Notes under the pieces: generated by a model
Seen by the model: the letters and a program-made list of their open reading frames with translations, nothing else
Told to the model about the DNA's origin: nothing
Databases searched by the model: none
Shown here: one piece after another, positions 1 through 64,000 of the stretch
Layout of the letters: each line of letters starts with the position of its first letter
How positions within the stretch are numbered: position 1 is the first letter of the stretch
Translations under genes and position numbers: made by a program
Origin: Parcubacteria group bacterium
GTDB lineage: Bacteria > Patescibacteriota > Minisyncoccia > Moranbacterales > UBA2206
Reading direction: 5' to 3'
NCBI GenBank assembly: GCA_041674205.1
Contig: JBAYWF010000001.1
Coordinates: 149,003 to 213,002 of the forward strand
Length of the DNA stretch: 64,000 nt

Positions 1-689
1 CGCTAATCGCGGATACGCTGGCCCATGTTTCCCTGGCGGGCATCGCGATCGGATTGTGGCTGGGAATAAATCCCGTAGTGACGGCCATTATTTCCGCCGT
101 CGCCGCTTCTTTAGGCATTGAAAAACTGCGGACTTCCAAGCGGCTTTTCGGCGAGTCGGCGCTGGCGCTTTTTCTTTCCGGAAGCCTGGCTCTCGCAGTC
201 GTCATTTTGGGCTTGGCCAACGGTTTCAACGCCAGTCTGCTCAACTATCTATTCGGAAGCATCGTGACCGTGTCGGCGGCTGACGTGCGTATGATTTTTA
301 TTTTGGCATTCGTGGTGGTTTCGGTCTTGGGCATTTTTTATAAACAATTGGTCTATGTCACTTTCGATGAGGAAGCGGCTAGGATCAGCGGCGTTCCGAC
401 GCGCTTGGTGAATTCCATCCTGATCATCCTATCCGCCTTGACCGTGGCGCTGGCCATCCCGATTGTCGGAGTGCTTCTAATCTCGGCCCTCATCGTCATT
501 CCGGTGGTGACGGCGCTCCAGTTCAGGAAAAATTTCACCTGGACGATCATCTATGCCGAAGCCGTTTCACTTTTTTCCGTCATCGCGGGAATCTGGACCT
601 CTTTTTATTTCGATCTCGCGACCGGCGGTTCCATCGTCTTGGTTATGCTGGCGGTTTTCGCCGGCACGCTCGCTGTCCGGCGGCGCTGA
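1..689 (+). CDS. ABC-3 family metal (Zn/Mn) transporter permease, 5' partial (ZnuB/MntB/TroC-like)
   Basis: ORF runs off the 5' edge. It is polytopic and hydrophobic and carries the conserved ABC-3 permease motif FDEEAARISGV. TGA stop at 687-689. Confidence 0.75.
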   Translation, partial: LIADTLAHVSLAGIAIGLWLGINPVVTAIISAVAASLGIEKLRTSKRLFGESALALFLSGSLALAVVILGLANGFNASLLNYLFGSIVTVSAADVRMIFILAFVVVSVLGIFYKQLVYVTFDEEAARISGVPTRLVNSILIILSALTVALAIPIVGVLLISALIVIPVVTALQFRKNFTWTIIYAEAVSLFSVIAGIWTSFYFDLATGGSIVLVMLAVFAGTLAVRRR

Positions 690-898
690 AAAAGCCGTCG
701 ATTTCCACCGTCCCTGATTTTTTCCGAGGCTGTTTTTCCAATAGCAAGAACCGCTTGAAAAGCGGATTTTGCTTCGTATGCTAATATAAGATATATGGCA
801 TCGGCCATAAGAGTTATTTTTAGCGGCGGTCTTTTCTTTAACAACTTGAAAAAAAATGATATATCTATGCGTAATCCAGAAGGAGAGGAATTTTAGCT

Positions 899-1270
899 AT
901 GAAAGATGATGATGGGTTTTTAGTGTCGGATGGACAGCTTGAGAAGCTGATGAAAGATGATCGGTTCGTGCATTACGTGGGTATGTTTTTCCCGCCAAGG
1001 CCGGATATCGCAAAGTGTATCTTGTTGTCCCAGATGAAGTGCGTCCGTGACGCCCGGTCCCAAGAAGAAATTTTTACGGTACGGACCTCCGAATGGAACG
1101 GCGTGATATGGTCCATAGTCAGCGTGCTTGCTAGGTATAAGGATGTTATGGAGGAGGTCGCGGACAATTGCGGTGTCAAAGTTATCAAAGGAATTCCGGT
1201 TATGATCGACGCTGGCGATATCCGCTGGATGTTTCCAATTGATAACGGCCGGATTTTCACATTAGTTTGA
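899..1270 (+). CDS. hypothetical protein
   Basis: 123-aa ORF with a GGAGAGG RBS-like string 8-14 nt upstream of the ATG. I recognise no family. Confidence 0.4.
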   Translation: MKDDDGFLVSDGQLEKLMKDDRFVHYVGMFFPPRPDIAKCILLSQMKCVRDARSQEEIFTVRTSEWNGVIWSIVSVLARYKDVMEEVADNCGVKVIKGIPVMIDAGDIRWMFPIDNGRIFTLV

Positions 1271-1348
1271 TGGGCTGGCGGCAGTCCCTGCCGGTTTCCG
1301 GTATGGATCCCGGCGCACGGATCGCCGGCAAGAACCGACCTATTCCGA

Positions 1349-1397
1349 TCCGCCGGGCAGCAAACCTGTTCCGGCGGATTTTTATTTTTTTTTCAAG
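1349..1397 (+). terminator. rho-independent terminator
   Basis: 7-bp GC stem ccgccgg...ccggcgg followed by a long T-tract (atttttattttttttt). Confidence 0.5.
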
Positions 1398-1478
1398 CAT
1401 TTTCCAGCCTTGATTTTTTTTGGTCCGGCTGATATGCTTGCCATAGTCTGAAGTTTAAAAAATATCCAAGGAGGCTAT

Positions 1479-1610
1479 GATCCGCGTATTGGGATGATTT
1501 TTTTTTGAAAGGGTCGCTTGGTCGCTTATGTTTGCGCGGGGAGTCGAATGGCGAAACCGGTTTAGGTTGGAAAGTTGCGAAACTTTCCGGTTCTGGCCGG
1601 TTTTTTATTT
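1479..1610 (+). promoter_or_regulatory. conserved structured leader element, copy A (box1 gatccgcg.at.gg.atgatttttt; 46-nt box2 ggtcgcttatgt.tgcgcggggag..gaatggcgaaaccggtttag; hairpin; T-tract)
   Basis: Near-identical copy at 7993-8128. Box2 is 43/46 identical. The following hairpin differs in sequence but keeps its pairing (ggaaagtt/aactttcc versus gaaaagttt/aaacttttc), i.e. compensatory change. Both copies end in ccggtttttt and both sit directly upstream of + strand operons. Confidence 0.45.
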
Positions 1611-1643
1611 GCGGCAGCTGGATTTTCCAATAAATAAAACCCG

Positions 1644-3230
1644 ATGTATATACGATATCGAAAGGCGCAGACGGCCGGCAACGGTCCGCAAAATTCCTCT
1701 CCGGAGAGGATCGGTTTTGAAGAGGGCAAAAAGAAAAAACCCTTGAAAAAACCGATAAATTTCCGCGACTGCGCCTACTCCGGCGCCATCGGCAACGGTA
1801 TCCGTTACAAAGGGAATTATTTCGTGACTCACAGCGATCTGCCTCACCGGCATAGCGCCATCCAAACTTGCCAGCCTTACCAAAAAATCGTCCTATTGCT
1901 GATAGCTGGCCTGGTTTTGGCGGGAGCCCTGATGGATATCAAAAGCGCGCTGATCGTTGTGGTCGCCGTCTTGTCCGCTTTTTATTTTTTGGATCTGCTT
2001 TTTAATTTTTTTCTGATCATCAAAAGTTTCCAAAAATCGCGCGAGATAAAAATAACCGCCGCCGAGATAGGGGAGTTGGACGGCGAAAAACTTCCGGTGT
2101 ATACGATTTTTTGTCCGCTCTATAAAGAGTGGCAAGTCATCCCCCAATTCACCCGGGCCATTTCCAAAATCGATTGGCCGAAAGACAAATTGGATGTGCA
2201 GCTTCTTCTGGAAGAGGACGATCCCCAGACGATCGCGGAAGCGGAGAAGATGGATTTACCTGGTTATTTCCGGATTATCGTCGTACCGCATGGCCATCCG
2301 AAGACCAAGCCCAAAGCTTGCAATTACGGGCTGTGCCATGCCAAGGGGGAATATGCCGTTATTTTTGACGCGGAAGATATCCCTGATCCGGACCAATTGA
2401 AAAAAGCCTATCTGGCCTTCCGGAAACTCAAGGATGAAAAGGTCCTTTGCGTCCAAGCCAAACTTAATTTCTACAATGCCCGCCAAAATATCCTGACACG
2501 TTTTTTTTCGGCGGAATATGCCTTGTGGTTCAATCTGGTGCTGGTCGGGCTCCAATCGATCAAGTCGCCGATTCCGCTGGGCGGAACTTCCAACCATTTC
2601 CGCACGCGGGATCTGCAGCTGCTGAGCGGCTGGGATCCGTTCAACGTGACGGAGGATTGCGATTTGGGGATCCGGATCGCCAAATTGGGTTATCGCACCG
2701 AGATTTTCAATTCCAATACGATGGAAGAAGCGACCAGCAAAGTCGGCAATTGGATGCGCCAGCGTTCGCGCTGGATTAAAGGCTATATGCAGACGTATCT
2801 CGTGCATATGCGCCGGCCGTGTGAATTCGCGTCGGATCTCAGGAATCCGCAGGTTCTCACTTTCCAACTGGTAGTGGGCGGAAAAGTCCTTTCGATTTTC
2901 ATCAATCCGTTGATGTGGCTGCTGGTCATTTCCTATTTCTCTTTCCGCGCGACGATGGGCCCGCTCATCGAACCTTTGTATCCGAAGCCGGTTTTCTATA
3001 TTTCCATCTTCTCTTTGGTATTCGGGAATTTCCTGCAAGTCTATTATTATATGATCGGTTGCGCGAAGCGGGAACAGTGGGATATGATAAAATATGTTTT
3101 TCTGGTGCCGGTGTATTGGCTGATGATGAGCATCGCTTCCTGGAAGGCGCTGTGGCAATTGGTTTTCAAGCCCCACTATTGGGAAAAGACGGTGCACGGT
3201 TTCCATTTGGCAGTCAAAAAAAATGCGTAG
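1644..3230 (+). CDS. processive family-2 glycosyltransferase, cellulose/chitin/hyaluronan-synthase-like
   Basis: N-terminal TM segments, GT-A core (DAED, DCD-like motifs), the QRSRWIKG (QxxRW) motif of processive GT2 enzymes, and C-terminal TM helices. The exact start is uncertain and may lie downstream of 1644. Confidence 0.75.
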   Translation: MYIRYRKAQTAGNGPQNSSPERIGFEEGKKKKPLKKPINFRDCAYSGAIGNGIRYKGNYFVTHSDLPHRHSAIQTCQPYQKIVLLLIAGLVLAGALMDIKSALIVVVAVLSAFYFLDLLFNFFLIIKSFQKSREIKITAAEIGELDGEKLPVYTIFCPLYKEWQVIPQFTRAISKIDWPKDKLDVQLLLEEDDPQTIAEAEKMDLPGYFRIIVVPHGHPKTKPKACNYGLCHAKGEYAVIFDAEDIPDPDQLKKAYLAFRKLKDEKVLCVQAKLNFYNARQNILTRFFSAEYALWFNLVLVGLQSIKSPIPLGGTSNHFRTRDLQLLSGWDPFNVTEDCDLGIRIAKLGYRTEIFNSNTMEEATSKVGNWMRQRSRWIKGYMQTYLVHMRRPCEFASDLRNPQVLTFQLVVGGKVLSIFINPLMWLLVISYFSFRATMGPLIEPLYPKPVFYISIFSLVFGNFLQVYYYMIGCAKREQWDMIKYVFLVPVYWLMMSIASWKALWQLVFKPHYWEKTVHGFHLAVKKNA

Positions 3231-4509
3231 CGAAACGAACACAATCAAAGCTTTGTTCGCGGATGAATTTGCCAGAAGCAGCTCCATCTTCTTTTTCAGT
3301 TCCGCCGCCGCTGCTTTTTTGAATTATCTGTACCATCCTATCCTGGGCCGGCTGATGGATGTGGCGGATTTCGGCGAGGCGCAGGCGGCCATCTCGCTGT
3401 TTTTGCAATTCGGCGTCCTAGCGTCCGTCTTTTCTTTTTTCACTATCAGCCTGGCTTCCAATGCCGAGTCCGGCAAGTCAGGGGAAATGTCTTCCGTTAT
3501 CGCGGAGTTTCGGAAGCTTGCCGTGCTGGCGATTGCGGCGCTGGCCGTCGGTCTGGTTTTTTTCCATCAGGCAGTGAAGGAGTTTTTGAATTTTTCTTCT
3601 ATCTATCCGCTGCTGATCCTGATGTTGTTGTTATTGGCCAATGTGCTGTTCTCTTTCCGCCGGGCCTATCTGCAAGGAATGCGCAAAATCAAAAGCGTGT
3701 CCGCGGCGGATGTGATTTTTTCCGCTTCCCGCTTGTTTCTCGCAATCGCTTTCGTCTATGCCGGCTGGCGGTCGTCCGGAGCGGTCGCCGGTTTGCTGGC
3801 CGGACAGCTCATCGCTTTGGCCTATGTTTTTTCCAAAACCAAAGACGTCCTGGTTCCGGAAAATTGGAGCATCCTGCCGCGTTGGCGGCATCCCGCGTTC
3901 AGGCGGGAATTCAAATTCGGTTTGTTGGTGGCGGTAGCGGTTTTTTGCGTGACATTCTTTTACGCAAGCGATATCATTTTCGTGCGGCACTACTTTCCGG
4001 CGGAAGAAGCCGGTTTGTACGGCGGCATAGCGACGGTAGCCAGGATAATTTTTTTCGCTACCAGCCCGATAGTTATGGTGATGTTGCCGATGGTCAGGCT
4101 GAAAAATGTGCCGGAAAAAAACGCGGCGCTTTTCCGGAAAGCGTTCGCGGTAGTGGCCGTGCTCGGACTGGCCATAACGCTGGTCCTGCAGATTTTTCCA
4201 GAGTTCGTCATCAAGCTTTTGATTGGCGGGCGTTATGCCGTTTTCGCGCCGATTCTGCCGCGGCTGGGCTGGATGGTTTTTGCCGCCTCGCTGGCCAATC
4301 TGTTTTCCGCCTATTTCATCGCGCTTAGAAAATACACGCTGATCCCGATATCCCTCGCGTCCGTTTCGCTTACCGCGGTCCTGGCATTTTTTTTCCATAG
4401 CGATCCGATCCAGATAATAAACGATTTCATCTGCGGGCTGGCTCTTGTAATTTTTTTATCCTCCATAATATATGCGCAAAAAGATTTCTATCGTCATACC
4501 GGTCTATAA
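3223..4509 (+). CDS. polysaccharide biosynthesis membrane protein, Wzx/MOP-flippase-like
   Basis: 428-aa protein with about 12-14 predicted TM helices and Wzx-like architecture. Its start overlaps the upstream stop, which suggests operon coupling. Confidence 0.55.
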   Translation: MRSETNTIKALFADEFARSSSIFFFSSAAAAFLNYLYHPILGRLMDVADFGEAQAAISLFLQFGVLASVFSFFTISLASNAESGKSGEMSSVIAEFRKLAVLAIAALAVGLVFFHQAVKEFLNFSSIYPLLILMLLLLANVLFSFRRAYLQGMRKIKSVSAADVIFSASRLFLAIAFVYAGWRSSGAVAGLLAGQLIALAYVFSKTKDVLVPENWSILPRWRHPAFRREFKFGLLVAVAVFCVTFFYASDIIFVRHYFPAEEAGLYGGIATVARIIFFATSPIVMVMLPMVRLKNVPEKNAALFRKAFAVVAVLGLAITLVLQIFPEFVIKLLIGGRYAVFAPILPRLGWMVFAASLANLFSAYFIALRKYTLIPISLASVSLTAVLAFFFHSDPIQIINDFICGLALVIFLSSIIYAQKDFYRHTGL

Positions 4510-5410
4510 TGAAAAAGAAAACATCCGCCCGGTCTATGCCGGAGTGGAGGAGGTTATCCGGTCCGTCCCTGGCTACGAATTCGAAGTCATTTTCGTCAAT
4601 GACGGCAGTTCAGACGGGACTTGGAAGGAAATAATCAATCTGGCGGGGAGCGGAAAAGGGATCAAAGCTTTGAATTTCAGCCGCAATTTCGGGCATCAAG
4701 CCGCGATCGAAGCCGGGATGGCCAATGCCGGGGGAGCGGCGGTGATAACTATGGACGGGGATATGCAACATCCGCCGGAAATGATTCCCGAGCTGATCAG
4801 AAAATGGGAGCAAGGCTTTGAGATCGTGAATACCAAGCGGGAGGAAACCGAAGGTATCTCTTTTTTCAAAAAGATCGCTTCCGGCATTTTCTATCGCCTG
4901 CTAAACTGCATTTCCGAAGTGCATATCGAAAGCGGTTCGGCCGATTTCAGATTGATCGGCCGGCGGGCGATGGATGAATTGAACAAGCTGACGGAAAAAA
5001 ACAAATTCTACCGGGGTTTGATCAGCTGGATCGGATTTGAAAGCGCTATCGTGAAATATAAAGCGGGCAAGAGGCGGGGCGGAAAATCATCCTATACTTT
5101 CAACAAAATGCTGTCGCTGGCCAGGGTCGGCATAACCTCTTTCAGCATGCTTCCGATGAAAGTGATTTTTTTGTTCGGCGCGCTCCTTTTTTTCGGCGGA
5201 TTTTTGCTGACGGCCGGGATGGTTTTTTGGCGGTATTGCATCGGGTCGGCGCTGTTCAGCGGGACTGGGATATTGGCGGCTTTCATCATAATGAACAACG
5301 GTCTGTTTATGGTGATGCTCGGAATCGTTTCGATGTACCAGATCAATATGTGCAAGGAATTGCAGAACCGGCCGAACTACATCATCACTGAAAAAATAAA
5401 TCTCAACTAA
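4472..5410 (+). CDS. polyprenyl-phosphate glycosyltransferase (GtrB/ArnC/DPM1-like GT2)
   Basis: N-terminal GT2 core (IVIPVYNE, VIFVNDGSSDGT, DGDMQHPP) plus two C-terminal TM helices, as in GtrB/ArnC. Confidence 0.8.
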   Translation: MRKKISIVIPVYNEKENIRPVYAGVEEVIRSVPGYEFEVIFVNDGSSDGTWKEIINLAGSGKGIKALNFSRNFGHQAAIEAGMANAGGAAVITMDGDMQHPPEMIPELIRKWEQGFEIVNTKREETEGISFFKKIASGIFYRLLNCISEVHIESGSADFRLIGRRAMDELNKLTEKNKFYRGLISWIGFESAIVKYKAGKRRGGKSSYTFNKMLSLARVGITSFSMLPMKVIFLFGALLFFGGFLLTAGMVFWRYCIGSALFSGTGILAAFIIMNNGLFMVMLGIVSMYQINMCKELQNRPNYIITEKINLN

Positions 5411-5434
5411 CCATTAACCATCAAGATTAATATT

Positions 5435-6253
5435 ATGGATGAAAAAAAACCGGAAGTTTCCGTCCTGATGTCCGCGTACAATGAGGAAAAATATGTCAGC
5501 GCCGCCATCGAAAGCATCTTGGACCAGACCTATCGCGATTTCGAATTGATCGTCATCGATGATTGTAGCCGGGACGCGACTTGGAAGCTGATTGCCGGAT
5601 ATGCCGGGCGCGATCCGCGGGTGCGGGCGTCCAGGAATGAAAAAAATTTGGGGATTTCCAGCACGCTCAACAAGGGACTCGCGCTAGCCCGCGGGAAATA
5701 TATCGTCAAGATGGACGCGGACGATTGGTCCTACCCGGACCGTTTGGAAAAGCAAGTCAGGTTTATGGAAAAAAATCCCCAGGTCGCCATCAGCGGCGGT
5801 ACGATGGAAGTGTGTGATGAGGGGATGGTTGTCCTGAATAAGCGGCCGTACAACTTGACTGACCGGGAGATACGCCGGAAAATTTTCCTGTATAATCCGT
5901 TCTGCCATCCGGCGGTGATCTACCGGACGGACATCGCCAAAAGGGTCGGCGGCTATTGTTTGATCGATTCGGCCGGCGATTATGAATTGTATTTCAAGCT
6001 CGGATTGCACGGGGAGTTCGCTAATTTGCCGGATGTCCTGTTGAAATACCGGGTCAACCGCGGTTCCATTTCCGTCTATAAGGCGAGAAGCCAGGAGCGC
6101 GACACGCTGTATGTGCGGCTCAAGGCGGTTTTCGAATACGGCTACAGGATGCGTCCGGTCGATAAACTATATTTCGCCTGCCAGTTTTTGAGTATGTATC
6201 TCATCCCGCAACGGACCAAGGCCTGGATATTTAACCGGTTAAGAAGCAATTGA
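5435..6253 (+). CDS. family-2 glycosyltransferase
   Basis: VLMSAYNEEKYV, LIVIDDCSRD and KMDADD motifs identify a GT-A fold GT2. Confidence 0.8.
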   Translation: MDEKKPEVSVLMSAYNEEKYVSAAIESILDQTYRDFELIVIDDCSRDATWKLIAGYAGRDPRVRASRNEKNLGISSTLNKGLALARGKYIVKMDADDWSYPDRLEKQVRFMEKNPQVAISGGTMEVCDEGMVVLNKRPYNLTDREIRRKIFLYNPFCHPAVIYRTDIAKRVGGYCLIDSAGDYELYFKLGLHGEFANLPDVLLKYRVNRGSISVYKARSQERDTLYVRLKAVFEYGYRMRPVDKLYFACQFLSMYLIPQRTKAWIFNRLRSN

Positions 6254-7935
6254 TCACTATGGTCGGATTTTTTCAAAAAATCAGCGCGTCCTTCCGCAAA
6301 AACATATTGCCGGTCACTTTGGCCTTGGCGGTTTTTTTCAGTCTGGCCAGCTTCCTTTTTTTCTATTTGGACGGACAGCGGAACACCACCTATTTCGACG
6401 CGCAATCCCATCTCAATATGGCCCGCAAAATCGTGGACAATTTGAATCCCGGTTTGGGCCAGCTCGGCGGCTTGTGGCTGCCGCTTCTGCATCTTTTGAT
6501 GGTGCCGTTCATCTGGAATGATTTTATGTGGCATTCCGGTTGGGCGGGAGCTTGCGTTTCGATGCCGGCTTTCGTCCTGTCGGTCTATTTCGTTTTCAAG
6601 ACCGTCGAACTGCTTTTCCGCGATCGGACGGCGGCCTTTCTCGGCGCTTTGGTATATATGTCCAGTTTCAATATGCTTTTGCTCCAGAGTATGGCGATGA
6701 TGGAACCGCTATTCAATCTGACGATCATCGGCAGCATCTATTATCTTTCCCGCTGGGCCAGGACGGACAACTTGGTGGATCTGTCCGGCGGGGCTTTCTT
6801 TGTTTTTTTGAGCACGCTGACCCGCTATGAAGGCTACGCGGTTTTGGCGGCATCGGCCGCCGCCGTGCCCATCGTCACTTTCATAAAAAATTTCAACGCG
6901 TCTCATCGGTATCGGATCGTGGAAGGCAAATTCCTGATTTTTATGACGCTGGCGTCTTTCGGCGTCTTGCTGTGGCTGGCCTACTCGCTGGTGATTTTCG
7001 GCGATCCTTTGCATTGGACCCATCCTAATGCCGCGGATGTGGCAACGGTCGCTGAAACTGTCCGGAGCGGAAGCCCGTCCGAAATTATGCGCGGGGATCC
7101 TACGGATTATTACCGGCACGATTTGTCCAAGGCACTTCTGACATTTTGGTGGACCGCGGCCATCGGCAACGGTCTGGTGGTTTTTTTCGCGGGCATAGCG
7201 GGCTTCCTGTCGCTCTTGTGGTTTTGCGGGAGGAATATCCGCTATGCCTATCTGTTCATTCCGGCCGTGTTGGTTTCTGTCGCGTTTCCGCTGTTCATCC
7301 TGGTGCTGATGTATCTGGGCCAGGTTTCGCTCCTGCCGCCGTTCCTCGGTTTCGCCGGCATCTTCGACAAGGGGAATAATCTGGCTGACGAAGCCGGCAT
7401 CCGTTACACTCTCGCGATGCTGCCGCTCCTTGCGATTTTTATAGGCTGGCTGGCCGCGGGCGGAGCGTACCGTAAAATTACCGTTTTCCTGCTCATCGTT
7501 TTCCAAGTCGGCGCATTTTTTTCCGGACCGCTGTTCCTGACCTATGACCTTTCCTTGAAATGGGAAAGCGTGTACGGACAGGAAAACCGTTCGGTGGAAT
7601 GGTTCAAGGAAAATTATTCCGGCGGACTCATCCTGGCAAGCGCGTTGTCCCACGAGGCGGAAATTTTCCAGAACGGGCTGGCGTACAAGAACTATATCCA
7701 CGAGGGAACCGGCCATTATTGGGAAGAATCCTTGAAAAACCCGGTGCGTTACGCGACCTGGATAATTATGAACAAAAGCGCCAAGACGGACACGTCCGGC
7801 ATCTGGGGACAGGACATCCTGACCAACCGTTTCCGCAATTCAAAGGTCCTGCGGAACAATTTCGACTTGGTATATGATGACGGTAAAATTATGATTTACA
7901 AAATAAAAGCCAATAAGGAATTGCTCCATTTTTGA
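6250..7935 (+). CDS. GT-C fold membrane glycosyltransferase (ArnT/PMT/GT39-83-like), putative partner of the GtrB-like enzyme
   Basis: 561-aa polytopic protein with periplasmic loops. It sits in an operon with a polyprenyl-P-sugar synthase, matching the classical ArnC-ArnT / GtrB-GtrC logic. The family call is inference. Confidence 0.5.
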   Translation: MITMVGFFQKISASFRKNILPVTLALAVFFSLASFLFFYLDGQRNTTYFDAQSHLNMARKIVDNLNPGLGQLGGLWLPLLHLLMVPFIWNDFMWHSGWAGACVSMPAFVLSVYFVFKTVELLFRDRTAAFLGALVYMSSFNMLLLQSMAMMEPLFNLTIIGSIYYLSRWARTDNLVDLSGGAFFVFLSTLTRYEGYAVLAASAAAVPIVTFIKNFNASHRYRIVEGKFLIFMTLASFGVLLWLAYSLVIFGDPLHWTHPNAADVATVAETVRSGSPSEIMRGDPTDYYRHDLSKALLTFWWTAAIGNGLVVFFAGIAGFLSLLWFCGRNIRYAYLFIPAVLVSVAFPLFILVLMYLGQVSLLPPFLGFAGIFDKGNNLADEAGIRYTLAMLPLLAIFIGWLAAGGAYRKITVFLLIVFQVGAFFSGPLFLTYDLSLKWESVYGQENRSVEWFKENYSGGLILASALSHEAEIFQNGLAYKNYIHEGTGHYWEESLKNPVRYATWIIMNKSAKTDTSGIWGQDILTNRFRNSKVLRNNFDLVYDDGKIMIYKIKANKELLHF

Positions 7936-7992
7936 TTGCGTGGTATATTTATAACATACCAGGGAATCATAGAGCCATGTTTAAAATGTGAT

Positions 7993-8128
7993 GATCCGCG
8001 CATCGGAATGATTTTTTGGTGAGTATATATTGGTCGCTTATGTGTGCGCGGGGAGCTGAATGGCGAAACCGGTTTAGACCGAAAAGTTTTTTTAAACTTT
8101 TCAGTTTGAGCCGGTTTTTTGTTTTTTG
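7993..8128 (+). promoter_or_regulatory. conserved structured leader element, copy B
   Basis: Same box1, box2, hairpin and T-tract as 1479-1610. It lies about 135 nt upstream of the TasA-like operon. Confidence 0.45.
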
Positions 8129-8260
8129 AAAACAACCTCATTTTAATATATTTAAAGGTCGAGGCGGAAACTGCCATAAGTTTCAAAATTTTTATTCCGA
8201 TTCATAAAATAGGAATAAAAAATAATTTTAATCAGCGCTTAATAAATAATAAAAAAAACT

Positions 8261-9442
8261 ATGAAAAAAATGATCAAAAGCGGGCTCATCGTGCTTGCGG
8301 TCGCTGCGATTGCCGGGTATGGAACATACTCGTTCTTCAGCGACACAGAAACATCGACGGGAAACAATTTTACCGCAGGAGAAATCGACCTGACCGTAAC
8401 CCATACTGACAGCGCTACGGACGGCGCTTGTACGTTTGACAATACATCAGGCGGACCGATTTTTAATTGTACCGATGTAAAACCTGGGGACGCAGGTGAA
8501 AGCACGTTGACATTCAACCTTACAAGCAACCCTGCTTGGGCATGTATGTATGTGGATAATGTCGTTGATAGCGATAATGGATGCAATGATCCGGAATTGG
8601 CCGCTGAATCAGTTTGTGCGGTAGATGGAAATGGTGAATTGGACGACGCTTTGATGCTTACTGTTTGGGTTGACGATGGGGTTGGAGGTGGAATAGTATG
8701 CAATAATATCCGAGACGGATCGGAACAAATAATTATAGAAGATCAGTCATTGAGCTCTTTCGTGTTACCAACAGGAGGCTATGTCCTTCCTATTTCAGAC
8801 GCGAGTGCCGATTCTATGATGGCTGATCCAGTCCAACCGGGTGACCATTGTGTCGGTGTCGCGTGGAGTGTCGATCCAACGGCAGGAAACGAAGTGCAGA
8901 CGGATAAATTAGGCGGTGATCTGACCTTCTATGTTGAACAGGCAAGAAACAATGATGGATTCACATGCGCGGCACATTTCACGCCTGCGGAAGGAGTGCA
9001 AACATTGACTCTTGAAAATGAGATACAGAATCCGACAGGACCTTGGACACCGATTACCGGTGACGGGATACAAGGAACATTAGCTTGGCAAGGAGATGGA
9101 GATACATTTGATTACACTCTAGCTGCGCAAGGATTACCCGCTAATTCATCATACAGTTTGATTTATTATGCTGATCCTTACCCAGGTAATAATCCAGGTA
9201 AATTAATCGGAACACACATGACCGATGGAGGTGGCAACATCAATGCTGCTGGAAATCCAGATCTAGGAATGGATTTGCCAGATCCTGCAGATGCTAACTT
9301 CGGGACTGGTGCTAAGATTTGGTTGATTCCAAGCAGTGCATATGATGCTGCGAGCAGTAGTATCATTTCTTGGACACCAGATACTACTACCTGGTTGTTC
9401 GAAGGTAATGTTTACATCCATTACAACGATACGAATAACTAA
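8261..9442 (+). CDS. TasA/camelysin-like secreted protein with SipW-cognate signal peptide (paralog 1)
   Basis: The N-terminus AIAGYGTYSFFSDTETSTGNNFTAGEIDL resembles the B. subtilis TasA signal/cleavage region (TWAAFNDIKSKDATFASGTLDL). It shares internal motifs VKPGDAGE...AWACM and ADLTFYVEQARNN with paralog 2. Confidence 0.7.
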   Translation: MKKMIKSGLIVLAVAAIAGYGTYSFFSDTETSTGNNFTAGEIDLTVTHTDSATDGACTFDNTSGGPIFNCTDVKPGDAGESTLTFNLTSNPAWACMYVDNVVDSDNGCNDPELAAESVCAVDGNGELDDALMLTVWVDDGVGGGIVCNNIRDGSEQIIIEDQSLSSFVLPTGGYVLPISDASADSMMADPVQPGDHCVGVAWSVDPTAGNEVQTDKLGGDLTFYVEQARNNDGFTCAAHFTPAEGVQTLTLENEIQNPTGPWTPITGDGIQGTLAWQGDGDTFDYTLAAQGLPANSSYSLIYYADPYPGNNPGKLIGTHMTDGGGNINAAGNPDLGMDLPDPADANFGTGAKIWLIPSSAYDAASSSIISWTPDTTTWLFEGNVYIHYNDTNN

Positions 9443-9553
9443 ACAAGATGTAGTCTTTCACTTCCGCTCATTTTCAAAATGGGCGGGAGAATAAAGATCT
9501 AAGGATAATTAATTACTTGCATAAGTAAGTACCTAAGTAAGTATTAAAACAAT

Positions 9554-10897
9554 ATGGTGAAAATATTGAAAAGCCTTACAATCGTCATTGCCATCGCGGC
9601 CATCGCGGGGGGAGCATCCTATTCGTTTTTCTCCGACACGGAAACGTCGACTGGCAATATGTTCACGGCGGGGGTTATCAATTTAAAAATTGATAATTCA
9701 AGTTATGCCATAGATTCTGTTATTCCTGGGTTTGATGATCCGGTGGGAGATTTGGTTGCGAGTCCGCACAATACCTGGTCCTATGACAACCTCACCGATC
9801 AACTATTTTTCAATTTTGAAGATTTGAAACCGGGGGATATAGGGGAAGACACGATCGGTTTGCAAGTTTCCAGTAATGACGCTTGGGCGTGCATGAAGGT
9901 GGACATAACGGACACTCCTGAAAATGATTTGATAGATCCGGAAGCGGAAGCGGGGGACAAGACGGAAAAGAACGGGGAGCTTCAAGATGAGCTAAGTTTC
10001 GCTTTTTGGGCGGATGACGGGGACAATGTATATGAAGATGAGGAAGTCATGCTTGACGACGGCAATCCAGGCATATTTTTAGAAGGAAAAGCCGCGGATA
10101 TTTTCAAAAATAAATTTATTACGCTGGCTGATTCAACGACTGATGTGTGGCCTGGCGGCAATGGACATCCGATAATTGCAGGCGAAAATTATTATATTGC
10201 TAAGGTTTGGTGCTTTGGAGAATTGACCCCGGCACCTGTCTCATCCGGAGATGGAGATCCTCTCCATCGCGGAACCGGATTTTTATGTGATGGAGACTCA
10301 GTTTCCAGCGCGTCTCAAACGGATGGGATAAAAGCGGATGTGACGTTTTATTCGGAACAAGCCAGGAACAATCCGCAGTTCGTTTGTTATCAGCAGGAGT
10401 GTTCGGCTGATGCTGTCTATACGTCAGAGGTCGTAAGTAATATCCAAGGCACGCTTAATGACGGTAGTCCCGTCATTGATCCGGATCGGACTGACCCGGA
10501 TGAAGCCAATGGTCCGCCGGATTGGGTTAGCGGAACCGGTACGAACTTTTATAGTCTGGGTAAGGATGGGACGGTGACTTTGAAATTTGCCGATATGGTC
10601 GGCAATGGTAATGGAAATGACCTCGCTGTCTATGAAGTGACCAATGGGCGCGATTCATATCCGCTGGAAAGTGCGGATGTGGAAGTGAGTCTCAATGGAA
10701 AGACTTGGTATCCTGTCGGCGTAGCTACGAGTGAACCTGGTGGGGATGGCGTTTCATATTTTGACATATCTTCCACCCCTCTTTCAATGTTCAAATATGT
10801 AAGACTGGCTGATTCGACTGATTTCTCTTTGCACAACAGTATTTCCGACGGGTTTGACTTGGATGCGGTTGGCGCTATCTACGGGGAATGTGAATAA
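9554..10897 (+). CDS. TasA/camelysin-like secreted protein with SipW-cognate signal peptide (paralog 2)
   Basis: N-terminus AIAGGASYSFFSDTETSTGNMFTAGVINL, plus LKPGDIGEDTIGL...AWACMKVD and ADVTFYSEQARNN motifs. Confidence 0.7.
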   Translation: MVKILKSLTIVIAIAAIAGGASYSFFSDTETSTGNMFTAGVINLKIDNSSYAIDSVIPGFDDPVGDLVASPHNTWSYDNLTDQLFFNFEDLKPGDIGEDTIGLQVSSNDAWACMKVDITDTPENDLIDPEAEAGDKTEKNGELQDELSFAFWADDGDNVYEDEEVMLDDGNPGIFLEGKAADIFKNKFITLADSTTDVWPGGNGHPIIAGENYYIAKVWCFGELTPAPVSSGDGDPLHRGTGFLCDGDSVSSASQTDGIKADVTFYSEQARNNPQFVCYQQECSADAVYTSEVVSNIQGTLNDGSPVIDPDRTDPDEANGPPDWVSGTGTNFYSLGKDGTVTLKFADMVGNGNGNDLAVYEVTNGRDSYPLESADVEVSLNGKTWYPVGVATSEPGGDGVSYFDISSTPLSMFKYVRLADSTDFSLHNSISDGFDLDAVGAIYGECE

Positions 10898-10944
10898 TCA
10901 TTGCTAAATAGGTGTCCCATTGCGTGTTATAAAAATATATCTCA

Positions 10945-12027
10945 ATGAGTAAAATTCTAACAAGATTTTCTAGAAACCTGATTATAGCCATTTTTATTTT
11001 AGCTATGGGGGGATATGAGACGTATGCTTGTGTCGTGCAAGGCAAGGAGCCTTTTTGGCATAACTTTCCCGATAAGAAATTGGATTTGGAGATAAGTTAT
11101 GCCGGATATTATAATAAGGATGCCGACAACCATCCTAATGCGGGAAGCTGGCGGCAACAGGACCTGACTACGCAGAAATTTTTTGATTTCTATGATATCA
11201 AACCGGGCGATTTCGGTGAGGGCACAATCGGTTTGCGCCTCAAACACCAAGACGCTTGGGGTTGTGCTACCATCCGTCCGACCGAAAACGATGATAACGG
11301 CTCCACTGAACCGGAATTGCTCGAGGATGCGCAAAATGCGGCAGCTGATAAATGGGATGGCGAGTTGGCGAAAAAAATTAATTTTAAGATCTGGGCCGAT
11401 GTTTGTTCGAAAAGATATGTGAAAGCGGGCGATAACGTTTTTCAGCCTGATTGCGATCGGCTTATAACCAGCGGTACCGGTCCGTTGCAGGAGCTTAACT
11501 TGGTTTTGGCTGACGCTGAAAATCCGAATGTTTTCAATGGGAATATAGGACCGCTCAAAAAAAACAAAAACTATTATATAGGCGTAGATTGGAATATCGA
11601 TTCGGATGTCGGCAATATCATCCAAACTGATTCATATAAGGCAGACATAACTTTTTTTGTCCAGCAGTCGGACGGCAACCAGGACTTCCGTTGCGCGGAT
11701 ATCCGTAATGATGATCCGGATAAATGCGCGGATGGCGCCATACGCAATTGTTATTCAGGTGATTTCGATAAAATCGATATCGGCATCTGTCGAAGCGGGA
11801 CTGAAGCTTGCGTTCAAGGAAATTGGGGAAATTGTTCCGGAGAGATTTTACCTGACAAGGAAATCTGCAAAGACAATCTGGATAACGACTGTGACGGGCA
11901 AATCAATAAAGGATGCCCGCCGATATGCCAGCGCGTGAGTGATTGCGATGACCACAATTCAAAAACCGATGACAACTGCGTGAACAAAGAATGCGTGCAT
12001 GCGGAGAAAAAGAACTTAAAGCGGTAA
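10945..12027 (+). CDS. TasA-like paralog 3 with C-terminal Cys-rich MopE-like putative metal-binding domain
   Basis: Shares IKPGDFGEGTIGL...AWGCATI and ADITFFVQQSDGN with paralogs 1 and 2. It has a different hydrophobic N-terminus. The C-terminal ~110 aa carry about 16 Cys, including CKDNLDNDCDGQINKGC (a C-x-DG-x-DNDCDG signature). Confidence 0.6.
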   Translation: MSKILTRFSRNLIIAIFILAMGGYETYACVVQGKEPFWHNFPDKKLDLEISYAGYYNKDADNHPNAGSWRQQDLTTQKFFDFYDIKPGDFGEGTIGLRLKHQDAWGCATIRPTENDDNGSTEPELLEDAQNAAADKWDGELAKKINFKIWADVCSKRYVKAGDNVFQPDCDRLITSGTGPLQELNLVLADAENPNVFNGNIGPLKKNKNYYIGVDWNIDSDVGNIIQTDSYKADITFFVQQSDGNQDFRCADIRNDDPDKCADGAIRNCYSGDFDKIDIGICRSGTEACVQGNWGNCSGEILPDKEICKDNLDNDCDGQINKGCPPICQRVSDCDDHNSKTDDNCVNKECVHAEKKNLKR

Positions 12028-12050
12028 CACATAAGATAATATGAAAAGAT

Positions 12051-12707
12051 ATGCTAGATAAAATTTTTAAAATTTTAAAAAATCTCATTTGGACTGCAAT
12101 CGTCGCATTTCTGATTTTGATCGGCATAACATTCATTCCGATCAAAGGAAATTACAAGGTTTATACGGTACAATCAGGTTCGATGGAGCCAGCTATCCAT
12201 ACCGGCAGTTTGATTTTTGTCAAAAGCCAGGAGGATTACAACGTCGGTGACATTGTAACGCGGGCGACCAAAGATCCAAGAGTGACTGTCACGCATCGTA
12301 TCATTTCTAAAAAAACGGAAGGTAGTAAGGTAGTATTTGAAACCAAAGGAGATGCTAATGAGGATCCAGATAGGGAAAGCGTAAGCCAAGATAGGATTAT
12401 CGGCAAGGAATTTTTTCAGATACCGTATATCGGTTATCCAGTCGGATATGCTCGGACGATGCCAGGATTCATCATTCTTATAATTATCCCAGCTGTAATT
12501 ATCGTTTATGAAGAGATTAGGAAAATCAAAGAAGAAATCGTGAATATTTGGAAAAAGAAAAATGGGAAAGAAGATCTGCCTGCGGAAGATCATTTATTGG
12601 AAAAGAAATATGTTCGGGTGTCGAGAGAAGATAATATCTCAAATATAAGTTTTGAAACTAAGGAAAATCAGACTAAGAAAGAAAAAATCAGTCGGAAAAA
12701 AAGATAA
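12051..12707 (+). CDS. sipW: signal peptidase I, archaeal/eukaryotic type (SipW-like, S26B)
   Basis: N-terminal TM anchor, catalytic Ser motif VQSGSMEPAI, conserved His in VTHRIIS, and KGDANEDPD box. It has a Lys-rich C-terminal tail. Confidence 0.8.
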   Translation: MLDKIFKILKNLIWTAIVAFLILIGITFIPIKGNYKVYTVQSGSMEPAIHTGSLIFVKSQEDYNVGDIVTRATKDPRVTVTHRIISKKTEGSKVVFETKGDANEDPDRESVSQDRIIGKEFFQIPYIGYPVGYARTMPGFIILIIIPAVIIVYEEIRKIKEEIVNIWKKKNGKEDLPAEDHLLEKKYVRVSREDNISNISFETKENQTKKEKISRKKR

Positions 12708-12722
12708 TTCTTTTAAGGAGGT

Positions 12723-13181
12723 TTGCGCGGGCCATATAAAAAACATTCAAATATGAAAGAGATTTACAAATCATTGGCACGGATTTCCATCGTAACCTTT
12801 CTGGTTGTTTTTTTCTTTGATATGAATCGTATTATTGGCACTAATTCTTCTTTTGGTGATATGGAATTGTCTTCAGATAATTCGTTTGTTGCTGGAAAGT
12901 GGGAGGAAAAAACAGATGCCATACTCAAAATCAAAGATCTTAGTTTGCCTGAAGATAAATTGGACACGGTAATTTTTCCTACGATAAGCGAGCAAGTTGA
13001 CAGTCCGCTATCTGAGCCGTCCTTGCCTGTGGATGATGATGTTTATGCTCAAGAAGAGGTTCCCAATGAAGAGGTTCAGAGTGTTCTTGATGCTGAAGAT
13101 CCGGTAGAACAGGAGCAACCTTTGCCATCGGATGAGTCGGACGCTCCGGCTGTGGATGGAGAGGAACAGGAATCATTGTGA
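12723..13181 (+). CDS. small SipW-cognate secreted protein with acidic C-terminal tail (TapA-like accessory candidate)
   Basis: TM/signal segment then GTNSSFGDMELSSDNSFVAG, the same motif class as the TasA-like N-termini. The C-terminal half is strongly acidic (D/E/P-rich). Start is uncertain: TTG at 12723 or ATG at 12753. Confidence 0.5.
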   Translation: MRGPYKKHSNMKEIYKSLARISIVTFLVVFFFDMNRIIGTNSSFGDMELSSDNSFVAGKWEEKTDAILKIKDLSLPEDKLDTVIFPTISEQVDSPLSEPSLPVDDDVYAQEEVPNEEVQSVLDAEDPVEQEQPLPSDESDAPAVDGEEQESL

Positions 13182-13367
13182 TAAACACTTGTGATGTAAT
13201 CCAGGATATTTATTCAATGGGAAGTGGATAGGATGGGACTGCTACAATAATCGGCAATCAATGCCGTTTTTTTGTTTTTTACGCTTTTATTGACAAACCA
13301 ATCCGGTTGGGATAGCTTGGAAGCAACCAATAAAATCAAAATACAACTTAAATAAGGGAGGAGCCAG

Positions 13368-14561
13368 ATGAAAGGGATCGAAAGGATCTATTGTGATTTT
13401 GCGGTTCAGACCGTTTTGGGCGCCGCATTGGATTTGATGCGGACTCCCGTGGCGGAGGTTATCAGCAAGCAAAAAATCGGTAAAAGGGACACTTTAGGAA
13501 TGGACGCCGTGCCGGAAAACAGCATCCGTGAAGCGGTCGATGGGTTTTTTATCAATCCGGTGTTGGTGACTGAAGAAACGGACCACATCACCCGGACGTA
13601 TTGGCCGGAAGATTCCGATCCTGACAAACAACCATTGATGTTCTTTGCCGATCCGATGGATCGGTCGACCAAATTCGGGCGTTTTCTGAAACATTTTCCG
13701 GCCACTTGCGGAAAAAGCGAAATCGATTTGGTCGGTGATGTGATCGCTTCTCCGGAAGCGGCCGGGTATTGGGAGAGGGAAATCGACAGCATCTCGCCGA
13801 TTATGATTTCCGGCGCGACTATCGCCCTGACTTGCGTGAACCGGGGTAACATAGTCGTTTCCGCGGTTATGAATATTATGACCCGGACGATTTTCGTCGC
13901 TTGTCCTAGCGGAGTATATTCATTCCAAATTTGCGGGGATATGGATCAGATGGGCAAAATCCACTCCGCTATCAACCTGCGGATGGTTGAACGGCGGGGT
14001 AAAAAAATCCATTTCGGGTTCAACAAAAACAGATGCAAAATCAGGGATGATTTTATCCGGTTCGTATCCTATGTCGGCAACGCCGATTATGTGGATAATC
14101 TGTCCGGTAGCGGCATTTTGCCGGACTACCAGTCCCATTTGTACCACGATTGTCCCGGCGGTCCCTCAAGGATCCTGTTCCTGTCCGATTTCCAGCCTGT
14201 TGACTTGCCGATCGGATTTATTTTGGCGAACGGGGAGAAAATCGGCGAGTGGATCCATTGGTTGGCGTACGTCAAATTCGCCAAGGACGCCCAGGGTAGG
14301 AACCTCTTCAATATTTATGAAGTCACCCTGGTGCACCCGTGCACGAACAACAGCATCTTAATGTCACCGTTGCCGCCGTATTCGATTTTCCGGCACAAAA
14401 GCAATAGTGCCAGAAGTTCGTTTCTGAATCTCAGCCGCCTGCGCGATTTGGATCGGCCGAGCAATTTCCGGTCGACGGTTATCGTGACCAGGGCTGACAA
14501 CATCCATGTGAAGAACATTATGTATGGCAAAGGCTTCCACGAAATCAGCGCGTCGCTTTGA
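13368..14561 (+). CDS. hypothetical protein (weak inositol-monophosphatase/FIG-superfamily-like motifs)
   Basis: Good RBS (AAGGGAGGAG then ATG). VLVTEETDH and FFADPMDRSTKF resemble the IMPase metal-binding gEE and DPxDg[ST] motifs. The third WD..AG motif was not found. Confidence 0.45.
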   Translation: MKGIERIYCDFAVQTVLGAALDLMRTPVAEVISKQKIGKRDTLGMDAVPENSIREAVDGFFINPVLVTEETDHITRTYWPEDSDPDKQPLMFFADPMDRSTKFGRFLKHFPATCGKSEIDLVGDVIASPEAAGYWEREIDSISPIMISGATIALTCVNRGNIVVSAVMNIMTRTIFVACPSGVYSFQICGDMDQMGKIHSAINLRMVERRGKKIHFGFNKNRCKIRDDFIRFVSYVGNADYVDNLSGSGILPDYQSHLYHDCPGGPSRILFLSDFQPVDLPIGFILANGEKIGEWIHWLAYVKFAKDAQGRNLFNIYEVTLVHPCTNNSILMSPLPPYSIFRHKSNSARSSFLNLSRLRDLDRPSNFRSTVIVTRADNIHVKNIMYGKGFHEISASL

Positions 14562-14629
14562 TCGAACGGATCGCTATGCGTAACCCGTCCTGTTTTTTTC
14601 TCAGGGCGGGTTATTTTATTTCAAACGAA

Positions 14630-14661
14630 AAAAGATGGCGGGAAGCCATCTTATTTTTTGC
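14630..14661. terminator. bidirectional rho-independent terminator between convergent genes
   Basis: aagatggc-ggga-gccatctt 8-bp stem flanked by A-run and T-run. A second hairpin with T-tract lies at 14583-14620. Confidence 0.5.
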
Positions 14662-14679
14662 GGAAATTAACTTTTTCTT

Positions 14680-15804
14680 CTAATCAGTCGGGTCGATCAG
14701 TTCCAGATTGCGCGTGTGCCAATTCAGGACGGCCGTTTTTTTGACCATCAACTTGAACATATCAGGATGTTCCTTTTGGATGACCTCGGAAGCATATTGG
14801 CTTAAAAATTGCGACTTCAATTCGGCTCGGGCTTTGTCCACGCCGATTTCCGAATAGGGGGCCGAAGTCAGAAGCAGGAAGCCGTCCTTGGGGATCATCC
14901 CGCGCTCCATATTTGATTTGATGATGCCGGCCGCGGTCTTGATCGGTCCGCTGATGTCGGGACTGTATGGTCCGATGATGAGCGCGATGTTGGGCACGTG
15001 CAAAAAGTCGAAACCGCGTCCGATGCAAATGATCCATTCGCGATGCACCGAATCCAGTTCCAAATTCCGGTGGGCGTTGCGGATGTCGGCGATGTGTTCG
15101 ATGTTGCCGGTGACCAGCGGCAACAAATCGCGCAACACTTGGTCGGGCATATCCGGATACATCGCGCGCAATTTGTTGGTCAGGAATTCTTTGGATGGGT
15201 CCGTGCTTTCAGCCAGATTGAAAATTTCTTTGTTTTCCCCGTCGTGGAGGATTATCGCGTCTTCGTCGGTTTCGATTCCGCAAATCAACGGATAGACAGC
15301 CTGGTGGTTTTGGCCGAAAATATATTCCGCTTGCTTTTTGACTTCGAAAACGTGCTTGACGGCGGCAGCGCAATCATATTGGAAGCCGGCGCATCCCCGG
15401 TGTCCGTCGCCTTTGGAATAGTGGTAGGTGATGATCATCAGGACCCGGCGGGAATCTTCGATGGCGGCATTGACCGTGTTATAGAGCACTTCGCCCAGAT
15501 ACGGCCAGCCCAAATCGAACATTCCGCCGATATTGCGGAAAGGCTTGATGATACCCAGGGGGGTCTTGGTCGCGTAGGGCAGGTGGATCCGGCCGTCCAT
15601 ACATTTTAAAGCGATTATCATCGTCGGATGTTTGGCGGAATATCTTTTGCGGGAAAGATAGGCATCGGAAGAACAGTAGGCATCGGAATGTTTTTTGCTC
15701 AAATCCAAGAGCCAGTCGATCCGTTCCTGGATCGGCATATGGTAGATATCCGCTTCGCGGGCATCGATGTATTTATTGATTTCCTTCATATAGGTGGATT
15801 GCAA
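14680..15804 (-). CDS. hypothetical protein with beta-carbonic-anhydrase-like zinc-ligand motifs
   Basis: LKCMDGRIH (C68-x-D70-x-R72) and HRGCAG (H135-x-x-C138) match the beta-CA signature CxDxR...HxxC with similar spacing (67 versus about 60 residues). A 170-aa C-terminal extension is unassigned. Confidence 0.45.
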   Translation of the reverse strand: MQSTYMKEINKYIDAREADIYHMPIQERIDWLLDLSKKHSDAYCSSDAYLSRKRYSAKHPTMIIALKCMDGRIHLPYATKTPLGIIKPFRNIGGMFDLGWPYLGEVLYNTVNAAIEDSRRVLMIITYHYSKGDGHRGCAGFQYDCAAAVKHVFEVKKQAEYIFGQNHQAVYPLICGIETDEDAIILHDGENKEIFNLAESTDPSKEFLTNKLRAMYPDMPDQVLRDLLPLVTGNIEHIADIRNAHRNLELDSVHREWIICIGRGFDFLHVPNIALIIGPYSPDISGPIKTAAGIIKSNMERGMIPKDGFLLLTSAPYSEIGVDKARAELKSQFLSQYASEVIQKEHPDMFKLMVKKTAVLNWHTRNLELIDPTD

Positions 15805-15937
15805 TAATATTAGCGTGCTGTTTCAAAGTATAGTTCTTGGACCGGCAAAGTCAATATTGGACAAGCCGTTCCGGATTATGATAAAATTGCCACTTGATAT
15901 GGCAGCTTAACAATAAAATCAGACCGGTGGGGTACAT

Positions 15938-16393
15938 ATGTTGAAATCGAGACTTGTTAAATTGGGAGCGGATAAAAAAAGTTTCGCGATTGTCAGACGT
16001 GATATGGCGGAACTGCCGAATGGCATACTCGAAGCGGAAAGCATATTGTGGAATCTTTGGGATGTCGGGGTGAAATTCGGCCAAGAATATCCCAGTGGCA
16101 TACGGTTCAATGCCGAACCTTTGATTCTGGATCTGTATGATTTTCGCGGTGCCCGGAATAGCAACTTCGGATTTTCAGTCGGGCGGGCGGATAAGATCGG
16201 AACCGTGGCCCGGATACTGATGTTCGAATTGGTGAACGGTATGCAGGTTTTTTGGGATTCGGGGTTGGAAATTCCGGAAGTCCGGCAAGTCATCGAGGAG
16301 ATCGACGCGTATGCGGACTCGCAAAGCCTGATTAAAAATGACATCCGGCTGATGGATTACAACGGTGCTTTCGGGGTGAGGGACGCGGAATGA
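15938..16393 (+). CDS. hypothetical protein
   Basis: 151-aa ORF with a GGTGGGG RBS-like string. I recognise no family. Confidence 0.4.
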   Translation: MLKSRLVKLGADKKSFAIVRRDMAELPNGILEAESILWNLWDVGVKFGQEYPSGIRFNAEPLILDLYDFRGARNSNFGFSVGRADKIGTVARILMFELVNGMQVFWDSGLEIPEVRQVIEEIDAYADSQSLIKNDIRLMDYNGAFGVRDAE

Positions 16394-16616
16394 ATTTTTC
16401 CGGAAAAATCGCCTATGTTTCAAAAAAACATAGGCGCAAAAAAGGGTGGCTGGTCATTGACCGATCACCCTTGTTTTATCAGGGCGGGTTTGACAAAAAC
16501 CGCGAAACGGGCAATCATAGGCGTAACGTAAAACAGCGGCTCTTTGAAATATAGGCGGGCTCCGAAAAATCGGAGGCTTTTTTTGTAGCATTCAAAAAGA
16601 AAAGAAAGGAGAAGAA

Positions 16617-17507
16617 ATGAAGACCGTAGTAGAAACAAACTTTGATGATCTGCATCTGCTCCATCGTGGCAAGGTCCGCGATCTCTATGAAGTAGAAGAT
16701 AAATTGCTTATGGTGGCGACCGACCGCATCTCCGCCTTTGACGTGGTGATGAATGAGCCTATCCCCAACAAGGGGGTGGTGCTGACCAGCCTTTCCTTGT
16801 TCTGGTTCGATTATCTGCGGGATATCGTGCCCAACCATCTCATCTCCGCTGATCCGGCTCAATATCCCGCCGTCTGCGCCTCCTACTGCGAACAGCTTGA
16901 AGGGCGGAGTATGTTGGTGAAAAAAGCCAAACCCCTGCCCGTGGAATGCATTGTCCGGGGCTATCTGTCCGGTTCATTCTGGAAGTCCTACCGGGAGAAC
17001 CCCACGGTCTGTGGTTTTGCCCTGCCGGCCGGCCTGCAAGAATCGGAAAAACTGCCGGAAATCCTCTTCACCCCCTCCACCAAAGCGGAGCTGGGGACCC
17101 ATGATGAGAACATCTCGCTTGATCGGATGGCGGAGATGGTTGGGCGGCAGGAAACGGAAAAAATCGCTTCCATTTGCAAGCGGTTATACAGTAAGGCCGC
17201 CGATTATGCCCGCAAGCGTGGCATCATCATCGCCGATACGAAATTCGAACTGGGTTGGTATGAGGGCGAGCTGATCCTCATCGATGAGGTGCTCACCCCG
17301 GACTCATCCCGCTTTTGGCCGGCATATGATTATGTGGTCGGCCGGGGGCAGGCTAGTTTCGACAAACAGTTCTTGCGGGACTATCTCCTCACTCTTGATT
17401 GGTGGCCGCAGACCCCGCCGGCTCCACCTCTCCCATTTGATGTGATTGAGAGAACCATGGAATGTTACAGTGACGCCTGTGAATGGTTGACGGGCCGAAC
17501 TATGTAG
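16617..17507 (+). CDS. purC: phosphoribosylaminoimidazole-succinocarboxamide synthase (SAICAR synthetase)
   Basis: LHRGKVRDLYEV, MVATDRISAFD and IIIADTKFELG signature regions. RBS AAAGGAGAAGAA. Confidence 0.92.
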   Translation: MKTVVETNFDDLHLLHRGKVRDLYEVEDKLLMVATDRISAFDVVMNEPIPNKGVVLTSLSLFWFDYLRDIVPNHLISADPAQYPAVCASYCEQLEGRSMLVKKAKPLPVECIVRGYLSGSFWKSYRENPTVCGFALPAGLQESEKLPEILFTPSTKAELGTHDENISLDRMAEMVGRQETEKIASICKRLYSKAADYARKRGIIIADTKFELGWYEGELILIDEVLTPDSSRFWPAYDYVVGRGQASFDKQFLRDYLLTLDWWPQTPPAPPLPFDVIERTMECYSDACEWLTGRTM

Positions 17508-17536
17508 TTTTCTGTGCGGCTTCCTTGGCCTCGTTG

Positions 17537-17595
17537 CGACATTATGTCCTTACACTAGCGTGTGTATGGACGTCGCGGCGAGGCTTTTTTTAATC
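17537..17595 (+). terminator. putative terminator after purC
   Basis: ggcctcgttgcgac...gtcgcggcgaggc long stem with a large loop, followed by ttttttt. Confidence 0.35.
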
Positions 17596-17716
17596 TTTTT
17601 CATAATTAAGCCGGTTATGGCACAAAAAACGATCCAAGCTTGTACTAAGGCAATGGAACTAGGGCGGCCGGTTTTTGAAAAGGCGGCCAAAGTTTGTGAT
17701 TATGATAAATATAAAT

Positions 17717-18514
17717 ATGAAAAAAGGACATATCTGGGGAATAATTTTTATTTTAGCCGGCTTGGGAGGAGGTTATTTTTTGGCGGCGCTAAATGACAAC
17801 GGATCAAGGCGGATAAGCGTGCCGGCCGATTTCCGGAACGAAGACATTTCAAGGGTCAAAAATAATTTGCAGACGGTCGAAATGGGTATGGGCGGACAGG
17901 CGCCTTTGGAAAGCGCTCCGGACAAACTGGTGGAATTCGACGTTCCTTTCGTCGTCCAGGCTCCGACCGCGAATTGGGACGATCCTGTTTTCCAGAACGC
18001 TTGCGAAGAAGCGTCGATCATTATGGCGATGGGATGGGTCAGAGGGACTAAATCCATATCTTCGGCTGACGCGCAAAAGCAGATATTGGATCTGGATGGT
18101 TTTGAAATGAGGACTTTCGGTTATAGCTATGACACCGATGTTTCCGACGTCAAACGCATCTTCGAGGAATATTACCACCATCCCGGCGTTTCGGTCCGCG
18201 AGGATATAGCGGCTCCCGATATCATAAAAGAATTGCAAGCCGGCAACCTTGTCCTGGTTCCGGCTTTCGGCCAGGCGCTCGGAAATCCCAATTATACCTA
18301 TCCCGGTCCGGTCGTACATATGCTGGTCGTCCGGGGATATGATCCCGATAGAAGGGAATTCATCACCAATGATCCCGGAACGAAACGGGGTGCCGGGTAT
18401 CGGTATGGCGAAAAAATTTTGTTGGACGCGATCTGGCGATATCCGAGCGGGCAAGGTGTTCCGCCGGTCCCTGTAGGAAATTTTAAAAAAGCGATGGTGG
18501 TCGTTGCGAAATGA
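17717..18514 (+). CDS. secreted/anchored papain-like C39_2-type peptidase-domain protein
   Basis: Signal-anchor, then VPFVVQAPTANWDDPVFQNACEEASIIMAMGW (Gln/Cys block) and a C-terminal HMLVVRGYDPDRREFITNDP block (His, DP), as in C39-like peptidase domains. Start taken at the ATG at 17717 rather than the TTG at 17675. Confidence 0.55.
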   Translation: MKKGHIWGIIFILAGLGGGYFLAALNDNGSRRISVPADFRNEDISRVKNNLQTVEMGMGGQAPLESAPDKLVEFDVPFVVQAPTANWDDPVFQNACEEASIIMAMGWVRGTKSISSADAQKQILDLDGFEMRTFGYSYDTDVSDVKRIFEEYYHHPGVSVREDIAAPDIIKELQAGNLVLVPAFGQALGNPNYTYPGPVVHMLVVRGYDPDRREFITNDPGTKRGAGYRYGEKILLDAIWRYPSGQGVPPVPVGNFKKAMVVVAK

Positions 18515-18588
18515 CCCGTCATCGCGATACCCGAAGATGTTTTTTAGCTGCATTTATGCTATGATGGAGCTACTAAATATCGGGAAAT

Positions 18589-20877
18589 ATGCCTAAACAT
18601 AAAAAAAACCAGCAACGGGGCGGAGCCGATCGGCAAGCCGCAAACGCATCGGGATCCTTGCGTTTTTTTCCCGGATCTCAGATTGAAAAAACGGTCAAAC
18701 TGCTGCTTTGGTTGCTTCCGTTCGTTCCCCTGGCCAGCTGGAAATATTTTTTCTTTCCGTATATTTCAATCAAACTTTTCATAGTCTATATCCTGAGCGA
18801 GGCGGTCTTCGGTTTGTATCTGATTTTGTGTTTTTCGGATAGGAGTTATCTGCCGGATTTCCATTGCAAAGATGGGCAGGGCGGAAAAAGTAAAAATTGG
18901 ATTTTGATCAGTCTGGCGTCCTATATGGCGGTTTTGGTCCTGACTACCTTTTTTTCCGTGGACATTTCCAAAAGCTTTTTCGGCAGTATCAGTTCTATGA
19001 ACGGACTGCTGACCGTGCTGCATTTTTTCCTGCTGTTCGTGGTTTTTTCCCGGGCATTCATCGATCGGAAATTCTGGATTATTTTCTTTCGCGCCAATAT
19101 GCTCGTCGGAATTTTTATCTCCGTTTGCGCGCTGTTCCAAAAGATGGGCGGTTCGGCATCGCCGATGGTGACCTTTGGAAATCCGGCCTATCTTTCCGGT
19201 TATCTTGTTTTGATCATCTTCCAGGCGATGGCTTTGTTCTGGTGGGATAACCGGAATAATTGGAAAATAGCGCATCTGATCGCCGGAATCATCAGTATGT
19301 CGGTGGTATTCTTAGCTGTCGATATCCGCGGTTCGCAACTAGGTGTCGCAACCGGCTTGCTCGCGGCGGTTTTGCTATACGGCTTGGCGAATGAAAAAGA
19401 AATAATCAGGAAGGTTTTCCGCTGGACATTCCTGGCCGGATTGGTGATGGCGGTGGCGATTTCCTTTTATGCGATAAGTTCAGGCAAGATTTATTCTTTT
19501 TTTGGGCGGTCATATACCGTTAAAACCCGTCTGGTAGCTTGGGAATCAGGACTGCGCGGATTCGGCGACAAATTTTTGACCGGCTACGGCTTGGAAAATT
19601 ATACGGTGCCGTTTGAAAAATATTTCCAGCCGACCTATTACAACCAAGGCAGGGGCAGTGCCACGGAATTCGGTGCGGATTCCCCGCATAATAAGGTTAT
19701 CGAGGTGGCGGTTTCTAATGGGATTTTCGGCGTAGCGGCTTATTTAGGGATATTCGCGGCTGTTTTCCATCTGATTTATGCGCGATATCTGGTTTCGCGC
19801 CGGAAAATTTTTCTGGGCCTGGCCGGACTTTTCAGCGCTTATTTCGTGCATCTGCTCTTTATTTTTGATACGGTGTCCGCTTCCTTGCTATTTTTCCCAT
19901 CCCTGGCCTTTTTGATTTTCGTATCGTGCGGGGACGGGATCGGTTCGGCGGGAAAAGAAAAACAGACCGGACTGTCTTTCGGCAAAATGGCTTCTGTCGC
20001 TGGAGCCGTCGCGATAATTTTCTGTGTCGCGGCTTTCTATTTCGTCTGGAAACCGGCCAAGGCGGTCCGGTATGCCAACATTGCCATAAACTCAGCCAAG
20101 GCTGGAAAATATGCTGAAGCTGCGGATGGATTGGACAGCCTGCGTCGGGAAAATGTCTATGCGGTGGAAGAAAGCGCTATTTTGGAAATCGGCAAAATAA
20201 CCCAGATCAATTTTTTCAACAAAACCGATTTCACCGGGGATGACAAAAAATATTTTGAAAAAATAATCGGACTGGCGGAATATAATCTGCGGCGCAATCC
20301 GGACAATCTGCATTATTACATCGAATTGGCTTCGTTGTATGACCGGGCCGGCCGCTATGACCAGAGCTATTACGGGAAAAATATCGAGCTTTTGGAAAAG
20401 GACCTGCAAAAAGGCACTAAAAGGGTGGAGGCCTATATGATGTTGGCCGATGCTTATGGCGCGACCGGCAACCGGGCCAGGGCGGAAGAATTGGGCCGGG
20501 CCGGAGTGGCGCTGGATCCGACCTACGGCTACGGCTATTTCTTGCTGGGCAATATTTATTTTTACAGGCTGGATGACGCGGGCAAGGCCGATGAGAATTT
20601 CGAAAAAGCTTTCGAATACGGATATAAAAACGTGAATTCTTTGAAATCCTACGCGGATGTGAACGTGAAGACCGGCAACCTGCCTAAAGCTATTTTCGCT
20701 TTTGAAGAACTCATCAAGCTCAATCCAAAAGATCCGCAACAGTATGCCAATCTGGCCATGCTCTATCTGAGCAACAAAGACTACCAAAAGGCGCGGGATA
20801 TGGCGGAGAAAACCAAGCGGAAATTTCCCGGCACCCAGGCCCAGATCGACGCATTCCTAAAAATAATTCCCAAATAA
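18589..20877 (+). CDS. O-antigen ligase/polymerase-like (Wzy_C) membrane protein fused to C-terminal TPR repeats
   Basis: About 10 TM helices with Wzy_C-like periplasmic loop region, then about 250 aa of TPR-like repeats (YYIELASLY..., AYMMLADAY..., YANLAMLYL...). Confidence 0.6.
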   Translation: MPKHKKNQQRGGADRQAANASGSLRFFPGSQIEKTVKLLLWLLPFVPLASWKYFFFPYISIKLFIVYILSEAVFGLYLILCFSDRSYLPDFHCKDGQGGKSKNWILISLASYMAVLVLTTFFSVDISKSFFGSISSMNGLLTVLHFFLLFVVFSRAFIDRKFWIIFFRANMLVGIFISVCALFQKMGGSASPMVTFGNPAYLSGYLVLIIFQAMALFWWDNRNNWKIAHLIAGIISMSVVFLAVDIRGSQLGVATGLLAAVLLYGLANEKEIIRKVFRWTFLAGLVMAVAISFYAISSGKIYSFFGRSYTVKTRLVAWESGLRGFGDKFLTGYGLENYTVPFEKYFQPTYYNQGRGSATEFGADSPHNKVIEVAVSNGIFGVAAYLGIFAAVFHLIYARYLVSRRKIFLGLAGLFSAYFVHLLFIFDTVSASLLFFPSLAFLIFVSCGDGIGSAGKEKQTGLSFGKMASVAGAVAIIFCVAAFYFVWKPAKAVRYANIAINSAKAGKYAEAADGLDSLRRENVYAVEESAILEIGKITQINFFNKTDFTGDDKKYFEKIIGLAEYNLRRNPDNLHYYIELASLYDRAGRYDQSYYGKNIELLEKDLQKGTKRVEAYMMLADAYGATGNRARAEELGRAGVALDPTYGYGYFLLGNIYFYRLDDAGKADENFEKAFEYGYKNVNSLKSYADVNVKTGNLPKAIFAFEELIKLNPKDPQQYANLAMLYLSNKDYQKARDMAEKTKRKFPGTQAQIDAFLKIIPK

Positions 20878-22265
20878 TGTTTTATAACGATCGTTTGCTG
20901 ATGCGGAAAATAATCTTATTGGCAGGGGATGTTGCACTGTTTTTCTTCGCGCTTTTTTTAGCGCTTTCCATCAGGCAGCTGCGGCTGGTTCCGGCGGACT
21001 ATTATCAGATAAATCTGCAGGTTTTTTGGCCGATTTTCGCCATATCGGTCATCGTCTATTTCCTTTTTGATTTGTACAATATTAAAATGTTGCAGAAAAT
21101 TTACCGCTCGGTCTATTTTCTTTTTTTAGCGGTGGCAACCAATATTTTGCTAGCCGTTTCATTTTGGTATGCTTTCTATTCGGAAGCCGAAGTGACGCCG
21201 AAGACCGTGCTGTTGCTCTATGGGGTCTTGGTGTTTCTGTTGACGGTCGTCTGGCGCTTCCTCTATCACGACCTATTTTTCAATAACAGCAGATATCAAA
21301 AAAGGATCGTGATAGTCGGCGGGGAAGATCAAAGCGAAGAATTGCTGAAAATCGCCAATCCGCCGCAAGGCGCGGACTATAAAATCGTCGGCTATATCTC
21401 CCAAGCGGCCGGCCAAGACCAGGTGGCTTTCCAAAACATACCATGCCTGGGGAATTTCCATGATATCCAGAAAATCATCCGGGAGCATAAAGTGGGGGAA
21501 TTGATCGTGGCTTTCGACTATCGCCGCAACCGCGAATGTGTGAAAGAATTGTCCGACTCTTTGAATTTCGGAATTAAGATTTTTGAATGGCCGGTTTTTT
21601 TCGAACAGGTTTTTCAAAAAGTCCCCACCAATCAGATAGACCATTTTTGGTTCATCTATGGTTTGGGCGATGCGGATAGGAAGCTCTATGAAAGAATAAA
21701 GAGGTTGCTGGATATGCTGGTCGCGGCAGCCGGCCTGGTTTTTTTAGCGTGCGTTTTGCCTTTGATCGCGATTGCGGTAAAATCAACGTCGCCAGGCCCG
21801 ATTTTCTACCGGCAAAAAAGGATGGGATTCAACGGCCAGCTGTTCACTTTGATAAAATTCCGCACGATGGAAAATGGAGCCGAGAAAAATGGCGCGCAGT
21901 GGGCTTCCAAGAATGACGCCAGGGTGACGAAAATCGGCTGGTTCTTGCGCCGGACGCGCTTGGATGAAATCCCGCAGTTCGTGAACATCCTGAAAGGGGA
22001 GATGAGTTTGGTCGGACCGCGGCCGGAACGCCCTGAATTTTTAGAAACGTTGTCGGAAAAAATCCCGTTCTATTACAAAAGGAATATGGTCTTGCCGGGG
22101 CTGACCGGATTCGCCCAGATAATGTATCCCTATGCGGCGACCGTCGAAGACTCATTGGAAAAAGTCGGCTACGACCTCTACTACATCAAAAATCGCTCCT
22201 TTTTCCTGTATTTGAAAATAGTCTTGCTGACGGTGAGGACGGCGTTGTCTTTCAGCGGCCGGTAA
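20877..22265 (+). CDS. polyprenyl-phosphate glycosyl-1-phosphate transferase (WbaP/WcaJ/EpsL-like priming sugar transferase)
   Basis: N-terminal TMs, and a C-terminal catalytic domain with PGPIFYRQKRMG, LFTLIKFRTM, DEIPQF and SLVGPRPE motifs. Confidence 0.85.
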   Translation: MFYNDRLLMRKIILLAGDVALFFFALFLALSIRQLRLVPADYYQINLQVFWPIFAISVIVYFLFDLYNIKMLQKIYRSVYFLFLAVATNILLAVSFWYAFYSEAEVTPKTVLLLYGVLVFLLTVVWRFLYHDLFFNNSRYQKRIVIVGGEDQSEELLKIANPPQGADYKIVGYISQAAGQDQVAFQNIPCLGNFHDIQKIIREHKVGELIVAFDYRRNRECVKELSDSLNFGIKIFEWPVFFEQVFQKVPTNQIDHFWFIYGLGDADRKLYERIKRLLDMLVAAAGLVFLACVLPLIAIAVKSTSPGPIFYRQKRMGFNGQLFTLIKFRTMENGAEKNGAQWASKNDARVTKIGWFLRRTRLDEIPQFVNILKGEMSLVGPRPERPEFLETLSEKIPFYYKRNMVLPGLTGFAQIMYPYAATVEDSLEKVGYDLYYIKNRSFFLYLKIVLLTVRTALSFSGR

Positions 22266-22267
22266 TC

Positions 22268-23533
22268 CTATCTGAAAAATAATTCACCTAAAGAGATGTT
22301 TTGTTTTTGATTCAGTATCACCGAATATCTTAAATTAAAAAAGACGAAAAGCGATAAGGATAAGGCGATTCCGGTAAAAATAAATTTCCTCAAGACGGGG
22401 GATTTTATTTTTTCCTGGACGAACTTCACGCCATAAAAAGTGAAAAAAGCGGCGATGAGGTAGGTCAGCGGCCAGAGCAAAATAAGCGAACGAAAAGCGT
22501 AATAATTGACTGAAGAAAGCATTGTAAAGGTGAAGGCGGCTAAGAAGGCGGCTAATATCTTGTATTGCCCGTAGTATGCCAGCAGCAACATAAGCATCGG
22601 GAAAACGGCGACCGCCGACCAATGGGGGAATATGAATTTGAAATAATCCCTTTCAAGAAAAACTATTCCCGGAAAGATGCCTGGTCCGGCTACGTTCTCC
22701 CTTTGGTCTTGGAACGCATAACTCTCGCTTTTGATTATCTGGGCAGTCGATTCATTGGAAAGACGCGATGGTCCGTATGGATTATTTTTGTAATACATCG
22801 ATGGGATGATGTAGGCTAAAAATAACAAAAACAAGACGAACGCGGTTTTTTTGATGATTGTCCAGTCTATCTTTTTGGACAATAGGCTGTAAAAAAAACA
22901 AAAAGCGGCTAGGACAAAGGAGAAATATATCCCGATGGTATGCGAATAAACCATCGCGGGGACGGCTAATAGTGAAATTACTCCCCAATATTTGTTATCA
23001 TCGAGTATCAATGCGAACAGGAGCAGGAAAAGCAGCAATGCGAAGAAACTTGGAACGACCCAAAAAAAACCGTGATAAGTGCCGGCACCGTTAAACAGCG
23101 CCAGGAAAAATATCGATAGCGCCGTTAGATTTTTATTGTCGCTGAATTGTTTTACGAAATAAACCAAAACCGGTAGCAGTAGGATCGTTCCGATGTAAAA
23201 ATTCAGCTTGAATGCCTGGTAAGACGTTATATCGAGAATTTTTGCCAGCAAACCCAGCGGCAGCCTGTATGTCAGATGTTCCCAGAAAGCATATCTATCC
23301 GGCGTAAAGTTGCCTGTGCTGCAAAAAATTAAGCTGGGGCAATTTCTTACGGATTCGATGTGCCGTACATATGATGCGATGTCATCTGCCGATCCAGGGA
23401 CATTCAAGCCGTTGTTTAAAAAAATACCTATTAAAAAAAATTTCCAGGCGATGAAAAATATGACGGCCAGTATGATCCATTTGTTTCCATTGATAAACGA
23501 TCCCAGTTTCCCTTTTTCAAAATAAGTGTTCAT
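22268..23533 (-). CDS. polytopic membrane protein of glycan cluster (possible Wzy-like polymerase or GT-C)
   Basis: 421 aa with more than 10 TM helices. It is convergent with the WbaP-like gene and flanked by GT4 genes. Confidence 0.4.
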   Translation of the reverse strand: MNTYFEKGKLGSFINGNKWIILAVIFFIAWKFFLIGIFLNNGLNVPGSADDIASYVRHIESVRNCPSLIFCSTGNFTPDRYAFWEHLTYRLPLGLLAKILDITSYQAFKLNFYIGTILLLPVLVYFVKQFSDNKNLTALSIFFLALFNGAGTYHGFFWVVPSFFALLLFLLLFALILDDNKYWGVISLLAVPAMVYSHTIGIYFSFVLAAFCFFYSLLSKKIDWTIIKKTAFVLFLLFLAYIIPSMYYKNNPYGPSRLSNESTAQIIKSESYAFQDQRENVAGPGIFPGIVFLERDYFKFIFPHWSAVAVFPMLMLLLAYYGQYKILAAFLAAFTFTMLSSVNYYAFRSLILLWPLTYLIAAFFTFYGVKFVQEKIKSPVLRKFIFTGIALSLSLFVFFNLRYSVILNQKQNISLGELFFR

Positions 23534-24459
23534 AGTTTCTGTTTATTATAAATTTCGATGTATTGGGCGGTTATTCCGGTCCAAGAAAAATTTTGAGCAA
23601 GCTGGATGGCTTCCGCCCCGCCCCGCTCCCTTTCTTCCTTTGAGGCGATGAATTTTTTCAGGATTGCCTGGTAATCCGCATCGGTGCGGGCGATGTATCC
23701 CTCCGTCCGTCCGGTCAATATCTCTTCGATCGATCCGACGACATTGCTCACGACCGGCAAGCCGGAAGCCATCGCCTCAAGCACGGCCAGCGGTTGGTTA
23801 TCAAGCATCGAATAATAAGCGAATATGTCGATCCGGTTGAAAAGATCTTCTTTTTCGCAATAGCCTAAAAATTCAGTGTCGGCATGGATTTCCAAGATAG
23901 TTTTTTTATAGGCTTCAAAAAAAACCCCGTTGCCTCCGATGACGAGCGTCGCTTCGGGAAAAACGGCCTCGACTATCCGGGCGAGCCGTACGGTTCCGTC
24001 AGCTTTTTTTGGGAAATTGAAATTGGTCAGGATCCCTAGTTTGGGATTTTTCGGATCAAGGTCGTGGATCGCTTTGGGCGTTTCAGGAATATCTACGCCG
24101 TTGGGAATGACGATAGCTTTTTTAATGCCTAAGGTTTTTTTGAGGAAATTTGAAGGCGTGGTGACAAAATCGGCTTGCTTGATGATCAATGGAAAGAAAA
24201 ATCGGCCCAAATGTTTTTCGGCCTTGAAATTGCCATGGATAGTCAGGATATATTTTTTGCAAAGCAAGTTCGGCACCGGCACGCAAGAATGGACGATGTC
24301 GTAACGTCGGAACATCTGTTTGAAGTAGGCTTTCCTGCCCCAAATCACCGTGACGGCATAGCCGTTTTTTTGCAAATGCTTGGCTAAATTTTGCGCCCAA
24401 ACAAATGGTCCGCCTTGGGAGAATGTCACGATGAGGACGGTTTTTTTTGGGGATGGCAT
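23530..24459 (-). CDS. family-4 glycosyltransferase (GT-B, GT4)
   Basis: C-terminal GT-B signature LAVLEAMASGLPVVS with EX7E-like spacing. Confidence 0.8.
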   Translation of the reverse strand: MPSPKKTVLIVTFSQGGPFVWAQNLAKHLQKNGYAVTVIWGRKAYFKQMFRRYDIVHSCVPVPNLLCKKYILTIHGNFKAEKHLGRFFFPLIIKQADFVTTPSNFLKKTLGIKKAIVIPNGVDIPETPKAIHDLDPKNPKLGILTNFNFPKKADGTVRLARIVEAVFPEATLVIGGNGVFFEAYKKTILEIHADTEFLGYCEKEDLFNRIDIFAYYSMLDNQPLAVLEAMASGLPVVSNVVGSIEEILTGRTEGYIARTDADYQAILKKFIASKEERERGGAEAIQLAQNFSWTGITAQYIEIYNKQKL

Positions 24460-24569
24460 AAAAAGCTCGGTTACTTCATAATTACTTACTATTATACACT
24501 TTTTCGCTTTTTTCCGCCTCTGTTTCGTGATATATTTAGGATAGCTTATGGAAAATCGGCTTAAATCCT

Positions 24570-25691
24570 ATGAAAAAGGCAAAAATCCTCTATATCATCA
24601 CCCAATCCAGCTGGGGCGGGGCTCAGAAGTATGTTTTTGACTTGGCGAACGGCCTCAGGGGCGAATTTGAGGTGGCAGCGGCCTTCGGCGGCGAGGGAAG
24701 GCTGGCGGAGCGGTTGCGGTTGGCGGGTATCAGGACATATGGATTGAAAAACTTGGTGCGTGAGATATCTCCTTGGCGGGACTTTTTGGGATTGTGGGAG
24801 ATTTACCGCTTAATCAAAAAAGAACGGCCGGACATCGTGCACACCAATTCTTCCAAGGCGGAAATCTTGGGCAACATCGCGGCCTGGTTGGCCGGAGTCG
24901 AAAAAATCGTTTTCACGGCGCACGGTTTCGTTTTTAACGAGGATCTCGGTTTTTGGAAAAAGACCTTTTTTATTTTCTGGGAAAAGTTGGCCGGACTTTT
25001 CGCGGACAGGATAATTTGCGTGTCGGATTTCGATCGTGAATCAGCTTTGGAAAATAAAATAGCCTCGGCTGGAAAATTGCGTGTCATCCGCAACGGCATT
25101 GGGATCCCAGCGGAAAATCCAGCGCGTGTTGGAAGGGAAGATGGCAAAATCATCATCGGCACCATTGCCAATTTCTATCGCAACAAAGGCTTGGAATTTT
25201 TGGTCCAAGCGGCGGCGGAATTGAATGGAAAAATTCCCAATCTGGAATTTTGGGTGGCAGGCGATGGGGGTGAAAGGCGGAATATTGAAAAGGCCATAGA
25301 AAAACAACGATTGCCAAACTTCCAGTTGCTGGGTTTTCAAGAAAAACAATATGATTTTTTGCGGCAGTTGGACGTTTTTGTTTTGCCGTCGCTCAAGGAA
25401 GGTTTGCCATATGCGCTTCTGGAAGCGCTGTCGCTGGGCGTGCCGGCGGTAGCCAGCAAAGTCGGCGGGATTCCGGAGATAATAACTGATGGAGAAAACG
25501 GCTTTTTGGTGGAACCGAAAAATTCCAAGATGCTGGCGGAAAAAATCGGCCTTTTGCTCGGTAATGAAAGGCTGAAGACGGAATTTTCCCGGTTAGGACA
25601 GGAAAAAATCCGCACGGAATTCTCATTGGAGCGGATGTTGGAAAGGACCAAAAGGGTGTATAGAGAGTGTCGTGAAGAAGGCCAGTCGTGA
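24570..25691 (+). CDS. family-4 glycosyltransferase (GT-B, GT4)
   Basis: FVLPSLKEGLPYALLEALSLGVPAVASKVGGIPEII signature. Divergently transcribed from the previous GT4. Confidence 0.85.
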   Translation: MKKAKILYIITQSSWGGAQKYVFDLANGLRGEFEVAAAFGGEGRLAERLRLAGIRTYGLKNLVREISPWRDFLGLWEIYRLIKKERPDIVHTNSSKAEILGNIAAWLAGVEKIVFTAHGFVFNEDLGFWKKTFFIFWEKLAGLFADRIICVSDFDRESALENKIASAGKLRVIRNGIGIPAENPARVGREDGKIIIGTIANFYRNKGLEFLVQAAAELNGKIPNLEFWVAGDGGERRNIEKAIEKQRLPNFQLLGFQEKQYDFLRQLDVFVLPSLKEGLPYALLEALSLGVPAVASKVGGIPEIITDGENGFLVEPKNSKMLAEKIGLLLGNERLKTEFSRLGQEKIRTEFSLERMLERTKRVYRECREEGQS

Positions 25692-25807
25692 TTTTGCGAA
25701 TGAACGGGCGTTTGTCCTCCTGGCTTTTTAGTGGTTAAATGGGAGAATAGGTTGTTTTACAAAATAGGCATAGCGAGATTCAAATTCAAAAAAACGGAGG
25801 TCGCGGG

Positions 25808-26080
25808 ATGTTTAACTTCAATATCGAAGTACATGGTCACTCGAAGGGCATCGGGGACCAAATCAGGGATGAGATTCTCGATCTTTTCTCGGGTTGGCAG
25901 CTTGATGAGTTGGCGGTCACTTTCTATGACAATGAAAGCAACCGCCAAAGATTGATCACCACCCCTTTTCTCAGGGTGTATTATGACAACGGGGATAAAT
26001 TACAAGAAGTCATCGATAAGCTCGGAAAGTTCAAATACAGGATCGAGCTTATCCGGGTTGGATTCATTCTCCCTGCCTGA
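25808..26080 (+). CDS. hypothetical small protein
   Basis: 90-aa ORF with an ACGGAGG RBS 7 nt upstream. It is followed by a GC hairpin and long T-tract. Confidence 0.35.
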   Translation: MFNFNIEVHGHSKGIGDQIRDEILDLFSGWQLDELAVTFYDNESNRQRLITTPFLRVYYDNGDKLQEVIDKLGKFKYRIELIRVGFILPA

Positions 26081-26091
26081 ATAATGCAAAC

Positions 26092-26150
26092 CGGGAGCAT
26101 CTGTCGCAAGCGCGCGGCGGAGGCTCCTTTTTATTTTTTTAGTTTTTTCC
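26092..26150 (+). terminator. rho-independent terminator
   Basis: GC-rich stem (gggagc...gctcc) followed by tttttattttttt. Confidence 0.45.
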
Positions 26151-26192
26151 CGGACTGGGATGATCAAGCCGGCATCGGCCTGGCGGATGTCC

Positions 26193-26645
26193 CTAGGCCT
26201 GATAACGCTTCATTTCCTCAATGAGCATTTCGATATGCTGTTCGGTTTCGTCGTTCAATTTTTGAAGCAAGGCCCGCATGGTCGTATTCGCGGGCGTGAA
26301 TATGTCGAAGCATTTTTTTTCCAGCATAGAACGCTCGACGCGCAAGGCGGTATGCAAGGCGTCGTGGTGTGACAGCGTTTCTTTTTCCGCTCGGCGGGTT
26401 TCTTCCAGCACGAAATCCATCACATATCGGATGACGCCGCGGGAAAATTTGTTTTCGATGATGGATTGCGCCGAATCGATATCTGAGCCGTCATTGCTCA
26501 GGGAAGCGGCGTGTGAAATTTCTTCGCGGGAAAGCCGGTCCCAAAAAGCTTTTTTGCGGGGGATTTTTCGCGCATAAATCGAATAAAGCGAAGAAATATT
26601 GAGTTCGTTTTCTTCGAGCAATAGGAGGATAGGTTTATTATCCAT
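26193..26645 (-). CDS. hypothetical protein
   Basis: 150-aa ORF, helical and charged. I recognise no family. Confidence 0.4.
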   Translation of the reverse strand: MDNKPILLLLEENELNISSLYSIYARKIPRKKAFWDRLSREEISHAASLSNDGSDIDSAQSIIENKFSRGVIRYVMDFVLEETRRAEKETLSHHDALHTALRVERSMLEKKCFDIFTPANTTMRALLQKLNDETEQHIEMLIEEMKRYQA

Positions 26646-26810
26646 AGTCGGATGCCGTTAAATTGTTTAATCGTGGCGATGTTATTTTAGCGGATTTTTT
26701 AGGGATTGGCAACGTTCCGGATCGCCGGTTTATTCCGGTTTTCGATGTCGCGCCGGTTTTGCTATAATAGAAGGGATATAGCGGCTATTAATTTTTAAAT
26801 CTATAAATTT

Positions 26811-27278
26811 ATGTTGGACATCAAACCTTATCGCCAAAAGCCTGGATTTTGCGGTCCGTCTGCCTTGAAGATGGTGTTGGGTTTCTATGGTGTGGAGAAA
26901 AGCGAGGATGAATTGGGCTGTCTTACCAAGTGCGATCCGGACAAAGGCATTACCGGGTCAGCCATTGTCAAAGCGGCCGGGGAATTGGGTTTTGCCGGGT
27001 TTGTGAAAGATTCTGCCGAGCTGGAGGATATCCAGAAATTTTTAGACCAAAAGATACCTGTCATCGTGGAGTGGTTTTCGGAGGATGACGGGCACTATTC
27101 GGTGGTGGTGGAGATGGATAAGGAAAATATTTATTTGCAAGATCCGGAATTGGCCGGATTGCGGAAATTTGATTTGGAAACTTTCAGGAGGGTCTGGTTC
27201 ACCTTCGGCGGTGAATTTATGCGGACTAAAGACGACCTGATCTTGCGCCGGATGGTCGTAATTGAAAAGAAAGGTTAA
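26811..27278 (+). CDS. standalone C39-like cysteine peptidase domain protein
   Basis: RQKPGFCGPSALKMVLGFYG matches the C39 Gln/Cys N-terminal block (Q...DCG.A.L.M...YG). DGHYSVVVEMDKENIYLQDP matches the C39 His block (gHfVV......v.i.DP). Confidence 0.6.
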   Translation: MLDIKPYRQKPGFCGPSALKMVLGFYGVEKSEDELGCLTKCDPDKGITGSAIVKAAGELGFAGFVKDSAELEDIQKFLDQKIPVIVEWFSEDDGHYSVVVEMDKENIYLQDPELAGLRKFDLETFRRVWFTFGGEFMRTKDDLILRRMVVIEKKG

Positions 27279-27536
27279 AATCCGTTGTTTTTGGGATAGC
27301 GTCCGAAGTTGTCGTTCCTGTGAGCGGCTTTTTCGTATTGGTTGGCGCATCCCTTCCGGGTCGATCGGATAGATCCGTGGTATTTTACCGCGACAGGCGA
27401 AAAATCGGCAAAATTCTTCGGTTTATTTCCATTATCTTTAAATTATGGGATAATTGTTTATGCTGTTTGTAATATGTTAAAACGGAACGGATCGAATGTT
27501 GTTTAAAAATCAACCAAGTTGAAGGTAGGAGGCAGT

Positions 27537-27914
27537 ATGGTGTTTATGGAGATTGTCTATCGGAAACCGCAAAGCGGGAAGAAAAGATCGGGAAAAAAAC
27601 GTGGTCCGGTAACGAAGTGGGGAGTTAATCCTTGCCTCCTGTGCCAGATAAAACTGACGCAGGAGGAGGAGCGTACAAGGATAACGGCGCATCCTTATTG
27701 CGCCCTCCTGAGATGTAAGGAAGTTTTTGAAGCGCATGGGATGAGGATCCCGTCGCAGAGAAACGCGGACGCTTTCCTGAAATATGTTCTTTTTCAAATC
27801 GATATTTCGGAAGAAACCGAAGAGATATTGGAGGCGGCCTTTTTCTTCTTGAGCGCTGCGCGTCCGTTTTTCGCCTTCAACCGTCTTCGCCGAGAAGCGG
27901 AGGCGTTCGGATAG
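27537..27914 (+). CDS. hypothetical small basic protein with Cys/His cluster
   Basis: AGGAGG RBS 4 nt upstream of the ATG at 27537. A hairpin plus T-tract terminator lies at 27927-27972. Residues CLLC...HPYC...C suggest a possible Zn site. It sits in an otherwise ORF-poor 690-nt gap. Confidence 0.4.
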   Translation: MVFMEIVYRKPQSGKKRSGKKRGPVTKWGVNPCLLCQIKLTQEEERTRITAHPYCALLRCKEVFEAHGMRIPSQRNADAFLKYVLFQIDISEETEEILEAAFFFLSAARPFFAFNRLRREAEAFG

Positions 27915-27968
27915 GGTTATATCCGCGCCGAGTCTGTCCATTCAACCGCAATGGACAGGCTCGCTTTT

Positions 27969-30560
27969 TTATGGCGCGTAAGTAGTGTTTTTTTCAAAAA
28001 CCAGATATCTCACGTCGGCGTCTTTTTGTGATTTGTCCTGGAAGTAGCGGGTGGCGACGTATTTGTTTTCCAAGTTTTGGTTGCCGATGATTTTTCCGCC
28101 AGAATCTTTTTCGGGAAGCAGTTTTTTCAGCGCTTCCTGGAATCCGAAGAAGTCTTTTTGCACATCGAAACGCAGGACAATCGTTTCGTCGCCGATCAGC
28201 GCGTCGAGATTTCCATAGTCTTGCGCCATCGCCGCAAGCTCCGGATAACTTCTGGCGTCTTCTTTTTCTTTGCCTTCATCGCGGAAAGAATAATCCTTGT
28301 TGGCTTTTTGATCAAGCGTTATGTTGATGACCGGTTCGCCGGTTCCTTGCAAATCCGGCACGATTCCGTCGATGACGAACCCGTATTTTTCCACATAAGC
28401 CGTTCCGACCGCGATGCGCGGGGAAGTGGTGGCGCGGATGACGTTCTTTTTCGCTTTGTCTTGGATGATTTTTTCAAGCATTTCAGTCCCGATTTTGAGA
28501 CCGTGCAGATCCTTGGAAACCCCGAAGGAACTGGCGAAAAGTTCGTTCTCGCCGAGCCGCGCGAATTTCATAAACGCGATCAATTCGCCTTGGTATTTGA
28601 GCGCGTAGCATTCGAACCGTTCCGGATTTTCCAACAGATCCGCTTCCAGTTTTTCTCCGGCATAAACGCCGGCGAGGGCGGGGACTTGCCCGAGCCAATT
28701 TTCCCGCGTCATCGCGACCGCTTTGCGCGCGTCCTCCTCGTCCAACCCCTCTCCGAACCCCGAAACCTCCAAATCCAAATCCCGGATCATCTCAAAATCG
28801 ATTTCCTGTCCGGATTGTTTGAGGGATTTGAGGAAAGAAGAAAGCAGAATTATTTCCGTCCGTTTTGATTTGAGCTTTTCAATCAGTTCCGCTATGTCGT
28901 TTTCGCTCGCACCGCTCCGGATGTTTTCCGAAAATTCAATGATTATGGTGCGGGCTTCTTCGAGTAGTTGCAACTTTAGCAGATGCCCCATATCGGAATC
29001 AACGTCTTTCGTGATGATTTTTTCCAGAGATCCAGCTTCTTTTTCAGATAGATCGATTATCTGGGAAACTCTTTCAAAAATTTCGGCGGCCTTATCGGGA
29101 GAAATTTTTTCTCCTATGTTCAAAATTTTCCGGCTGTCTTGCAAATCGAATTCACAGATTAAAAATGCTTTCAATCCGTCCAGCTTATAATTTTCCGCGA
29201 ATGAATATAACCTATCTAGCTCGCCGGAAAAACCCAAGTCATACGCGGCAGCGGCCAACCATTGTTGTTCATGCCAAGTGATATTATGTATGCCTGTTCC
29301 GGTTTTTGCCGCAAAATCTCGGGAAATTTTTTGGATAAAGTCATAATTCGTAATAGATCTCAATCTTTTCGCATAATCTTCCGGGCTTTCTTCTTTTCTT
29401 TGCGGATTTTCTTGTGTGATGTCCCATGGCGCAGTCCGGGATAATGTTTCGTCCCTGTCTAATAGCATATAGGCAGTTACCCTGAAGTTGTCCGGCATTT
29501 TTTTCTCCGCCATAATCTTTTGCCTTCTTTGCGTTTTTTCTTCATCGTCCAAAAGGTCGATGACATATTTCACTTCCTTGTAGTTTCCATTATTGGCTAT
29601 GATTCCCGCTTTGCCTTTTTCCAATATAACTATCGTTATGTTTTCCGCAGGTATTCCTTTAAGAAGTGGCAATCCCAGCGCCTTTTTGCCGATAGGATAG
29701 CGCACGCCTTCAAGCCGGACATCGTAATCTATTTCGGACAAGTAAATTTCTTTCCTTTGGACTTCACTGCCTTTTTTCGTCGTCGCCAAATTGAAATCTT
29801 CAAGCTGGACAAGTCCGCTAGCCAGAAGGTTTTTGCATTGGGATGCGAGCGTTTTGTGCGGATTCTGGCTGAAAGACTCTTTGCCTTCGCCAAGATTGCC
29901 GATGAGTTTCTTTGTCCGTTGGGCAGTTAACTTTACAAAACTATTTTTTTCTTCGTCAAAGATCATTAGATTCCCATTTTCATCCCTATATCCTTGATGG
30001 GTTCTGAGTATTTCAGTCGCCAGGGCCATTTCTTTTGCTCCGATTTCTTCACCGTTTTTCGTTTTGATTTTGTAATCCCACTTGCCTTTAATACTTGTTT
30101 TGCCGGGAGCATCATATTGATTCCAATAATTCAAATAATATTTTTTGTCTTTTACAGAATCAATATCGAAAGCCTCTTCCTTGTTTGCAGGAATATTAAA
30201 CAAGGGGATTGCTTCCGGAATAGGAAGATTGTTTTGTATGGCGTTATCAAAGTCTTTTTTTGATACGATAGGAAATTCTCCCAATTGTTCAAAAAACAAT
30301 TGATAAACATTAGAGCATTTATTTTTTTCCAACGAAATCCCTTTTTCCGCATAACTATTTTTGGAAACAAGGAGGGCGGAAAATTTTTCCAAATCCAAAA
30401 TAGGAATCCCTTCATGGAATTCCATTATCCCATTTTCTTGCAGGATTTCCAGAACCTTCTCCTTTGTCTCCTCACGCTCCTGATTTTTTTCCGGGGTAAG
30501 TATTTTCGGATCGGAAGTCCCGGGATTTGGCATAAAAGGCTCGCGCATCATATATTTCAT
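27969..30560 (-). CDS. large (863 aa) cytoplasmic hypothetical protein with C-terminal GNAT-like acetyltransferase domain
   Basis: No TM or signal. Residues about 640-740 show a GNAT-like core (YALKYQGELIAFMKF..., VSKDLHGLKIGTEMLEKII = motif A-like R/QxxGxG/A, then YVEKYGFV). The N-terminal 600 aa are unassigned. Confidence 0.55.
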   Translation of the reverse strand: MKYMMREPFMPNPGTSDPKILTPEKNQEREETKEKVLEILQENGIMEFHEGIPILDLEKFSALLVSKNSYAEKGISLEKNKCSNVYQLFFEQLGEFPIVSKKDFDNAIQNNLPIPEAIPLFNIPANKEEAFDIDSVKDKKYYLNYWNQYDAPGKTSIKGKWDYKIKTKNGEEIGAKEMALATEILRTHQGYRDENGNLMIFDEEKNSFVKLTAQRTKKLIGNLGEGKESFSQNPHKTLASQCKNLLASGLVQLEDFNLATTKKGSEVQRKEIYLSEIDYDVRLEGVRYPIGKKALGLPLLKGIPAENITIVILEKGKAGIIANNGNYKEVKYVIDLLDDEEKTQRRQKIMAEKKMPDNFRVTAYMLLDRDETLSRTAPWDITQENPQRKEESPEDYAKRLRSITNYDFIQKISRDFAAKTGTGIHNITWHEQQWLAAAAYDLGFSGELDRLYSFAENYKLDGLKAFLICEFDLQDSRKILNIGEKISPDKAAEIFERVSQIIDLSEKEAGSLEKIITKDVDSDMGHLLKLQLLEEARTIIIEFSENIRSGASENDIAELIEKLKSKRTEIILLSSFLKSLKQSGQEIDFEMIRDLDLEVSGFGEGLDEEDARKAVAMTRENWLGQVPALAGVYAGEKLEADLLENPERFECYALKYQGELIAFMKFARLGENELFASSFGVSKDLHGLKIGTEMLEKIIQDKAKKNVIRATTSPRIAVGTAYVEKYGFVIDGIVPDLQGTGEPVINITLDQKANKDYSFRDEGKEKEDARSYPELAAMAQDYGNLDALIGDETIVLRFDVQKDFFGFQEALKKLLPEKDSGGKIIGNQNLENKYVATRYFQDKSQKDADVRYLVFEKNTTYAP

Positions 30561-30815
30561 TTGGAAAATTATGCTCTCATTCTACCATCTTCATAGCAAA
30601 AAAACCAACAAAATCCGCAGAACATCCAATGAGGGATCTGAATGATCCTCAAGAGAGAGATTTGAAAAATCGCCCAAAATCCCTCTTTGCTCCGCGAAAT
30701 TCTATCGGTTTTTTGCAAGTTTATTTGTAAAAATAGCTACTATGAAATTTCAATATATTAAAATATCAATAATAGAGCGAACCCGTGAAATTACAACGAG
30801 TTCGCTTATGGATTG

Positions 30816-31319
30816 TCACCACTCAAGAATAAATTTTGATGGTGCCAACTTTTCGTCCGCCAGGGAGTTTTTGATTAGGAATTCTTTTTTTCCGTCATGA
30901 GACCGGATCGTATAAAGTCCCAACCAAACCAACTCAAAAACTTCCTGGTGTTGGTTTTCTGGAACCACCTCCTTCAGTTTGTTTTTGAAAACACTTTCAG
31001 TAATGCCGAGACAGGGTATCATGGGATCGATACTATCAGTCTCTTCGAGGGCTTTTTTATAAAAACTCTCGAAAAGTTGCAGATCTGCCCACTCATAGTT
31101 TGTCTCCGCTGGAGTGTCAGCGTCAAAAGGCTCAAATACTCCGAGGGCTTGCACTACCTCTTTTCTGCCACAAAATTTCCTTCTTCTCTTAAAATATAAA
31201 TACCAAGAAGAAGGATTTTCCGGAGCCTGCTCAAGCCTTGCTGAAACAAATGCCCTTCGTTTTGGCATATTATTAAATGCCTTGACTGCTTCAAGAATAG
31301 CCTCTTCATAGTTTTTCAT
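30816..31319 (-). CDS. hypothetical protein (cassette gene 3)
   Basis: 167 aa, with an AGGAGG RBS on the minus strand (ccctccttg on +). Confidence 0.45.
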   Translation of the reverse strand: MKNYEEAILEAVKAFNNMPKRRAFVSARLEQAPENPSSWYLYFKRRRKFCGRKEVVQALGVFEPFDADTPAETNYEWADLQLFESFYKKALEETDSIDPMIPCLGITESVFKNKLKEVVPENQHQEVFELVWLGLYTIRSHDGKKEFLIKNSLADEKLAPSKFILEW

Positions 31320-31350
31320 GGCTGCACCCTCCTTGTTCTTGTTTTTAAGA

Positions 31351-31426
31351 GTACTTCTGAAAATTTATATTTCAATAATATAAACTTTATTGAAGGGGCA
31401 AGCGGTCGGATGACGCGCTTGCCCAT
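31351..31426. repeat. 76-nt intergenic repeat, copy 2: terminator hairpin (gggcaagcg/cgcttgccc) plus AT-rich inverted repeat (ttcaataa/ttattgaa), continuing into a conserved RBS region
   Basis: About 89% identical to 31861-31936. The stem is conserved while the loop differs. Confidence 0.6.
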
Positions 31427-31428
31427 AG

Positions 31429-31836
31429 CTAGATGATTTCACTAACTATATCAACATGTTCAAAATCATACTCCCAAGTTAATCTGCAGTCATTGCATAC
31501 ACAGCTCATTTTTCTAAAAGTGGACTGTATTTTTTTGAGCAGTTTTTTTCCGATTTTACTTTGTGCGTCGATAAAGACACCTGCCTTGGCTTCAACTTCT
31601 ATCTCGTGATATATGTGAGATATAGTCAATCCGCTCATTAGTGTGCATTCCTCCGGATCATCGCTGATCTTACAACTCTCTCTGCACACTCTGCAGGTGA
31701 GGGTGGGGTCATCAAAGACACGCTCTTCGATGCAAATTGGCACCGAGTAGAGGGTTTTCCCAACTTTGATTCCCACCACCCTGTTTATGGAGTGATATTG
31801 CTCTGTTATAATAGGGGATATCTCTGTTTTATTCAT
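31429..31836 (-). CDS. hypothetical Cys-rich small protein (cassette gene 2), possible zinc-finger/ribbon
   Basis: 135 aa with CRVCRESC and CVCNDC pairs. AGGAGG RBS on the minus strand. Confidence 0.45.
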   Translation of the reverse strand: MNKTEISPIITEQYHSINRVVGIKVGKTLYSVPICIEERVFDDPTLTCRVCRESCKISDDPEECTLMSGLTISHIYHEIEVEAKAGVFIDAQSKIGKKLLKKIQSTFRKMSCVCNDCRLTWEYDFEHVDIVSEII

Positions 31837-31860
31837 GGTTCCTCCTAGGTTTTTTTGAAG

Positions 31861-31936
31861 GTACTTCTAAGAGTTTATATTTCAATAATATAAACTTTAT
31901 TGAAGGGGCAAGCGATCAAATGACACGCTTGCCCAT
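31861..31936. repeat. 76-nt intergenic repeat, copy 1
   Basis: Repeat of 31351-31426. A third, diverged copy (AT-rich tttcaata motif plus agcgaac/gttcgct hairpin) lies at about 30740-30806. Confidence 0.6.
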
Positions 31937-31941
31937 ACCCT

Positions 31942-32577
31942 CTAGCCTAGTGACCAGTAAGACAAGAAGTCCTTATCGGCTGTGGCATCAGCATACCAAG
32001 CCGATAGTTCCGGAATGGTGACTTTTTTCTCGTCATACTCTTCAGACGAGAAAAAAACATACCAAGGAAAAAGATATTGTTCGTCCTCTTTGATGGAGGA
32101 TAAACAACGTCTACGCTCTTTGTTAAGCGGGGTCAACCTATGATAGGGAATTTTTTCAATTATTCCCTCATATGCTGAAGGCATCTCAATTCCACTTTCA
32201 TGCGCGCCAATTACAATCATCGCGTAGCAATCAAGTATAAAAAATGCCATTGACACCAGTAATTGGTTTTTTTGTTCGAGACTTTTAACCATCTCGACCA
32301 CGATTTTTGCGTTTTCATCATCGCGGTCAAAATTGCATCCCAGTTCGTTTCCACTAAGATCGAATGTCACGCCTGATCCTAAAACCTCAACTGCCATTTC
32401 GACTCCGCGAATAATTCGCGGGGTGATTTTTGCGGGCATTATTGAAGATACCTCATTAAATCTGGCTTCGTCGCACGCCCCTATAATGTGTTCAAAACCT
32501 ATTGAACACAAAAAGGATTCTTGTTTGGACATTTTGTTTAAAAATGACACCAACCGTTTGATTCTTCTCTTATTCAT
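31942..32577 (-). CDS. hypothetical protein (cassette gene 1)
   Basis: 211-aa ORF. I recognise no family. Confidence 0.45.
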   Translation of the reverse strand: MNKRRIKRLVSFLNKMSKQESFLCSIGFEHIIGACDEARFNEVSSIMPAKITPRIIRGVEMAVEVLGSGVTFDLSGNELGCNFDRDDENAKIVVEMVKSLEQKNQLLVSMAFFILDCYAMIVIGAHESGIEMPSAYEGIIEKIPYHRLTPLNKERRRCLSSIKEDEQYLFPWYVFFSSEEYDEKKVTIPELSAWYADATADKDFLSYWSLG

Positions 32578-32799
32578 GGTTTTCTCCTGTCAGGGATTGA
32601 TTTTAAAAGAACTTTTGTCAAGTCTGCCCGCCTTGGGAGGAATCTATCTTTTTTGCTCTCTCATCTTGACTTGGCAGTATAGCATAATGGGAGCGGAATG
32701 TCAATAACAAAAAGCACAAAAATGGCTAATTTGTCATAATTTTGCTAACAAAAAGAAATAATTTGGCTTGGTTTCGTTTGCAAAGTGTCATATCCAAAA

Positions 32800-32829
32800 T
32801 TGACACAATCTTCAAAATCTGCTAAAATA
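32800..32829 (+). promoter_or_regulatory. sigma-70-like promoter (TTGACA-18-TAAAAT) for the TrmB-family regulator gene
   Basis: TTGACA at 32800-32805 and TAAAAT at 32824-32829. Confidence 0.4.
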
Positions 32830-32861
32830 ACAGCAGGATTAACTTTGTAAAGACAGCGGAT

Positions 32862-33617
32862 ATGGAAAATAGCATATTTTTAGCAGCCGGATTGACCCAG
32901 GCGCAAGGGGAAGTGCTGGACTTCCTGTTGGAAAACGGGGAGTGCCGGGCCAGTTTCATCACCCGCCGGATCAACCGTCCCCGGGGCGTGGTCTATAAAG
33001 TGCTGGATGATTTGGAAAAGATGGGGCTGGCGAAGCGCAAGGATCTGGCGGACAGCGTGGGCGTCTATGTTTCCGAACATCCGGCGAAAATCGAGGAATT
33101 GTTCGAACGGAAAGCGCGGGAATTGGAGCGGCAGAGGCGGATTTTTTCCCAGGTGTTGCCGGATTTGGTTTCTTCCTACAACCTGTCCAGCGACAAACCG
33201 GACATCAGGTTTCTGGAAGGCAATGAGGGGATCAGGACCGTAATCGAGGATACCCTCAAAAGCCAGGGGGAGATCCGCACGTTCATCGATATGGAGGCGC
33301 TCGAATCGGATCCGGAACTGGTGGAGATAAACCGGGAATATGTCAAAAAAAGGGTGAAGACCAACACCCGGAAAAAGATGATCGTCCCGGAATCGGACCG
33401 GAAATATTTCAAGGATTACGACACCTCTATGACCGAAGTGCGGTTTTTGAAAGGGGACGCCTATCCGTTCAAGTCCGGTATGCAGATATATGGCAACAAG
33501 GTGTCTTTCCAAACCATCGACAAGGGCAAGCGGATCGCGGTCATCATCGAAGACAAAAATATCTGCGAAATGCACAAATTGCTTTTCGAATATATCTGGA
33601 AAACGCTGGAAACGTAG
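32862..33617 (+). CDS. TrmB-family (sugar-responsive) transcriptional regulator
   Basis: N-terminal winged-HTH LTQAQGEVLDFLLENGECRASFITRRINRPRGVVYKVLDDLEKMGLAKR, typical of TrmB, plus a C-terminal effector domain. Confidence 0.75.
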   Translation: MENSIFLAAGLTQAQGEVLDFLLENGECRASFITRRINRPRGVVYKVLDDLEKMGLAKRKDLADSVGVYVSEHPAKIEELFERKARELERQRRIFSQVLPDLVSSYNLSSDKPDIRFLEGNEGIRTVIEDTLKSQGEIRTFIDMEALESDPELVEINREYVKKRVKTNTRKKMIVPESDRKYFKDYDTSMTEVRFLKGDAYPFKSGMQIYGNKVSFQTIDKGKRIAVIIEDKNICEMHKLLFEYIWKTLET

Positions 33618-33688
33618 TTTTTGTCCGGCTGTTGACTTTTTCTGGAAGGTGTGTTATAAAAAACAATTAAATATTAAATATCAGAAAA

Positions 33689-34687
33689 ATGAATAACGTT
33701 AATAAATTAAAGGTAGCCTACCTATTGGCAGTGCTTGTGCTTTCAACCGATTTGATCCTGTATCTTGTAAACAATGAAGAAGGATTGGGTATCTTTGATT
33801 TCGTAATGCCATTGTTCGTATTTTTCTTTGTTTCAATTTTCCTATCATTTTTTTATGCCCTGGGATTTGAAGGCATAAAAAGGAGCTCCATTGTTTCTAA
33901 ATCTATCGGAATTAGTTTTATTGTCTGGATCATTACGCTTAGTGCGCCCAGATTGTTATTTCAAATATTGGGAGTCGATACTGACAAAACAATCCTTATT
34001 TGGGATTATATGATTCAATTGGGCGTAGGATTGTTCCTGATTAAGCGTTTTAGATTGGTGAAATCATCGGTCATCCTGGCTATTTTGTTCCCGCCGTTGT
34101 CCAATTTGTATTTCTTATTATATGGGTTGTATAAGGATAACTTAGGATACGGAGGTGCAAAAAAAGATGTTATTAAGGAAAATTCACCAGGGCTTGAATC
34201 GACAGAGGAAATTGAAAATAAGGATAACGGCAAATACAAAGGATTGTGGGGGTGGGTAATTATGATTTTGTGGTCGTTGATTTTTGTAATAACCATGAAT
34301 GCATATGGTTTTTTAAAAGGGGTCCGCACCTTTGAAACTATTGGTTATTCCGAAGCATATCTATTCGTATTAAATGGGGGCTATGATATGTTTTTAGTAT
34401 TTTTTGTCGTATTAAAGACATTGGCTTTGTTTGTATTCGCGATTATGTTCATATATTCAGCGTGGCTTTTTTTTAGGGGAAAACGGGATTTTGTAGCATT
34501 TGTTTCCAGAATTTTAATGATAGAGTTGTTATTCCTGGTTGCAGTATCTGTCTATGGATGGTTCCATCATAATGATTCGGCATATTTGGGTAATGGCGCA
34601 GATTATATCTGGTTTTTAGCGGTATTTTTGATATGGAAGATTTTTGTGTCAAAATCTAAACGAGCTAAAGCAATTTTTATAAATTGA
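33689..34687 (+). CDS. hypothetical polytopic membrane protein
   Basis: 332 aa with about 9 TM helices. No motif I recognise. Confidence 0.45.
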   Translation: MNNVNKLKVAYLLAVLVLSTDLILYLVNNEEGLGIFDFVMPLFVFFFVSIFLSFFYALGFEGIKRSSIVSKSIGISFIVWIITLSAPRLLFQILGVDTDKTILIWDYMIQLGVGLFLIKRFRLVKSSVILAILFPPLSNLYFLLYGLYKDNLGYGGAKKDVIKENSPGLESTEEIENKDNGKYKGLWGWVIMILWSLIFVITMNAYGFLKGVRTFETIGYSEAYLFVLNGGYDMFLVFFVVLKTLALFVFAIMFIYSAWLFFRGKRDFVAFVSRILMIELLFLVAVSVYGWFHHNDSAYLGNGADYIWFLAVFLIWKIFVSKSKRAKAIFIN

Positions 34688-34752
34688 CGCTTTTCTTCAC
34701 AAAATTTAGAATCTATATTATAATGGTATCTCGATAGTAATCATATTTTTTT

Positions 34753-36204
34753 ATGGCCAACGATAACGTAGCGGTCAGATTCAATAAAGTGTCCTTTGAT
34801 TTCGGACGCGACAAGCCTATTTTGGACGAGGCGTCTTTCGCTTTGCGCCGCGGCTCCAAAATCACTTTGATGGGCCAGAACGGGGCCGGCAAGAGCACGA
34901 TTCTCAATATGATCACCGGGGAATTGAAAGCGCACGACGGTTCCATCTATGTCGATCCGGACCTGAAGATCGCCTATGCCAAGCAAGTCATTCCGAGGCA
35001 ACAGTTGACGCTGACTATGCGGGAATTTTTCGCGGCTTGTTTTTCCGGGAAAGATTATGAACTTGACCGGCGGATCGAAGAGGTTTTGGAGGTGGTCAAT
35101 TTGAAGGCGCCGTCCGACCGGCTGATCAAGGACTTTTCCGGCGGGCAACAGGCGCGCTTGCTTTTGGCTTCCGCTTTGATCCAGAATCCGGACATTTTGA
35201 TTTTGGACGAGCCGACCAACAACTTGGACCGGGCTGGCATCGAACACCTGACCCAATTTTTGATAATGTATGACAAGACTTGCATCGTCATTTCCCATGA
35301 CGCGGACTTTTTGAATATGTTCACCGACGGCGTGCTGTATCTGGATGTTTTCACGAAAAAAATCGACCAATATATCGGCGACTACTATGTGGTGGTGGCG
35401 GAAATCGCGGCCCGCATTGAAAAGGAAGAGCGCAAGAACGCGCAATATGAAAAAGAAATCATCGCCAACAAGGAAAAAGCTAATTTTTTCGCCAACAAGG
35501 GCGGCGGTATGCGTTTGGTAGCCAAGAAAATGCGTGAAAAAGCGGCGGCGATGGAGGAAGCCAAAGTGGACGTGCGGCGGGAAGACAAAGCGATCCGGGA
35601 ATTTGAGATTCCGGTCCAAGAGGGATTGGGCGGGGAAATTTTGAACATCTCGTCTTTTACGATTATGCAGGAGCATAAACTGGTGGAGAAAAAAGCTAAC
35701 ATTTCCTTGAAGAAAAAGAACCACCTTTTGATTTCCGGACCCAACGGCATCGGCAAAAGCACTTTGATCGAGGCGATGGCGCGAGGCAAGGCCAAGGGAG
35801 CGCAAATCACCGAGGGTGTGCGGGTGGGCTATTACCGCCAAGATTTTTCGACTTTGAATTTCGAGCACACCGTGCGCGAATCGTTGTTTTCCGTTATGCG
35901 CAGTGAAGATGAAGAGCGTATGCGCAGCGTAGCCTCCGGATTTTTGCTGACCAAAGAAGTCATCAATTCCAAAATCGGCACTCTGTCGGAAGGTCAAAAA
36001 GGTTTGGTGGCTTTCGCGCAGCTGGTGCTTTTGGAACCGGGGCTTCTGATTCTGGACGAGCCGACCAACCACATCAATTTCCGCCACTTGCCGATCATCG
36101 CCAAAGCCTTGGATCAGTTCGAAGGCGCGATGATTTTGGTGAGCCATGTGCCGGAATTCGTGGAACAGATCCGGATCGACGAAACGCTGGATTTGGAGAA
36201 ATAG
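34753..36204 (+). CDS. ABC-F family ATPase (tandem ABC domains, no TMD; EttA/Uup/YheS-like)
   Basis: Two Walker A sites (GQNGAGKST, GPNGIGKST), two ABC signature motifs (LSGGQQ, LSEGQK) and a linker between the domains. Confidence 0.9.
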   Translation: MANDNVAVRFNKVSFDFGRDKPILDEASFALRRGSKITLMGQNGAGKSTILNMITGELKAHDGSIYVDPDLKIAYAKQVIPRQQLTLTMREFFAACFSGKDYELDRRIEEVLEVVNLKAPSDRLIKDFSGGQQARLLLASALIQNPDILILDEPTNNLDRAGIEHLTQFLIMYDKTCIVISHDADFLNMFTDGVLYLDVFTKKIDQYIGDYYVVVAEIAARIEKEERKNAQYEKEIIANKEKANFFANKGGGMRLVAKKMREKAAAMEEAKVDVRREDKAIREFEIPVQEGLGGEILNISSFTIMQEHKLVEKKANISLKKKNHLLISGPNGIGKSTLIEAMARGKAKGAQITEGVRVGYYRQDFSTLNFEHTVRESLFSVMRSEDEERMRSVASGFLLTKEVINSKIGTLSEGQKGLVAFAQLVLLEPGLLILDEPTNHINFRHLPIIAKALDQFEGAMILVSHVPEFVEQIRIDETLDLEK

Positions 36205-36294
36205 CCTTTTGGAAGCCGATGTGATTTTCAATATGCCGGGCGCAGTTTTTTTATTTTTTAATATTATGCCGTTAACTTTCCATAAGGGGGAAAT

Positions 36295-36570
36295 ATGAGG
36301 AAAAAATTAGAGCTGTTTCTTTGGGCGGTAATCTGGCTCTCGCTAGGGGGCATACTGGAAAAGATGGGGAATGGGCCGAGAGTGATCCCGTTCCAAATCA
36401 GTCCGAATTCGGTTTGCTTCATTCCATCGGATGCGGAAGTGGTCGAAGTGGAACATTCCCTGGACGGTTGCTACTATTATAGCGACGGAAAGCGGTATTT
36501 TTCCGCTGGTTATGGCGATGCGGAAACATCCGGTCGCGGCAAAGGGTTCGATATCGCGCTAAGGAGGTGA
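36295..36570 (+). CDS. hypothetical small secreted protein
   Basis: RBS GGGGGAAATATG and an N-terminal signal-like hydrophobic segment. Confidence 0.35.
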   Translation: MRKKLELFLWAVIWLSLGGILEKMGNGPRVIPFQISPNSVCFIPSDAEVVEVEHSLDGCYYYSDGKRYFSAGYGDAETSGRGKGFDIALRR

Positions 36571-36598
36571 ATGAAGCGGTATCGCAGCGGCAATTTTG

Positions 36599-36635
36599 GG
36601 CCTATGGATTTGATCCCGAATCCATAGGCTTTTTC
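36599..36635 (+). terminator. rho-independent terminator
   Basis: cctatggatt-tgatcccga-atccatagg followed by cttttt. Confidence 0.55.
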
Positions 36636-36652
36636 TATATATACCTCTGCCC

Positions 36653-36682
36653 CTTTACAAAAAGCAAGGGGTATGCTATACT
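36653..36682 (+). promoter_or_regulatory. sigma-70-like promoter (TTTACA-17-TATACT) of the cold-shock gene, giving a ~90-nt 5'UTR
   Basis: Sequence ctttacaaaaagcaaggggtatgctatactgg. Confidence 0.5.
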
Positions 36683-36772
36683 GGTTTTAATCACAGTAGC
36701 GTGCAGCAGTAGCGTAGTCGAACTTTCTTTGCATTGCGGTATGTGTATTTAATCAATTTGTACTATATCAAA

Positions 36773-36973
36773 ATGGCACAAGGAACAATCAAACGATTGA
36801 CTGATCGTGGATTCGGATTCATCACACAAGATGGTGAAGACAAGGATCTATTCTTTCATGCAAAAGAACTACAAGGTGTAGAATTCAATGACTTGAAGGA
36901 AGGCGACCGTGTTCAATTCGAAGTTAGCGAAAGCCCGAAAGGACCGAACGCTACCAACGTATCAAGAGCATAG
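36773..36973 (+). CDS. cspA: cold-shock protein (CspA family)
   Basis: MAQGTIKRLTDRGFGFITQDGEDKDLFFHAKEL carries the RNP1 and RNP2 motifs. Start moved to the internal ATG at 36773. Confidence 0.9.
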   Translation: MAQGTIKRLTDRGFGFITQDGEDKDLFFHAKELQGVEFNDLKEGDRVQFEVSESPKGPNATNVSRA

Positions 36974-36990
36974 TTCGATTCGCGAACAGA

Positions 36991-37020
36991 AAAAGCTCCG
37001 CTTCACGCGGAGCTTTTTTG
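36991..37020 (+). terminator. rho-independent terminator of cspA
   Basis: aagctccgc-ttcac-gcggagctt followed by tttttt. Confidence 0.7.
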
Positions 37021-37070
37021 TTTGCCAGGGAGCCATTGATTAATCTGATAAAAAGGAGTAGGATGCTAGG

Positions 37071-38423
37071 ATGACAATTCTAGATAATATCATTATGAAA
37101 AGTAAAATTGAAAAATTCGATATCGCGGTAATCGGCGGCGGACCGGCCGGAATGATGGCGGCGGGACGGGCAGCCGGACTCGGCGCGCGCGTGGCTCTGC
37201 TTGAGAAAAATTCCAGCCTCGGCCGGAAGCTTTTGATTACGGGCAAGGGGCGTTGCAACCTGACGCAAGCGGAATTTGATGACAAGGAAATTATCAAGAA
37301 ATTCGGCAAGAACGGAAAATTTTTATTTTCCGCCTTGGATGCTTTCGGTCCGGAAGAGGTGATCAGGTTTTTCGAAGACCGGACGGTGCCGGTCAAAATC
37401 GAAAGGGGCGGACGGGTTTTTCCGAAATCCGATCGGGCGCAGGATGTGTTGCGGGCGCTGGAAAAATATTTGGAAAAAAACAATGTCGAAATAATTTATG
37501 ACGCCCAAGTCGCCGGATTCGATGTGGCGCCGATCGCCAGCGGGGGAAAAATCGCTAGCGTGAAATTGGCCGAGAAGGGGTATGTGTCGGCGGAAAAACA
37601 AGCTATGATGCCGGCAAGAAGGATTTATGCGGATAAGTTCATCATCTGTACCGGTGGAAAATCCTATCCGGCGACCGGTTCGACGGGGGACGGCTATCAG
37701 TGGGCTAAGGATTTGGGGCACAAGATAATCCCGCCAGCTCCGGCTTTGGTGCCGATCAAAACCAAAGAAACTTGGGTCAAAGACGTGCAGGGCCTGAGCT
37801 TGAAAAACGTGACGGTCAATCTTTTGCAAAACAATAAAAAACCTGCCTACCGGACAGGCAAGCAGGATTCGCGATTCGGCGAGATGATGTTCGCGCATTT
37901 CGGCCTGACCGGTCCGATCGTGCTCGATCTCAGTAAGAAAGCTGGAGAATTGATGGCGCAGGGCGAGGTGGCTATTTCCATCGATCTGAAACCGGCCTTG
38001 GATCTCGATCAATTGGACGCGCGCCTGCAGCGGGATTTCAAAGAGAATAGCAATAAGGATTTCATCAACTATCTGCCGGAACTTCTGCCGCAAAAAATCA
38101 TCGCCAGCATCGTAAACTTGTCCGGCATTGATCCGCGCAAAAAAATAAATTTAGTCACCAAAGAAGAACGGAAAAGACTGGCCGGTTTGCTCAAAGACTT
38201 GCGGCTGACAGCCGACGGTACGACCGGCTATAACCAAGCCATCGTCACCAGCGGCGGCGTGGACACTAGGGAAGTGGATTCCAAAACGATGCGTTCGCGG
38301 ATCGTCGGCAATCTTTTTTTGGCCGGGGAAATCCTGGATTTGGATGGTCCGACCGGCGGGTATAATCTGCAGATGTGCTGGAGCACGGGTTACGCGGCCG
38401 GGACATACGCGGCGAAGCTTTGA
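37071..38423 (+). CDS. HI0933/BaiN-family FAD-dependent flavoprotein
   Basis: DIAVIGGGPAGMMAA dinucleotide-binding motif, GRKLLITGKGRCNLT HI0933 signature, and C-terminal GYNLQMCWSTGYAAG. Start could be 37071 or 37095. Confidence 0.8.
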   Translation: MTILDNIIMKSKIEKFDIAVIGGGPAGMMAAGRAAGLGARVALLEKNSSLGRKLLITGKGRCNLTQAEFDDKEIIKKFGKNGKFLFSALDAFGPEEVIRFFEDRTVPVKIERGGRVFPKSDRAQDVLRALEKYLEKNNVEIIYDAQVAGFDVAPIASGGKIASVKLAEKGYVSAEKQAMMPARRIYADKFIICTGGKSYPATGSTGDGYQWAKDLGHKIIPPAPALVPIKTKETWVKDVQGLSLKNVTVNLLQNNKKPAYRTGKQDSRFGEMMFAHFGLTGPIVLDLSKKAGELMAQGEVAISIDLKPALDLDQLDARLQRDFKENSNKDFINYLPELLPQKIIASIVNLSGIDPRKKINLVTKEERKRLAGLLKDLRLTADGTTGYNQAIVTSGGVDTREVDSKTMRSRIVGNLFLAGEILDLDGPTGGYNLQMCWSTGYAAGTYAAKL

Positions 38424-38550
38424 AACGGTTTCGCGCCATAGGCAGCTGATCCCTGGACGCTGATCCGGCATTGTGTTTTTTTTGCGGAAGTGGTAGATTG
38501 GATAGGTTGTTTTTCTTTTAATATCTTAAACGGAGGGGTGGAATATCCTC

Positions 38551-40341
38551 TTGTGTTTGCCGGTATCGATAAATCATATGAAAAAAAATGCTAGAAATTA
38601 TTTAGTGGCCGCTTTGGGAATTTCAGCGGTCTGGTCCGTTTCCAACTTCGGAGGAAGGATCTATCAAGCCTTGGAACATAACCATGAGCATGGGATGCTG
38701 GTAGCCTTTTTCGTTTTGGCGGCCTTGTTTATGTTGAGTTTCGTGGTCTTCTACCTGTCGCATCTGGTCAAGCTACCCTCTTTTATCTTGGCGATTTTTT
38801 TAGGCTTGGCAGCCAAGCCATTACTGACTCCCATACTCGGCAATGATGAATTATTGGGCGTAATCGTAAGTTTCGGAGCCACTTTGATATTGTTCGCAGG
38901 CGGATTGGAAACGCCTTTCGCCAATTTCAAGAAACTGATTTGGAAAATATTTTCCGTTTCTTTCGCCGGCCTGTTCATTACGGCTTTCCTATTTTCCTGG
39001 ACCATCTGGCTCTTAAGCGTGATTTTCGGCTTGGAAATCTCGGTCCTGGCGGCGGTTTTGCTGGGAGCCTTGCTGGCTTCGACCGATCCGGCGGCGATTA
39101 TTCCGGTCTTGAAAAGGCTGCGCTTCCATAACCGTTCCATAAAAGACATCATCATTTCGGAAAGCGCCGTTACGGATGTGGTCGGTACTTTATTGACGGT
39201 AGTTTTTTTGGCGTTGGCAGTGGGTGGAAATTTTTCCGGCGGCATCAACCAGTGGTATCAGTCTATTTTCAGCTATGGGAGTATGGCGGTATTGGCGACC
39301 CAGCTGTTTTTCGGAACCTTGCTGGGTTTGGCAGGCTATTTCTTCCTGGAGCTTCTTTTGCGTGCCAAGCATCTGTATGGGGAGGAATTTGAAGCCGATG
39401 CCGCTTTTTTCATTTCGGTGCCGGTCATCATTTTCACCGGTGCCATCTTTTTCGGCGGCAGCGGATATTTGGCCGCTTTCGTGGCCGGGTTGATTTTCCA
39501 CATCACCGAACATTTGAGCGAGACTGAAAGATTTTTCAATAATCTGGTGGACGGCTTCCTGAAGCCGATCATATTCGTCCTGTTGGGCGCTTTGGTCGAT
39601 CCGGCGCAGCTGCTGACCTATGCGCCGATCGGTATCGTGGCCGCCCTAATATTTATGTTTATCATCCGTCCTGTCGCGGTATTCGTATCCTTGGGCGGTT
39701 TCCATTTTTTCGGACAGGAAAAATTGAGTTGGCGCGATTTGTTGTTCATCTCGTTCGTGCGCGAGACCGGCGCTATCCCGGCCGTGTTGATGGTGACCAT
39801 CATCAGCCTGGGGCTGGCAGGGATGGAAGGTTTGGTTGAGATAGGTATGTGGACGATCTTGCTGACTTTGATCATCGAACCGTTGCTGACGCCGTTCGTC
39901 GCCAAATATCTCCAGGTAGCTGAAGAAATGCAAGACCGGAGCAAGGCGCCTTTGAATAAGAAATCCACGATTGTCCTGGTGACGCGGGGCGAATCTTTTC
40001 TAGACAGGATGCCGTATGTGGTCAAATGGGCTTCGAAACATTCTATCAGCGATGTCGCGGTTATGCTATGCTTGGAAAATAAATATACTGCCACGCTGGA
40101 AAAGGATATTAAGGCGAAGGCCCAGGCGGCTTTCGCGCGGGAGGCCGGGGAGCTCAAGATAAAATCCCTATCCCATATCGATTTTACTTTCATAAGCCGC
40201 AAAGGTTCATTACATGAGAATATCGACACCCTGGCGAAGACTGACAATAAAGTCGTGGCCATATTCGTCGGCAAAAAGATGCTTGACTACCGTTTGTCCG
40301 AGATAAAACAATTGGCCGTCCCTTTTTACTTTATGGACTAG
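38551..40341 (+). CDS. cation:proton antiporter (CPA1/CPA2 Na+/H+ exchanger family) with C-terminal soluble domain
   Basis: 12-13 TM helices and a conserved LLGALLASTDPAAI (TDP) motif. C-terminal cytoplasmic domain of about 170 aa. Confidence 0.7.
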   Translation: MCLPVSINHMKKNARNYLVAALGISAVWSVSNFGGRIYQALEHNHEHGMLVAFFVLAALFMLSFVVFYLSHLVKLPSFILAIFLGLAAKPLLTPILGNDELLGVIVSFGATLILFAGGLETPFANFKKLIWKIFSVSFAGLFITAFLFSWTIWLLSVIFGLEISVLAAVLLGALLASTDPAAIIPVLKRLRFHNRSIKDIIISESAVTDVVGTLLTVVFLALAVGGNFSGGINQWYQSIFSYGSMAVLATQLFFGTLLGLAGYFFLELLLRAKHLYGEEFEADAAFFISVPVIIFTGAIFFGGSGYLAAFVAGLIFHITEHLSETERFFNNLVDGFLKPIIFVLLGALVDPAQLLTYAPIGIVAALIFMFIIRPVAVFVSLGGFHFFGQEKLSWRDLLFISFVRETGAIPAVLMVTIISLGLAGMEGLVEIGMWTILLTLIIEPLLTPFVAKYLQVAEEMQDRSKAPLNKKSTIVLVTRGESFLDRMPYVVKWASKHSISDVAVMLCLENKYTATLEKDIKAKAQAAFAREAGELKIKSLSHIDFTFISRKGSLHENIDTLAKTDNKVVAIFVGKKMLDYRLSEIKQLAVPFYFMD

Positions 40342-40368
40342 TCCGTCCAAATTCTTGGTTGACACTCC

Positions 40369-40397
40369 TTGGCGCGATAACTATACTTGACCGTTGT
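40369..40397 (+). promoter_or_regulatory. sigma-70-like promoter (TTGACA-17-TATACT) upstream of the ECF sigma gene
   Basis: TTGACA at 40369-40374 and TATACT at 40392-40397. Confidence 0.45.
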
Positions 40398-40460
40398 AAC
40401 CGTCAGGCTGGCCTTGGCAGGGCCGAGCCGGCAAGTTTTCGGCCATAATTCGCAAAAACA

Positions 40461-41015
40461 ATGGAAAAAGCAGATCGACAATTGATTGAAGAATTTTTGG
40501 ACGGATCGGATGATTCCTTTGAATATCTGGTGGGGCGGTATTTGAAACCGGTTTATAACTTCCTATACCAATTCACCCAAGACCGGGATTCCCTGGACGA
40601 TCTGACGCAGGAAACTTTCATCAAGGCTTGGAAGAATATCAAAAAATTCGACCCGGAAAAAAATTTCCGGACTTGGCTTTTTACGATCGCCAAAAACACG
40701 GCCTATGATTTTTTGAAAAAGAAAAAAACCCTGCCCTTTTCCGATTTTCTTGATGAAGCGGGGAATAACAGGCTGGAAAACGTAGTCGAGGACGGTCCTC
40801 GGCTGGAAGAGGTCTTGGCCGGAAAAGATCTGGCGCGAGAGTTGGAAAAGAAATTGCAAGAGATTCCCGATAGCTACCGCATCCTCCTGCTGATGCGCTA
40901 CAAAGATGGTTTTTCACTCCAAGAAATCGCCCAAATTCTCGACCTGCCCTACAACACCGTCAAAAGCCAGCACGCACGGGCTCTGGCCAGCCTGAAAAAA
41001 ACCTGGCTGGCCTGA
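40461..41015 (+). CDS. ECF-subfamily RNA polymerase sigma-70 factor
   Basis: Region 2 (LTQETFIKAWKNIKKFDPEKNFRTWLFTIAKN) and region 4 HTH (SLQEIAQILDLPYNTVKSQHARA). Confidence 0.85.
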   Translation: MEKADRQLIEEFLDGSDDSFEYLVGRYLKPVYNFLYQFTQDRDSLDDLTQETFIKAWKNIKKFDPEKNFRTWLFTIAKNTAYDFLKKKKTLPFSDFLDEAGNNRLENVVEDGPRLEEVLAGKDLARELEKKLQEIPDSYRILLLMRYKDGFSLQEIAQILDLPYNTVKSQHARALASLKKTWLA

Positions 41016-41306
41016 ATTTTCAGAAGGCGCTAGTTTTCCTTGGGCCATCTTTTCTTGGCCACGGGAAGATGATGTATTGCGTGAAAAAGAATCATAGGCT
41101 ATTATTTGTATATGGAGGTCAGGTTTGATAAAAAGAGGTTGGGGCGGAAGCTTATCCGGGAAGACCATCCGAATATTTTTAATAGTTGCCAGGCAAAGTC
41201 ATAAATCGAGAATATATCTCGATTTTTTAATTGCTAAATACATACCCCAACAAAAACAAAAAAACGATTCCGGCAAAATTTTTGCGGAAATCGCGGAAAC
41301 AAAAAC

Positions 41307-44300
41307 GTGCCAAAAACAAATAAAAACATACTGCTGGTATTTTGTCTGGCCCTTGGTTTGGTTTTTTCTTGCGAGGGAGCCAGTGCCAGAGAAACCATAA
41401 ATATCAATACCGACACGACCTGGACCAAGGAAACTTCTGATCTGGTTTTTGACAAGCCGATTGCCATTGGAAATGGTGCGACCTTGACCATCGAGAAAGG
41501 TACGAGGGTGGTTTTCCAAGTTAATCCCAACCAGCCTTTCAACTCTGCGGGGTTCGAGGTACTTGACGGGAAACTGGTCGCGAACGGGACGCGCGAGGAA
41601 AATATCGTATTCACTTCGCCGGACGACGGTTTCAAGCTGCTTTTTAGCGATAATGATCAGCCTTCTTTTTTGCTCTATGTGACCCTGGAAAACGGCGGTT
41701 TCATTCCGACTATGGAAGGCAGCGGCGATTTCGTGCCGAAATTTCCGGTTTTTGAAATCAACGGTGGCAAGGTCCATATCGAGAATTCCCAGTTTGCCAA
41801 TAGCCGGTTCAGGGAAATAAGTATTTCAGATGTTCCAATCCAGGATGCGGAAGGCAACGATGTGTATGATGAAAATGATAATCTTGTGCAAAACAAAGCC
41901 CAAGTGGATGTCATAAATTCCAATTTTTCCAACCAAAATGCCGTGGATTCCCAACTGGATTGCTGGGCGTATGATGAAGAAGCGGATGAAGATTATGTGG
42001 ATCAGGATTGTCTCAAACGGGTGAATTTGAAAGATGATTGGTTTGGGAATCCGGCCGGACCGACGACTGATGAGGATGAAGAACAAGGGATTGTAAAAGG
42101 CTATCGGGTAACCGGACAATTTTATCTGGATTCTTGGCGGACGGCTGATGAGATAATTGATGCCAGTCAAAATTGCATGGAAAATTGTTTTTCCAACGTG
42201 CTTTTTTTGCCAGGCATCAAAACCAGCCGGCTGTATAGAGATGGAGATGATGGAAAGAAGGATAAATTGTGGTTGCCTGATTATTTTGAGGATGATCTGG
42301 AAAAATTAGCACTGGATGAAAACGGGAAAAGCGTTAATGAAGTATATACACAGGACGTTTTGGATAGCATCGGTATTTGGGGGATTGGCGGTGATATTTA
42401 CAAAAATTTCATAGATATTCTGGCTGAATTGAAAACTAAGAATACGATCAATGATTATGAATCCTTTGCTTATGACTGGCGTCAAAGTGTGGAAGATGTG
42501 GCACAGAACGGAACTCCGTATGAAAATATAACGAAATCGGCGATAGTCGATTTGCAGGCGCTGGCAGAGAATTCTAAAAGTAAAAAAGTGACCATCGTGG
42601 CCCATTCCAATGGCGGCTTGGTAGCTAAAGCAGTGATGATGGAGCTGGAAAAATTAGGAATGGCTGACAAGGTGGACAAGGTTATCCTTGTTGGCACTCC
42701 GCAGATGGGGACGCCAATCTCGATCCTTTCGCTTCTGTATGGCTATGATGAAGAATCAACCTTTCTGCAAGTGTTGATTTCGCGGGAAGATGCCCGCGCT
42801 TTAGCGGAAAATATGCCTGGAGCCTACGGGCTTTTGCCGGGTGAAAAATATTTTGAGCGTATGGAAAGTCCGTTCATCAAATTTTCATCCGAAAATACCC
42901 GATACAAAAGTTTCAAGGACGCATATGGTGAAAACATCGACAATTTTGATGAATTCAGGAAATTTTTGCTTGGGAAAGATGATGGCCGAGAAGACCCCGA
43001 CAAAAGCGATGTTGAAATGGAGAATGTGTTAAATGAAAAAATATTGAACCAGGCTAGGGAAATCCATCAGCATTTGGATAATTGGGTGCCACCATCAACA
43101 GTCGAAGTTATTCAAATTGCCGGTTGGGGGTTGGATACGATAAGCGGAGTGGAATATACAGAAAAAGAAAAAACCCAATGTTATATCGCTCCCGGAGCTA
43201 AAATCCCATCTTGTTCCGGTATGGGAGAATATGAGTCGGTTTATGAACCGAAATTCACCGTGGATGGCGACAGGGTGGTGGTGGCGCCAAGCGCTTTGAT
43301 GTTGGCCGAGTCAGAAAATGTAAAGAGATATTGGGTGGATTTATATGGGTATAATGATAATAATGTTCCAGATAGAGAACATAAAAATATTACAGAGATA
43401 GAATCAGTAAGAAATGTATTGGATATGTTGATTAGAAATTTAGATTTATCTTCAAATTTGCCTGAGTTTATTAAGTCTTCACGTCCAGATGATTATGCCT
43501 ATGCCCAACCTCGTTTAAGGATGTCCCTGTATTCACCTTTGGACATCCATCTATATGATGATTTCGGTCATCATACCGGACCTAAAAAAAACACGGATGA
43601 AAACGGGCAAGAATACGTGATTTTTGAAAAAGAAATTCCGAATAGCTATTATTATCAGTTCGGAGAACGGAAATATGCCGGCTTCCCTAAAGGTGAACAT
43701 ATCCGCGTAGAAATGGATGGCTATGCCCTGGGTTCATACACTCTAAAATTAGAAGAAGCGAAAGTGACTGAAGCAGGCGAAGAAACAATCGCACAAACGG
43801 CTTTTGAAAATCTTCCAACTACGGCTGACACGACCGTAAAGCTGGAGATTCCGGAAACCGGCATCGAAAATCCATTGTCTTTGCAGGCCGACATCGACAG
43901 CGATGGCGCGGTTGAATATGAATTGGCTTCTGTTCAAGATGGCGCAGTTACCTTGGATGTGATCGCTCCCGTTGCAGAAATTTCCATAGCTGGCACAAAG
44001 AGTAATAAAGAAGAATCAAAAACCGAAACGATCAGAATTGACAAAGCCACGTTGGAAGCCAACGTGCAGTTTAATCCGGATACGCAAAAAACGGATATCA
44101 GCGGTGCTGATAACCTGACCCAGGTTTCGGTTGTGCCAGAAGAACAAATAGGTGATAATAGCCATAAGTCAAAAAACAAAATATATTCCTGGCTTTCAAA
44201 ATTGTTCTTGGGAAAACAGGATAGGATCACTACGGTAGTCGCTACTTTAATGATGGCAACGATGACAGTGATCGGCGTCCGGTTCGTAAAAAAATGGATG

Positions 44301-44309
44301 GGATGGTGA
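41307..44309 (+). CDS. large secreted, C-terminally anchored protein with beta-helix-like N-domain and alpha/beta-hydrolase (lipase/PGAP1-like) domain
   Basis: Signal peptide (LVFCLALGLVFSCEG). N-terminal parallel-beta-helix-like repeats. Central VTIVAHSNGGLVAKAV (GxSxG nucleophile elbow) ... ILVGTPQMGTP. C-terminal TM anchor TTVVATLMMATMTVIGV. Confidence 0.6.
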   Translation: MPKTNKNILLVFCLALGLVFSCEGASARETININTDTTWTKETSDLVFDKPIAIGNGATLTIEKGTRVVFQVNPNQPFNSAGFEVLDGKLVANGTREENIVFTSPDDGFKLLFSDNDQPSFLLYVTLENGGFIPTMEGSGDFVPKFPVFEINGGKVHIENSQFANSRFREISISDVPIQDAEGNDVYDENDNLVQNKAQVDVINSNFSNQNAVDSQLDCWAYDEEADEDYVDQDCLKRVNLKDDWFGNPAGPTTDEDEEQGIVKGYRVTGQFYLDSWRTADEIIDASQNCMENCFSNVLFLPGIKTSRLYRDGDDGKKDKLWLPDYFEDDLEKLALDENGKSVNEVYTQDVLDSIGIWGIGGDIYKNFIDILAELKTKNTINDYESFAYDWRQSVEDVAQNGTPYENITKSAIVDLQALAENSKSKKVTIVAHSNGGLVAKAVMMELEKLGMADKVDKVILVGTPQMGTPISILSLLYGYDEESTFLQVLISREDARALAENMPGAYGLLPGEKYFERMESPFIKFSSENTRYKSFKDAYGENIDNFDEFRKFLLGKDDGREDPDKSDVEMENVLNEKILNQAREIHQHLDNWVPPSTVEVIQIAGWGLDTISGVEYTEKEKTQCYIAPGAKIPSCSGMGEYESVYEPKFTVDGDRVVVAPSALMLAESENVKRYWVDLYGYNDNNVPDREHKNITEIESVRNVLDMLIRNLDLSSNLPEFIKSSRPDDYAYAQPRLRMSLYSPLDIHLYDDFGHHTGPKKNTDENGQEYVIFEKEIPNSYYYQFGERKYAGFPKGEHIRVEMDGYALGSYTLKLEEAKVTEAGEETIAQTAFENLPTTADTTVKLEIPETGIENPLSLQADIDSDGAVEYELASVQDGAVTLDVIAPVAEISIAGTKSNKEESKTETIRIDKATLEANVQFNPDTQKTDISGADNLTQVSVVPEEQIGDNSHKSKNKIYSWLSKLFLGKQDRITTVVATLMMATMTVIGVRFVKKWMGW

Positions 44310-44376
44310 TTTCGTTTATTATGACTGAAAATGGATCGGTAAATATTCAATATTAATCAATTTTAAATTTAATTTT

Positions 44377-44772
44377 ATGCGAAAAAAAACTTATTGGTGG
44401 AAAATTAGTTTATTTGTGGCAGCTTTAACTATGTTAATTTTAGAATATGTCGGTGTTTGTGATTTCAAGTTTGGAAGATGTATAGGTGGAAATAGTATTC
44501 CAGTGATAAGAACATCCTTTCATTTATTTCTAGCTATATTTATAATTTCAATATTTTTATTTTTCACATCTGACAAGATTTTTCTCAAATGGCTGCGCTT
44601 TGCTTTTATTTGGATCGTATTAGCAGTAATTGTAATTATTGTGACTCCAGAATATGCCAGTACTGGAATTGTGAGTGGTCCAAATAGGGAAATAGTTTCT
44701 ATCTGTATGAGCTCACTTTTTGTCATTATCAGTCTGATAAAAATAATTTGGGACAGTAAAAAAACAAAATAA
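44377..44772 (+). CDS. hypothetical small membrane protein
   Basis: 131 aa with 4 TM helices. Confidence 0.4.
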   Translation: MRKKTYWWKISLFVAALTMLILEYVGVCDFKFGRCIGGNSIPVIRTSFHLFLAIFIISIFLFFTSDKIFLKWLRFAFIWIVLAVIVIIVTPEYASTGIVSGPNREIVSICMSSLFVIISLIKIIWDSKKTK

Positions 44773-44866
44773 AGAATTTTAATTTTATAAAACGGCAATG
44801 TCACGCGGTAGATAGTTCCCATCAAATGGAAATTATTGGAAGCGTGGCCATAGACCGCACAAAAAA

Positions 44867-46048
44867 ATGAATTTGCAAAATGAAAAACAACCGGAGGAGA
44901 AGATGGGGAAAAGCGATCAAAATTCCTACGAAGAGATAAGCGAAAAAAGGACTTCGAAATTGGGCTATATCCTCCTGGTATTGATGGTGGCTTTTGTGAT
45001 CGGCGTCGGAGAAACGGTTTTTTCGGACTTGGCGAAAATTCCTGAAAAACCGGTCGCTCCTTCCGGTTGCATCCTGAATTCCGTACGAAATCTCAAAAGC
45101 CTGACAAAATATTCAACCTGTCAAAATTATGGGAATTCGCTCAATGCTGTGGATAAAAAATTCGGATTGGATAAAAAGTATGATGGCATAAAGCCGCAAC
45201 TGCAAGAGATAGTTTCATTGAATGCCGGCATAGAATCGAATAACAGTGAAATCAGAAGCCTGGAAAGCAATATCCAAAAATTGAATAGGGAATATGGTTT
45301 GAGCTTGCAAGAAAAGATGGCTGGCGAAAAGGCGATAGCGGACAAGGAAAATATCAAAAATGAAATCACGGGCACAAAAGCTAAAATCAGCAGCCTTCAA
45401 GAAGAGAATGGTTCTTTGGAGAATAAAAAAAATCTTGCCATTTCCCAAATAAGTTCTTCCGCGCAATCAATCGAGCAGAGCCATAAAGAGGCGACGGACT
45501 ATTTTTTGAATAAGGCGGCCTGGTTCAAATTCAAGGTATTTCTGCTGACACTGGTTTTTGTCCTCCCGTTCTTCGCATTTTCCGTGTTTTTTTATTTCAA
45601 ACTGAAAAGAAAAAATAGCCCCTATACTATCATATTTACCGCGACAACGACGGCATTTTCAATTTTGTTCCTGCAGGTGGCTGGTGTTTTTCTCTATGAT
45701 ATCCTTCCGAAAGAATGGCTGGGAAGGATTTTTAGCTTCTTTATGGAGGTGCCGTTTTTGCGGTATGTGGTTTATTACGGCTCCATAATCCTTGTTATCG
45801 GGATTTTCGGCGGAATCGTTTATTATATCCAAAAGAAAGTGTTCAGTCCCGCCAAGGTCGCGATCAGAAGGCTGAAGGATAAAAAATGTCCCGGATGTTC
45901 TTTTGCGCTGGATCCGCAACATATCTTTTGCCCTAATTGCGGACTCCGCTTGAAAGAAAAATGCCAATACTGCGGAGAACCTAGGAATAAATATCTATCC
46001 CATTGTCATAATTGCGGAAGAGAGGAAGTTGGAATGTTCGAGGCTTGA
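44867..46048 (+). CDS. membrane protein with coiled-coil region and C-terminal double zinc-ribbon
   Basis: TM1, about 170 aa of heptad-rich Q/E/K sequence, three more TM helices, then CPGCSFALDPQHIFCPNCG...CQYCGEPRNKYLSHCHNCG (two CxxC...CxxC ribbons). Confidence 0.5.
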   Translation: MNLQNEKQPEEKMGKSDQNSYEEISEKRTSKLGYILLVLMVAFVIGVGETVFSDLAKIPEKPVAPSGCILNSVRNLKSLTKYSTCQNYGNSLNAVDKKFGLDKKYDGIKPQLQEIVSLNAGIESNNSEIRSLESNIQKLNREYGLSLQEKMAGEKAIADKENIKNEITGTKAKISSLQEENGSLENKKNLAISQISSSAQSIEQSHKEATDYFLNKAAWFKFKVFLLTLVFVLPFFAFSVFFYFKLKRKNSPYTIIFTATTTAFSILFLQVAGVFLYDILPKEWLGRIFSFFMEVPFLRYVVYYGSIILVIGIFGGIVYYIQKKVFSPAKVAIRRLKDKKCPGCSFALDPQHIFCPNCGLRLKEKCQYCGEPRNKYLSHCHNCGREEVGMFEA

Positions 46049-46142
46049 ACTGTGTTTTGAAAAAATTTTACAATGTCCCCGGTTCGGAAATAAACCAGGG
46101 CGCCGGGTTGTTTTAGGTGTAATAATGATTAATCGAAAATTT

Positions 46143-46460
46143 ATGAAAAAAAATTTACGCGTCACGGTGCACGGCCGGGTGCACGGCGTGTTTTTCCGGC
46201 GGACCGCTATGGAAGAAGCCGTGAAGCTGGGCCTTTCCGGTTATGCGGACAGATTGGAAAACGGCAGAGTCATTATCGAAGCCGAGGGGGATATGCGCTC
46301 TTTGGAAATCTTTTTGCGGTGGTGCCGCCGCGGTCCGTTTCTGGCCAAAGTCAATTTGCTGATATTCGAATATTCTTCGAACTTGAAAAATTTTAATGTT
46401 TTTATAATCAAAGAAAACACGGTCAGGTATGTCAGCCAGGGTCCGTACGCCTGTTATTGA
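46143..46460 (+). CDS. acyP: acylphosphatase
   Basis: VHGRVHGVFFRR matches the acylphosphatase signature VxGxVQGVxFR. Start moved to the internal ATG at 46143. Confidence 0.8.
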   Translation: MKKNLRVTVHGRVHGVFFRRTAMEEAVKLGLSGYADRLENGRVIIEAEGDMRSLEIFLRWCRRGPFLAKVNLLIFEYSSNLKNFNVFIIKENTVRYVSQGPYACY

Positions 46461-46517
46461 AAAATAGCGGGGTGAAATTGATGCGTCCGTCCGCGCCAGA
46501 CGGTCGTATTAATAGAT

Positions 46518-46922
46518 ATGGACCAAAATTTACACGAAATTTTTAAGGACATCGCGGAAATCCAACCGGCTTCAGGGCTTGAAAATCGGATTTTTCAAGC
46601 TGTCGCGGTGGAAAAAGATAGGGCCATCAGACGCAAGCTGCTGTTTTCCCGCCTGGGACTGGGCGCATCAACAGCGGTTTTTTTGGCGGCCATTTCCACT
46701 TATGGCAACGCGATTTTACAATCTGAATTTTGGAGCATGCTGTCGCTGGCCGCTTCCGATATGTGGGTGGTGGCGCAAAACTGGCAGGACTTCGCGTATT
46801 CTCTGATGGAAACTTTCCCGACGGTCAGCGTGGTCGCCATTCTGGCTCCGGTAATGACGCTGTTGTTTTCATTCGGTATTTATTTGGAAGCTGATAACAA
46901 GCATAAACATAAGTATATTTAA
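46518..46922 (+). CDS. hypothetical membrane protein
   Basis: 134 aa with a soluble N-terminal 50 aa then 2-3 TM helices. Confidence 0.4.
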   Translation: MDQNLHEIFKDIAEIQPASGLENRIFQAVAVEKDRAIRRKLLFSRLGLGASTAVFLAAISTYGNAILQSEFWSMLSLAASDMWVVAQNWQDFAYSLMETFPTVSVVAILAPVMTLLFSFGIYLEADNKHKHKYI

Positions 46923-47006
46923 TCGACCTGTGGTCGTCCTGAACTTGATTCAGGATCTCTAACAATTAATTAGATTCCGGGTCAAGCCCGGAATGACAAC
47001 AATAAT

Positions 47007-47519
47007 ATGAAAGAGTTCATCCAATCCAGGACATTTAAAATCATAGCGTCCGTCATCGGCGTATTTCTGATCGCGGTCGCCAGTTTCGGAACCGGCGTGG
47101 CGGTCGGTTTGCACAAAGCCAGGTTTTCATCCGACTTCGGCCGGAATTACGAACGCAATTTTATGGGCGGGCGCTTTGATGGCGTACCTGGGCCGATGGG
47201 CGGGCCTGGATTTTTTGACGGATCAAAATATCCGGATAAGATGATGCGCCAATTGGAAGGACGCGATTTGCGCAATGGCCATGGATTGGCCGGAACCGTC
47301 ATTTCCGTCATTGATAATAATATAATCGTCAAAGATAAGGACAATAAGGAAAGCACCGTGGCGGTCAACGATAAGACCTTGATCAAATCCCGCCAGGATG
47401 ATTTGAAAGTGGGCGATCTGAAAACGGATGACCAAATCGTAGTCATAGGGAGTCCCGATGACAACGGGGTTATAAATGCCAGCTTGATCCGGGTATTTAA
47501 TAATAATCAAACCAACTGA
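47007..47519 (+). CDS. small secreted/anchored protein, DUF5666-like (paralog of 50572-51048)
   Basis: Signal-anchor. The C-terminal region GTVISVIDNNIIVKDKDNKESTVAVNDKTLIKSRQDDLKVGDL...DDNGVINASLIRV aligns with the paralog (GQIISKDDKSITVKSQDGSSKIVFFSDSTAIGKA...DLAVGE...ADGSLSAQNIQI). Confidence 0.45.
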   Translation: MKEFIQSRTFKIIASVIGVFLIAVASFGTGVAVGLHKARFSSDFGRNYERNFMGGRFDGVPGPMGGPGFFDGSKYPDKMMRQLEGRDLRNGHGLAGTVISVIDNNIIVKDKDNKESTVAVNDKTLIKSRQDDLKVGDLKTDDQIVVIGSPDDNGVINASLIRVFNNNQTN

Positions 47520-47520
47520 T

Positions 47521-48600
47521 ATGGTAAAAAAACATTATCTCTGGATTTTGGGCGCGCTTGTGATAGCCGGGGGAAGCTATTATTGGTATGTCAAAACGCA
47601 TCCGCAAACCGAAGCGGCGCAGTATAAGACGGCTACCGTGGAGAAAGGCTCTTTGATAAGTTCGGTTTCCGGCAGCGGACAGGCGGAAGCGGTAAGCCAG
47701 GTCGATTTGAAACCGGTCGTAGCCGGTGACGCGATCGATGTCATAAATGTCTATGTGAAGAATGAACAGCCGGTAAAGAAGGGTGAATTGATCGCCCTGT
47801 TGGATAATGAAGACGCGCAAAAAACCGTGCGGAATGCGAAGTTGAATCTGGAGAGCGCCAAGGCTAAATACACCCAAGCCAAAAGGGATTTCGATCACGA
47901 ATCTATAAATAGGCTCAGCTTGGATGGGCAACGGGTGTCTTTGGAACAAAGCAGGAATTCTTTAGCGGACGCGCAGGAAAAATTGAACGATTACTATATC
48001 CGGGCGCCGTTTGACGGGATAGTCACGGGACTCAGCGTCGAAGCCGGTGATTCGGTTTCCCGTTCGGATGTTTTGGCTTCGGTCATCACTAGGGATGTCC
48101 AAGCTAATGTTTCCATCAATGAAATCGATGCGGCCCAGGTGAAAGTCGGCAATAAGGTCATTGTAAAGATAAGCGCGCTTTCCGACGCGACGATTGCCGG
48201 AAAAGTGACCAAGATAGATACGATCGGCCAGATATCCCAGAATGTCGTTTCTTATGACGCCGTAATTTCTTTGGATAACCAAAACGAGCTGTTGAAGCCG
48301 GGAATGAGCGTTTCAGCTTCCGTCATCATAGGCGTCAAGCAGGATGTTATTACGGTGCCGAACAGCGCCATAAAAACGCAAAATGGCAGCAGTTATGTGG
48401 AAGTTTTGAATAGCGGTACGACCCCGCAACAAGTGCCGGTAGAAACCGGGTTGGCTAATAATTCCGATACGGAGATAATCAGCGGCTTGGCTGAAGGCGA
48501 CAAAGTGGTGACGCAGACCGTCAACCCGAGCGCGACCGGTACGGCGGCTACGGGAGGAAGCAGCAGCGTAAGATTGCCCGGATTGGGAGGATTGCATTAA
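47521..48600 (+). CDS. periplasmic adaptor (membrane-fusion, HlyD/MacA family) subunit of ABC exporter
   Basis: N-terminal anchor, lipoyl/biotinyl-like half-motifs flanking a coiled coil (KLNLESAKAKYTQAKRD), and beta-barrel domains. Confidence 0.8.
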   Translation: MVKKHYLWILGALVIAGGSYYWYVKTHPQTEAAQYKTATVEKGSLISSVSGSGQAEAVSQVDLKPVVAGDAIDVINVYVKNEQPVKKGELIALLDNEDAQKTVRNAKLNLESAKAKYTQAKRDFDHESINRLSLDGQRVSLEQSRNSLADAQEKLNDYYIRAPFDGIVTGLSVEAGDSVSRSDVLASVITRDVQANVSINEIDAAQVKVGNKVIVKISALSDATIAGKVTKIDTIGQISQNVVSYDAVISLDNQNELLKPGMSVSASVIIGVKQDVITVPNSAIKTQNGSSYVEVLNSGTTPQQVPVETGLANNSDTEIISGLAEGDKVVTQTVNPSATGTAATGGSSSVRLPGLGGLH

Positions 48601-48615
48601 TCTTAAAAAAAATAA

Positions 48616-49308
48616 ATGATCGAATGCAGGAATTTGGTAAAAATTTATCGTAATGGCGATATGGAAACGATCGCCCTGAAGGGAGTCTCCCTTAAAATCG
48701 GAAAAGGCGAGTTCGTGTCGATCATCGGGCCGTCCGGTTCTGGAAAATCAACCTTGATGCATATTTTGGGCGCGCTTGATTCGCCGACTAGCGGAGAATA
48801 TTTTTTAGATGGTTCGGAAGTTTCCAAGCTTGGTGACGACGAATTGTCCGATATGCGGAGAAACAAAATCGGTTTCGTATTCCAAGCTTTCAATTTGTTG
48901 CCCCGGGCCACGGTTTTGCGCAATGTGATGCTGCCTCTGGTATATTCGAACATATCTTCCAAGGAGCGGGAAGAACGGGCCAGGGAATGTTTGCGTTATG
49001 CCGGGATGGAAGAAAGCAAATTCCACAACCTATCCAACCAATTATCCGGAGGACAGATGCAACGCGTAGCGATCGCGCGCGCTCTCATCAATAATCCCTC
49101 GATCATCCTGGCGGATGAACCGACGGGAAACTTGGATACGAAGACCAGCCAGATCGTTATGGAAACGTTGCGCGAGTTGAATGACAAGGGGCATACGATC
49201 ATAATCATCACCCATGAAAAAGAAATAGCCGATCTGACTGACCGCATAATTTCAGTGCGGGACGGGATAATCGAGTCGGATGCCGTCGTGGACCATAACC
49301 TAGCATAA
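48616..49308 (+). CDS. ABC transporter ATP-binding protein (MacB/LolD family)
   Basis: [10 protein letters not shown] Walker [16 protein letters not shown] signature, and [11 protein letters not shown] Walker B. Confidence 0.9.
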
Positions 49309-49361
49309 TAAAAAAATCCTGATTACTATCGCGGATCATCATCCGCTAATCGCAAAAAAAT

Positions 49362-50579
49362 ATGTTTGTAGATTTATTCAAGGAAACGCTCTGGTCACTG
49401 GCTGGCAACAAGGTCCGGTCCGGCTTGACGATGTTAGGCATCATAATAGGCATCGCTTCGGTGATCGCTTTGGTGGCGATCGGGCAGGGCGCGCAGAATT
49501 CGATCGAGGCCAATATCCAGGCGATCGGATCGAACTTGATCGTGGTTACGCCCGGAGCCCAAAAAAGCGGCAGCGGTTTGAGCGGCGGACGGGGCAGCGC
49601 GCAGACGCTGACTTTCGAAGATGCCAACGCGATCGCCGACGGGATAACCGATTTGAAGGGCGTGGCGCCGGAAGTTTCCCGGAGATATCAAGTGACAGCC
49701 AAAAGCAATAACACCAATACCCAAATTATCGGAACCGTGCCGGCCTATCCGGCAGTGCGCAATATCAGCGTCGATCTGGGAACGTTCATAACCGGACAGC
49801 AGGTCAAGACATCGGCCAAGGTCGCGGTTTTGGGTTCGACGGCGCGGGACGATCTGTTCGGTGCGGAAGTCGATCCGACCGGCAAGACGATCCGCATCCA
49901 GGATATCGATTTCGATGTCATCGGTGTGATGCTTTCCAAAGGCGGTTCGGGTTTTTCCAATCCGGACGACGCGATTTATATCCCGCTGACCTCCGCCCAA
50001 CATTTCCTCTCCGGCGATGATTACGTATCATCCATCAGCGTGGCGGCTGCGGATCAAAATTCCATCTCGTCCGCCCAACAACAGATCACTGACCTGTTGC
50101 TTGCGCGCCACAAAATTTCCGATCCGAACCAGGCGGATTTCAGTACTATAAACCAATCGGATATCGTAGCTACCGCTTCCAGTATCACGGGCACCTTTAC
50201 GATGCTGCTTTCTTCGATCGCCGGCATCTCGCTGGTGGTCGGCGGAATCGGGATTATGAATATGATGCTGACGACCGTTACGGAACGGACGCGTGAAATC
50301 GGTTTGCGCAAAGCGGTCGGCATCCGCAAAATTTACATCAATCTGCAATTTTTAGCTGAAGCTATCGTGCTGACTTTCTTGGGCGGGGCCGTGGGGATAG
50401 CGCTGGGCTGGGCCGCTTCTTTGATAATTTCCAATCTCATAAGCTTGCAGGCGGAAGTTTCATTGTCTTCGATCTTGTTAGCCTTCGGCGTCTCAGCCGG
50501 GGTGGGAATCATCTTCGGATTTTATCCTGCCCGCAAAGCGGCGGCGATGAGTCCGATCGAGGCATTGCGGTATGAATAA
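49362..50579 (+). CDS. ABC transporter permease (MacB/FtsX-like, 4 TM with large periplasmic loop)
   Basis: N-terminal TM, about 200-aa periplasmic domain, and C-terminal 3 TM helices with the FtsX-type conserved region (MNMMLTTVTERTREIGLRKAVG). Confidence 0.85.
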   Translation: MFVDLFKETLWSLAGNKVRSGLTMLGIIIGIASVIALVAIGQGAQNSIEANIQAIGSNLIVVTPGAQKSGSGLSGGRGSAQTLTFEDANAIADGITDLKGVAPEVSRRYQVTAKSNNTNTQIIGTVPAYPAVRNISVDLGTFITGQQVKTSAKVAVLGSTARDDLFGAEVDPTGKTIRIQDIDFDVIGVMLSKGGSGFSNPDDAIYIPLTSAQHFLSGDDYVSSISVAAADQNSISSAQQQITDLLLARHKISDPNQADFSTINQSDIVATASSITGTFTMLLSSIAGISLVVGGIGIMNMMLTTVTERTREIGLRKAVGIRKIYINLQFLAEAIVLTFLGGAVGIALGWAASLIISNLISLQAEVSLSSILLAFGVSAGVGIIFGFYPARKAAAMSPIEALRYE

Positions 50580-51048
50580 TTTTTTAAATTTAACAAATAT
50601 GGACAACAAAAAAATAATCACCATCGCGATCGTGGCTGTCATCGCGGTCGGAGCGGGAGCGTTTTATGGCGGAACCGCCTATGAAAAAAACAGTCTTTCC
50701 TCCCAGGGCTTGTTGCGTAACTCTAATCCTTCGCAATTCGGCAACCGCGGAGGACAACAGCCGGGGCAGCCTAGGCAAAGCGGGGCGATGGGATCTAATG
50801 GTACAGGCCGGGGAGGGGACCTCGTGACAGGACAGATCATATCCAAGGATGACAAAAGCATTACCGTCAAATCCCAGGACGGGAGTTCCAAGATAGTTTT
50901 TTTCTCCGATTCGACGGCTATCGGCAAAGCTACCCAGGGTTCATCCGCCGATTTGGCCGTTGGTGAAAACGTATTGGCTAATGGCAAGAGCAGCGCGGAC
51001 GGCAGCTTGAGCGCGCAAAACATCCAAATCAGGCCGGCTACGAATTGA
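50572..51048 (+). CDS. small secreted/anchored protein, DUF5666-like (paralog of 47007-47519)
   Basis: See 47007-47519. Gly/Gln-rich linker then the conserved beta-rich C-domain. Confidence 0.45.
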   Translation: MNNFLNLTNMDNKKIITIAIVAVIAVGAGAFYGGTAYEKNSLSSQGLLRNSNPSQFGNRGGQQPGQPRQSGAMGSNGTGRGGDLVTGQIISKDDKSITVKSQDGSSKIVFFSDSTAIGKATQGSSADLAVGENVLANGKSSADGSLSAQNIQIRPATN

Positions 51049-51056
51049 TCCGGATA

Positions 51057-51095
51057 AAAATGATGCGGCGCAAAACGGCCGCATCATTTTTTTAT
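51057..51095 (+). terminator. rho-independent terminator
   Basis: atgatgcggc-gcaaaac-ggccgcatcat followed by ttttttt. Confidence 0.6.
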
Positions 51096-51151
51096 GGCAT
51101 TAGACACTGATTTTAAGAAAAGCTATTATGTATGTAGGTTAATTCCGATAT

Positions 51152-51760
51152 ATGCTTATTGATTTTACGAATTTCCAACAGGCATCCGACTGGGCTATGG
51201 GCCATAGTTATTTTTTTATTTTCCTGATTATGTGTGCGGAAGGACCGATAACCACGGCGGCCGCCGGATTCGCTGCGGCGTTGGGTTATTTCAATCCCTG
51301 GGCGATTTTAGCGATTTCTGTTTTGGGCGATTTGGTGCCGGACTCGATTTACTATCTTTTCGGTTATTTGAGCCGTCTGACTCTGATAGAAAAAATAGGT
51401 TTCCGCTTGGGGCTGACGCAAAGCAGAATAGATAGTCTTGAGGATAAGCTTAAAAAACATTTTGGGAAATCGATGGTTATTTTAAAACTTACTCCGGTAT
51501 TGCCCACTTTCGGTTTTATGCTGGTAGGTTATTTGAAATTATCATTCATAGCGTTCACTAAATTCTCAGCGGCCGTAACCGTGCCTAAGTCCATCCTTTT
51601 TCTGGCATTGGGTTATTTTTTCGGCCGGCTCTATGATATCAACCAATATTTGCATTATGCCGAAATATTTTTCCCAGCGGTCATCGCGGGCGGTATGGTT
51701 GTTTTCGCTATTTATAAAAAAATGATAAACGCGGTCGCTAAAAAAATAGAAAAATTATGA
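51152..51760 (+). CDS. DedA/VTT-domain family membrane protein
   Basis: CAEGPITTAAAGFAAALGYFNPWAILAISVLGDLVPDSIYYLFGY matches the DedA core (F..E..P....AG.....G). Confidence 0.7.
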   Translation: MLIDFTNFQQASDWAMGHSYFFIFLIMCAEGPITTAAAGFAAALGYFNPWAILAISVLGDLVPDSIYYLFGYLSRLTLIEKIGFRLGLTQSRIDSLEDKLKKHFGKSMVILKLTPVLPTFGFMLVGYLKLSFIAFTKFSAAVTVPKSILFLALGYFFGRLYDINQYLHYAEIFFPAVIAGGMVVFAIYKKMINAVAKKIEKL

Positions 51761-52944
51761 AAATAGCGATGTTTTCCGACAATTTTTATCCTGAAATCAG
51801 CGGCATTTCCGATTCGATAATCGCGACAGGGAAGGAGCTAGGAAAACTGGGGCACGAGGTGGCTTTTTTCGTACCGAGCTATTCAAAAAAAAATTATCTT
51901 AGAGTTGGAATCCCGTCAAAGCGGGAAATCGATTTGGGCCATAGCATCGAAGTCCATCGGCTTTTCTCTTTGCCATATCCGGCGCCTACCCAGCAAGCCA
52001 GAATGGTGATTCCGACCGGTTCGTGCCTATTGAAAATCAGGGATTTCAAACCGGACATTATCCATTCGCAGCTTTTCTTCGGTGCCGGGCTGGAAGCTTT
52101 GTTGGCCGCTAAAATTTTCAAGGTTCCGTTCGTCGGCACCAATCATACCGCGATTACGGAGTTCGTCAGATATGCCCCCATAAAGGCCAGGTGGTTGGAA
52201 AAACTCAGCCTGGATTATGTCAATTGGTACTATGGAGAATGTGAAATTACCAGCGCTCCATCCGGATCGGTTTTCGCAGAAATGGAAAAAAGCGGTTTCA
52301 AAGGCGTGCGCAAAGTGGTTTCCAATCCGGTGGATATGGAAGCTTTCAACGTCGTCGCGGATTATGACAAGGATGGGTTGAAAAGAAAGTTCAATTTGAG
52401 CGGCAACGCGGTGGTTTACGCCGGCCGGTTCGCGCCGGAAAAAAACATCGATATCATAGTGCGCGCCATAGCGCTGGCAAAAGGACAAATCCCGGATATT
52501 ACATTGGCGATGGCTGGACATGGCGCATCTTTTGATGATATAAAAAAGCTAGTAACTGATTTAGGGATAGAGGAGAACGTCAGATTTGTCGGTACGTTGA
52601 ATCGTTTCGAGCTGGCTGATTTGTACCGGGCTTCGGAAGTTTTTGCCATCACCAGCACTTCCGAAACGCAAAGTATGACGCTTATCCAAGCAATGGCTTG
52701 CGGTTTGCCGGCGGTCGGAGTGAGGGCGCGGGCCTTGCCGGAATATATCGAGGGCAACGGGCTCTTGGTGGATCCGGGCGATTCAGAATCGCTGGCGGAA
52801 AAAATAGTCGAGCTGCTGCGTAACCATAAGTTGAGAGGTGAATTGTCGGAAAAATCCCTTGGATCAGTGCAAAAATTTTCGGATAGGAATGTCGCCTTGC
52901 AATGGGAAGGGATTTATAAAAAAGTATTAAATGAACGCAAATGA
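51757..52944 (+). CDS. family-4 glycosyltransferase (GT4)
   Basis: GT-B signature ETQSMTLIQAMACGLPAVGV. Start overlaps the upstream stop. Confidence 0.85.
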   Translation: MKIAMFSDNFYPEISGISDSIIATGKELGKLGHEVAFFVPSYSKKNYLRVGIPSKREIDLGHSIEVHRLFSLPYPAPTQQARMVIPTGSCLLKIRDFKPDIIHSQLFFGAGLEALLAAKIFKVPFVGTNHTAITEFVRYAPIKARWLEKLSLDYVNWYYGECEITSAPSGSVFAEMEKSGFKGVRKVVSNPVDMEAFNVVADYDKDGLKRKFNLSGNAVVYAGRFAPEKNIDIIVRAIALAKGQIPDITLAMAGHGASFDDIKKLVTDLGIEENVRFVGTLNRFELADLYRASEVFAITSTSETQSMTLIQAMACGLPAVGVRARALPEYIEGNGLLVDPGDSESLAEKIVELLRNHKLRGELSEKSLGSVQKFSDRNVALQWEGIYKKVLNERK

Positions 52945-53681
52945 AACTGAGTATAATCATACCGGCTTACAATGAAGAGAATTATATCGGGGAATGTTTG
53001 GAATCAATCCAATCTGAAATGGAGGGAAAGACTTATGCCGTTGAAACCATAGTGGTGGACAATGCCAGCACTGACAAGACTGCGGAAACGGCGCGTGCTT
53101 TTCCGGGGGTGAAGGTCGTATATGAGCCGGCCAAAGGATTGACCAGCGCGAGGCGGGCCGGCTATTTGGCGTCCGTCGGCGATTTGGTCGCCAATATCGA
53201 TGCCGACACGAAGCTTCCGGCAGGCTGGATCGACAAGGTTTTCAGCGAGTTTTCCCACAATGGCAAGCTTGTCGCTTTAAGCGGCCCATATATCTATTAT
53301 GATCTTTCGTATCTGCAACGTGGCGCCGTGAAATTTTTTTATTTTTTAGGCTATCTGACGCATATAATCAACCATAAGATTTTGAAAAAAGGGGCGATGC
53401 TCCAAGGAGGAAATTTCATCATCAGAAGATCGGCGTTGGAACGGATCCATGGGTATAATACAAAAATAGATTTTTACGGGGAAGATACGGATGTGGCAAG
53501 AAGGATACAGAAGGTGGGAGAGGTGAAATTCACTTTCGATCTGCCGATGTATACGTCCGGCCGGCGTTTGCGCGCGGAAGGCATCCTAACGATGGCCGTG
53601 CGTTATTTAATCAATTATTTTTGGGTGCTGGTTTTTAAAAAACCATTTACAAAAAAATACAAAGACATAAGAAATGCATAA
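52941..53681 (+). CDS. family-2 glycosyltransferase (GT2)
   Basis: LSIIIPAYNEENYI, IVVDNASTDKT and NIDADT motifs. Confidence 0.8.
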   Translation: MKLSIIIPAYNEENYIGECLESIQSEMEGKTYAVETIVVDNASTDKTAETARAFPGVKVVYEPAKGLTSARRAGYLASVGDLVANIDADTKLPAGWIDKVFSEFSHNGKLVALSGPYIYYDLSYLQRGAVKFFYFLGYLTHIINHKILKKGAMLQGGNFIIRRSALERIHGYNTKIDFYGEDTDVARRIQKVGEVKFTFDLPMYTSGRRLRAEGILTMAVRYLINYFWVLVFKKPFTKKYKDIRNA

Positions 53682-54327
53682 TATAAAAAACATATTTTTA
53701 AAGCATAGGAATTTGTGGAAGAATAAAGAATTTTTGAATTCAGTCTCGACGAGTTTTTTGTTCGTAGCTACCAGCCTGCTGCTGAACCATTTTACGAGCA
53801 TATATGCGACTGGGAGGGCCGGAAACGCGGTGGAGGATATTTTCCTGAGTAATTTGCCGGTATTCAATGTCGATTTGATCGTGAATGAAGGGACTCTCGC
53901 GTTCGTTTTTTTCGTCGCTTGGATGCTTTTTTTAGAGCCGAAAAAAATCCCTTTCACTTTGAAAAGCGTGGCGCTATTATACATAGTCCGTTCGATTTTT
54001 GTGACTATGACCCATTTGGGACCGTTTCCGGAGCGGTCATATCTGGACCCGAACGATTTGCTGTATTCTTTCAATATCGGAGGCGACTATTTTTTCTCAG
54101 GCCATACCAGCTTTCCTTTTTTGGTCGCTTTGGTGTTCTGGGAAAATAAGCGGATCAGATGGATAGCCCTAGGCACTTCAATCATTTTCGGCACGAGTGT
54201 GATCCTGGGCCATCTGCACTATTCAATCGATGTTTTCTCGGCTTTCTTCATTTCCTACGGGGTGTATCATCTGGCGCAGAAATTCTTTGCTAAAGATTTC
54301 GAGATATTCCATCGGGAAGAGAAATAA
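53674..54327 (+). CDS. PAP2-superfamily membrane phosphatase-like protein
   Basis: 6 TM helices, with FFSGHTSFPF (PSGH-like motif 2) and LGHLHYSIDVFSAF (SRx5Hx3D-like motif 3). Confidence 0.5.
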   Translation: MHNIKNIFLKHRNLWKNKEFLNSVSTSFLFVATSLLLNHFTSIYATGRAGNAVEDIFLSNLPVFNVDLIVNEGTLAFVFFVAWMLFLEPKKIPFTLKSVALLYIVRSIFVTMTHLGPFPERSYLDPNDLLYSFNIGGDYFFSGHTSFPFLVALVFWENKRIRWIALGTSIIFGTSVILGHLHYSIDVFSAFFISYGVYHLAQKFFAKDFEIFHREEK

Positions 54328-54377
54328 TCCTTCAAGCGAAGCGGTATGAATTTATAAGCGGGATAATTTATAACCGT

Positions 54378-55088
54378 ATGCGATCAATCCATAAGATGTG
54401 GGCGATTATCATGGTTATCGGCTTGGGAGCCGGACTTTTTTGGGTGAGGAATTTTTACAATCGAAGTCCTGGCACTGTCCCTTCCGGCAATCAATCGCAA
54501 AGCGCGGATACTAATATGTCAGCCGATCAGAATAATGGCGCCAGCGCGCCAGCAAGGCAAGATGTGAATCCGCAAAACCCATATGGTTTCCAGTCGCCAT
54601 TGGATAGGGCTGGGGAGCGGGTCACTAAAAAACCGTTCGGGATATTCATCACTCCGCAAAATTCACCGGTCCAGCCGGAGAAATTCCGCGGCTACCATAC
54701 CGGTGCGGATTTTGAAATCTTCCCGGAAGAATTGAATTTGGACGTTCCGGTGCGCGCGGTATGTCCAGGACGACTGAAAGTCAAAAAATACGCCGACGGT
54801 TATGGCGGAGTGGTTGTTGAAAGTTGCAGTTTGGACGGACAGCTGATTACAGTGGTTTATGGCCACCTTAGGTTGGCAAGCGTGGATTTGGCGGTCGGAT
54901 CCGATTTGAAGGCCGGAGACGTCATCGGGGTTTTGGGAAACGCCTACAGTTCTGAGACCAGCGGGGAGCGCAAGCACCTGCATTTGGGATTCCATAAGGG
55001 ATCCGGCATGAATATTTTGGGTTATGTGCAAAACCAATCGGAGCTTTCGGGTTGGATCGATCCATGCTTGTATGTTTGCCATAATTGA
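54378..55088 (+). CDS. M23-family metallopeptidase (LytM-like)
   Basis: Signal-anchor, then YHTGADFEI (HxxxD) and ERKHLHLGF (HxH) zinc-ligand motifs. Confidence 0.85.
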   Translation: MRSIHKMWAIIMVIGLGAGLFWVRNFYNRSPGTVPSGNQSQSADTNMSADQNNGASAPARQDVNPQNPYGFQSPLDRAGERVTKKPFGIFITPQNSPVQPEKFRGYHTGADFEIFPEELNLDVPVRAVCPGRLKVKKYADGYGGVVVESCSLDGQLITVVYGHLRLASVDLAVGSDLKAGDVIGVLGNAYSSETSGERKHLHLGFHKGSGMNILGYVQNQSELSGWIDPCLYVCHN

Positions 55089-55178
55089 AAGACAAAAACC
55101 AACAAACCGTCCCTGGTTCAAGCCGGTTTATCGGTCAATATGTAGTTTTGGATTATTAAGCAGGAAAGAACTTGGGTT

Positions 55179-55499
55179 TTAAGACTTATTTTTCACTTTC
55201 AGGGCGCTCATCGTCTTACCGGAAATTTTTCCAGTAGCTTTAACTACGTCATCGCTCCGGATGTCGGTGATTTTTATCGCTTTTCCGGTCTTGCTTAGAA
55301 GATCGGTGTCCGGGTTTATCTTGACCGTGTAGGTCGTCTTCTTGGTTTTCAAGCTGAATGATCCGTTTGAAACCGAAATCACCGTGCCTGATATGACGCT
55401 GCTATATTTGCTGGTTTTGGCGCCGGCTTCGGTAGCTATGCCTGAAATAAGCATCGCGACCGCCAAGGTGGAGAATATTAATTTTTTTGAATTTTGCAT
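55179..55499 (-). CDS. small secreted protein, DUF5666-like third paralog
   Basis: Signal peptide, then GTVISVSNGSFSLKTKKTTYTVKINPDTDLLSK...ITDIRSDDVVKATG, matching the pattern of 47007 and 50572. Confidence 0.45.
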   Translation of the reverse strand: MQNSKKLIFSTLAVAMLISGIATEAGAKTSKYSSVISGTVISVSNGSFSLKTKKTTYTVKINPDTDLLSKTGKAIKITDIRSDDVVKATGKISGKTMSALKVKNKS

Positions 55500-55947
55500 A
55501 GTGTCCGTTTAATTTTTAAAGTCTATTTGGTTTTGTCTGCAGCCCTTTCCGTTTAGCTGGCAATTTATTGCGATGTTTTTCAAATTTTGAAAAACCTTAT
55601 GGATAAATCGGAAATTGGAACCATCTTTCTGATTTCCGTGGCTGTCGCGCGAATAAGGCCTTTTTTCTTGCCTGATATATATTTTCTGGCGTATGGTCGG
55701 GCGAATAGCGCTTGTCACAGCGGATTTTCCCCGGCCTGCTTATTTAATAAAAAAAGAAAAATTATAGGCAAAAAATCGTACTATGCGCACGCATAATAAA
55801 TACAACAGGCGGGATAGTTTATTGCAAAAAAACATCCTGCGTCCGCTCTTTGGCTTAAACGCGGGCATAGGTGGGATGCTTCTCTTGAGGTGGGTAGTAT
55901 GCTAAAATAAAATAAGATTTTTTAATATTTTTAAGCTGTATATTTTT

Positions 55948-56325
55948 ATGCAAGACATGCAAACCGTATTCAATGAGATCCGCGAAATGAAGAAGGAGAT
56001 GAAGGGGATCCGCGAAATGTATAAGGACGCGTTGGCCCAGACGGATGATTACTCCGAAATCGTGGAAAAGGCCAAGGAATTGCGCGACAAGAAAAAACAG
56101 ATCGAAACCCGGGTGCAAAACGCGATGGGCAAATCCTATGAGAAATATGAAGATTTGAAGAGCGAAGTGGCTGCCAACGAGGAACTGTTGAACGATATCG
56201 CGATGACGACTTTGATGGACGGCAAGACCGTCGAAGTGGTGGATGAGTTCAGTAATAAATATGAGCCTACGTATGTAGTACGTTTCAAGAAGACCAATGA
56301 AATCAAAACTGAGGAAAATAAATAA
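55948..56325 (+). CDS. hypothetical coiled-coil protein
   Basis: 125-aa charged helical ORF. Confidence 0.4.
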   Translation: MQDMQTVFNEIREMKKEMKGIREMYKDALAQTDDYSEIVEKAKELRDKKKQIETRVQNAMGKSYEKYEDLKSEVAANEELLNDIAMTTLMDGKTVEVVDEFSNKYEPTYVVRFKKTNEIKTEENK

Positions 56326-56341
56326 ATAATTTTTCAAAAAT

Positions 56342-56539
56342 ATGGTAAAAAATGAAAGCGGCATTGACCGGATCGTCCGGGCGATCGCGGGAATCGCGTT
56401 GGTTGCGGCAGCTTTCCTGTTGGACGCCAATAGGTTTACCGTAGCTTTCTATGTGGTGGGCGTGGTTTTGATCATAACCGCCATTACCGGCTTCTGTGCC
56501 TTGTACAAGGTTTTCGGGATCGACACAAGCAAGAGATAA
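56342..56539 (+). CDS. DUF2892-family small inner-membrane protein (YgaP-like)
   Basis: SGIDRIVRAIAGIALVAAAFL...ITAITGFCALYKVFGIDT is the typical DUF2892 pattern (two TM helices, conserved G.C.LY). Confidence 0.7.
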   Translation: MVKNESGIDRIVRAIAGIALVAAAFLLDANRFTVAFYVVGVVLIITAITGFCALYKVFGIDTSKR

Positions 56540-56555
56540 CTGCCGGGAAATGAAA

Positions 56556-56587
56556 AAGACGGGCCAGTGAGGTCCGTCTTTTTTGAT
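56556..56587 (+). terminator. rho-independent terminator
   Basis: agacgg-gccagtgaggt-ccgtct followed by tttttt. Confidence 0.6.
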
Positions 56588-56589
56588 TT

Positions 56590-56894
56590 TCCCCGGTTCC
56601 GTGGTAGAGTGTGTATGGCAAGCACCGCGATCCGCTACGCGTAGCGGTCCAGCTGGCTGGCGTTCTCCCATCAAGATGGGTTTCTCGAGGAATGTTGGTG
56701 TGTCCATAGGGCCGAAAAAATCCAACGGATTTCCTTGAGGCGGTTAGGACGCCTAATGCACGGTCACCGACGTTATGCCCGGCGTCTTTTGGCCCCGGCA
56801 CAATATGGGCTTATTGAGGATCGGGTGGATATCGTCCGCCTTCCAACCGGAAGCAGCCTTAATGCTCTTCCCGGTTCCGATCCTCAATTTTTTT
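56590..56894 (+). ncRNA. candidate structured non-coding RNA of unknown class (~300 nt), ending in a long terminator-like hairpin
   Basis: A 500-nt region with no credible ORF. It contains many short GC hairpins (ccgctacg/cgtagcgg, aaatcc/ggattt, gacg/cgtc, cttcc/ggaag) and a 9-bp closing stem gaggatcgg/ccgatcctc plus T-tract at 56815-56894. Its strings resemble RNase P CR-I/CR-V and SRP domain IV but do not satisfy either consensus. Confidence 0.25.
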
Positions 56895-56895
56895 A

Positions 56896-56924
56896 TTGAC
56901 AAATCCCGCCCGGAGGAGTATGAT
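56896..56924 (+). promoter_or_regulatory. near-consensus sigma-70 promoter (TTGACA-17-TATGAT)
   Basis: TTGACA at 56896-56901 and TATGAT at 56919-56924. Confidence 0.5.
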
Positions 56925-56947
56925 TTCCGAAGTGGATTAACTCGTTT

Positions 56948-56970
56948 CTGCTGGCTAACGGCAGTTTTTT
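56948..56970 (+). terminator. hairpin plus T-tract about 25 nt downstream of the promoter (attenuator or about 40-nt sRNA 3' end)
   Basis: ctgctg-gctaa-cggcag followed by tttttt. Confidence 0.4.
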
Positions 56971-57066
56971 AATTCCTACGGAAGTACAAATTATTACAAA
57001 AGTACGAAAAATTTTGTAAATTCGTGTTTTTGTAAATATTTGTAATTTTGTAGATACATAAATTTT

Positions 57067-58851
57067 ATGGAAATCAGAAATATCGCGATTATCGCCCATG
57101 TGGATCATGGCAAAACTACCCTGACTGACGCGATTTTGCGCCAGACCGGGATGGTGACCGACGAGTCCGTCAGTATGGACTCCAATACGTTGGAAAAAGA
57201 GCGTGGCATCACGATTTATGCCAAGAACACCTCGATTTTTTATAAGGATACGAAAATCAATATCGTGGATACGCCGGGCCATGCCGACTTCGGTTCGGAA
57301 GTGGAACGGGTTTTGCGTTCGATCGACTCGGTGGTTTTGGTGGTGGACGCGCAGGAAGGGCCGATGCCGCAAACCCGGTTCGTCTTGAAAAAATCTTTGG
57401 AATTGGGACTGAAACCGATCGTGGTCATCAACAAAATCGACAAGCCGGCTGCCCAGCCGGATATCGTGCAAGAAGAAGTATTTGAATTGTTTTTGGATTT
57501 GGGAGCTAATGATGAACAATTGGATTTCCCAGTGGTCTATGCGATCGGCCGCGAAGGCATCGCTAAATTGCATATGGAGGATGAGGGGCATGATTTGACC
57601 CCGCTTTTGGAAACCATCATCGCTAAAGTAAAGCACGCCGATGGCGACGTGGCCGCTCCGCTCCGGATGCAAGCTTTCAATCTGGGTTATGACAATTTCC
57701 TGGGCCGGATGGCGGTGGGCCGCATCTATGAGGGGACCTTGAAAGACGGGCAAGCCGTGATAGCCAAAAAGCCGACTGGTGAAACCAGGACCGGCCGGAT
57801 CACTAAGCTTTATACTTTCCATGGCACCGTGCGTAAAGAAGTGAAAGAAGCCGTGGCTGGCGACATCGTGATGATCGCGGGCTTGGCGGATATTTTTATC
57901 GGTGAGACGATTTGTGAAAATCCCGAGCAGGAAGCTTTGCCGGCTATCCACATCGACGAGCCGACCATTTCCCTGAACTTCATCGTCAATGATTCGCCGT
58001 TCGCCGGACGGGAAGGAAAATTCGTGACCAACAAGCAGATCCGTGAAAGGTTGGAAAAGGAATTGGAAATCAACGTCGGACTCCATATTGATTTTGAAGG
58101 CGATCACTATAAAGTCTACGGCCGTGGTGAATTGCATATCGCGATTTTGCTGGAAAATATGCGCCGCGAAGGTTATGAATTGCAAGTGTCGCAACCGCAA
58201 GTCATCATCAAGGAAATTGAGGGCGTGAAGTCCGAGCCGTTCGAGGAAGTGACGATCGACGTGCCGGATGTTTCGGCCGGAACGATTATCGAGAAGATGG
58301 GTCGGCGGAAATCGATTATGACCAATATGAAACAAGCCAACGGGCAAAGCCGTTTGATATTCGAAGGTCCGACCCGCGGACTTCTGGGGTATCGCGGCGA
58401 GTTCGTGATCGACACCAAGGGCGAAGGCATTATGTCTTCCCGGGTGATCGGTTTCCGGCCATACGCCGGGGAAATCCAAAGAAGATCGGCTGGGGCGATG
58501 GTTTCGATGACCAGTGGCAAAGCCTTGGGATTCTCTTTGGCTAATTTACAAGACAGGGGCTCTTTATATATCGCTCCGGCTACGGAGGTCTATGAGGGAA
58601 TGGTTATCGGTGACACGTCCAAAGGCTTGGATATGGCGGTTAATCCGACCAAAGGCAAGCAATTGTCCAATATGCGTTCTTCGGGCGCGGATGAAGCCTT
58701 GCAGTTGGTGCCGCACCATGAGATTTCCATCGAAATAGGTTTGGAAATTATGGGTGCCGACGAATATCTGGAAATCACTCCGAAATCAGTCCGTCTTCGC
58801 AAGCAATATCTGACCGAAGTAGAAAGGCGGAGACACGAAAGAAAACAATAA
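57067..58851 (+). CDS. typA: translational GTPase TypA/BipA
   Basis: IAIIAHVDHGKTTL (G1), DTPGHADF (G3), NKIDK (G4) and an EF-G-like domain arrangement. 594 aa. Confidence 0.95.
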   Translation: MEIRNIAIIAHVDHGKTTLTDAILRQTGMVTDESVSMDSNTLEKERGITIYAKNTSIFYKDTKINIVDTPGHADFGSEVERVLRSIDSVVLVVDAQEGPMPQTRFVLKKSLELGLKPIVVINKIDKPAAQPDIVQEEVFELFLDLGANDEQLDFPVVYAIGREGIAKLHMEDEGHDLTPLLETIIAKVKHADGDVAAPLRMQAFNLGYDNFLGRMAVGRIYEGTLKDGQAVIAKKPTGETRTGRITKLYTFHGTVRKEVKEAVAGDIVMIAGLADIFIGETICENPEQEALPAIHIDEPTISLNFIVNDSPFAGREGKFVTNKQIRERLEKELEINVGLHIDFEGDHYKVYGRGELHIAILLENMRREGYELQVSQPQVIIKEIEGVKSEPFEEVTIDVPDVSAGTIIEKMGRRKSIMTNMKQANGQSRLIFEGPTRGLLGYRGEFVIDTKGEGIMSSRVIGFRPYAGEIQRRSAGAMVSMTSGKALGFSLANLQDRGSLYIAPATEVYEGMVIGDTSKGLDMAVNPTKGKQLSNMRSSGADEALQLVPHHEISIEIGLEIMGADEYLEITPKSVRLRKQYLTEVERRRHERKQ

Positions 58852-58865
58852 ACTTGATCAAAAAA

Positions 58866-58891
58866 ACTATCCGGCAGCGGATAGTTTTTTA
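58866..58891 (+). terminator. rho-independent terminator of typA
   Basis: ctatccg-gcag-cggatag followed by tttttt. Confidence 0.65.
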
Positions 58892-58935
58892 ATAGGGGTG
58901 TGCTATAATGCGAGAATAACAGTATCGAAATTACT

Positions 58936-59211
58936 ATGCAAAAATTCAAAGAAGAACTGCGCAATAAATCATTCGGCTATATCACGACCGCTTTCGGGCT
59001 GGTGGCCGGCTTGGCTTGGAACGAGGCGATCAAATCCGTAATCGACGGATTTTTTCCGGTGAGCGATGGCGGCGGGATGATCGCCAAATTTATCTATGCG
59101 ATTTTTATCACTATCGTGTTGGTTTTTATCAGCGTGTATATTTTGAAAACTAACGAAGATAATGAAAGAAAATCTTCCAAGGAGGTAGATGGTAAGAAAA
59201 CCAAGAAGTAG
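58936..59211 (+). CDS. hypothetical small membrane protein
   Basis: 91 aa with two TM helices and a Lys-rich C-terminus. Confidence 0.4.
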   Translation: MQKFKEELRNKSFGYITTAFGLVAGLAWNEAIKSVIDGFFPVSDGGGMIAKFIYAIFITIVLVFISVYILKTNEDNERKSSKEVDGKKTKK

Positions 59212-59232
59212 TCTTTAGAAGAATACCGTCGG

Positions 59233-59934
59233 TTAAAAATATTTTTTAACCGATTCGAATTCTTCCAATCGTTCCGGATGGCAGACGATTTCGATGGTGC
59301 CTTCCGGCAAGCGAGCCAGGGTTTCCTGGATGTTTTCCGGCCAATCCAAACTGAACATATGGTCGGAAGATTCCAAGCGGGAGGCGCGGAAAAGTCCCAG
59401 ATCCATTTTCCGCAACCAATACAGAATCAGATAGACCTTGCCGCGATGCCGGACAAGGCTTTTTTTGCCGAAGCGGATGAACGGAATGCCGTTTTCCTGG
59501 GCCAGGCGCGCGACGGCTTTGAAGTAGGTGGGAAAAAAATGGATATGGTGGTGGGAATTGATGCCGTCGGGATCGCGTCCGAAAAGGGAATGGAATTTTT
59601 CCAATTGATTCTCCCAGTGTAATTTTTTCGAACCGGCATCCAGGAGGCTTAGGAAATTTTTGGAGAAAAATACCAAGATCCGCAAAAGCACGCTTTCTTT
59701 TAATTTGCGAGTGGAAGAGGGGGAATGGGTGGAATCAAGATGGATGTCCAGTTTAACGCCGGATTTTTTGAGTCTTGTGATGTCATTCGGGCCGAAAGTG
59801 CCGTCAGCCATCACTGCCACGCGATCAAGTTTCCCGGTTTCGGCCAGCGTCAAAATGTTGTCGTTGGCTGCCGGGCTGATGCCGAAATCATCGGCGGAAA
59901 TAATCATTTTTTTGCGGTTTTTTGTCATTTCCAT
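59233..59934 (-). CDS. YdjC/ChbG-family carbohydrate deacetylase
   Basis: MIISADDFGISPAANDNI... (ADDFG motif) and a His-rich metal site (NSHHHIHFFP). Confidence 0.8.
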   Translation of the reverse strand: MEMTKNRKKMIISADDFGISPAANDNILTLAETGKLDRVAVMADGTFGPNDITRLKKSGVKLDIHLDSTHSPSSTRKLKESVLLRILVFFSKNFLSLLDAGSKKLHWENQLEKFHSLFGRDPDGINSHHHIHFFPTYFKAVARLAQENGIPFIRFGKKSLVRHRGKVYLILYWLRKMDLGLFRASRLESSDHMFSLDWPENIQETLARLPEGTIEIVCHPERLEEFESVKKYF

Positions 59935-60656
59935 CGATATATACCCCTTATGTCATTATGGCGTATTTCCAAAAGCGCGATAAACATATTGAGCGGGTCG
60001 AAAAATATCCGGATATGGGTCGTTCGGGGGTTTTGCAGAGTGATGGGCAGTTCTTTGATCGCGTAGCCGAGTTTTTTGGCGATGAAGATGATTTCCGCGT
60101 CGAAAGCGAAGCGGTTGACGGTGGCCCTGGAGAATATTTTTTGCGCGACGTCCCGGCGGAAAACTTTGAATCCGCATTGTGTGTCCTCGATTTTCCAACT
60201 GTTATGGATGATTTTGCGGAGCATCCGGAAAGCCCTTTCCATTATTTTCCGGTACCACAGGACCGGAGTAAGGACTTTGAGGCCTGGAACGAAACGCGAG
60301 GCGATCGCGATGTCGCATCCTTGGGATATGGCCATCGCGAATTTCTCCAGTTCCTCGATCGGAATCGCCAGATCGGCGTCCAAGAACATCACCAATCCGT
60401 AACGGCTGCGCATAATCCCGTCGCGCACCGCTTTGCCTTTGCCGGCATTGGTCGAATTGTCGATTATTTCTATGGAGAAATCCCGTCGCGCCCGTTTGAG
60501 TTCGTCCAGAGTGTCGTCCGTACTGCCGTCATTGACAGCGATTATTTCAAAAATCCGGAAAGAGTTTTTCAAGTAGGAGTTTATTTTTTCTATGTTCCGA
60601 TGGATGGTTTCACCCTCGTTGAAACAGGGGATGACTACCGATATTTGATCATACAT
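59925..60656 (-). CDS. family-2 glycosyltransferase (DPM1/GtrB-like short form)
   Basis: ISVVIPCFNEGETI, IIAVNDGSTDDT and MFLDADL motifs. Confidence 0.8.
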   Translation of the reverse strand: MYDQISVVIPCFNEGETIHRNIEKINSYLKNSFRIFEIIAVNDGSTDDTLDELKRARRDFSIEIIDNSTNAGKGKAVRDGIMRSRYGLVMFLDADLAIPIEELEKFAMAISQGCDIAIASRFVPGLKVLTPVLWYRKIMERAFRMLRKIIHNSWKIEDTQCGFKVFRRDVAQKIFSRATVNRFAFDAEIIFIAKKLGYAIKELPITLQNPRTTHIRIFFDPLNMFIALLEIRHNDIRGIYRWK

Positions 60657-60726
60657 ACTTGTTTATTTCGCTAAGATATAATAATATTATCAAATTACGG
60701 ATGTTATAACAATAAGTAGAATTTTT

Positions 60727-61311
60727 ATGGAAGTATTCAAGGAATTTTCCGGCAGCTTGGCGGAAATCATAAAAAACGGCGGAGTGGGCGTCTTGCCGAC
60801 GGACACTGTGTATGGCTTGGTGGCCTCAGCTTTGCAACCGGCAAGCGTTGAGAGGATATATCGCTTGCGAAAAAGAAATCCGGATAAGCCGATGATAATC
60901 TTGATCAGTTCATTGGAAGATTTGAAATTATTCGATATTAAGCTTGATGAGGAAAGTAAGAAAATACTCATGACTTTTTGGCCAGGCCAAGTGAGTGCTA
61001 TTTTGCCTTGTCCAAGCGAAAAATTTGTTTATTTGCATCGCGGACAAGACAGCCTGGCTTTCCGCTGGCCGGACAAAAAAGATTTACTGGAGCTATTGCG
61101 AAAAACCGGACCGCTAGTGGCGCCCAGCGCCAATCAAGAAGGGAAAGAGGCGGCCAAGACTATCGCGGAAGCCTGGAAATGTTTCGGTGAAAAGGCGGAT
61201 TTCTATGTGGATGGTGGCCTGCTGGATTCACCGCCCTCGACGCTGGTGGCGATTGAAAACGGCAAATTGGCAATCAAAAGAAAAGGCGCAGTTGACGGAG
61301 GGTTATTATAG
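60727..61311 (+). CDS. tsaC: L-threonylcarbamoyladenylate synthase (TsaC/YrdC/Sua5 family)
   Basis: GGVGVLPTDTVYGLVASAL, RIYRLRKRNPDKPMIILISS and LVAPSANQEGK regions typical of YrdC. Confidence 0.85.
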   Translation: MEVFKEFSGSLAEIIKNGGVGVLPTDTVYGLVASALQPASVERIYRLRKRNPDKPMIILISSLEDLKLFDIKLDEESKKILMTFWPGQVSAILPCPSEKFVYLHRGQDSLAFRWPDKKDLLELLRKTGPLVAPSANQEGKEAAKTIAEAWKCFGEKADFYVDGGLLDSPPSTLVAIENGKLAIKRKGAVDGGLL

Positions 61312-61348
61312 TGATATCATATCATCATAATAATTCCAATAAAAAAAT

Positions 61349-62191
61349 ATGCAAAATAAAAATACCCTTGCGATTTTTGAAGGACATAAAATCCGTCGGC
61401 AATATGATGAAAAAACGGAAACTTGGTATTTTTCAGTGATTGATATTGTGGCCGCACTATTAGATCAAGCTGATTACAACAGAGCAAAGAGTTATTGGAC
61501 AACCTTAAAAAATCGCTTGAAAGAGGAGGGAAGTGAAGTGGTCACAAGATGTGACCAGTTGAAAATGTTAGCTCAAGATGGAAAAATGCGAGAAACTGAT
61601 GTGGCTAATCCAGAAACGATATTACGTCTCATCCAATCCGTGCCAAGCAAAAAAGCGGAGCCAATCAAATTGTGGCTAGCTAAAGTCGGATATGAGCGGA
61701 TGCAAGAAATCGCCGATCCGGAAAGGGGTCTGAATCGTGCGCGGGAGAATTGGCAAAAACTCGGCCGAAGCAATGAATGGATCCAGCAACGTATGATGGG
61801 GCAAGAAATCCGAAACAAACTGACGGATTACTGGAGTGATAATGAGGTGAAAAAGGGAGAAGAGTTTGCCATTCTGACTAATATCATCCACGAAGAATGG
61901 ACGGACTTGTCGGTCAAAGAGCACAAAAATTTGAAAGGTCTGAAAGCGCAAAATTTGCGCGATCATATGACGGATGCGGAACTGGTTTTCACCGCCCTAG
62001 CGGAACTATCCACTAAACAAATCGCGGAAAGTTTGGAAGCGAAAGGCTTGATAGAAAACAAAGTCGCCGGCCGGAAAGGCGGCCGGGTTGCAAAAAACGC
62101 GCGGGTTGAGTTGGAAAAGAAAACCGGCCGGAAAATCGTGTCAGGCAGAAATTTTCTGGACGCAAAGTCGCAAAAGAGGCTGGGGAAATAA
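61349..62191 (+). CDS. DinD-like (DNA-damage-inducible protein D) protein with N-terminal Bro-N/KilA-N-like domain
   Basis: N-terminal LAIFEGHKIRRQYDEKTETWYFSVIDIVAAL matches the Bro-N pattern. The C-terminal region parallels E. coli DinD (FAILTNIIHEEW..., LKGLKAQNLRDHMTDAELVFTA..., KKTGRKIVSGRNFL). Confidence 0.6.
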   Translation: MQNKNTLAIFEGHKIRRQYDEKTETWYFSVIDIVAALLDQADYNRAKSYWTTLKNRLKEEGSEVVTRCDQLKMLAQDGKMRETDVANPETILRLIQSVPSKKAEPIKLWLAKVGYERMQEIADPERGLNRARENWQKLGRSNEWIQQRMMGQEIRNKLTDYWSDNEVKKGEEFAILTNIIHEEWTDLSVKEHKNLKGLKAQNLRDHMTDAELVFTALAELSTKQIAESLEAKGLIENKVAGRKGGRVAKNARVELEKKTGRKIVSGRNFLDAKSQKRLGK

Positions 62192-62316
62192 AAAGCTGCA
62201 TTCGTATGACAGAGTTCTTATAACATAATAAATAGCATGTCTTTTTATAATTAGCTATATATTGTTTCAACCCTGGTTTGAGCCTCGACAGAAATGTTTG
62301 AGGTTTTTTGAAATAT

Positions 62317-62344
62317 TTGACAGGAGGCCGATGTAGTATATGAT
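62317..62344 (+). promoter_or_regulatory. sigma-70 promoter (TTGACA-16-TATGAT) of the csoR operon
   Basis: TTGACA at 62317-62322 and TATGAT at 62339-62344. Confidence 0.5.
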
Positions 62345-62346
62345 GT

Positions 62347-62362
62347 TACCTAGGGGGGAGGT
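62347..62362 (+). promoter_or_regulatory. putative CsoR/RcnR-type operator (TACCT-A-GGGGGG-AGGT, a G-tract flanked by an inverted repeat)
   Basis: It lies immediately downstream of the -10. The form resembles type-1 RcnR/CsoR operators (TACT-G6-N-AGTA). Confidence 0.4.
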
Positions 62363-62423
62363 TGGGGCCTGAGGGCGAATTTTCAATTAAAGCGGAATAT
62401 TAATTTTAAATTTTAAAATAAAC

Positions 62424-62687
62424 ATGGAGGACAAAGAAATTTTGACGGCGCTCCGGAAGGCGCAAAGCCATCTGGGCAACGTGATCAAGATGGTGGAAAA
62501 CAAGGAATATTGCATCGATATTTTGCAGCAAAATCTGGCCGTGATCGGCCTTTTGAAGTCTGGCAATAACAAACTGATGGCAAGGCATCTCAACAGCTGT
62601 TTCGTCAACGCGATGAGGGGAACGAATGAAAAGAGGAAGCAAGAGATGATTGAGGAAATTTTGAAAATCAATTCATTATCTAAATAA
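62424..62687 (+). CDS. csoR: CsoR/RcnR/FrmR-family metal-sensing transcriptional repressor
   Basis: 87 aa. LRKAQSHLGNVIKMVENKEYCIDILQQ...ARHLNSC carries the family's W-X-Y-Z ligand positions (C...H...C). Confidence 0.8.
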   Translation: MEDKEILTALRKAQSHLGNVIKMVENKEYCIDILQQNLAVIGLLKSGNNKLMARHLNSCFVNAMRGTNEKRKQEMIEEILKINSLSK

Positions 62688-62825
62688 TTTTGTAATTTTT
62701 AATTTTATAAATACCTTGCCTGCCGGCAGGAATCTTAATTTTTAATGTTTAAAGCATTTAGGAATTAGAAAATTATTTAAAAATTAAAAATTGGAAATTA
62801 AAAATTTAAATTACGAAGCTTAATT

Positions 62826-64000
62826 ATGAAAACCAAAAAATTCCATATACGGGGTATGCACTGCGTCAGTTGTGAGAAACTGCTGGATGATGAATTCCGG
62901 CAAGTCGCGGGCGTCAAAGACGTGCGGGTCGACCGCCTGAAAAATACCGGGGAAGTGGATTATGAAAACCAAGAACCGGATTTCGCGGAAATCAAAAAAG
63001 TCGCTAAAAAATTCGGTTACGAGGCATCTGAATCCCAAGACGGTTTTGGGCGCTTAGATTCCAAGGAGGTTCCGAGTGCCTCCAAGTGGCTGGATTGGGC
63101 CAAGGCGATTTTGACGGTTATCGCGATTTTATTCCTGTTTCGAATTTTTCAAAATACGGGCTTGATTGATCGCATAAATTTGCAAAGTTCCAATGTGACT
63201 TTGGGATTAGCCTTGTTAATCGGACTAGTGGCTTCAGTTTCTTCTTGTTTGGCGGTCGTCGGAGCGGTGATTATCGCTTTCGGGGAAAAATATAGAAGTG
63301 AAGGCAAAGGTTTTTATAATAATGCCGTCAAACCAAATTTGCTTTTCCATGCCGGCCGGCTGGCGACATTTTTTATCCTGGGAGGATTATTGGGGCTTAT
63401 CGGAGGAGAGTTGAATATCAGCGGGAATTTCATTTCCATTTTTACGATCATAATCGCGATTGTGATGGGCTGGCTGGGGTTGAATATCTTAGGTCTTGTA
63501 CCGTCTATTTCCAATTTCGGAATCCGGATGCCCAAACGGCTGACAAAAAAATGGTCGGCGCTCAAAGGCTCGGAACATAAGGCGGCGCCGTTCCTGCTGG
63601 GCGGACTGAGTTTCTTTTTGCCCTGCGGTTTCACGCAAAGTATGCAGATTTTCGCTTTGACTTCCGGCAGTTTTTGGACCGGCGGGCTGACGCTGTTTAT
63701 TTTCGCTCTTGGCACGGTGCCATCTTTGATGGTTTTGGGAATCACGGCTTCGTGGACCAGAAACAACAAGATGGCGGTTTTTCAAAAAGTCGCCGGCATA
63801 TTGGTGGTAATGTTTGCAATTTTCACTTTGCAATCCGGCTTGGCGTTGCGGGGCGTGGGCGCGAACGTATTGAGCACGGACGATGTGAAAAAGACGGAAC
63901 AAAAAAACGTTCCCAGTCCATCTGCCATCGGATCACAAAGCGGCCAACAAATCGTGGAGATGCACGTCAATAGTTCCGGCTTTTCTCCAGCTACGCTGAA
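62826..64000 (+). CDS. HMA-domain (GMHCxxC) membrane protein with DsbD_2/CcdA-like transmembrane core, 3' partial; putative metal (Cu) handling partner of CsoR
   Basis: N-terminal HIRGMHCVSCEKL heavy-metal-associated motif. Six TM helices with TM Cys (SSCLAVVG, FLPCGF) as in the DsbD_2 family. There is no in-frame stop before the window edge. The tail QQIVEMHVNSSGFSPATL looks like the start of a cupredoxin-like domain. Confidence 0.65.
   Translation, partial: MKTKKFHIRGMHCVSCEKLLDDEFRQVAGVKDVRVDRLKNTGEVDYENQEPDFAEIKKVAKKFGYEASESQDGFGRLDSKEVPSASKWLDWAKAILTVIAILFLFRIFQNTGLIDRINLQSSNVTLGLALLIGLVASVSSCLAVVGAVIIAFGEKYRSEGKGFYNNAVKPNLLFHAGRLATFFILGGLLGLIGGELNISGNFISIFTIIIAIVMGWLGLNILGLVPSISNFGIRMPKRLTKKWSALKGSEHKAAPFLLGGLSFFLPCGFTQSMQIFALTSGSFWTGGLTLFIFALGTVPSLMVLGITASWTRNNKMAVFQKVAGILVVMFAIFTLQSGLALRGVGANVLSTDDVKKTEQKNVPSPSAIGSQSGQQIVEMHVNSSGFSPATL

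What the first reader, a model, noticed from the sequence alone, without database searches (positions are those of the whole stretch)
1479..1610. Duplicated ~135-nt structured leader element with compensatory base changes
Two copies (1479-1610 and 7993-8128) share a 22-nt box1 (gatccgcg.at.gg.atgatttttt) and a 46-nt box2 (ggtcgcttatgt.tgcgcggggag..gaatggcgaaaccggtttag, 43/46 identical). Box2 contains the palindrome aaaccggttt. Each copy is followed by a hairpin whose sequence differs but whose pairing is preserved (ggaaagtt-gcgaaa-aactttcc versus gaaaagttt-ttttaaa-aaacttttc), and then by ccggtttttt. Covariation of this kind in a stem is the signature of a selected RNA structure. The terminal stem-plus-U-tract looks like an intrinsic terminator or attenuator, so this is a candidate riboswitch-like or protein-controlled attenuation leader, or alternatively a small RNA gene. 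I could not assign it to any RNA family I know. It is not GEMM-like: the hairpin loop is not conserved.
Basis: seen in the sequence. Interest (0 to 1): 0.75.

Follow-up and report, generated by a model that had tools for sequence, protein, structure and literature searches.

The report
Two c-di-GMP-II-type riboswitches, Moranbacteria
The two repeated leaders are divergent copies of a known RNA switch, the class II cyclic-di-GMP riboswitch; each carries a terminator and sits in front of biofilm-matrix genes in a Candidate Phyla Radiation bacterium, so this is a real but ordinary kind of element in an unusual host.

Summary
Two 81%-identical leaders lie on the + strand, at about 1464-1609 and 7979-8127.

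They are not an unknown RNA. Both match the Rfam c-di-GMP-II clan end to end. The best model is RF03169 (31.6 and 34.9 bits), which is below its gathering score of 40. A covariance model I built only from bona fide family members in other phyla finds exactly these two sites in the 64 kb window (35.9 and 44.5 bits, E about 1e-8 to 1e-10).

All core features are present: P1, P2, P3, the UGA/GGAG junction, the GGUCGC-to-GCGA..CC pseudoknot and two bulged adenines. Across 105 relatives the helices covary strongly.

Three related Patescibacteria loci carry the same element before the same genes, with compensatory changes.

Each aptamer's 3' strands form the 5' arm of a long intrinsic terminator. 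Ligand binding should therefore prevent termination (an ON switch).

Copy 1 controls an exopolysaccharide operon. Copy 2 controls a tasA/sipW-like operon.

The ligand is inferred to be c-di-GMP and was not shown. The tail reads GAA, between the canonical GCA and the orphan GAG variant.

Verdict: new member of a known kind, of modest interest.

The parts
1410..1438 (+). Possible promoter of leader 1: TTGATT (1410-1415), 17-nt spacer, TATGCT (1433-1438)
   Evidence: Read from the sequence. It is below the scanner's threshold. The related leader in L168 has TTGATT-17-TATAAT at the same relative place. Inferred only.
1464..1568 (+). Aptamer 1. P1 1464-1471/1561-1568. P2 1473-1475/1543-1545. J2/3 UAUGAU 1476-1481. 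P3 1482-1488/1533-1539. The P3 loop has a 31-nt A/U-rich insertion. Pseudoknot strand GGUCGC 1520-1525 (duplicated at 1512-1517) pairs with 1551-1554 and 1557-1558. Bulged A1555 and A1556.
   Evidence: RF03169 31.6 bits, E 2.9e-4, full model. Own model R1 35.9 bits, E 2.8e-8. Helix table.
1553..1609 (+). Terminator 1: long imperfect hairpin 1553-1604 (tip GGAAAGUU-GCGA-AACUUUCC 1569-1588) followed by UUUUUUAUU. Its 5' arm reuses the pseudoknot 3' strand and all of the P1 3' strand.
   Evidence: ViennaRNA -25.2 kcal/mol. Enforcing the aptamer helices removes the lower stem.
1644..7935 (+). Operon after leader 1: membrane GT2 (cellulose/PNAG-synthase-like), Polysacc_synt flippase, two GT2 enzymes, and a 561-aa protein with no family match
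   Evidence: Pfam, NCBIfam
7979..8079 (+). Aptamer 2. P1 7979-7985/8073-8079. P2 7987-7989/8055-8057 (one U-U mismatch). J2/3 GAUGAU 7990-7995. P3 7996-8002/8045-8051. 29-nt insertion in the P3 loop. Pseudoknot GGUCGC 8032-8037 pairs with 8063-8066 and 8069-8070. Bulged A8067 and A8068.
   Evidence: RF03169 34.9 bits, E 3.8e-5. R1 44.5 bits, E 8e-11. Helix table.
8065..8127 (+). Terminator 2: hairpin 8065-8118 (tip GAAAAGUUU-UUUU-AAACUUUUC 8081-8102) followed by a U-rich tract
   Evidence: ViennaRNA -29.9 kcal/mol. Full leader z-score -4.9. Constraint fold.
8261..12707 (+). Operon after leader 2: two proteins with SipW-dependent-type signal peptides (TasA/camelysin-like), a 360-aa protein with no family match, and a SipW-type signal peptidase I
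   Evidence: Pfam PF12389. TIGR04088 above its cut-off for both proteins, and TIGR02228 at 120.5 bits against a cut-off of 51.85.

Best explanation
Each copy is a transcriptional ON riboswitch of the class II cyclic-di-GMP fold (Rfam clan CL00127).

Proposed mechanism:
- The nascent leader folds into P1-P2-P3, with a pseudoknot between the P3 loop (GGUCGC) and the 3' tail (GCGA-AA-CC).
- When the ligand, most likely c-di-GMP, is bound, the pseudoknot and P1 hold the stretch GCGAAACCGG+UUUAG(G/A)... in the aptamer.
- Without ligand, that same stretch becomes the 5' arm of a 50-nt terminator hairpin followed by a U tract, and transcription stops before the genes.
- High ligand therefore turns on an exopolysaccharide operon (copy 1) and a tasA/sipW-like matrix-fibre operon (copy 2).

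Shown here: family-level homology, the helices and their covariation, the overlap of aptamer and terminator, the gene contexts, and conservation in related genomes.

Inferred only: the ligand, the direction of regulation in vivo, and the promoter.
For: Homology:
- Full-length alignments of both copies to RF03169, with all invariant core residues.
- Model R1 was built from 32 sequences of Actinomycetota, Chloroflexota and Gemmatimonadota, without the window. It finds only these two sites in 64 kb, at E 8e-11 and 2.8e-8.
- Pattern hits from the same genome scan are accepted by Rfam as RF03169 or RF01786. Six of the 32 seed loci had already been confirmed, and more.

Structure:
- Over 105 relatives, 85% of cells are paired against 35-45% when partners are slid.
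- The covariation score is 0.684 against about 0.1.
- 18 of 19 pairs show double changes.

Close relatives:
- L104 (Moraniibacteriota MAG) has the element before the orthologous GT2. P0001 is a 525-aa protein on a 196,461-nt contig and is 94% identical to the window's GT2. That length and contig size match L104's GT2 and its contig, so it is most probably the same protein.
- L122 has the element before SipW-type proteins.
- L168 has it before a 75%-identical GT2, with three C-G to U-A swaps in P3 and a terminator tip of unrelated sequence.

Expression platform:
- Terminator hairpins of -25.2 and -29.9 kcal/mol start inside the conserved tail, at G1553 and G8065.
- Enforcing the aptamer leaves only the tip hairpin, separated from the U tract.

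Context: EPS genes and TasA/SipW genes are classic c-di-GMP-activated functions (established knowledge).

Ligand: the two bulged adenines match the canonical c-di-GMP-II consensus. Relatives with the same GGUCGC/GCGAAACC pseudoknot pass the curated canonical RF01786 threshold: L041 69.5 bits, L107 67.7, L098 54.1, L102 53.6.
Against: - Both copies fall below every Rfam gathering score. So do L104 and L122 (no hit).
- P1 of copy 1 has two mismatches, and P2 of copy 2 has a U-U.
- The pseudoknot was fixed by my search pattern, so its covariation could not be tested within the data set. It shows only in the difference between the two Rfam consensus lines.
- No GGDEF, EAL or HD-GYP protein was seen among the 40 window ORFs scanned, or by motif search. 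Whether this organism makes c-di-GMP is therefore unknown.
- The best-scoring Rfam model is the GAG variant. From my memory of Weinberg et al. 2017 PNAS (not held in the library), its ligand was never validated.
- Six other Patescibacteria loci with homologous GT2 genes lack the element.
- In copy 1, a small alternative hairpin CCGGUUCUGGCCGG plus a U tract could still terminate in the bound state.
Confidence: 0.8

Rival explanations
1. Same fold and same antitermination mechanism, but the ligand is a different signalling nucleotide (another cyclic dinucleotide, a linear dinucleotide, or an unknown molecule), as was suspected for the orphan c-di-GMP-II-GAG/GCG variants.
For: - RF03169 (the GAG variant) is the best-scoring model for both copies.
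- The pseudoknot pair next to the bulge is U-A as in the GAG consensus, not G-C as in the canonical one.
- No c-di-GMP enzymes were seen in the window.
Against: - The position that distinguishes the GAG consensus from the canonical one in the unpaired bulge is A here, as in the canonical model.
- Sequences with the identical tail and pseudoknot pass the canonical RF01786 threshold.
- The regulated genes are typical c-di-GMP targets.
Confidence: 0.12
2. A protein- or sRNA-dependent attenuator, or a stand-alone small RNA ending at the terminator, whose resemblance to the riboswitch is superficial.
For: - Sub-threshold Rfam scores.
- The conserved A/U-rich 'box1' insertion (GGRAUGAUUUUU) in the P3 loop has no counterpart in the family consensus.
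Against: - Every conserved core residue and helix of the family is present in the right order.
- Box1 is not conserved in L168 and only partly in L104.
- Insertions of 20-50 nt at this spot are common in the family; matches range from 83 to 135 nt.
- The element always lies directly upstream of, and on the same strand as, the genes.
Confidence: 0.04
3. A decayed, non-functional remnant of a riboswitch that was duplicated along with promoter DNA.
For: Mismatches in P1 of copy 1 and P2 of copy 2. Scores are lower than those of most relatives.
Against: - Both copies are kept at orthologous sites in other genomes, with compensatory changes and intact terminators.
- The invariant core is untouched, while flanking DNA has diverged.
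Confidence: 0.04

Closest known systems
c-di-GMP-II riboswitch (Rfam RF01786; Lee et al. 2010; crystal structure 3Q3Z, Smith et al. 2011)
   Same: - P1-P2-P3 order.
- UGA/GGAG junction.
- Pseudoknot between the P3 loop and the 3' tail.
- Two bulged adenines in the tail (..AACC).
- Ligand-bound ON logic; PMC7583470 (read) states that ligand-bound c-di-GMP-II turns expression ON.
- Relatives with the window's exact tail and pseudoknot pass this family's threshold.
   Different: - Two pseudoknot pairs are swapped relative to the consensus: G-C to U-A and A-U to G-C, i.e. loop GGGCAC/tail GUGC becomes GGUCGC/GCGA.
- A roughly 30-nt A/U-rich insertion in the P3 loop.
- A score below the gathering threshold.
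- The host is a Patescibacteria lineage rather than Firmicutes.
c-di-GMP-II-GAG variant (Rfam RF03169; Weinberg et al. 2017 PNAS, cited from memory)
   Same: It is the best-scoring Rfam model. It has the same GGUCGC/GGCGA pseudoknot sequence and the same GGGGAG junction.
   Different: - The tail reads GAA, not GAG (G1553 A1554 A1555; G8065 A8066 A8067).
- Scores of 31.6 and 34.9 are below the threshold of 40.
- Most members found here are in high-GC Actinomycetota and Chloroflexota.
Bacillus subtilis tapA-sipW-tasA biofilm operon
   Same: The downstream genes are of the same kinds: proteins with SipW-dependent signal peptides plus a SipW-type signal peptidase.
   Different: In B. subtilis the operon is controlled by protein repressors (SinR/AbrB; established knowledge). 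Here it is preceded by a riboswitch-terminator leader.

Membership tests
c-di-GMP-II clan (Rfam CL00127) | Three nested helices P1, P2 and P3 in the family's order and spacing | tested here: met
   Full-length model alignments. Explicit pairs are listed. Family-wide covariation is 85% paired against about 40% when slid.
c-di-GMP-II clan (Rfam CL00127) | Conserved junction residues: UGA between P2 and P3, and GGAG after P3. These form the kink-turn (that assignment is from my memory of the 3Q3Z paper). | tested here: met
   AUGAUCC...GGGGAG is present in both copies and in L104, L122 and L168.
c-di-GMP-II clan (Rfam CL00127) | Pseudoknot between the P3 loop and the 3' tail, with two bulged purines | tested here: met
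   GGUCGC pairs with GCGA and CC, bulging AA, in both copies (read). The two Rfam consensus lines differ here by two compensatory swaps. Covariation within my data set was not testable, because the search pattern fixed these bases.
c-di-GMP-II clan (Rfam CL00127) | Score at or above a curated Rfam gathering threshold | tested here: not met
   There are no gathering-level hits in the window. RF03169 scores 31.6 and 34.9 against a threshold of 40. L104 and L122 are also missed.
c-di-GMP-II clan (Rfam CL00127) | Cis-regulatory position with an expression platform that competes with the aptamer | tested here: met
   The terminator's 5' arm overlaps the pseudoknot and P1 3' strands. The genes lie downstream on the same strand.
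c-di-GMP-II clan (Rfam CL00127) | Selective binding of c-di-GMP | not testable with these tools
   This needs in-line probing, ITC or transcription assays.
c-di-GMP-II-GAG variant (RF03169), strict sense | GAG in the 3' tail where the canonical class has GCA. I inferred this meaning of the name from the two consensus lines, not from the original paper. | tested here: not met
   Both copies read GAA (1553-1555, 8065-8067). Of 125 pattern hits, 74 are GAA and 51 are GAG.
Canonical c-di-GMP-II (RF01786), strict sense | Loop GGGCAC paired to tail GUGC..CC, with bulged AA | tested here: inconclusive
   The bulged AA is kept, but two pairs are swapped to GGUCGC/GCGA. Relatives with this same swap pass the RF01786 threshold (L041, L107, L098, L102). 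The window copies' own RF01786 scores are hidden by the clan filter and are lower than 31.6 and 34.9.
c-di-GMP-I / GEMM (RF01051) | Any match to the class I model | tested here: not met
   It is not listed among the matches up to E = 10 for either leader.

The most novel reading that the evidence does not exclude
The Patescibacteria branch (GAA tail, A/U-rich insertion in the P3 loop) may have a changed or broadened specificity. Alternatively it may sit in an organism without its own diguanylate cyclases, so that an ultrasmall, possibly host-attached bacterium switches on its matrix genes in response to a nucleotide signal that is not self-made c-di-GMP.
Probability: 0.1. Interest if true: 0.7.

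Novelty: new member of a known kind. Interest (0 to 1): 0.3.

Why it matters
It gives two unannotated leaders a specific, testable function. It also suggests that a Moranbacteria-like member of the Candidate Phyla Radiation controls both an exopolysaccharide operon and a TasA/SipW-type fibre operon with the same second-messenger switch. That is a hint of biofilm-like or attachment behaviour in a group with almost no known regulation.

The work also shows two practical points. First, Rfam's thresholds systematically miss this lineage's version because of the loop insertion. Second, a large 'GAA' group of sequences straddles the canonical and GAG Rfam families. That is useful for anyone trying to settle what the orphan GAG variant binds.

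Tried and rejected
1. A 16-base pattern scan of viral contigs gave 39 hits. All were chance matches in coding DNA, mostly collagen-like repeats.
2. A metagenome scan with the Patescibacteria-type tail gave 4 hits. The one I read (L160) lies inside what looks like a cobalamin adenosyltransferase gene. All four score only 20-23 bits over a 58-nt span with R1.
3. I looked for the original description of the GAG/GCG variants and for the 3Q3Z structure paper. Neither is held in the library. The meaning of 'GAG' and the ligand contacts therefore rest on the Rfam consensus lines and on my memory.
4. Literature searches for c-di-GMP or riboswitches in Patescibacteria found nothing relevant. One search on residue numbers was wasted.
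5. I searched for c-di-GMP enzymes by motif and with Pfam on 40 window ORFs and on the related loci. None were found.
6. I tested whether the small secreted proteins downstream of actinobacterial members are SipW-type. NCBIfam gave no hits, so no cross-phylum link can be claimed.
7. I looked for a conserved structure in the P3-loop insertion ('box1'). There are only weak, non-homologous A/U hairpins (0 to -5 kcal/mol), and L168 has a different sequence. I treat it as a variable insertion.
8. The minus strand folds less well and has no family match.

Full report
**1. Observation**

Reading the two regions and aligning them confirms two + strand copies with 81% identity over about 200 nt. The two conserved boxes are there, with box2 43/46 identical. 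So are the AAACCGGTTT palindrome, a downstream hairpin and CCGGTTTTTT. The 24-nt core of box2 occurs exactly twice in the window, against none in 100 shuffles.

Between the two copies that tip shows one genuine compensatory change (G1570-C1587 versus A8082-U8101). This is too little to prove selection on its own.

**2. Identity**

At Rfam's curated thresholds nothing in the window matches. With permissive thresholds, both copies align end to end with RF03169, the c-di-GMP-II-GAG aptamer:
- Copy 1: 1461-1571, 31.6 bits, E 2.9e-4.
- Copy 2: 7975-8083, 34.9 bits, E 3.8e-5.
- The gathering score is 40.

The other two models of clan CL00127 also hit at lower scores. The alignments show that the shortfall comes from a roughly 25-30 nt insertion in the P3 loop and an A/U-rich, imperfect P1.

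To test this independently I scanned one genome per species for GGTCGC...GGGAG...TGGCGARACCG. The scan returned at least 120 loci (it was capped), mostly Actinomycetota and Chloroflexota, plus two Candidatus Moraniibacteriota MAGs. Rfam accepts these at its own thresholds. In two samples of 18 loci, nearly all passed as RF03169 (44-67 bits) and four as canonical RF01786 (L041 69.5, L107 67.7, L098 54.1, L102 53.6).

A covariance model built from 32 short-loop members, without any window sequence, finds exactly two sites in the 64-kb window. They are the two copies, at 44.5 and 35.9 bits (E 8e-11 and 2.8e-8).

**3. Structure support**

I counted pairs on the 105 matches aligned to that model.
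- 85% of cells form standard pairs, against 35-45% when partners are slid by 1-3 columns.
- The covariation score is 0.684, against about 0.1 slid and 0.21 shuffled.
- 18 of 19 pairs show changes on both sides.

The alignment was fitted to the model, which favours the structure somewhat, but the margin is large.

The pseudoknot could not be tested this way, because my pattern fixed its bases. However, the two Rfam consensus lines printed differ there by two compensatory swaps. The canonical form has loop GGGCAC with tail GUGC-AA-CC. The GAG family has loop GGUCGC with tail GCGA-GA-CC.

**4. The window's version**

Both copies have loop GGUCGC and tail GCGA-AA-CC. They share the swapped pairs of the GAG family but keep the two bulged adenines of the canonical class ('GAA').

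This intermediate type is common: 74 of 125 pattern hits are GAA and 51 are GAG. Rfam assigns GAA-type sequences to either family.

I read 'GAG' as the three tail bases that replace the canonical GCA. This is my inference from the consensus lines, because the original paper is not in the library.

**5. Close relatives**

- The window comes from a 322-kb ENA metagenome contig.
- L104 (Moraniibacteriota MAG) has the element upstream of the orthologous GT2 gene. P0001 is 94% identical to the window's GT2, and its 525-aa length and 196,461-nt contig match L104. L104 also has the same ABC-3 permease upstream.
- L122 (another Moraniibacteriota MAG) has the element upstream of proteins with SipW-type signal peptides, as in copy 2.
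- Contigs carrying a 75%-identical GT2 (L168, L169, L170) have a third version with a clear TTGATT-17-TATAAT promoter.
- In these five sequences P3 changes from CCGCGCA/UGCGCGG to CUGUGUG/UACACAG, with three C-G to U-A swaps. P2 varies as GGC/GUC, GAC/GUC, AGC/GCU and GAU/GUC. The base of P1 changes to G-C.
- The terminator keeps its architecture while its tip changes completely (AAAACC-UUUGU-GGUUUU in L168).
- Six other loci with homologous GT2 genes lack the element, so the link is lineage-specific.
- L104 and L122 gave no gathering-level Rfam hit. The whole Patescibacteria branch is therefore invisible to standard annotation.

**6. Mechanism**

The unconstrained minimum-energy folds contain P3 plus a long hairpin at 1553-1604 (-25.2 kcal/mol) or 8065-8118 (-29.9 kcal/mol), followed by a U tract.

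The 5' arm of that hairpin begins at G1553 or G8065. That is inside the conserved tail, and it runs through the whole P1 3' strand. The pseudoknot and P1 on one side, and the terminator on the other, are therefore mutually exclusive.

When the aptamer helices are enforced and the pseudoknot strands are kept free, only the tip hairpin survives. It is separated from the U tract by unpaired bases. The secondary-structure energy is then 19-27 kcal/mol less favourable than the terminator fold. That gap would have to be bridged by the pseudoknot, tertiary contacts, the ligand and co-transcriptional timing.

This is the usual design of an ON riboswitch. It agrees with the statement in a review that ligand-bound c-di-GMP-II switches expression on (PMC7583470).

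One caveat: in copy 1 only, a short alternative hairpin CCGGUUCUGGCCGG plus a U tract could still terminate.

**7. Genes controlled**

- Leader 1 precedes a membrane GT2 resembling cellulose/PNAG synthases, a flippase, two more GT2 enzymes and a protein with no family match.
- Leader 2 precedes two proteins with SipW-dependent-type signal peptides (camelysin/TasA-like), a protein with no family match, and a SipW-type signal peptidase (TIGR02228, 120.5 bits against a cut-off of 51.85).
- More polysaccharide genes follow, including a priming transferase at 20877-22265 and several GT4 enzymes.
- Exopolysaccharide and matrix fibres are classic outputs of high c-di-GMP (established knowledge).

**8. 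What remains open**

The ligand was not tested. No diguanylate cyclase or phosphodiesterase was found among the 40 ORFs scanned or by motif search, but the window is only a fifth of its contig. The best Rfam model is a variant whose ligand, as far as I recall, was never validated. The canonical bulged adenines and the RF01786-passing relatives argue for c-di-GMP. I put about 0.65-0.7 on that ligand, and 0.8 on the fold and antitermination mechanism.

**9. Verdict**

This is a real, selected, cis-regulatory RNA. It is a divergent member of a known riboswitch class, found in an unusual host and in front of an interesting pair of operons. It is not a new kind of RNA.

Noticed in passing
window 1512-1527: Copy 1 carries a tandem duplication, GGTCGCTT GGTCGCTT. 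This gives it two alternative pseudoknot strands. Copy 2 and the relatives have only one.
   Followed up: partly
window 8261-12707: A tasA/sipW-like operon in a Patescibacteria genome: two proteins with SipW-dependent signal peptides, a 360-aa protein with no family match, and a SipW-type signal peptidase.
   Followed up: partly
L157 664-778 and 799-920; L075 3154, 5066 and 7108; L098 3643 and 5489; L064 1075 and 4698: Actinobacterial and Chloroflexota genomes carry several members close together. One case is a true tandem pair of aptamers about 20 nt apart (L157). Another has three riboswitches within 4 kb, each apparently before a secreted protein by my rough ORF calls (L075).
   Followed up: no
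L040, L046, L048, L060, L069 and other Frankiales/Mycobacteriales loci: GAG-type members share a conserved insertion in the P3 loop (cACCGAC-hairpin-GCACGGAGACAA). They often appear to precede small secreted peptides and an Lrp/AsnC-like regulator. This looks like a distinct subfamily and may be the real 'orphan' group.
   Followed up: no
L044, L073, L076, L093 and L045, downstream of the riboswitch: About 160-aa secreted proteins with a shared AYW(T/S)T.GSGTGS motif right after the signal peptide follow GAA-type riboswitches in Actinomycetota. None has an NCBIfam match.
   Followed up: partly
window 1350-1392: A GC-rich hairpin CCGCCGG...CCGGCGG plus a long T run probably terminates the upstream gene. 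Leader 1 therefore seems to have its own promoter. No such terminator separates the EPS operon from leader 2.
   Followed up: no
window 14680-15804 (-) and 61349-62191 (+): A weak hit to the catalytic domain of carboxysome-shell carbonic anhydrase (CsoSCA), and a Bro-N domain protein. A Bro-N gene also sits next to the GT2 homologue in L171.
   Followed up: no

Follow-up and report, generated by a model that had tools for sequence, protein, structure and literature searches.

Each of two leaders in the 64-kb window (the whole stretch of DNA that was analysed) is, as predicted from its sequence and fold, a divergent c-di-GMP-II-class riboswitch aptamer joined to its own intrinsic terminator, and not merely a shared box. 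One leader precedes a glycan operon and the other a TasA/SipW fibre operon, and the twin riboswitch-terminator cassettes, acting as ON switches by antitermination, probably gate the two operons jointly as a matrix or attachment programme. A known riboswitch class thereby gains a new member that scores below threshold and comes from an unusual lineage.

Two leaders and the operons they precede

The leader is present as two direct copies of about 150 nt each on the + strand, which were found concordantly by repeat finding (families D5, D6 and D11), MAFFT and blastn. In the whole-window blastn search, positions 1477-1610 and 7991-8124 align with 78% identity over 136 nt with 2 gaps (E = 3.7e-25), bearing out the initial annotation in its claim that the same leader lies 5' of a glycan and a TasA-like operon. 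The element had been placed at 7993-8128; it is real, but these limits are too short, because the 5' strands of P1 and P2 lie upstream of the strictly conserved block, and copy A extends over about 1462-1610 and copy B over about 7977-8127. These are the only two copies found in scans of the 64 kb. The core GGGGAGNNNAATGGCGAAACC occurs just twice in the window with up to 3 mismatches (chance expectation 0.09), and a covariance-model scan of the 64 kb with filters off (model R1, below) gives about 115.8 and 115.7 bits for leaders A and B and 15 bits for the next match.

Leader A ends 38 nt ahead of the first gene of operon A (1644-7935, + strand), in which five genes with overlapping or abutting open reading frames encode a cellulose/PNAG-synthase-like GT2, a Polysacc_synt flippase, a PgfS/ArnC-like GT2, an EpsE-like GT2 and a polytopic membrane protein of 561 aa, for which hydropathy gives about 10 hydrophobic segments and Pfam, NCBIfam and PDB give no match. 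Leader B lies 135 nt ahead of operon B (8261-13181, + strand; PF12389, TIGR04088 and TIGR02228), which encodes three TasA/camelysin-like proteins, whose signal peptides are SipW-dependent and whose N-termini resemble that of camelysin, together with a SipW-type signal peptidase I (120 bits with TIGR02228) and a protein of 152 aa that starts with a SipW-type signal-like segment. The database entry 'TasA family protein [Parcubacteria group bacterium]' matches the first of the TasA-like proteins at 100% identity, and a PDB sequence search with that protein gave nothing useful. Pfam, NCBIfam and hydropathy agree with the gene content previously described for both operons, except that the earlier GT-C label of the 561-aa protein finds no backing in the family and PDB searches.

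Candidate promoters were picked by eye upstream of both leaders. The putative promoter of leader A (1410-1438, + strand) comprises TTGATT, a 17-nt spacer that includes TG, and TATGCT, and its block GCTGATATGCT..CATAGTCTGAAGTTT is conserved in the related locus L021. That of leader B (7921-7949, + strand; TTGCTC, 17 nt, TGgTATATT) overlaps the stop codon with which operon A ends, and the related locus L028 has TGcTATAAT at the aligned position. Both would be of the extended -10 type (TGaTATGCT at 1430-1438 and TGgTATATT at 7941-7949), 20-30 nt upstream of the respective P1. A consensus promoter and terminator scan put both candidates below threshold and flagged only sites within aptamer A; the same scan missed both bulged terminators described below.

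Aptamer fold and family assignment

At gathering threshold, Rfam returned no matches in the whole window. Below that threshold, both leaders match RF03169, the c-di-GMP-II-GAG family of a clan (CL00127) that also holds RF01786 and RF03170; leader A scores 31.6 bits and leader B 34.9 bits, under the gathering cut-off of 40, each over the full length of the model (positions 1-86; local E = 1.6e-4 and 2.9e-5), and they are the sole matches with E ≤ 1 when the 64 kb is compared with 4,227 Rfam families (E = 0.037 and 0.0054). Their scores with RF01786, the canonical c-di-GMP-II family, are lower than those with RF03169. Relatives with the same core reach gathering: L073 (Candidatus Doudnabacteria) and L030 score 44.8 and 55.6 bits on RF03169, and L124, with a core identical to that of the window copies, scores 57.5 bits on canonical RF01786 (gathering 53.5). 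The window copies therefore lie in a continuum with validated family members. Their own sub-gathering scores are probably due to a P3 loop of ~42 nt (~17 nt in the consensus), an imperfect, AU-rich P1 with mismatches and one inserted nucleotide; Rfam cut-offs miss AU-rich, loop-expanded members of the c-di-GMP-II class. R1 is a covariance model built from five Moraniibacteriota copies only (window A and B, L021, L028 and L157-C), with L073 left out after MAFFT had misaligned its 5' half, and its search matched Rfam-validated RNAs from other phyla over the full length (E = 1e-7 to 1e-3). The shared cis-regulatory element by which the initial annotation linked a glycan pathway with a fibre system is thus supported and sharpened to a predicted c-di-GMP-II-class aptamer plus terminator.

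Aptamer A (1462-1569, + strand; 115.8 bits with R1) consists of P1 (1464-1471 with 1561-1567), P2 (1473-1475 with 1543-1545), a k-turn linker UAUGAU (1476-1481, opposite GGA at 1540-1542), P3 (1482-1489 with 1532-1539) and a pseudoknot between GGUCGCU in the P3 loop (1520-1526) and GGCGAAACC (1550-1558), from which A1555 and A1556 are bulged. Aptamer B (7977-8081, + strand; about 115.8 bits with R1) has the same elements, namely P1 (7979-7985 with 8073-8079), P2 (7987-7989 with 8055-8057; 2/3 pairs formed), a k-turn linker GAUGAU (7990-7995, opposite GGA at 8052-8054), P3 (7996-8003 with 8044-8051) and a pseudoknot of GGUCGCU (8032-8038) with GGCGAAACC (8062-8070), with A8067 and A8068 bulged.

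Pair counts bear on both aptamers, the structure scored being that of the Rfam alignment plus the pseudoknot. Across the five clade copies, the only sequences on which the clade covariation rests, 92% of cells are paired in P1, P2, P3 and the pseudoknot, compared with 28-49% when the 3' partners are slid, and both sides of a pair have changed in 5 instances (two of them in P2 and one each in P1, P3 and the pseudoknot). In L157-C, for example, P3 has gone from CCGCGC/GCGCGG to CCGUGC/GCACGA and the pseudoknot from GGUCGC/GGCG to GGUUGC/GGCA, each time with a C-G pair kept as U-A. The pseudoknot of GGUCGCU with GGCGA-AA-CC is paired in 100% of cells of the five copies, and both copies in the window have the AA bulge. 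An alignment of 56 sequences to R1, which is biased towards the structure of the model to which it was fitted, has 94.8% of cells paired against 34-43% slid and 244 double-change cells, values reached by 0/500 shuffles. At the level of sequence, the k-turn signature reads GGC-UAU-GA opposite GA-GUC in copy A and UGU-GAU-GA opposite GA-GCU in copy B, and it also runs across the 56-sequence alignment.

The canonical c-di-GMP-II riboswitch, RF01786, was reportedly described by Lee et al. (2010); its crystal structure, 3Q3Z, is said to be of a Clostridium acetobutylicum RNA, and the structure paper is said to describe a k-turn in the class II RNA. The window leaders resemble RF01786 in the helix order P1, P2, k-turn signature (C-stem, 3-nt bulge, GA opposite GA) and P3, in the pseudoknot between P3 loop and 3' tail with two bulged A, and in lying 5' of surface or adhesion genes. 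They differ from it in loop and tail (GGUCGC and GCGA, against canonical GGGCAC and GUGC), in one extra nucleotide between the 3' strand of P2 and the tail, in the expanded P3 loop and AU-rich P1, and in their host, a CPR bacterium; most known members of the class are from Clostridia and their relatives. Compared with the canonical core (loop UGGGCAC, tail GUGCAACC), that of the window (GGUCGC, GCGAAACC) carries two compensatory pair swaps, from A-U to G-C and from G-C to U-A, and keeps the two unpaired A before CC. With RF03169 the window copies have the GGUCGC loop and the GGGGAG...UGGCGA.ACC core in common, but they carry the tail GCGAAACC in place of GCGAGACC, a spacer after GGGGAG of 3 nt rather than 2 nt, and the longer P3 loop. 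RF03169 members among the matches listed are mostly from Actinomycetota and Chloroflexota-like sources; many stand in tandem, and many have a terminator behind them. The RF03169 consensus tail has G at the first bulge position, where both window copies have A. The letters 'GAG' presumably name these bulge positions, in which case the window RNAs would keep the canonical AA bulge; the aptamer-like matches listed include at least 111 with GAA and at least 36 with GAG.

The mini-ORFs reported earlier read as stated in both copies (MIRVLG*, ATGATCCGCGTATTGGGATGA, 1477-1497; MIRASE*, ATGATCCGCGCATCGGAATGA, 7991-8011; both + strand) and occupy the same aptamer position, reaching from the k-turn linker through the 5' strand of P3 into the beginning of its loop. 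This position corresponds to uauGAccCgcG in the Rfam consensus, that is, the 3-nt bulge and G-A of the k-turn-like linker and then the 5' strand of P3. Because the segment forms these structural elements, its nucleotides are conserved and its peptide is not, and the codon differences between A and B are non-synonymous, as expected from the earlier view that conservation acts on nucleotides rather than on a peptide. The mini-ORF is the k-turn/P3 strand and not a peptide. Leader-peptide attenuation, in which translation of the mini-ORF controls terminator formation, is extremely improbable and was rejected: an AAGGAGG at 1468-1474 does stand 2 nt ahead of the ATG in copy A, with AAGAGGA in L021, but the Shine-Dalgarno sequence is absent from copy B and L157-C, the L028 start is GTG, the peptides differ at 3/6 residues and contain no regulatory codons, and the mini-ORF ends ~55 nt upstream of the 5' arm of the terminator. 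The ATG, moreover, belongs to a k-turn linker conserved family-wide, including in high-GC members without any ORF.

Terminator overlap, proposed switch logic and presumed ligand

Each aptamer runs into an intrinsic terminator predicted with RNAalifold. Terminator A (1553-1610, + strand) is a 22-bp bulged hairpin (1553-1577 with 1580-1604) followed by a U-run, and terminator B (8065-8127, + strand) is a long hairpin (8065-8091 with 8094-8118) followed by UUUUUUGUUUUUU. In the five clade copies, 92% of hairpin cells are paired, against 24-55% slid, with 3 compensatory pairs. The 5' arms of both terminators (1553-1577 and 8065-8091) contain the 3' strands of the pseudoknot and of P1, so aptamer and terminator are mutually exclusive; the compact Doudnabacteria relative (L073) has the same overlap. 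The minimum free energy structures of the full leaders, at -46.6 kcal/mol (A) and -50.5 kcal/mol (B), consist of P3 plus the terminator, whereas the nearest-neighbour energy of the aptamer state is ~0 kcal/mol. With ~0 set against -47 to -50 kcal/mol, switching must be kinetic and dependent on tertiary and ligand contacts.

In the proposed mechanism, the leader RNA would be made from its own promoter and the aptamer would fold through P1, P2, the k-turn and P3, after which GGUCGC in the P3 loop would pair with GCGA-AA-CC in the tail to form the pseudoknot, the two bulged A providing the ligand pocket. When ligand is absent, the far more stable hairpin would form and transcription would end ahead of the operon, making termination the default. 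Capture of c-di-GMP during transcription would let the aptamer keep the shared strands, block the terminator and allow RNA polymerase into the operon, giving an ON switch. With the same cassette at both operons, high c-di-GMP would switch the glycan pathway and the TasA-like/SipW fibre system on together.

Several known systems offer comparisons. Much as is predicted here, the matrix regulon of Bacillus subtilis (eps and tapA-sipW-tasA, under SinR) places an exopolysaccharide and a TasA/SipW fibre operon under joint control; the coupling there is by a protein repressor, whereas here it would be by ligand-sensing RNA cassettes 5' of each operon. The eps-associated RNA (EAR), unlike the leaders, is a processive antiterminator inside eps; the window has no EAR match in the Rfam scan, and EAR and antiterminator-protein readings were rejected. 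In C. difficile, several copies of the c-di-GMP-II riboswitch (pilA1, adhesin genes) activate surface genes by relieving termination. The window has in common with C. difficile multiple copies of one c-di-GMP-II-class element before surface-appendage genes, but the targets there are type IV pili and sortase substrates rather than TasA-like fibres and glycosyltransferases, and phylum and aptamer subtype differ. ON-type control is known for the c-di-GMP-II class (PMC9495366, PMC7583470), and C. difficile has ON-type c-di-GMP-II riboswitches that act at the level of transcription (PMC9495366).

Gene context points to c-di-GMP as the ligand. On Pfam evidence, same-core aptamers in other phyla lie directly before GGDEF+EAL proteins (L030 and relatives); the genes directly behind other same-core aptamers encode camelysin/TasA-like proteins in L128, a Flp pilin in L139, a degenerate GGDEF protein in L148 and, in L073, a response-regulator receiver. 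Among the 32 metagenome loci, motifs of GGDEF/EAL are present in ~12 and TasA-like N-termini in 4, and several TasA-like loci carry two or three aptamers in tandem. This mixture of GGDEF-EAL and surface genes is the context expected of c-di-GMP riboswitches, and the link from riboswitch to TasA-like genes recurs outside CPR. The window copies, each with a terminator and 5' of the glycan and TasA/SipW operons, share the gene context of the clan.

The fold and switch could also be as described with a different ligand, the 'GAA' subtype sensing some other nucleotide that contains guanine, for instance 3'3'-cGAMP, pGpG or another cyclic dinucleotide, and we regard this as unlikely. In its favour, the best Rfam match is not canonical RF01786 but the variant RF03169, a family set apart for differing binding-site nucleotides; two pseudoknot pairs differ from the canonical consensus (U-A and G-C swapped); and a diguanylate cyclase was not seen in the 64-kb window. 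Neither the window (Pfam and regex, ~55 proteins) nor ~80 kb of related CPR loci, together a small part of the genomes, contained GGDEF, EAL, HD-GYP or PilZ. However, the window copies depart from the GAG consensus in carrying A, not G, at the bulge position, L124 passes canonical RF01786 with an identical core, and about one third of same-core aptamers lie directly before GGDEF-EAL genes, whose products make and degrade c-di-GMP, which is the classic setting of a c-di-GMP riboswitch. The published account of 3Q3Z has one of the two guanines of c-di-GMP contacting an A-U pair in a minor-groove triple (PMC7583470). Ligand specificity cannot be read from sequence alone, with two pseudoknot pairs differing from the crystallised class II RNA, and c-di-GMP is named here as the presumed ligand of the ON switch.

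Occurrence of the cassette before different surface operons

A pattern scan of GTDB genomes gave at least 118 loci, mostly in Actinomycetota. Three CPR loci are among the matches listed, L021 and L028 (both Candidatus Moraniibacteriota) and L073 (Candidatus Doudnabacteria), and no close CPR relative is among the 32 loci of the metagenome pattern scan. L021 has 85% DNA identity to window positions 1-3638, and its GT2 is 93% identical. When the locus is extended in the same genome (L157), an A-type leader is found 5' of the glycan operon; the next operon is not TasA-like and encodes a GH81 protein, a 682-aa protein and a cellulose-synthase-like GT2, and ahead of this GH81/GT2 operon lies a third, more divergent leader copy (L157:16330-16477). 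L028 has the same upstream genes and then directly a B-type leader and TasA-like genes, the glycan operon being absent. The initial annotation had proposed a small regulon and asked whether copies also precede unrelated genes; among the matches listed, the sole extra clade copy is the one before the polysaccharide operon (GH81 and GT2).

Homologues at greater distance have no riboswitch upstream, as found for GT2 at 76-77% amino acid identity (L151, L152), TasA at 61-68% (L155, L156) and GH81 at 56-61% (L159-L162), so the range of the cassette is limited to a narrow clade. In that clade it precedes at least three different surface-polymer operons, in differing combinations in three sister genomes. 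A rival reading takes the element to be a passively duplicated intergenic repeat, either a terminator with debris or a MITE/REP-like element, that senses no ligand and resembles Rfam models fortuitously. The sub-threshold Rfam scores of both copies would suit this reading, as would the lack of the element at close GT2, TasA and GH81 homologues in other CPR genomes, which suggests that it is recent and dispensable for those genes. We consider a passive or mobile repeat very improbable and rejected it, as both copies independently match the same riboswitch model over its full length and are the sole such matches in 64 kb, pairing in P1, P2, P3, the pseudoknot and the terminator is preserved through compensatory changes, and the reciprocal covariance-model search recovers validated riboswitches. 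The element, furthermore, always lies 5' of a co-directional operon, and inverted termini or target-site duplications were not noted at it. A further proposal starts from the riboswitch-terminator cassette itself and holds that it is being copied ahead of different surface operons, forming a young c-di-GMP attachment regulon in a reduced-genome episymbiont; this more specific scenario is distinctly unlikely.

For riboswitch biology itself the arrangement is expected, c-di-GMP riboswitches before adhesion or matrix genes being classic, and the CPR host and the spread of the cassette among surface operons add modest interest. Gene regulation in CPR/Patescibacteria is little known. A 2024 perspective on these bacteria names riboswitches only as possible future genetic tools (PMC11665869), and our literature search found no paper on c-di-GMP or GGDEF proteins in CPR/Patescibacteria. 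If the genome lacks diguanylate cyclases, the RNA would sense a host-derived nucleotide or another ligand, and sensing of a host-derived nucleotide, if true, would give CPR bacteria a novel means of registering contact with a host. A predicted riboswitch that gates a glycan and a TasA-like operon would offer a testable handle on the attachment or matrix decision in an ultra-small bacterium.

Sequence features of the two leaders and of operon B

The pseudoknot loop motif of copy A, the riboswitch-terminator cassette 5' of the glycan operon (operon A, 1644-7935), is duplicated in tandem at window 1512-1527 (GGTCGCTT GGTCGCTT), so that two alternative pseudoknot pairings are possible. P3 loops with two GGTCGCTT motifs also occur in three unrelated metagenome loci (L127, L135 and L140). 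Of the two window copies, only copy A carries AAGGAGG, a strong Shine-Dalgarno-like sequence at window 1468-1474, 2 nt 5' of the mini-ORF ATG; it forms part of the P1 and P2 5' strands, and its counterpart in the sister Moraniibacteriota genome L021 reads AAGAGGA.

Ahead of operon B (8261-13181), the tasA1 5' UTR contains two small hairpins 3' of the riboswitch terminator, at window 8163-8175 (GGCGGAAACUGCC) and 8192-8218 (UUAUUCC...GGAAUAA). Both are retained in L028, a second Moraniibacteriota genome, and a CGCGGGUACUGCG version of the first lies between two TasA-like genes in the CPR locus L155; these hairpins may act in RNA stability or processing. Operon B closes with a 152-aa protein (window 12723-13181) that matched no family. 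Its N-terminus looks like a SipW-type signal (SSFGDMELSSDNSFVAG), and the protein may be another substrate of SipW or an accessory component of the fibre.

Other repeats, glycan clusters and the Doudnabacteria locus

A second intergenic repeat, 86 nt long and 88% identical between copies (window 31342-31427 and 31852-31937), is located on the minus strand 5' of two small ORFs (30816-31319 and 31429-31836) for which no Pfam matches were found. The repeat has a GC-rich hairpin (GGGCAAGCG...CGCTTGCCC) at its end. Two further glycan clusters encode a Wzy_C/TPR protein, a Bac_transf priming transferase and GT4 enzymes (window 18589-25691), and GT4, GT2 and one PAP2-like protein (window 51757-54327); copies of the riboswitch leader are absent from both clusters. 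The Candidatus Doudnabacteria locus (L073:152-2323, minus strand) has a gene for a helicase-fused TOTE conflict-system AEP primase beside a serine-recombinase-like gene. It bears no relation to the riboswitch and is probably a mobile defence island.

The cassette in sister genomes and outside the CPR

A third riboswitch-terminator cassette, more divergent than copies A and B, was found in a sister genome (GCA_030679995.1, JAUXSK010000018.1; L157:16330-16477), where the downstream operon encodes a GH81 protein, a 682-aa protein and a cellulose-synthase-like GT2. Its P3 and pseudoknot show compensatory changes, and core bases invariant elsewhere are altered (GAGGAG and GGCAAAACC). In L028 (JAUXSI010000028.1), the same upstream genes as in the window are followed directly by a B-type riboswitch and TasA-like genes (L028:1100-1500, minus strand), and the glycan operon is absent there; the glycan operon together with copy A is thus an insertion/deletion polymorphism at this locus.

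High-GC metagenome contigs outside the CPR carry two or three c-di-GMP-II-type aptamers in tandem (L128:218-471; L144:1783-2198, minus strand; L147:4-385) 5' of camelysin/TasA-like genes, so the association of the riboswitch with TasA-like genes recurs beyond the CPR.

Follow-up and report, generated by a model that had tools for sequence, protein, structure and literature searches.

A TasA/SipW-related operon of a Moraniibacteriota (Patescibacteria) bacterium that may encode a donor-strand fibre

Introduction

Does an ultra-small cell of the candidate phyla radiation (CPR) assemble an extracellular fibre from subunits of the TasA type? The question is raised by a Moraniibacteriota (Patescibacteria) bacterium that hosts a five-gene TasA/SipW-related operon, located in the 64,000 nt stretch of DNA that was analysed as a whole (the window). 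In Bacillus subtilis TasA the donor strand comprises residues 28-38, directly past the SipW cut, and the N-terminus of TapA mimics it (PMC9674648; PMC10151520). The operon is a variant on TasA systems; TasA homologs in Patescibacteria have been reported before, as published homologs of PF12389 (PMC9245690). The literature searched contains no report of such a fibre in CPR, and that of the present operon is a prediction from its genes.

Results

An ORF check of the window confirmed five ORFs, all on the + strand, in the order A, B, C, sipW, E. A preliminary description had seen this order as mirroring tapA-sipW-tasA, from which it differs. A consensus scan found a promoter-like site, TTCAAA-17-TAAAAT, 5' of gene A (8182..8210, +); the scan returned 17 such sites against a shuffled expectation of 12.8±3.4, i.e. 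no excess, so the site is weak evidence of a promoter. The same type of scan found a terminator-like hairpin, CGGCAATCAATGCCG followed by TTTTTTT (13252..13273, +), 71 nt 3' of the E stop codon, which is the sole + strand hairpin with a strong T-tract past the last gene in the region scanned. The short intergenic gaps and this hairpin are best explained by a single predicted transcription unit, A-B-C-SipW-E. Scanning of window ORFs revealed no gene for type IV pili, and the motif check found neither HExxH nor LPxTG in any operon protein. A glycosylation island had been proposed as a partner of the operon. The glycosyltransferase (GT) genes of the window match in only 1-3 of ~83 related loci, and in the closest genome other genes are inserted upstream of the operon; the island is thus not a conserved partner.

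Genes A (8261-9442, +; 393 aa) and B (9554-10897, +; 447 aa) were identified from their ORFs, HMM matches and BLASTP as canonical TasA-like subunits. The A protein begins with a signal peptide (residues 1-24; predicted SipW cut TYS↓FF), followed by the donor-strand block FFSDTETSTGNNFTAGEIDL (residues 25-44), a jellyroll body to about residue 240 and a C-terminal module (residues ~245-393), which recurs among CPR homologs and has a fold without assignment. In B, the N-terminal part (9554..10399, +) carries a signal peptide (predicted cut SYS↓FF), the donor-strand block FFSDTETSTGNMFTAGVINL and a TasA-like jellyroll body (residues ~44-282); the C-terminal domain (residues ~283-447; 10400..10897, +) is a predicted beta-sandwich like that of CBM32 or discoidin (F5/8 type C).

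Both proteins scored above the TIGR04088 cutoff for the SipW-cognate signal (A, 24.9 bits; B, 27.6 bits; cutoff 19) and the PF12389 gathering score (A, 29.3 bits; B, 24.4 bits; gathering score 22.5). Of the 196 positions of the PF12389 profile, the two matches take in 3-63 and 12-51, which correspond to signal and donor region alone. An HMM built on residues 1-52 of 84 CPR homologs (the CPR N-terminal HMM) found B at 1.7e-22 and A at 2.9e-18 among 806 window ORFs. Alternatively, this conserved block might serve in recognition by SipW and not as a donor strand.

In the monomer models the globular domains were confidently folded (pLDDT 80-87), and the predicted mature domains show the TasA jellyroll that the preliminary description had expected, with 8aur as the best PDB match; the bodies are moderately similar to the TasA fold. 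When PDB chains were searched with a profile built from 86 family members, no TasA was found (no chain at E <= 10). Resemblance to TasA in sequence does not extend past the signal and donor region; the likeness first claimed holds for that region and not for the bodies, which are larger than TasA and have extra C-terminal modules. The only low-confidence stretch in both models was the post-cleavage block (residues 23-40 and 28-37), as is expected where a strand folds only within a neighbouring subunit. The C-terminal domain of B took the CBM32 / F5/8 type C (discoidin) fold; its Pfam scores were under the gathering scores (PF22633, 15.3 vs 27.8 bits; PF00754, 12.8 vs 28.2 bits), and it is presumably a carbohydrate-binding module. 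C-terminal domains of 150-165 aa per subunit may clash with TasA-like packing.

Gene C (10945-12027, +; 360 aa), identified by BLASTP to A and B (7e-25 and 1e-24), encodes a body-only paralog. A, B and C are paralogous over their first ~240-280 residues (BLASTP 4e-34, 1e-24, 7e-25). The signal peptide of C has an AxA-type site (ETYA↓CVVQ); residues ~40-250 form a TasA-like body and residues ~250-360 a C-terminal domain rich in Cys. A MopE-like Cys motif in C scored 18.7 bits, under threshold. The FFSDTETS donor block is absent. In its place stands GGYETYA↓CVVQGKEPFW, a swap that holds throughout the C subfamily, and the block is missing in 12/12 C-subfamily homologs (P0123-P0134, 52-95% identical). 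C matched neither TIGR04088 (E <= 1) nor PF12389, and the CPR N-terminal HMM gave no match (E > 10; 806 window ORFs). Since C lacks the block, as does its whole subfamily, it is not a demonstrated SipW-type substrate. Four consecutive proteins had been said to share an N-terminal block; by the CPR N-terminal HMM there are only three (A, B and E). The proposal of three TasA-like paralogous substrates was right as to the paralogy of A, B and C and is not borne out, as to the substrates, for C, which has no SipW/donor block.

The fourth gene (12051-12707, +) encodes a SipW/Sec11-type (S26B) signal peptidase I of 218 aa, identified by TIGR02228 (120.5 bits; cutoff 51.85) and by an alignment with human SEC11A/C (7p2p, 7p2q; E 4e-10) in which three motifs are in register. 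The motif pairs, SGSMEP/SGSMEP, THR/VHR and KGDANEDPD/KGDNN..DD, are of the Sec11 type as opposed to the Ser-Lys dyad of LepB, and the LepB-type model TIGR02227 scored 30.5 bits, below its cutoff of 47. A hydropathy scan placed transmembrane segments at about residues 5-35 and 133-159. The predicted catalytic residues are S44 and H82, the GDANEDPD motif spans D101-D107 and the C-terminal tail is basic. By these sequence features the protein is an ER/archaeal-type signal peptidase I, as had been proposed. Its enzyme type is the same as that of Bacillus SipW, and its score with NF046067, the Bacillus SipW equivalog (117.4 bits; cutoff 190), places it outside that orthologous group. Adjacency suggests that it cleaves the adjoining TasA-like proteins.

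Gene E encodes a donor-block-only protein and begins 15-45 nt past sipW. The ATG at 12753 (12753..13181, +; 142 aa), which corresponds to the start called for the closest relative, is a more probable start than the alternative TTG at 12723 (152 aa). In the protein, a signal peptide with a predicted cut at GTNS↓SF is followed by the donor-strand-like block SFGDMELSSDNSFVAG and by a tail of ~85 residues that is acidic and rich in Pro, Glu and Asp; mature E has 110 aa and a pI of ~4.05 calculated from its composition. In the CPR signal-plus-donor HMM the block aligns with positions 6-41, with a score of 17.9 bits (E 9.6e-5; 806 window ORFs); this match is weak and fails E = 1e-3 in a larger search of 9122 ORFs. 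The positional ortholog of E at locus L007 carries NRISGTNAIFVDKEKSSENFFIAS, the same motif (17.2 bits), and residues invariant between the E orthologs concentrate at positions 16-52. The database relatives of E are only itself and one ortholog, 81% identical.

E matched no Pfam or NCBIfam family, TapA included, and gave no TIGR04088 match at E <= 1. We rejected E as a TapA (YqxM) homolog: besides the missing family match, it has its acidic tail in place of a V-set Ig domain. Its TapA-type features are an N-terminus that mimics the subunit donor strand and a gene adjoining sipW, which supports a protein that would work like TapA, not membership of its family. The TapA-like small protein of the preliminary description accordingly keeps its donor-strand-like N-terminus and loses its homology to TapA, of which none was detectable. 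E is atypical among block-only proteins, since a lamin-tail domain (LTD) is present in 8/10 of those tested from other loci and E is without one.

Thus A and B combine a TasA-like jellyroll with the SipW-cognate signal; C is a body lacking the block and E a block lacking the body. The motifs that had been quoted are real, namely YSFFSDTETSTGN.FTAG in A and B, SSFGDMELSSDNSFVAG in E and SGSMEP, THRII and GDANEDPD in the peptidase. The core reading of the locus as a SipW/TasA system is partly supported: it withstood the refutation tests named in advance, as judged by TIGR02228, TIGR04088 and PF12389, and with TIGR04088 it did so for A and B, over the cutoff, and not for C and E.

We compared 84 loci, almost all from Patescibacteria, in about 80 related genomes. 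Eighty of the loci were fetched with C-subfamily patterns, and the census therefore cannot count as unbiased. The order kept in these loci is 1-4 canonical subunits, often one body-only paralog, SipW and a block-only protein. A SipW gene is present in 77/84 loci, with all elements co-directional in 75/77 and exactly two canonical subunits in 52/77. Full-length body-only paralogs occur in 28 loci and lie immediately before SipW in 25 of them. Among 79 SipW ORFs, the block-only protein is directly downstream in 38 and fused in a single ORF in 23. The donor motif with Asn was found in 166/176 canonical subunits, 19/19 strict-threshold fusion ORFs and 0/31 body-only paralogs, and the KPGD acceptor motif in 170/176 canonical subunits and 30/31 body-only paralogs. 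A widespread body-only class has an Arg right after the hydrophobic segment (..YARGVEPG..). Block-only proteins at other loci reach 909 aa and contain LTD or Ig-like domains.

Discussion

We consider it rather probable that the operon encodes a TasA-type, SipW-dependent extracellular protein system, with a donor-strand fibre of A and B, E as starter and C as cap. By homology to B. subtilis TasA, SipW would cut A, B and E after the small residue before (F/S)F.D.E.S..N.F.AG and free this block as an N-terminal strand. The strand of one subunit would enter the next jellyroll, and A and B would polymerise by donor-strand exchange, to which the low-confidence block of the monomer models and the conservation of block and body point. 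The C-terminal modules of A and B (CBM32-like in B) may adorn the fibre as adhesin or lectin domains. The ends of the chain are more speculative, with support from conserved genomics. E could donate a strand and not accept one, which would make it the starter of the chain, like TapA; C could accept a strand and has no canonical one to pass on, which would make it the terminal subunit, with its Cys-rich domain at one fibre end.

Each subunit carries a large C-terminal module, CBM32-like in B, and its sequence likeness to TasA is limited to the signal region, with a moderate likeness of fold. These features, and the lack of a CPR fibre of this kind in the literature searched, would also suit non-polymerising secreted or surface adhesins or lectins: A, B and C would work as monomeric surface proteins via their C-terminal binding modules, SipW would be a dedicated signal peptidase, or even the general one in a genome that is reduced, and the block a SipW recognition or sorting tag. 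We regard this as fairly unlikely. Signal peptidases chiefly read the -3 and -1 positions, whereas here a block of 15-20 residues is kept on the mature side, at the place of TasA's proven donor strand, which suggests that the block has a function after cleavage. Its disorder in the monomer models also argues against monomeric adhesins, and so do the body-only and block-only classes: they complement each other and keep their places around SipW in dozens of loci, which would be hard to account for if the proteins were monomeric adhesins. Further from the data are two readings that follow database names. That A, B and C are camelysin-type (M73) metalloproteases is very improbable: PF12389 is named Peptidase_M73 and one homolog is labelled 'M73 family metallopeptidase' at NCBI, but none of the proteins has HExxH, the Pfam match covers only signal and donor region, and the peptidase label of CalY is held to be a probable misidentification (PMC11580942). 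The JGI name for several homologs would make these proteins precursors, with a SipW-like leader, of ribosomally synthesised peptides; this is scarcely credible in view of proteins of 360-447 aa with confident globular folds (pLDDT 80-87) and an operon in which modification enzymes were not found.

A fibre with its ends swapped is unlikely. C would then be a base held in the membrane by an uncleaved signal anchor, and the block-only cap (E here, an LTD protein in most CPR) a distal tip adhesin. The Arg that follows the hydrophobic segment in the widespread body-only class is unusual for a cleaved Sec signal, and the size (up to 909 aa) and LTD or Ig-like domains of block-only proteins elsewhere are typical of adhesins. 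However, cleavage is suggested by the canonical AxA site (AYA↓C, AEA↓x) in the C subfamily of the window. According to the published model for TasA, the groove of a subunit must be filled before its own donor strand is extended, which makes a donor-only component the first to act (PMC9674648). Moreover, the coupling or fusion of SipW to block-only proteins parallels the co-expression of tapA and sipW in Bacillus, with overlapping stop and start codons (PMC10151520).

A broader proposal, possible if somewhat doubtful, is a Patescibacteria-wide polar fibre derived from TasA with three genetically fixed roles. Donor-plus-acceptor subunits would carry exchangeable modules of lectin or adhesin type, the gene for an acceptor-only end subunit would lie just before sipW, and a donor-only starter would be translationally coupled or fused to its own signal peptidase, so that each SipW molecule would release one nucleator. 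If true, these episymbionts would have a second surface-filament system beside type IV pili for host-cell attachment.

Chaperone-usher pili (Fim/Pap) are likewise polar donor-strand fibres with specialised end subunits, and the tip adhesin FimH takes a strand and gives none, which we use only as a working analogy for body-only C. Their proteins and assembly machinery (periplasmic chaperone, outer-membrane usher) are unrelated to the operon, in which neither chaperone nor usher is present. The bundling pili AbpA/AbpB of Pyrobaculum calidifontis resemble the proposed fibre in having TasA-like jellyroll subunits linked by donor strands; the kinship of AbpA with TasA shows only in profiles or structures, and AbpB, like TapA, is proposed to provide the first strand (PMC9245690). 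Unlike the operon, the ABP locus has no dedicated signal peptidase, and its host belongs to a different domain of life.

In Clostridium perfringens, sipW-bsaA-bsaB-bsaC similarly combines SipW with several TasA-like paralogs of unequal behaviour and an additional signal-bearing protein with an adhesion-type domain: BsaA polymerises and BsaB does not, and an N-E-K isopeptide triad was demonstrated by mutagenesis (PMC11580942). There, however, sipW comes first and BsaC is a vWA protein. The donor Asn and acceptor Lys are conserved (N35 and K74 there; N35 and the Lys of D[LIV]KPGD here), and by analogy with BsaA the invariant donor Asn and KPGD Lys may lock the fibre covalently; for the isopeptide there is only residue conservation here, with the invariant Glu elsewhere (GE.T, 6 residues past the Lys).

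The B. subtilis system differs in gene order (tapA-sipW-tasA against subunits, sipW, accessory), in its Firmicute host and in having one body protein against three paralogs, which cannot be recognised as TasA by sequence and have conserved cysteines. The C-terminal modules of our operon (CBM32-like, Cys-rich and one without assignment) are a further difference; the paralog lacking the donor block has no Bacillus counterpart, E is without the TapA-like Ig domain, and the peptidase falls under the SipW equivalog cutoff (117 vs 190). Both systems nevertheless encode a dedicated ER/archaeal-type signal peptidase beside its substrates, a jellyroll subunit (8aur being the best PDB match) whose SipW-cognate signal (TIGR04088) is followed directly by the donor-strand block, and an accessory protein with a donor-strand-like N-terminus, TapA there and E here, whose gene is tightly coupled to sipW.

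Results

Organization of the operon and its surroundings

Five ORFs that are all read in the same direction span positions 8261–13181 of the window on the + strand. They encode two canonical TasA-like subunits, A (393 aa) and B (447 aa), the body-only paralog C (360 aa), the S26B signal peptidase SipW (218 aa) and the small block-only protein E. By block we mean the donor-strand-like segment right after the predicted SipW cut, and by body the TasA-like jellyroll. For E there are two candidate starts: a TTG gives 152 aa, and the ATG at 12753, from which its closest relative is annotated, gives 142 aa. The short gaps between the genes (111, 47, 23 and 15–45 nt) and a hairpin with a T-run 71 nt 3′ of E are consistent with a single operon, in which G+C amounts to 42–46 % as against ~50 % in the sequence upstream. 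Across the whole window, scans for tRNAs and Rfam families gave no matches.

The top homolog of B (94 % identity) comes from a Candidatus Moranbacteria MAG, and the host belongs to the Moraniibacteriota within the CPR (Patescibacteria). In the closest genome (L001), the five genes and their downstream neighbours are kept, and GH81, GT2 and HlyD-like genes are inserted upstream of the operon. Moreover, the glycosyltransferase genes of the window match just 1–3 of ~83 related loci. The neighbouring glycosylation island, which the preliminary description had associated with the operon, is therefore no conserved partner, and we reject a functional tie between the two as a conserved feature.

Directly upstream of the operon (6250–7935) lies a gene for a 561-aa multi-pass membrane protein without a Pfam match. 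L001 has an 88.7 %-identical ortholog, with four inserted genes between it and the operon, and a 32 %-identical homolog lies upstream of a TasA-like cluster in L005 (Beckwithbacteria). The protein might be a glycosyltransferase-like partner, or its repeated occurrence close to such clusters, seen in two further genomes, might be coincidental. Elsewhere in the window, a 374-aa protein (14680–15804, − strand), 96 % conserved in L001, shows a weak match to PF20686 (E 2.3e-7), the carboxysome-shell carbonic anhydrase catalytic domain, a match unexpected for a CPR genome. Two separate ORFs (17675–18514 and 26811–27278) carry C39-like cysteine peptidase domains without an ABC transporter domain. A 1000-aa protein with an LCAT/PGAP1-like alpha/beta-hydrolase domain (41307–44309) would be a large lipase or acyltransferase encoded by a reduced genome, and 61349–62191 encodes a protein with a Bro-N domain, as is typical of phages or mobile elements.

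The signal peptidase

The assignment of the peptidase to the SipW type held: it scored 120.5 bits with TIGR02228 (cutoff 51.85) and only 30.5 bits with the LepB-type model TIGR02227, which is under the cutoff of that model. In an alignment to human SEC11A/C, its SGSMEP, THR and KGDANEDPD were in register with the catalytic motifs. Two hydrophobic segments are present, one towards each terminus.

Subunits A and B

In the body, A, B and C are clearly paralogous. Of the three, A and B passed TIGR04088. Both also scored above the cutoff of PF12389, with a match limited to the signal peptide and the start of the mature protein. A PDB sequence search with a profile of 86 family members returned no match, and the body showed no sequence relationship to solved TasA structures in our searches. 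We therefore turned to structural models. That of B (AF2) reached a pLDDT of 86.9; A was modelled as residues 1–245 alone (pLDDT 80) to keep the two beta-sandwiches from being confused. The best PDB fold match of the bodies was TasA (8aur), and two archaeal donor-strand filaments were also present, lower among the matches. In both models the sole segment with pLDDT <50 was the block right after the predicted cleavage site. An exhaustive search with the body of B yielded 898 representatives of 50 %-identity clusters (E ≤ 1e-10); the targets were 195–992 aa long, and nearly all matches began at target residue ~25.

The donor blocks are encoded at 8333–8392 (A) and 9626–9685 (B). Three residues are invariant or almost so across the CPR family: N35, which is the Asn of the donor block; the Lys within D[LIV]KPGD (K74 in A, K92 in B); and the Glu within GE.T (E80 in A, E98 in B). 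The C-terminal module of A (8990–9442, residues ~245–393; LENE...YSLIYYADPYPGNNPG...FEGNVYIHYNDT) is common to many CPR TasA-like proteins (P0135–P0143). No Pfam family matched it, and a borderline profile match to antibody V-set light chains (Ig V-set-like, E 0.007) is the sole clue. A TasA-like paralog in another genome (L007:5587–6954) has a ~180-residue insertion between donor-strand block and jellyroll body, so that the inserted domain sits within the linker that would reach the next subunit. The JGI contig counterpart of this gene has a DUF642 match.

The body-only paralog C and the block-only protein E

The preliminary description had seen an N-terminal block in four consecutive proteins. 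An HMM of the N-terminal 52 residues, trained on 84 CPR homologs and run against the 806 ORFs of the window, recovered it in B (1.7e-22), A (2.9e-18) and E (9.6e-5), but not in C, which has the body without the block and matched neither TIGR04088 nor PF12389. The homologs of C form one subfamily (52–95 % identity) in which FFSDTETS is replaced in every member, either by GGYEAYA followed by C(F/V)VQGKEP.W or by A.AEA followed by.F..C.W.FW. Both replacements amount to an AxA-type cleavage site and then a Cys-/Trp-rich segment. In the most widely distributed body-only class, ..ARG.E.G.TFAT.G stands ahead of the IDLKIDS strand, where the donor block would be. Body-only paralogs have not simply lost the 11 residues of the donor strand by a clean deletion, a reading that we rejected; other sequence, such as RGVEPGVTFAT, stands in their place.

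E, previously taken for a TapA-like substrate, is no TapA homolog; its signal and block are followed by an acidic tail. The predicted mature protein (residues 33–142) has 110 aa, a pI of ~4 and the donor-strand-like segment SFGDMELSSDNSF. Database searches found no homologs beyond E itself and one ortholog, and relatives were found through gene position and motif instead. One such ortholog, identified by its position in a genome with a 63 %-identical C, has NRISGTNAIFVDKEKSSENFFIAS and then again an acidic tail. Among three aligned E orthologs, most invariant residues fall at positions 16–52.

Comparative census

Scanning one genome per species with patterns taken from the C-subfamily alignment, we obtained 249 confirmed relatives and a set of 80 loci, almost all from Patescibacteria, including Moraniibacteriota, Woesebacteria, Saccharibacteria, Kaiserbacteria and Campbellbacteria. 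Ca. Microsyncoccus archaeolyticus (L080), a cultivated parasite of archaea, also has the operon. Every ORF was probed with a signal-plus-donor HMM (N), an HMM of B residues 55–282 (B) and phmmer with the window SipW. A SipW gene was found in 77 of 84 non-redundant loci, with all elements co-directional in 75 of these 77. SipW-containing loci carried one (9 loci), two (52), three (13) or four (3) canonical N+B subunits. A full-length body-only paralog occurred in 28 loci, directly 5′ of SipW in 25 of them. Donor motif and Asn were present in 166/176 canonical subunits, in 19/19 fusion ORFs passing the strict threshold and in 0/31 body-only paralogs; KPGD was found in 170/176 canonical subunits and 30/31 body-only paralogs.

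Immediately 3′ of SipW, 38 of 79 SipW ORFs had a block-only protein (140–909 aa). E is the shortest of this class; among its large members, ten were tested and eight had a lamin-tail domain. At the strict threshold, 16/79 SipW ORFs had no partner, including that of the window, whose E was detected in the smaller search. These results demonstrate TasA-type homology and three gene classes.

A further 23/79 SipW ORFs run on via a linker, a hydrophobic segment and a Y/F-F-S-D-x-E-x-S-x-x-N block into a further domain, and represent, judged by their sequence, naturally occurring SipW–substrate fusions. They lie in related CPR loci (L004, L010, L011, L012, L018, L021, L032, L035–L037, L039, L041, L043, L058, L059, L062, L067, L072, L076, L077, L082 and L086; examples are L018:7899–9107 and L072:4618–6162). 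In such an ORF the peptidase and the protein that it presumably cleaves form one polypeptide, of which the window SipW and E are the split version.

CPR-type TasA-like/SipW clusters were also seen on contigs labelled Candidatus Hadarchaeota archaeon (L016, L025) and in MAGs labelled Bdellovibrionales, Gammaproteobacteria or Pseudomonadales (L033, L035, L041, L049, L055, L081). These could be mis-binned CPR contigs or reflect horizontal transfer.

Discussion

In B. subtilis, SipW cuts TasA before residue 28, and residues 28–38 form the donor strand, by which the following subunit is completed; the subunit's own strand is extended only once its groove is filled (PMC9674648; PMC10151520). The TapA N-terminus resembles a donor strand and has been proposed as the source of the first one (PMC9674648; PMC10151520). 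TWA followed by AFNDIKSKDATFASGTLDL in TasA aligns with TYS followed by FFSDTETSTGNNFTAGEIDL in A, which places the CPR block exactly at the TasA donor-strand position. From this position and the B. subtilis template we infer three roles. A and B would be polymerising subunits, E a starter that can only donate a strand, and C, with its Cys-rich end domain, a chain-ending subunit that can only accept one. The three recurring gene classes and the natural peptidase-substrate fusions lend genetic support to a TapA-style nucleation model.

The main rival holds that these proteins are non-polymerising surface adhesins with a SipW-specific tag. As a variant, the fibre model may apply with its two ends swapped. 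A metalloprotease was rejected on the lack of an HExxH motif and the restriction of the Pfam match to the signal region, and the RiPP label found in databases is not supported. Nor do we favour a sortase-anchored pilus, since A, B, C and E contain no LPxTG and no sortase was found among the window ORFs scanned. In the distant locus L005, a sortase adjoins the TasA-like cluster.

CPR bacteria (Patescibacteria) are ultra-small, and many are thought to be host-attached. For this attachment, type IV pili have been considered (PMC6744442). A SipW-dependent TasA-like operon conserved in many CPR lineages suggests a second candidate adhesion or matrix structure, and the three gene classes together with the fusions predict a chain-ending subunit, which is undescribed for TasA systems.

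Databases already carry names for these TasA-like proteins, and PF12389/TasA homologs in Patescibacteria have been published (PMC9245690). The operon of the window is thus no outlier; it typifies a variant of the TasA/SipW system that occurs across the CPR, and the interest lies in the general architecture rather than in this operon itself. On SipW or TasA in CPR, we found just a one-line distribution statement in the literature (PMC9245690), and no account of how the CPR operon is built, of body-only paralogs or of SipW fusions. The closest known systems are tapA-sipW-tasA of B. subtilis, sipW-bsaA-bsaB-bsaC of C. perfringens (PMC11580942) and the archaeal AbpA/AbpB pili (PMC9245690). The conserved CPR Asn, Lys and Glu recall the intermolecular isopeptide triad N35-K74-E56 of C. 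perfringens BsaA, although the position of the Glu differs.

Follow-up and report, generated by a model that had tools for sequence, protein, structure and literature searches.

A large family of GNAT-domain proteins in Patescibacteria with a TrmB-type winged-helix gene as conserved neighbour

Introduction

What does an 863-aa protein do in a member of the CPR/Patescibacteria, which have tiny genomes, make up a huge share of bacterial diversity and have hardly been cultured, if only a part of its C-terminal half resembles a known enzyme? We addressed this question for a gene located in a 64,000-nucleotide stretch of a Parcubacteria contig (referred to as the window, always at its full length), starting from a first-pass annotation of the same DNA that had been made from the sequence alone.

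Results

The Gene and Its Family

The gene occupies positions 27969..30560 on the minus strand, as given by the ORF list and the translation; the first-pass annotation had named no strand. The reading frame starts with ATG and runs without interruption over 863 codons to a stop codon at 27969-27971. Judging from full-length homologues at 31-58 % identity and a family profile with 1,786 cluster representatives, the ORF is a real gene. The identical protein is annotated 3 aa shorter in the NCBI MAG (P0001), and the 863-aa version scores 834 bits with the family HMM. The product is acidic (pI about 5.1) and contains 10.3 % glutamate and 10.0 % lysine, in line with the first-pass annotation, which had called it Lys/Glu-rich outside the GNAT core, cytoplasmic and encoded at the end of a gene array. 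In a Kyte-Doolittle scan, no 19-residue mean exceeds 1.44 (reached at aa 295), so the protein has no TM segment and its N-terminus is not hydrophobic. The gene is indeed the fourth and last of a row of same-strand genes (31942-32577, 31429-31836, 30816-31319 and 27969-30560). Between its 3′ end and a convergent small ORF, the terminator scan and the sequence revealed a hairpin with a 14-bp stem (27929..27963), accompanied by a T-run on the plus-strand side only. The 64-kb window contains no paralogue of the gene, and Rfam and tRNA scans of it returned nothing.

An exhaustive profile search yielded 1,786 cluster representatives at E ≤ 1e-3, 906 of them at E ≤ 1e-30; a word-indexed search with a 70-sequence alignment recovered the same 7 proteins only, as did a Falkowbacteria query. 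The named representatives all belong to the Patescibacteria/CPR (Moranbacteria, Falkowbacteria, Parcubacteria), and tblastn searches of phage and plasmid collections gave no homologues. The members are cytoplasmic proteins of about 750-1250 aa with a common order of parts, consisting of one or more N-terminal helix-hairpin modules, an alpha/beta region, a helical domain, the GNAT domain and a small C-terminal domain. Our literature search found no paper describing this GNAT family or a GNAT/TrmB pairing in CPR. The sequences represent a large, undescribed CPR/Patescibacteria family and not one of the known housekeeping families that the first-pass annotation had allowed for.

The GNAT Domain

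The presence of a GNAT domain in the C-terminal half was confirmed by Pfam, by comparing the family profile with the PDB and by Foldseek. The first-pass annotation was therefore right about the fold and too narrow about its extent, because the domain covers about aa 596-755 (28296..28775, minus strand) rather than about 640-740. The Pfam match (PF00583, Acetyltransf_1) lies at aa 642-710 and reaches 27.3 bits (cut-off 20.7); the same model matched 23 of 40 family members, and some members (P0014, P0026, P0035, P0064 and P0066) gave no Pfam GNAT match. The family profile retrieved only GNATs from the PDB, with Ta0821 as the best (E 3e-10) and with a streptothricin acetyltransferase (E 1.4e-8), Naa10 (E 2e-7) and Naa50 (E 8e-5) among the others. 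In the AF2 model, aa 597-749 show the element order b1-a1-a2-b2-b3-b4-a3-b5-a4-b6-b7 of the GNAT fold; the AF2 models were built on a 7-sequence alignment and, at pLDDT 70-73, deserve moderate confidence. Foldseek with this model gave 123 PDB matches at E ≤ 1e-3, and all 50 listed are GNAT acetyltransferases with a probability of 1.00, including the aminoglycoside acetyltransferase AAC(6′)-Ii as the top match (5e96, E 5.8e-6, 20 % identity) as well as Ard1 (4pv6) and GCN5 (both prob 1.00). No NCBIfam model for RimI/NAT, AAC(6′) or resistance enzymes matched the 863-aa protein.

Canonical motif A of GNATs (Q/R-x-x-G-x-G/A) follows strand b4 and binds the pyrophosphate of acetyl-CoA. The motif-A-like stretch LHGLKIGTEML pointed out in the first-pass annotation is present at aa 685-695, and the family columns place the predicted motif itself at aa 686-691 (HGLKIG; 28488..28505, minus strand), with only its last Gly being canonical. 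Among 145 family members, column 686 holds R in 66, Q in 31, K in 23 and H in 6 cases (R or Q in 97), column 687 G in 105, column 689 A in 34, G in 27, S in 26 and K in 21, and column 691 G in 135 and A in 9 (144/145 together), so the H and the K of the window copy are minority residues. Motifs A and B are both conserved in this alignment, further well-conserved positions being Y722 (134 members), F728 (135) and Y675 (119). Four GNAT columns that rank among the best conserved are changed in the window copy, where F replaces Y675, S replaces G677, G replaces N680 and H stands in place of R/Q/K686; its putative acetyltransferase activity may be weakened or altered. It keeps G691, Y722, G727 and F728 together with the complete GNAT fold predicted by AF2 and Foldseek. 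The same substitutions are found in the relative P0003, which is 74 % identical over the domain, and this suggests that the substituted residues are under continued selection. The Tyr675 column of the family aligns with Tyr73 of Naa50, for which the window copy has Phe, and an equivalent of Naa50 His112 is absent from the family alignment.

The Regions outside the GNAT Domain

The first-pass annotation had been unable to place a motif in the remainder of the protein and had proposed running HHpred/Foldseek on the N- and C-terminal halves separately. Foldseek returned GNATs for the C-terminal part, and the N-terminal 595 aa matched nothing among the PDB structures and the BFVD viral models, nor did they match Pfam, NCBIfam, PADLOC, PHROGs or the PDB sequences, leaving about 600 residues without a counterpart in these library and fold searches; a distant known fold in this part is conceivable, as Foldseek covered the PDB and BFVD. 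The conservation of these residues exceeds that of the GNAT domain, both in the column counts and in the identity to the orthologue P0002, which is 63-69 % over the N-terminal region and 40 % over the GNAT and C-terminal parts, and they contain the near-invariant residues R192, D255, E391, R399 and Q432.

The region starts with a module at aa 25-115 (30216..30488, minus strand), which AF2 predicts to form a long helix, a beta-hairpin and short helices. Some members carry two to three copies of it, and it is duplicated in the proteins of loci L012, L016, L019, L021 and L023/L025; in the window protein, aa ~188-251 resemble it weakly (hhalign P 0.003). The module of P0062 gave a sub-threshold match to HTH_Crp_2. 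Kinship of the module with the winged helix of the partner protein described below was considered and rejected, as hhalign assigned it a probability of 2 %. The following alpha/beta region (aa 116-392; 29385..30215, minus strand) gave no match with Pfam, the PDB or Foldseek and holds the most conserved polar residues. The conserved positions are P124, E177, R192, D255, G291, G319 and E391, of which P124 is present in 111/112, R192 in 115/118 and D255 in 121/123 sequences, with counts for this region taken over about 110-135 family members. The third part (aa 393-595; 28776..29384, minus strand) is predicted to be an all-helical domain, with AF2 helices at aa 393-582. It is marked by the signature GIGIHNLSWREQ(Q)WL, which reads GTGIHNITWHEQQWL in the window protein (aa 421-435), and by a second signature, YGLxGLKxFL; Q432 is conserved in 145/150, E431 in 121/150 and F466 in 139/152 members. 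Many family representatives match the profile only at positions ~388-849.

Behind the GNAT domain, the AF2 model shows a small alpha/beta domain (aa 756-863; 27972..28295, minus strand) that matched no known family. Its conserved strands read Y-x-x-T-R-Y/F and R-Y-x-V-F-E-K, with T837 in 79/101 and R838 in 85/101 members. The pI values of all domains range from 4.8 to 7.9, and this acidic or neutral character counts against binding of nucleic acids. A Pfam analysis of 58 family members for fusion partners detected GNAT only, apart from sub-threshold matches to HEAT_2 and HTH_Crp_2, and domain fusions in relatives were therefore rejected as hints to the function.

Gene Neighbourhood

The conserved neighbour of the GNAT gene is a gene for a 251-aa TrmB-type winged-helix protein (32862..33617, plus strand; PF01978 with 35.2 bits vs. 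a cut-off of 25.6), and the linkage is near-invariable. Of 16 distinct assessable loci, 15 have it beside the big gene, at identities down to 23 %; the exception is locus L032, and a paralogue of the big gene has a TrmB-like neighbour of its own. The two genes are usually arranged tail-to-tail, and the linkage is kept despite a change from the convergent to the divergent arrangement in the window and in loci L004, L011 and L018. Because the usual convergent arrangement does not form an operon, the link between the two genes could be one of regulation alone or even of mere position. The partner consists of a winged helix at aa 10-60, which is above the PF01978 cut-off in 13/13 orthologues, and a C-terminal domain of ~170 aa, for which no Pfam family, PDB sequence or TrmB sugar-binding domain was matched; Thermococcus litoralis TrmB aligns with the winged helix only. 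Housekeeping genes (PolI, Fpg, DnaN, YchF) surround the big gene in relatives.

In the window, the TrmB-like gene and the four-gene unit are separated by a divergent promoter region (32578..32861) with predicted promoters on both strands. These are TTGACA-17-TATACT on the minus strand (32704-32676) and TTGACA-17-TGCTAAAAT on the plus strand (32800-32828), each matching 11/12 positions and containing TG, and the layout TTGACA-N17-TGCTATAMT recurs upstream of the TrmB-like gene in 13/15 loci. Counting k-mers upstream of either gene revealed no common operator-like motif; the words obtained were all A/T-rich or belonged to the sigma-70 promoter TTGACA-N17-TGCTATAAT.

The three small genes between this region and the GNAT gene (30816..32577, minus strand; 211, 135 and 167 aa) gave no Pfam, PADLOC or PHROG matches, and a short Csx30-like stretch was noticed in one of the proteins. 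BLAST against all fetched loci detected their homologues only in the closest Moranbacteria relative (L004/L007/L013, 50-65 % identity), where their order differs from that in the window; none of the more distant loci contains them, and the small genes were therefore rejected as conserved partners. In other loci with divergent TrmB-like and big genes, the gap is filled by unrelated lineage-specific ORFs, which suggests that this spacer is insertion-prone. By their distribution, the three small genes are lineage-specific passengers outside the conserved module.

Discussion

We infer that the 863-aa protein is an acetyl-CoA-dependent N-acetyltransferase. The explanation we prefer, to which we give an even chance of being right, is an acetyltransferase with a large, strongly conserved N-terminal platform for substrate binding or regulation that is coupled to the TrmB-like partner. 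The N-terminal ~600 residues would select a substrate and present it, or serve as a signal sensor, the GNAT domain would transfer the acetyl group from acetyl-CoA, and the TrmB-like protein would either control the big gene or be the target or recruiter of the acetyltransferase. A protein is our leading guess for the substrate, because the GNAT core is closest to the protein N-alpha/N-epsilon acetyltransferases Naa10, Ard1 and Naa50, with the Naa50 Tyr73 position present at the family level, and because of the large N-terminal platform. Similarity of GNAT cores is a poor predictor of the substrate; the top Foldseek match is an aminoglycoside acetyltransferase.

Among known systems, the bacterial protein lysine acetyltransferases of the Pat/PatZ (YfiQ) type have a similar layout, being cytoplasmic proteins of about 880 aa with a very large N-terminal region for regulation or substrate binding followed by an acetyl-CoA-using C-terminal GNAT domain. 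In Pat, Pfam recognises the N-terminal region as an NDP-forming acyl-CoA-synthetase-like module, whereas no Pat-type domain (CoA-binding, ATP-grasp_5 or succinyl-CoA-ligase-like) was detected with Pfam and NCBIfam in the window protein and 58 family members. Moreover, Pat lacks both a TrmB-like partner gene and the additional C-terminal domain, and the N-terminal part of our family has no known fold by Foldseek. NatA is similar in concept, combining a catalytic GNAT with the large, partly helical, non-catalytic mass of its auxiliary subunit Naa15, but the family described here unites these parts in a single polypeptide, shows no detectable TPR repeats and matches no RimI/NAT model of NCBIfam. 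Even Naa50, which shares the Tyr column, differs in the non-conserved His112 and in the Phe of the window copy. The likeness to AAC(6′) is at the level of the fold only, and that of the partner to the TrmB family was detected over its N-terminal winged helix, its C-terminal domain matching neither a Pfam family nor a PDB sequence.

An unlikely alternative is an acetyltransferase for small molecules such as antibiotics, polyamines or amino-sugars, with the TrmB-like protein as a ligand sensor and the N-terminal region serving for binding or oligomerisation. AAC(6′)-Ii and other small-molecule GNATs among the best Foldseek matches and the profile match to streptothricin acetyltransferase fit this alternative, as does the classical role of TrmB regulators in sensing sugars, but neither a resistance nor an AAC model was matched, and the C-terminal domain of the partner resembles no TrmB sugar-binding domain. 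GNATs for small molecules usually have a single domain and 150-200 aa, and the strongly conserved 600-aa extension would be left unexplained. Rather unlikely is a main function as a new enzyme or scaffold residing in the N-terminal and helical domains, which would reduce the GNAT domain to an accessory that may be degenerate or an acetyl-CoA sensor in the window copy. This would agree with P124, R192, D255 and Q432 being more conserved than Y675 (119/145), with the loss of Y675, G677, N680 and R686 in the window copy, with the members lacking a Pfam GNAT match and with the faster divergence of the GNAT region (40 % vs. 66-69 % identity to P0002). Against it stand the retained glycines and aromatic residues, the intact predicted fold and the substitutions shared with P0003, the last of which suggest continued selection; a dedicated catalytic base is also missing from many GNATs that are active.

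Acetylation of RNA or tRNA, in the manner of TmcA/NAT10 or a tRNA-acetylating GNAT, appears very unlikely. The large multidomain build with a GNAT in the C-terminal half and translation- or RNA-related neighbours in some loci (Sua5 and a SpoU methylase in L033, TsaE in L001, YchF in L004) would be compatible with it, but these neighbours are inconsistent between loci and all domains are acidic or neutral. Pfam and NCBIfam detected no RecD-like helicase, GNAT_acetyltr_2 or tRNA-binding domain, and Foldseek no P-loop ATPase. The first-pass annotation had regarded the protein as a possible GNAT toxin and as the effector of the small-gene array, and both proposals are largely refuted by the comparative context; a toxin-antitoxin, defence or conflict system is likewise very unlikely. 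GNAT toxins do exist (PMC9177977). Like the 863-aa protein, TacT, AtaT, KacT and ItaT have the GNAT fold, use acetyl-CoA (as predicted here) and are encoded beside a gene for a DNA-binding protein, and the position behind three small genes lacking matches, one with the Csx30-like stretch, would suit an effector. In contrast to the 863-aa protein, these toxins are single-domain proteins of ~170 aa whose genes, frequently mobile, share a transcript with an RHH/DUF1778 antitoxin gene, whereas the big gene mostly converges on a TrmB-type gene and keeps a conserved chromosomal setting of housekeeping genes. Pfam identified no DUF1778/RHH antitoxin among the neighbours, PADLOC and PHROGs gave nothing relevant for the protein and seven neighbours, phage and plasmid collections held no homologues, and the small genes do not extend beyond the closest relative, with the spacer content varying. 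A role as toxin or defence effector was therefore rejected, and the conserved neighbour is the TrmB-type gene instead of the small genes.

Returning to the acetyltransferase with a regulatory platform, a more far-reaching and unlikely version is a two-gene switch found across the CPR and made up of the giant GNAT protein and the TrmB-like protein that belongs to it, in which the enzyme would acetylate its DNA-binding partner or be recruited by it for the acetylation of nucleoid or transcription proteins. Acetyl-CoA or another signal would be read via one or more new N-terminal folds. If true, this would be a bacterial counterpart of acetyltransferase-driven control of transcription, with matched pairs duplicated within genomes.

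Because CPR genomes are tiny, the retention of a large protein throughout the group probably reflects an important role in their biology, and the family comprises about 1,800 sequence clusters without description in Pfam, NCBIfam or the PDB. The constant TrmB-type partner provides a concrete handle on the function, namely whether the enzyme acetylates, binds or obeys the regulator. If the N-terminal 600 residues represent new folds with a conserved site of their own, the known protein universe would gain new domains, and the family could reveal a regulatory acetylation system specific to reduced-genome symbionts.

The GNAT domain of the 863-aa protein

The gene at positions 27969-30560 lies on the minus strand, which the first-pass annotation had left unstated, and consists of an uninterrupted ORF of 863 codons plus stop with an ATG start. 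Its product is rich in glutamate (10.3 %) and lysine (10.0 %), has a pI of about 5.1 and carries the string LHGLKIGTEML at residues 685-695. Because the most hydrophobic 19-residue Kyte-Doolittle window reaches only 1.44, the protein is predicted to be soluble and cytoplasmic, and the annotation was correct in these features. Its proposal of a C-terminal GNAT-like domain is backed by three independent lines, namely Pfam, a profile search against PDB sequences and a structure model. PF00583 matches residues 642-710 with 27.3 bits (cut-off 20.7), and a profile of 70 family sequences searched against all PDB sequences returned GNAT-type acetyltransferases, among them Ta0821 (E 3e-10), a streptothricin acetyltransferase (1.4e-8), Naa10 (2e-7) and Ard1 (4e-7). 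Modelled at full length with AlphaFold2 (pLDDT 70), the protein shows the canonical order of GNAT elements at residues 597-749, and Foldseek matched this model with probability 1.00 to structures such as AAC(6')-Ii, Ard1, GCN5 and PaiA. Apart from PF00583, we obtained no match in Pfam, NCBIfam, PADLOC or PHROGs, in agreement with the earlier view that the rest of the protein is unassignable.

The predicted acetyl-CoA site is kept throughout the family. Motif A is canonical, with R, Q or K at the first position in 120 of 145 members and G or A at the last position in 144, and the motif-B pattern Y-x-x-x-x-G-F is almost invariant in the same set. The tyrosine of strand beta-4 (column of Y675) is retained in 119/145 members and lines up with Tyr73 of Naa50 in an HMM alignment whose score reproduces that of the PDB match. 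At four positions the window copy deviates from the family: it carries F675, S677, G680 and H686 in place of Y, G, N and R/Q/K. These changes are shared by its closest relative P0003 and absent from the 58 %-identical orthologue P0002.

N-terminal region and family

Modelled separately, residues 1-595 (pLDDT 73) fall into three parts: a helix and beta-hairpin module (residues 25-115), a mixed alpha/beta region (116-392) and a bundle of long helices (393-595). Judged by residue conservation, this region is not filler, since P124, R192, D255, E391, R399 and Q432 are conserved in 92-99 % of members, above most GNAT residues. Its identity to the orthologue P0002 amounts to 63-69 %, and that of the GNAT and C-terminal parts to 40 %.

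A word-indexed search returned seven clusters only. When 1.84 billion cluster representatives were searched exhaustively with a HMMER profile, 1,786 proteins passed E ≤ 1e-3, of which 906 also passed E ≤ 1e-30. Most of these proteins have 750-1000 aa and align over their whole length. Many others align over the helical, GNAT and C-terminal part only and differ in the N-terminal 400 residues, and we therefore regard that part as the family core. GNAT was the sole domain type in Pfam scans of 58 members. Where the sources give names, the proteins are called "hypothetical", "GNAT family" or "RimI-like" and stem from MAGs of Moranbacteria, Falkowbacteria, Parcubacteria or Patescibacteria, which points to a restriction to CPR bacteria as far as names go. 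No homologues were found in phage or plasmid collections, and literature searches found no description of a GNAT/TrmB-like CPR family.

A conserved TrmB-like partner gene

In 15 of 16 distinct loci with sufficient flanking DNA, the gene adjoins an orthologue of the TrmB-like winged-helix gene at 32862-33617 (+; orthologues 28-47 % identical), including a Falkowbacteria member at 23 % identity, a Patescibacteria member, a member without a Pfam-detectable GNAT domain and a paralogue from Moranbacteria assemblies. The sole locus lacking the partner belongs to a member with an alternative N-terminus. A TrmB/MarR-type wHTH domain exceeded the Pfam cut-off in 13/13 orthologues, and the C-terminal domain of about 170 residues matched neither Pfam families nor PDB sequences. 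The partner gene is preceded by the near-consensus extended -10 promoter TTGACA-N17-TGCTATAAT/TGCTATACT in 13/15 loci (window 32800-32828; also L001, L005, L012, L020, L025, L028, L031 and others), and no shared operator-like word was found upstream of the GNAT gene. In one relative (L011), the GNAT gene is split into two adjacent ORFs (5881-7470 and 7474-8238), either because of an assembly error or because it is a pseudogene with a frameshift or stop.

The groundwater bin ACD_15C holds two paralogues, P0003 and the 749-aa P0024. This second paralogue, found in Moranbacteria assemblies (L028, 6001-8250), is followed after 1 nt by a TrmB-like gene of its own (8252-9016), so the two genes seem to duplicate as a unit.

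The pair usually lies tail-to-tail, its 3' ends overlapping or separated by 0-50 nt. Four lineages depart from this, the window among them: here the genes diverge around 2-3 kb of unrelated, lineage-specific ORFs, and this spacer behaves like an insertion site. This is supported by an ORF6N/Rha-type gene, typical of mobile elements, in the spacer of locus L018 (3028-3582, minus strand; PF10543, E 4e-33). In the window, the GNAT gene closes a row of four on the minus strand (211, 135, 167 and 863 aa), which runs away from the TrmB-like gene. Homologues of the three small genes (31942-32577, 31429-31836 and 30816-31319) were confined to the closest Moranbacteria relative, where the order differs and two further small genes are present. 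The three small genes look like passengers.

Residues 142-182 of the 211-aa product match positions 127-165 of the 560-position NCBIfam model of Csx30, a type III-E CRISPR-associated protein, at E 5.7e-12 and 45 bits, below the 125-bit cut-off; no other CRISPR-related genes were seen nearby and the stretch had no PDB sequence match. The 135-aa product, 65 % identical to that of the relative (L004, 4202-4609), contains 8 cysteines in CxxC-like pairs and may be a zinc-ribbon protein.

Other neighbours

Further neighbours of the gene differ between loci (PolI, Fpg, YchF, glycosyltransferases, PMT). In the window, a 125-aa ORF convergent with the GNAT gene (27537-27914, +) starts 5 nt after an AGGAGG ribosome-binding site, contains a CxxC...HxxC pattern, gives no Pfam match and is followed by a hairpin with a 14-bp stem and a T-run (27929-27963); the overlapping 143-aa ORF (27510-27941, -) is probably spurious. 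A C39-type cysteine peptidase domain, usually fused to an ABC transporter, stands alone as a 155-aa protein at 26811-27278 (+; PF03412, E 1e-14). An exopolysaccharide-type cluster lies upstream of the locus (18589-25691), encoding a 762-aa TPR/O-antigen-ligase-like membrane protein, a polyprenyl glycosylphosphotransferase (TIGR03025, E 2e-114) and GT4 glycosyltransferases. The 1000-aa ORF at 41307-44309 (+) contains an LCAT/PGAP1-like alpha/beta-hydrolase (lipase) core at residues ~360-630 and no other recognisable domain.

Proposed function

We infer that the 863-aa protein would act as an acetyl-CoA-dependent acetyltransferase, with the N-terminal 600 residues binding either the substrate or a signal. 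A protein is our leading guess for the substrate, because the GNAT core most resembles those of Naa10, Ard1 and Naa50, because the putative recognition platform is both conserved and large, and because every domain is acidic to neutral, which speaks against RNA or DNA. For the TrmB-like protein, control of the GNAT gene is one possible role; it may instead be the enzyme's partner or target. It is unlikely that the enzyme instead acetylates a small molecule, with the TrmB-like protein as ligand-sensing regulator. We consider it rather improbable that the main function resides in the N-terminal domains and the GNAT domain of the window copy is degenerate. An RNA acetyltransferase is very improbable, given the acidic to neutral domains. 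Least credible is the suggestion of the first-pass annotation that the protein might be a GNAT toxin or the effector of a cassette: the comparative context largely excludes it, as the small genes are confined to the closest relative and the conserved neighbour is the TrmB-like gene.

Among known systems, the defining features of TA-type GNAT toxins, TmcA and AAC enzymes were each absent from the protein. Pat/PatZ-type acetyltransferases are nearest in working and likewise combine a large N-terminal region with a C-terminal GNAT domain, but their defining acyl-CoA-synthetase-like domains are missing here. NatA resembles it in joining a Naa10-like core to a large accessory mass, whereas the 863-aa protein consists of one polypeptide and lacks TPR repeats. 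The family is best filed as a new, undescribed CPR architecture inside the GNAT superfamily, with a conserved multidomain organization and a persistently linked, cognate wHTH partner. With as yet no sign of an unusual mechanism, it represents a large, CPR-specific and functionally blank family with a clear, testable partner.
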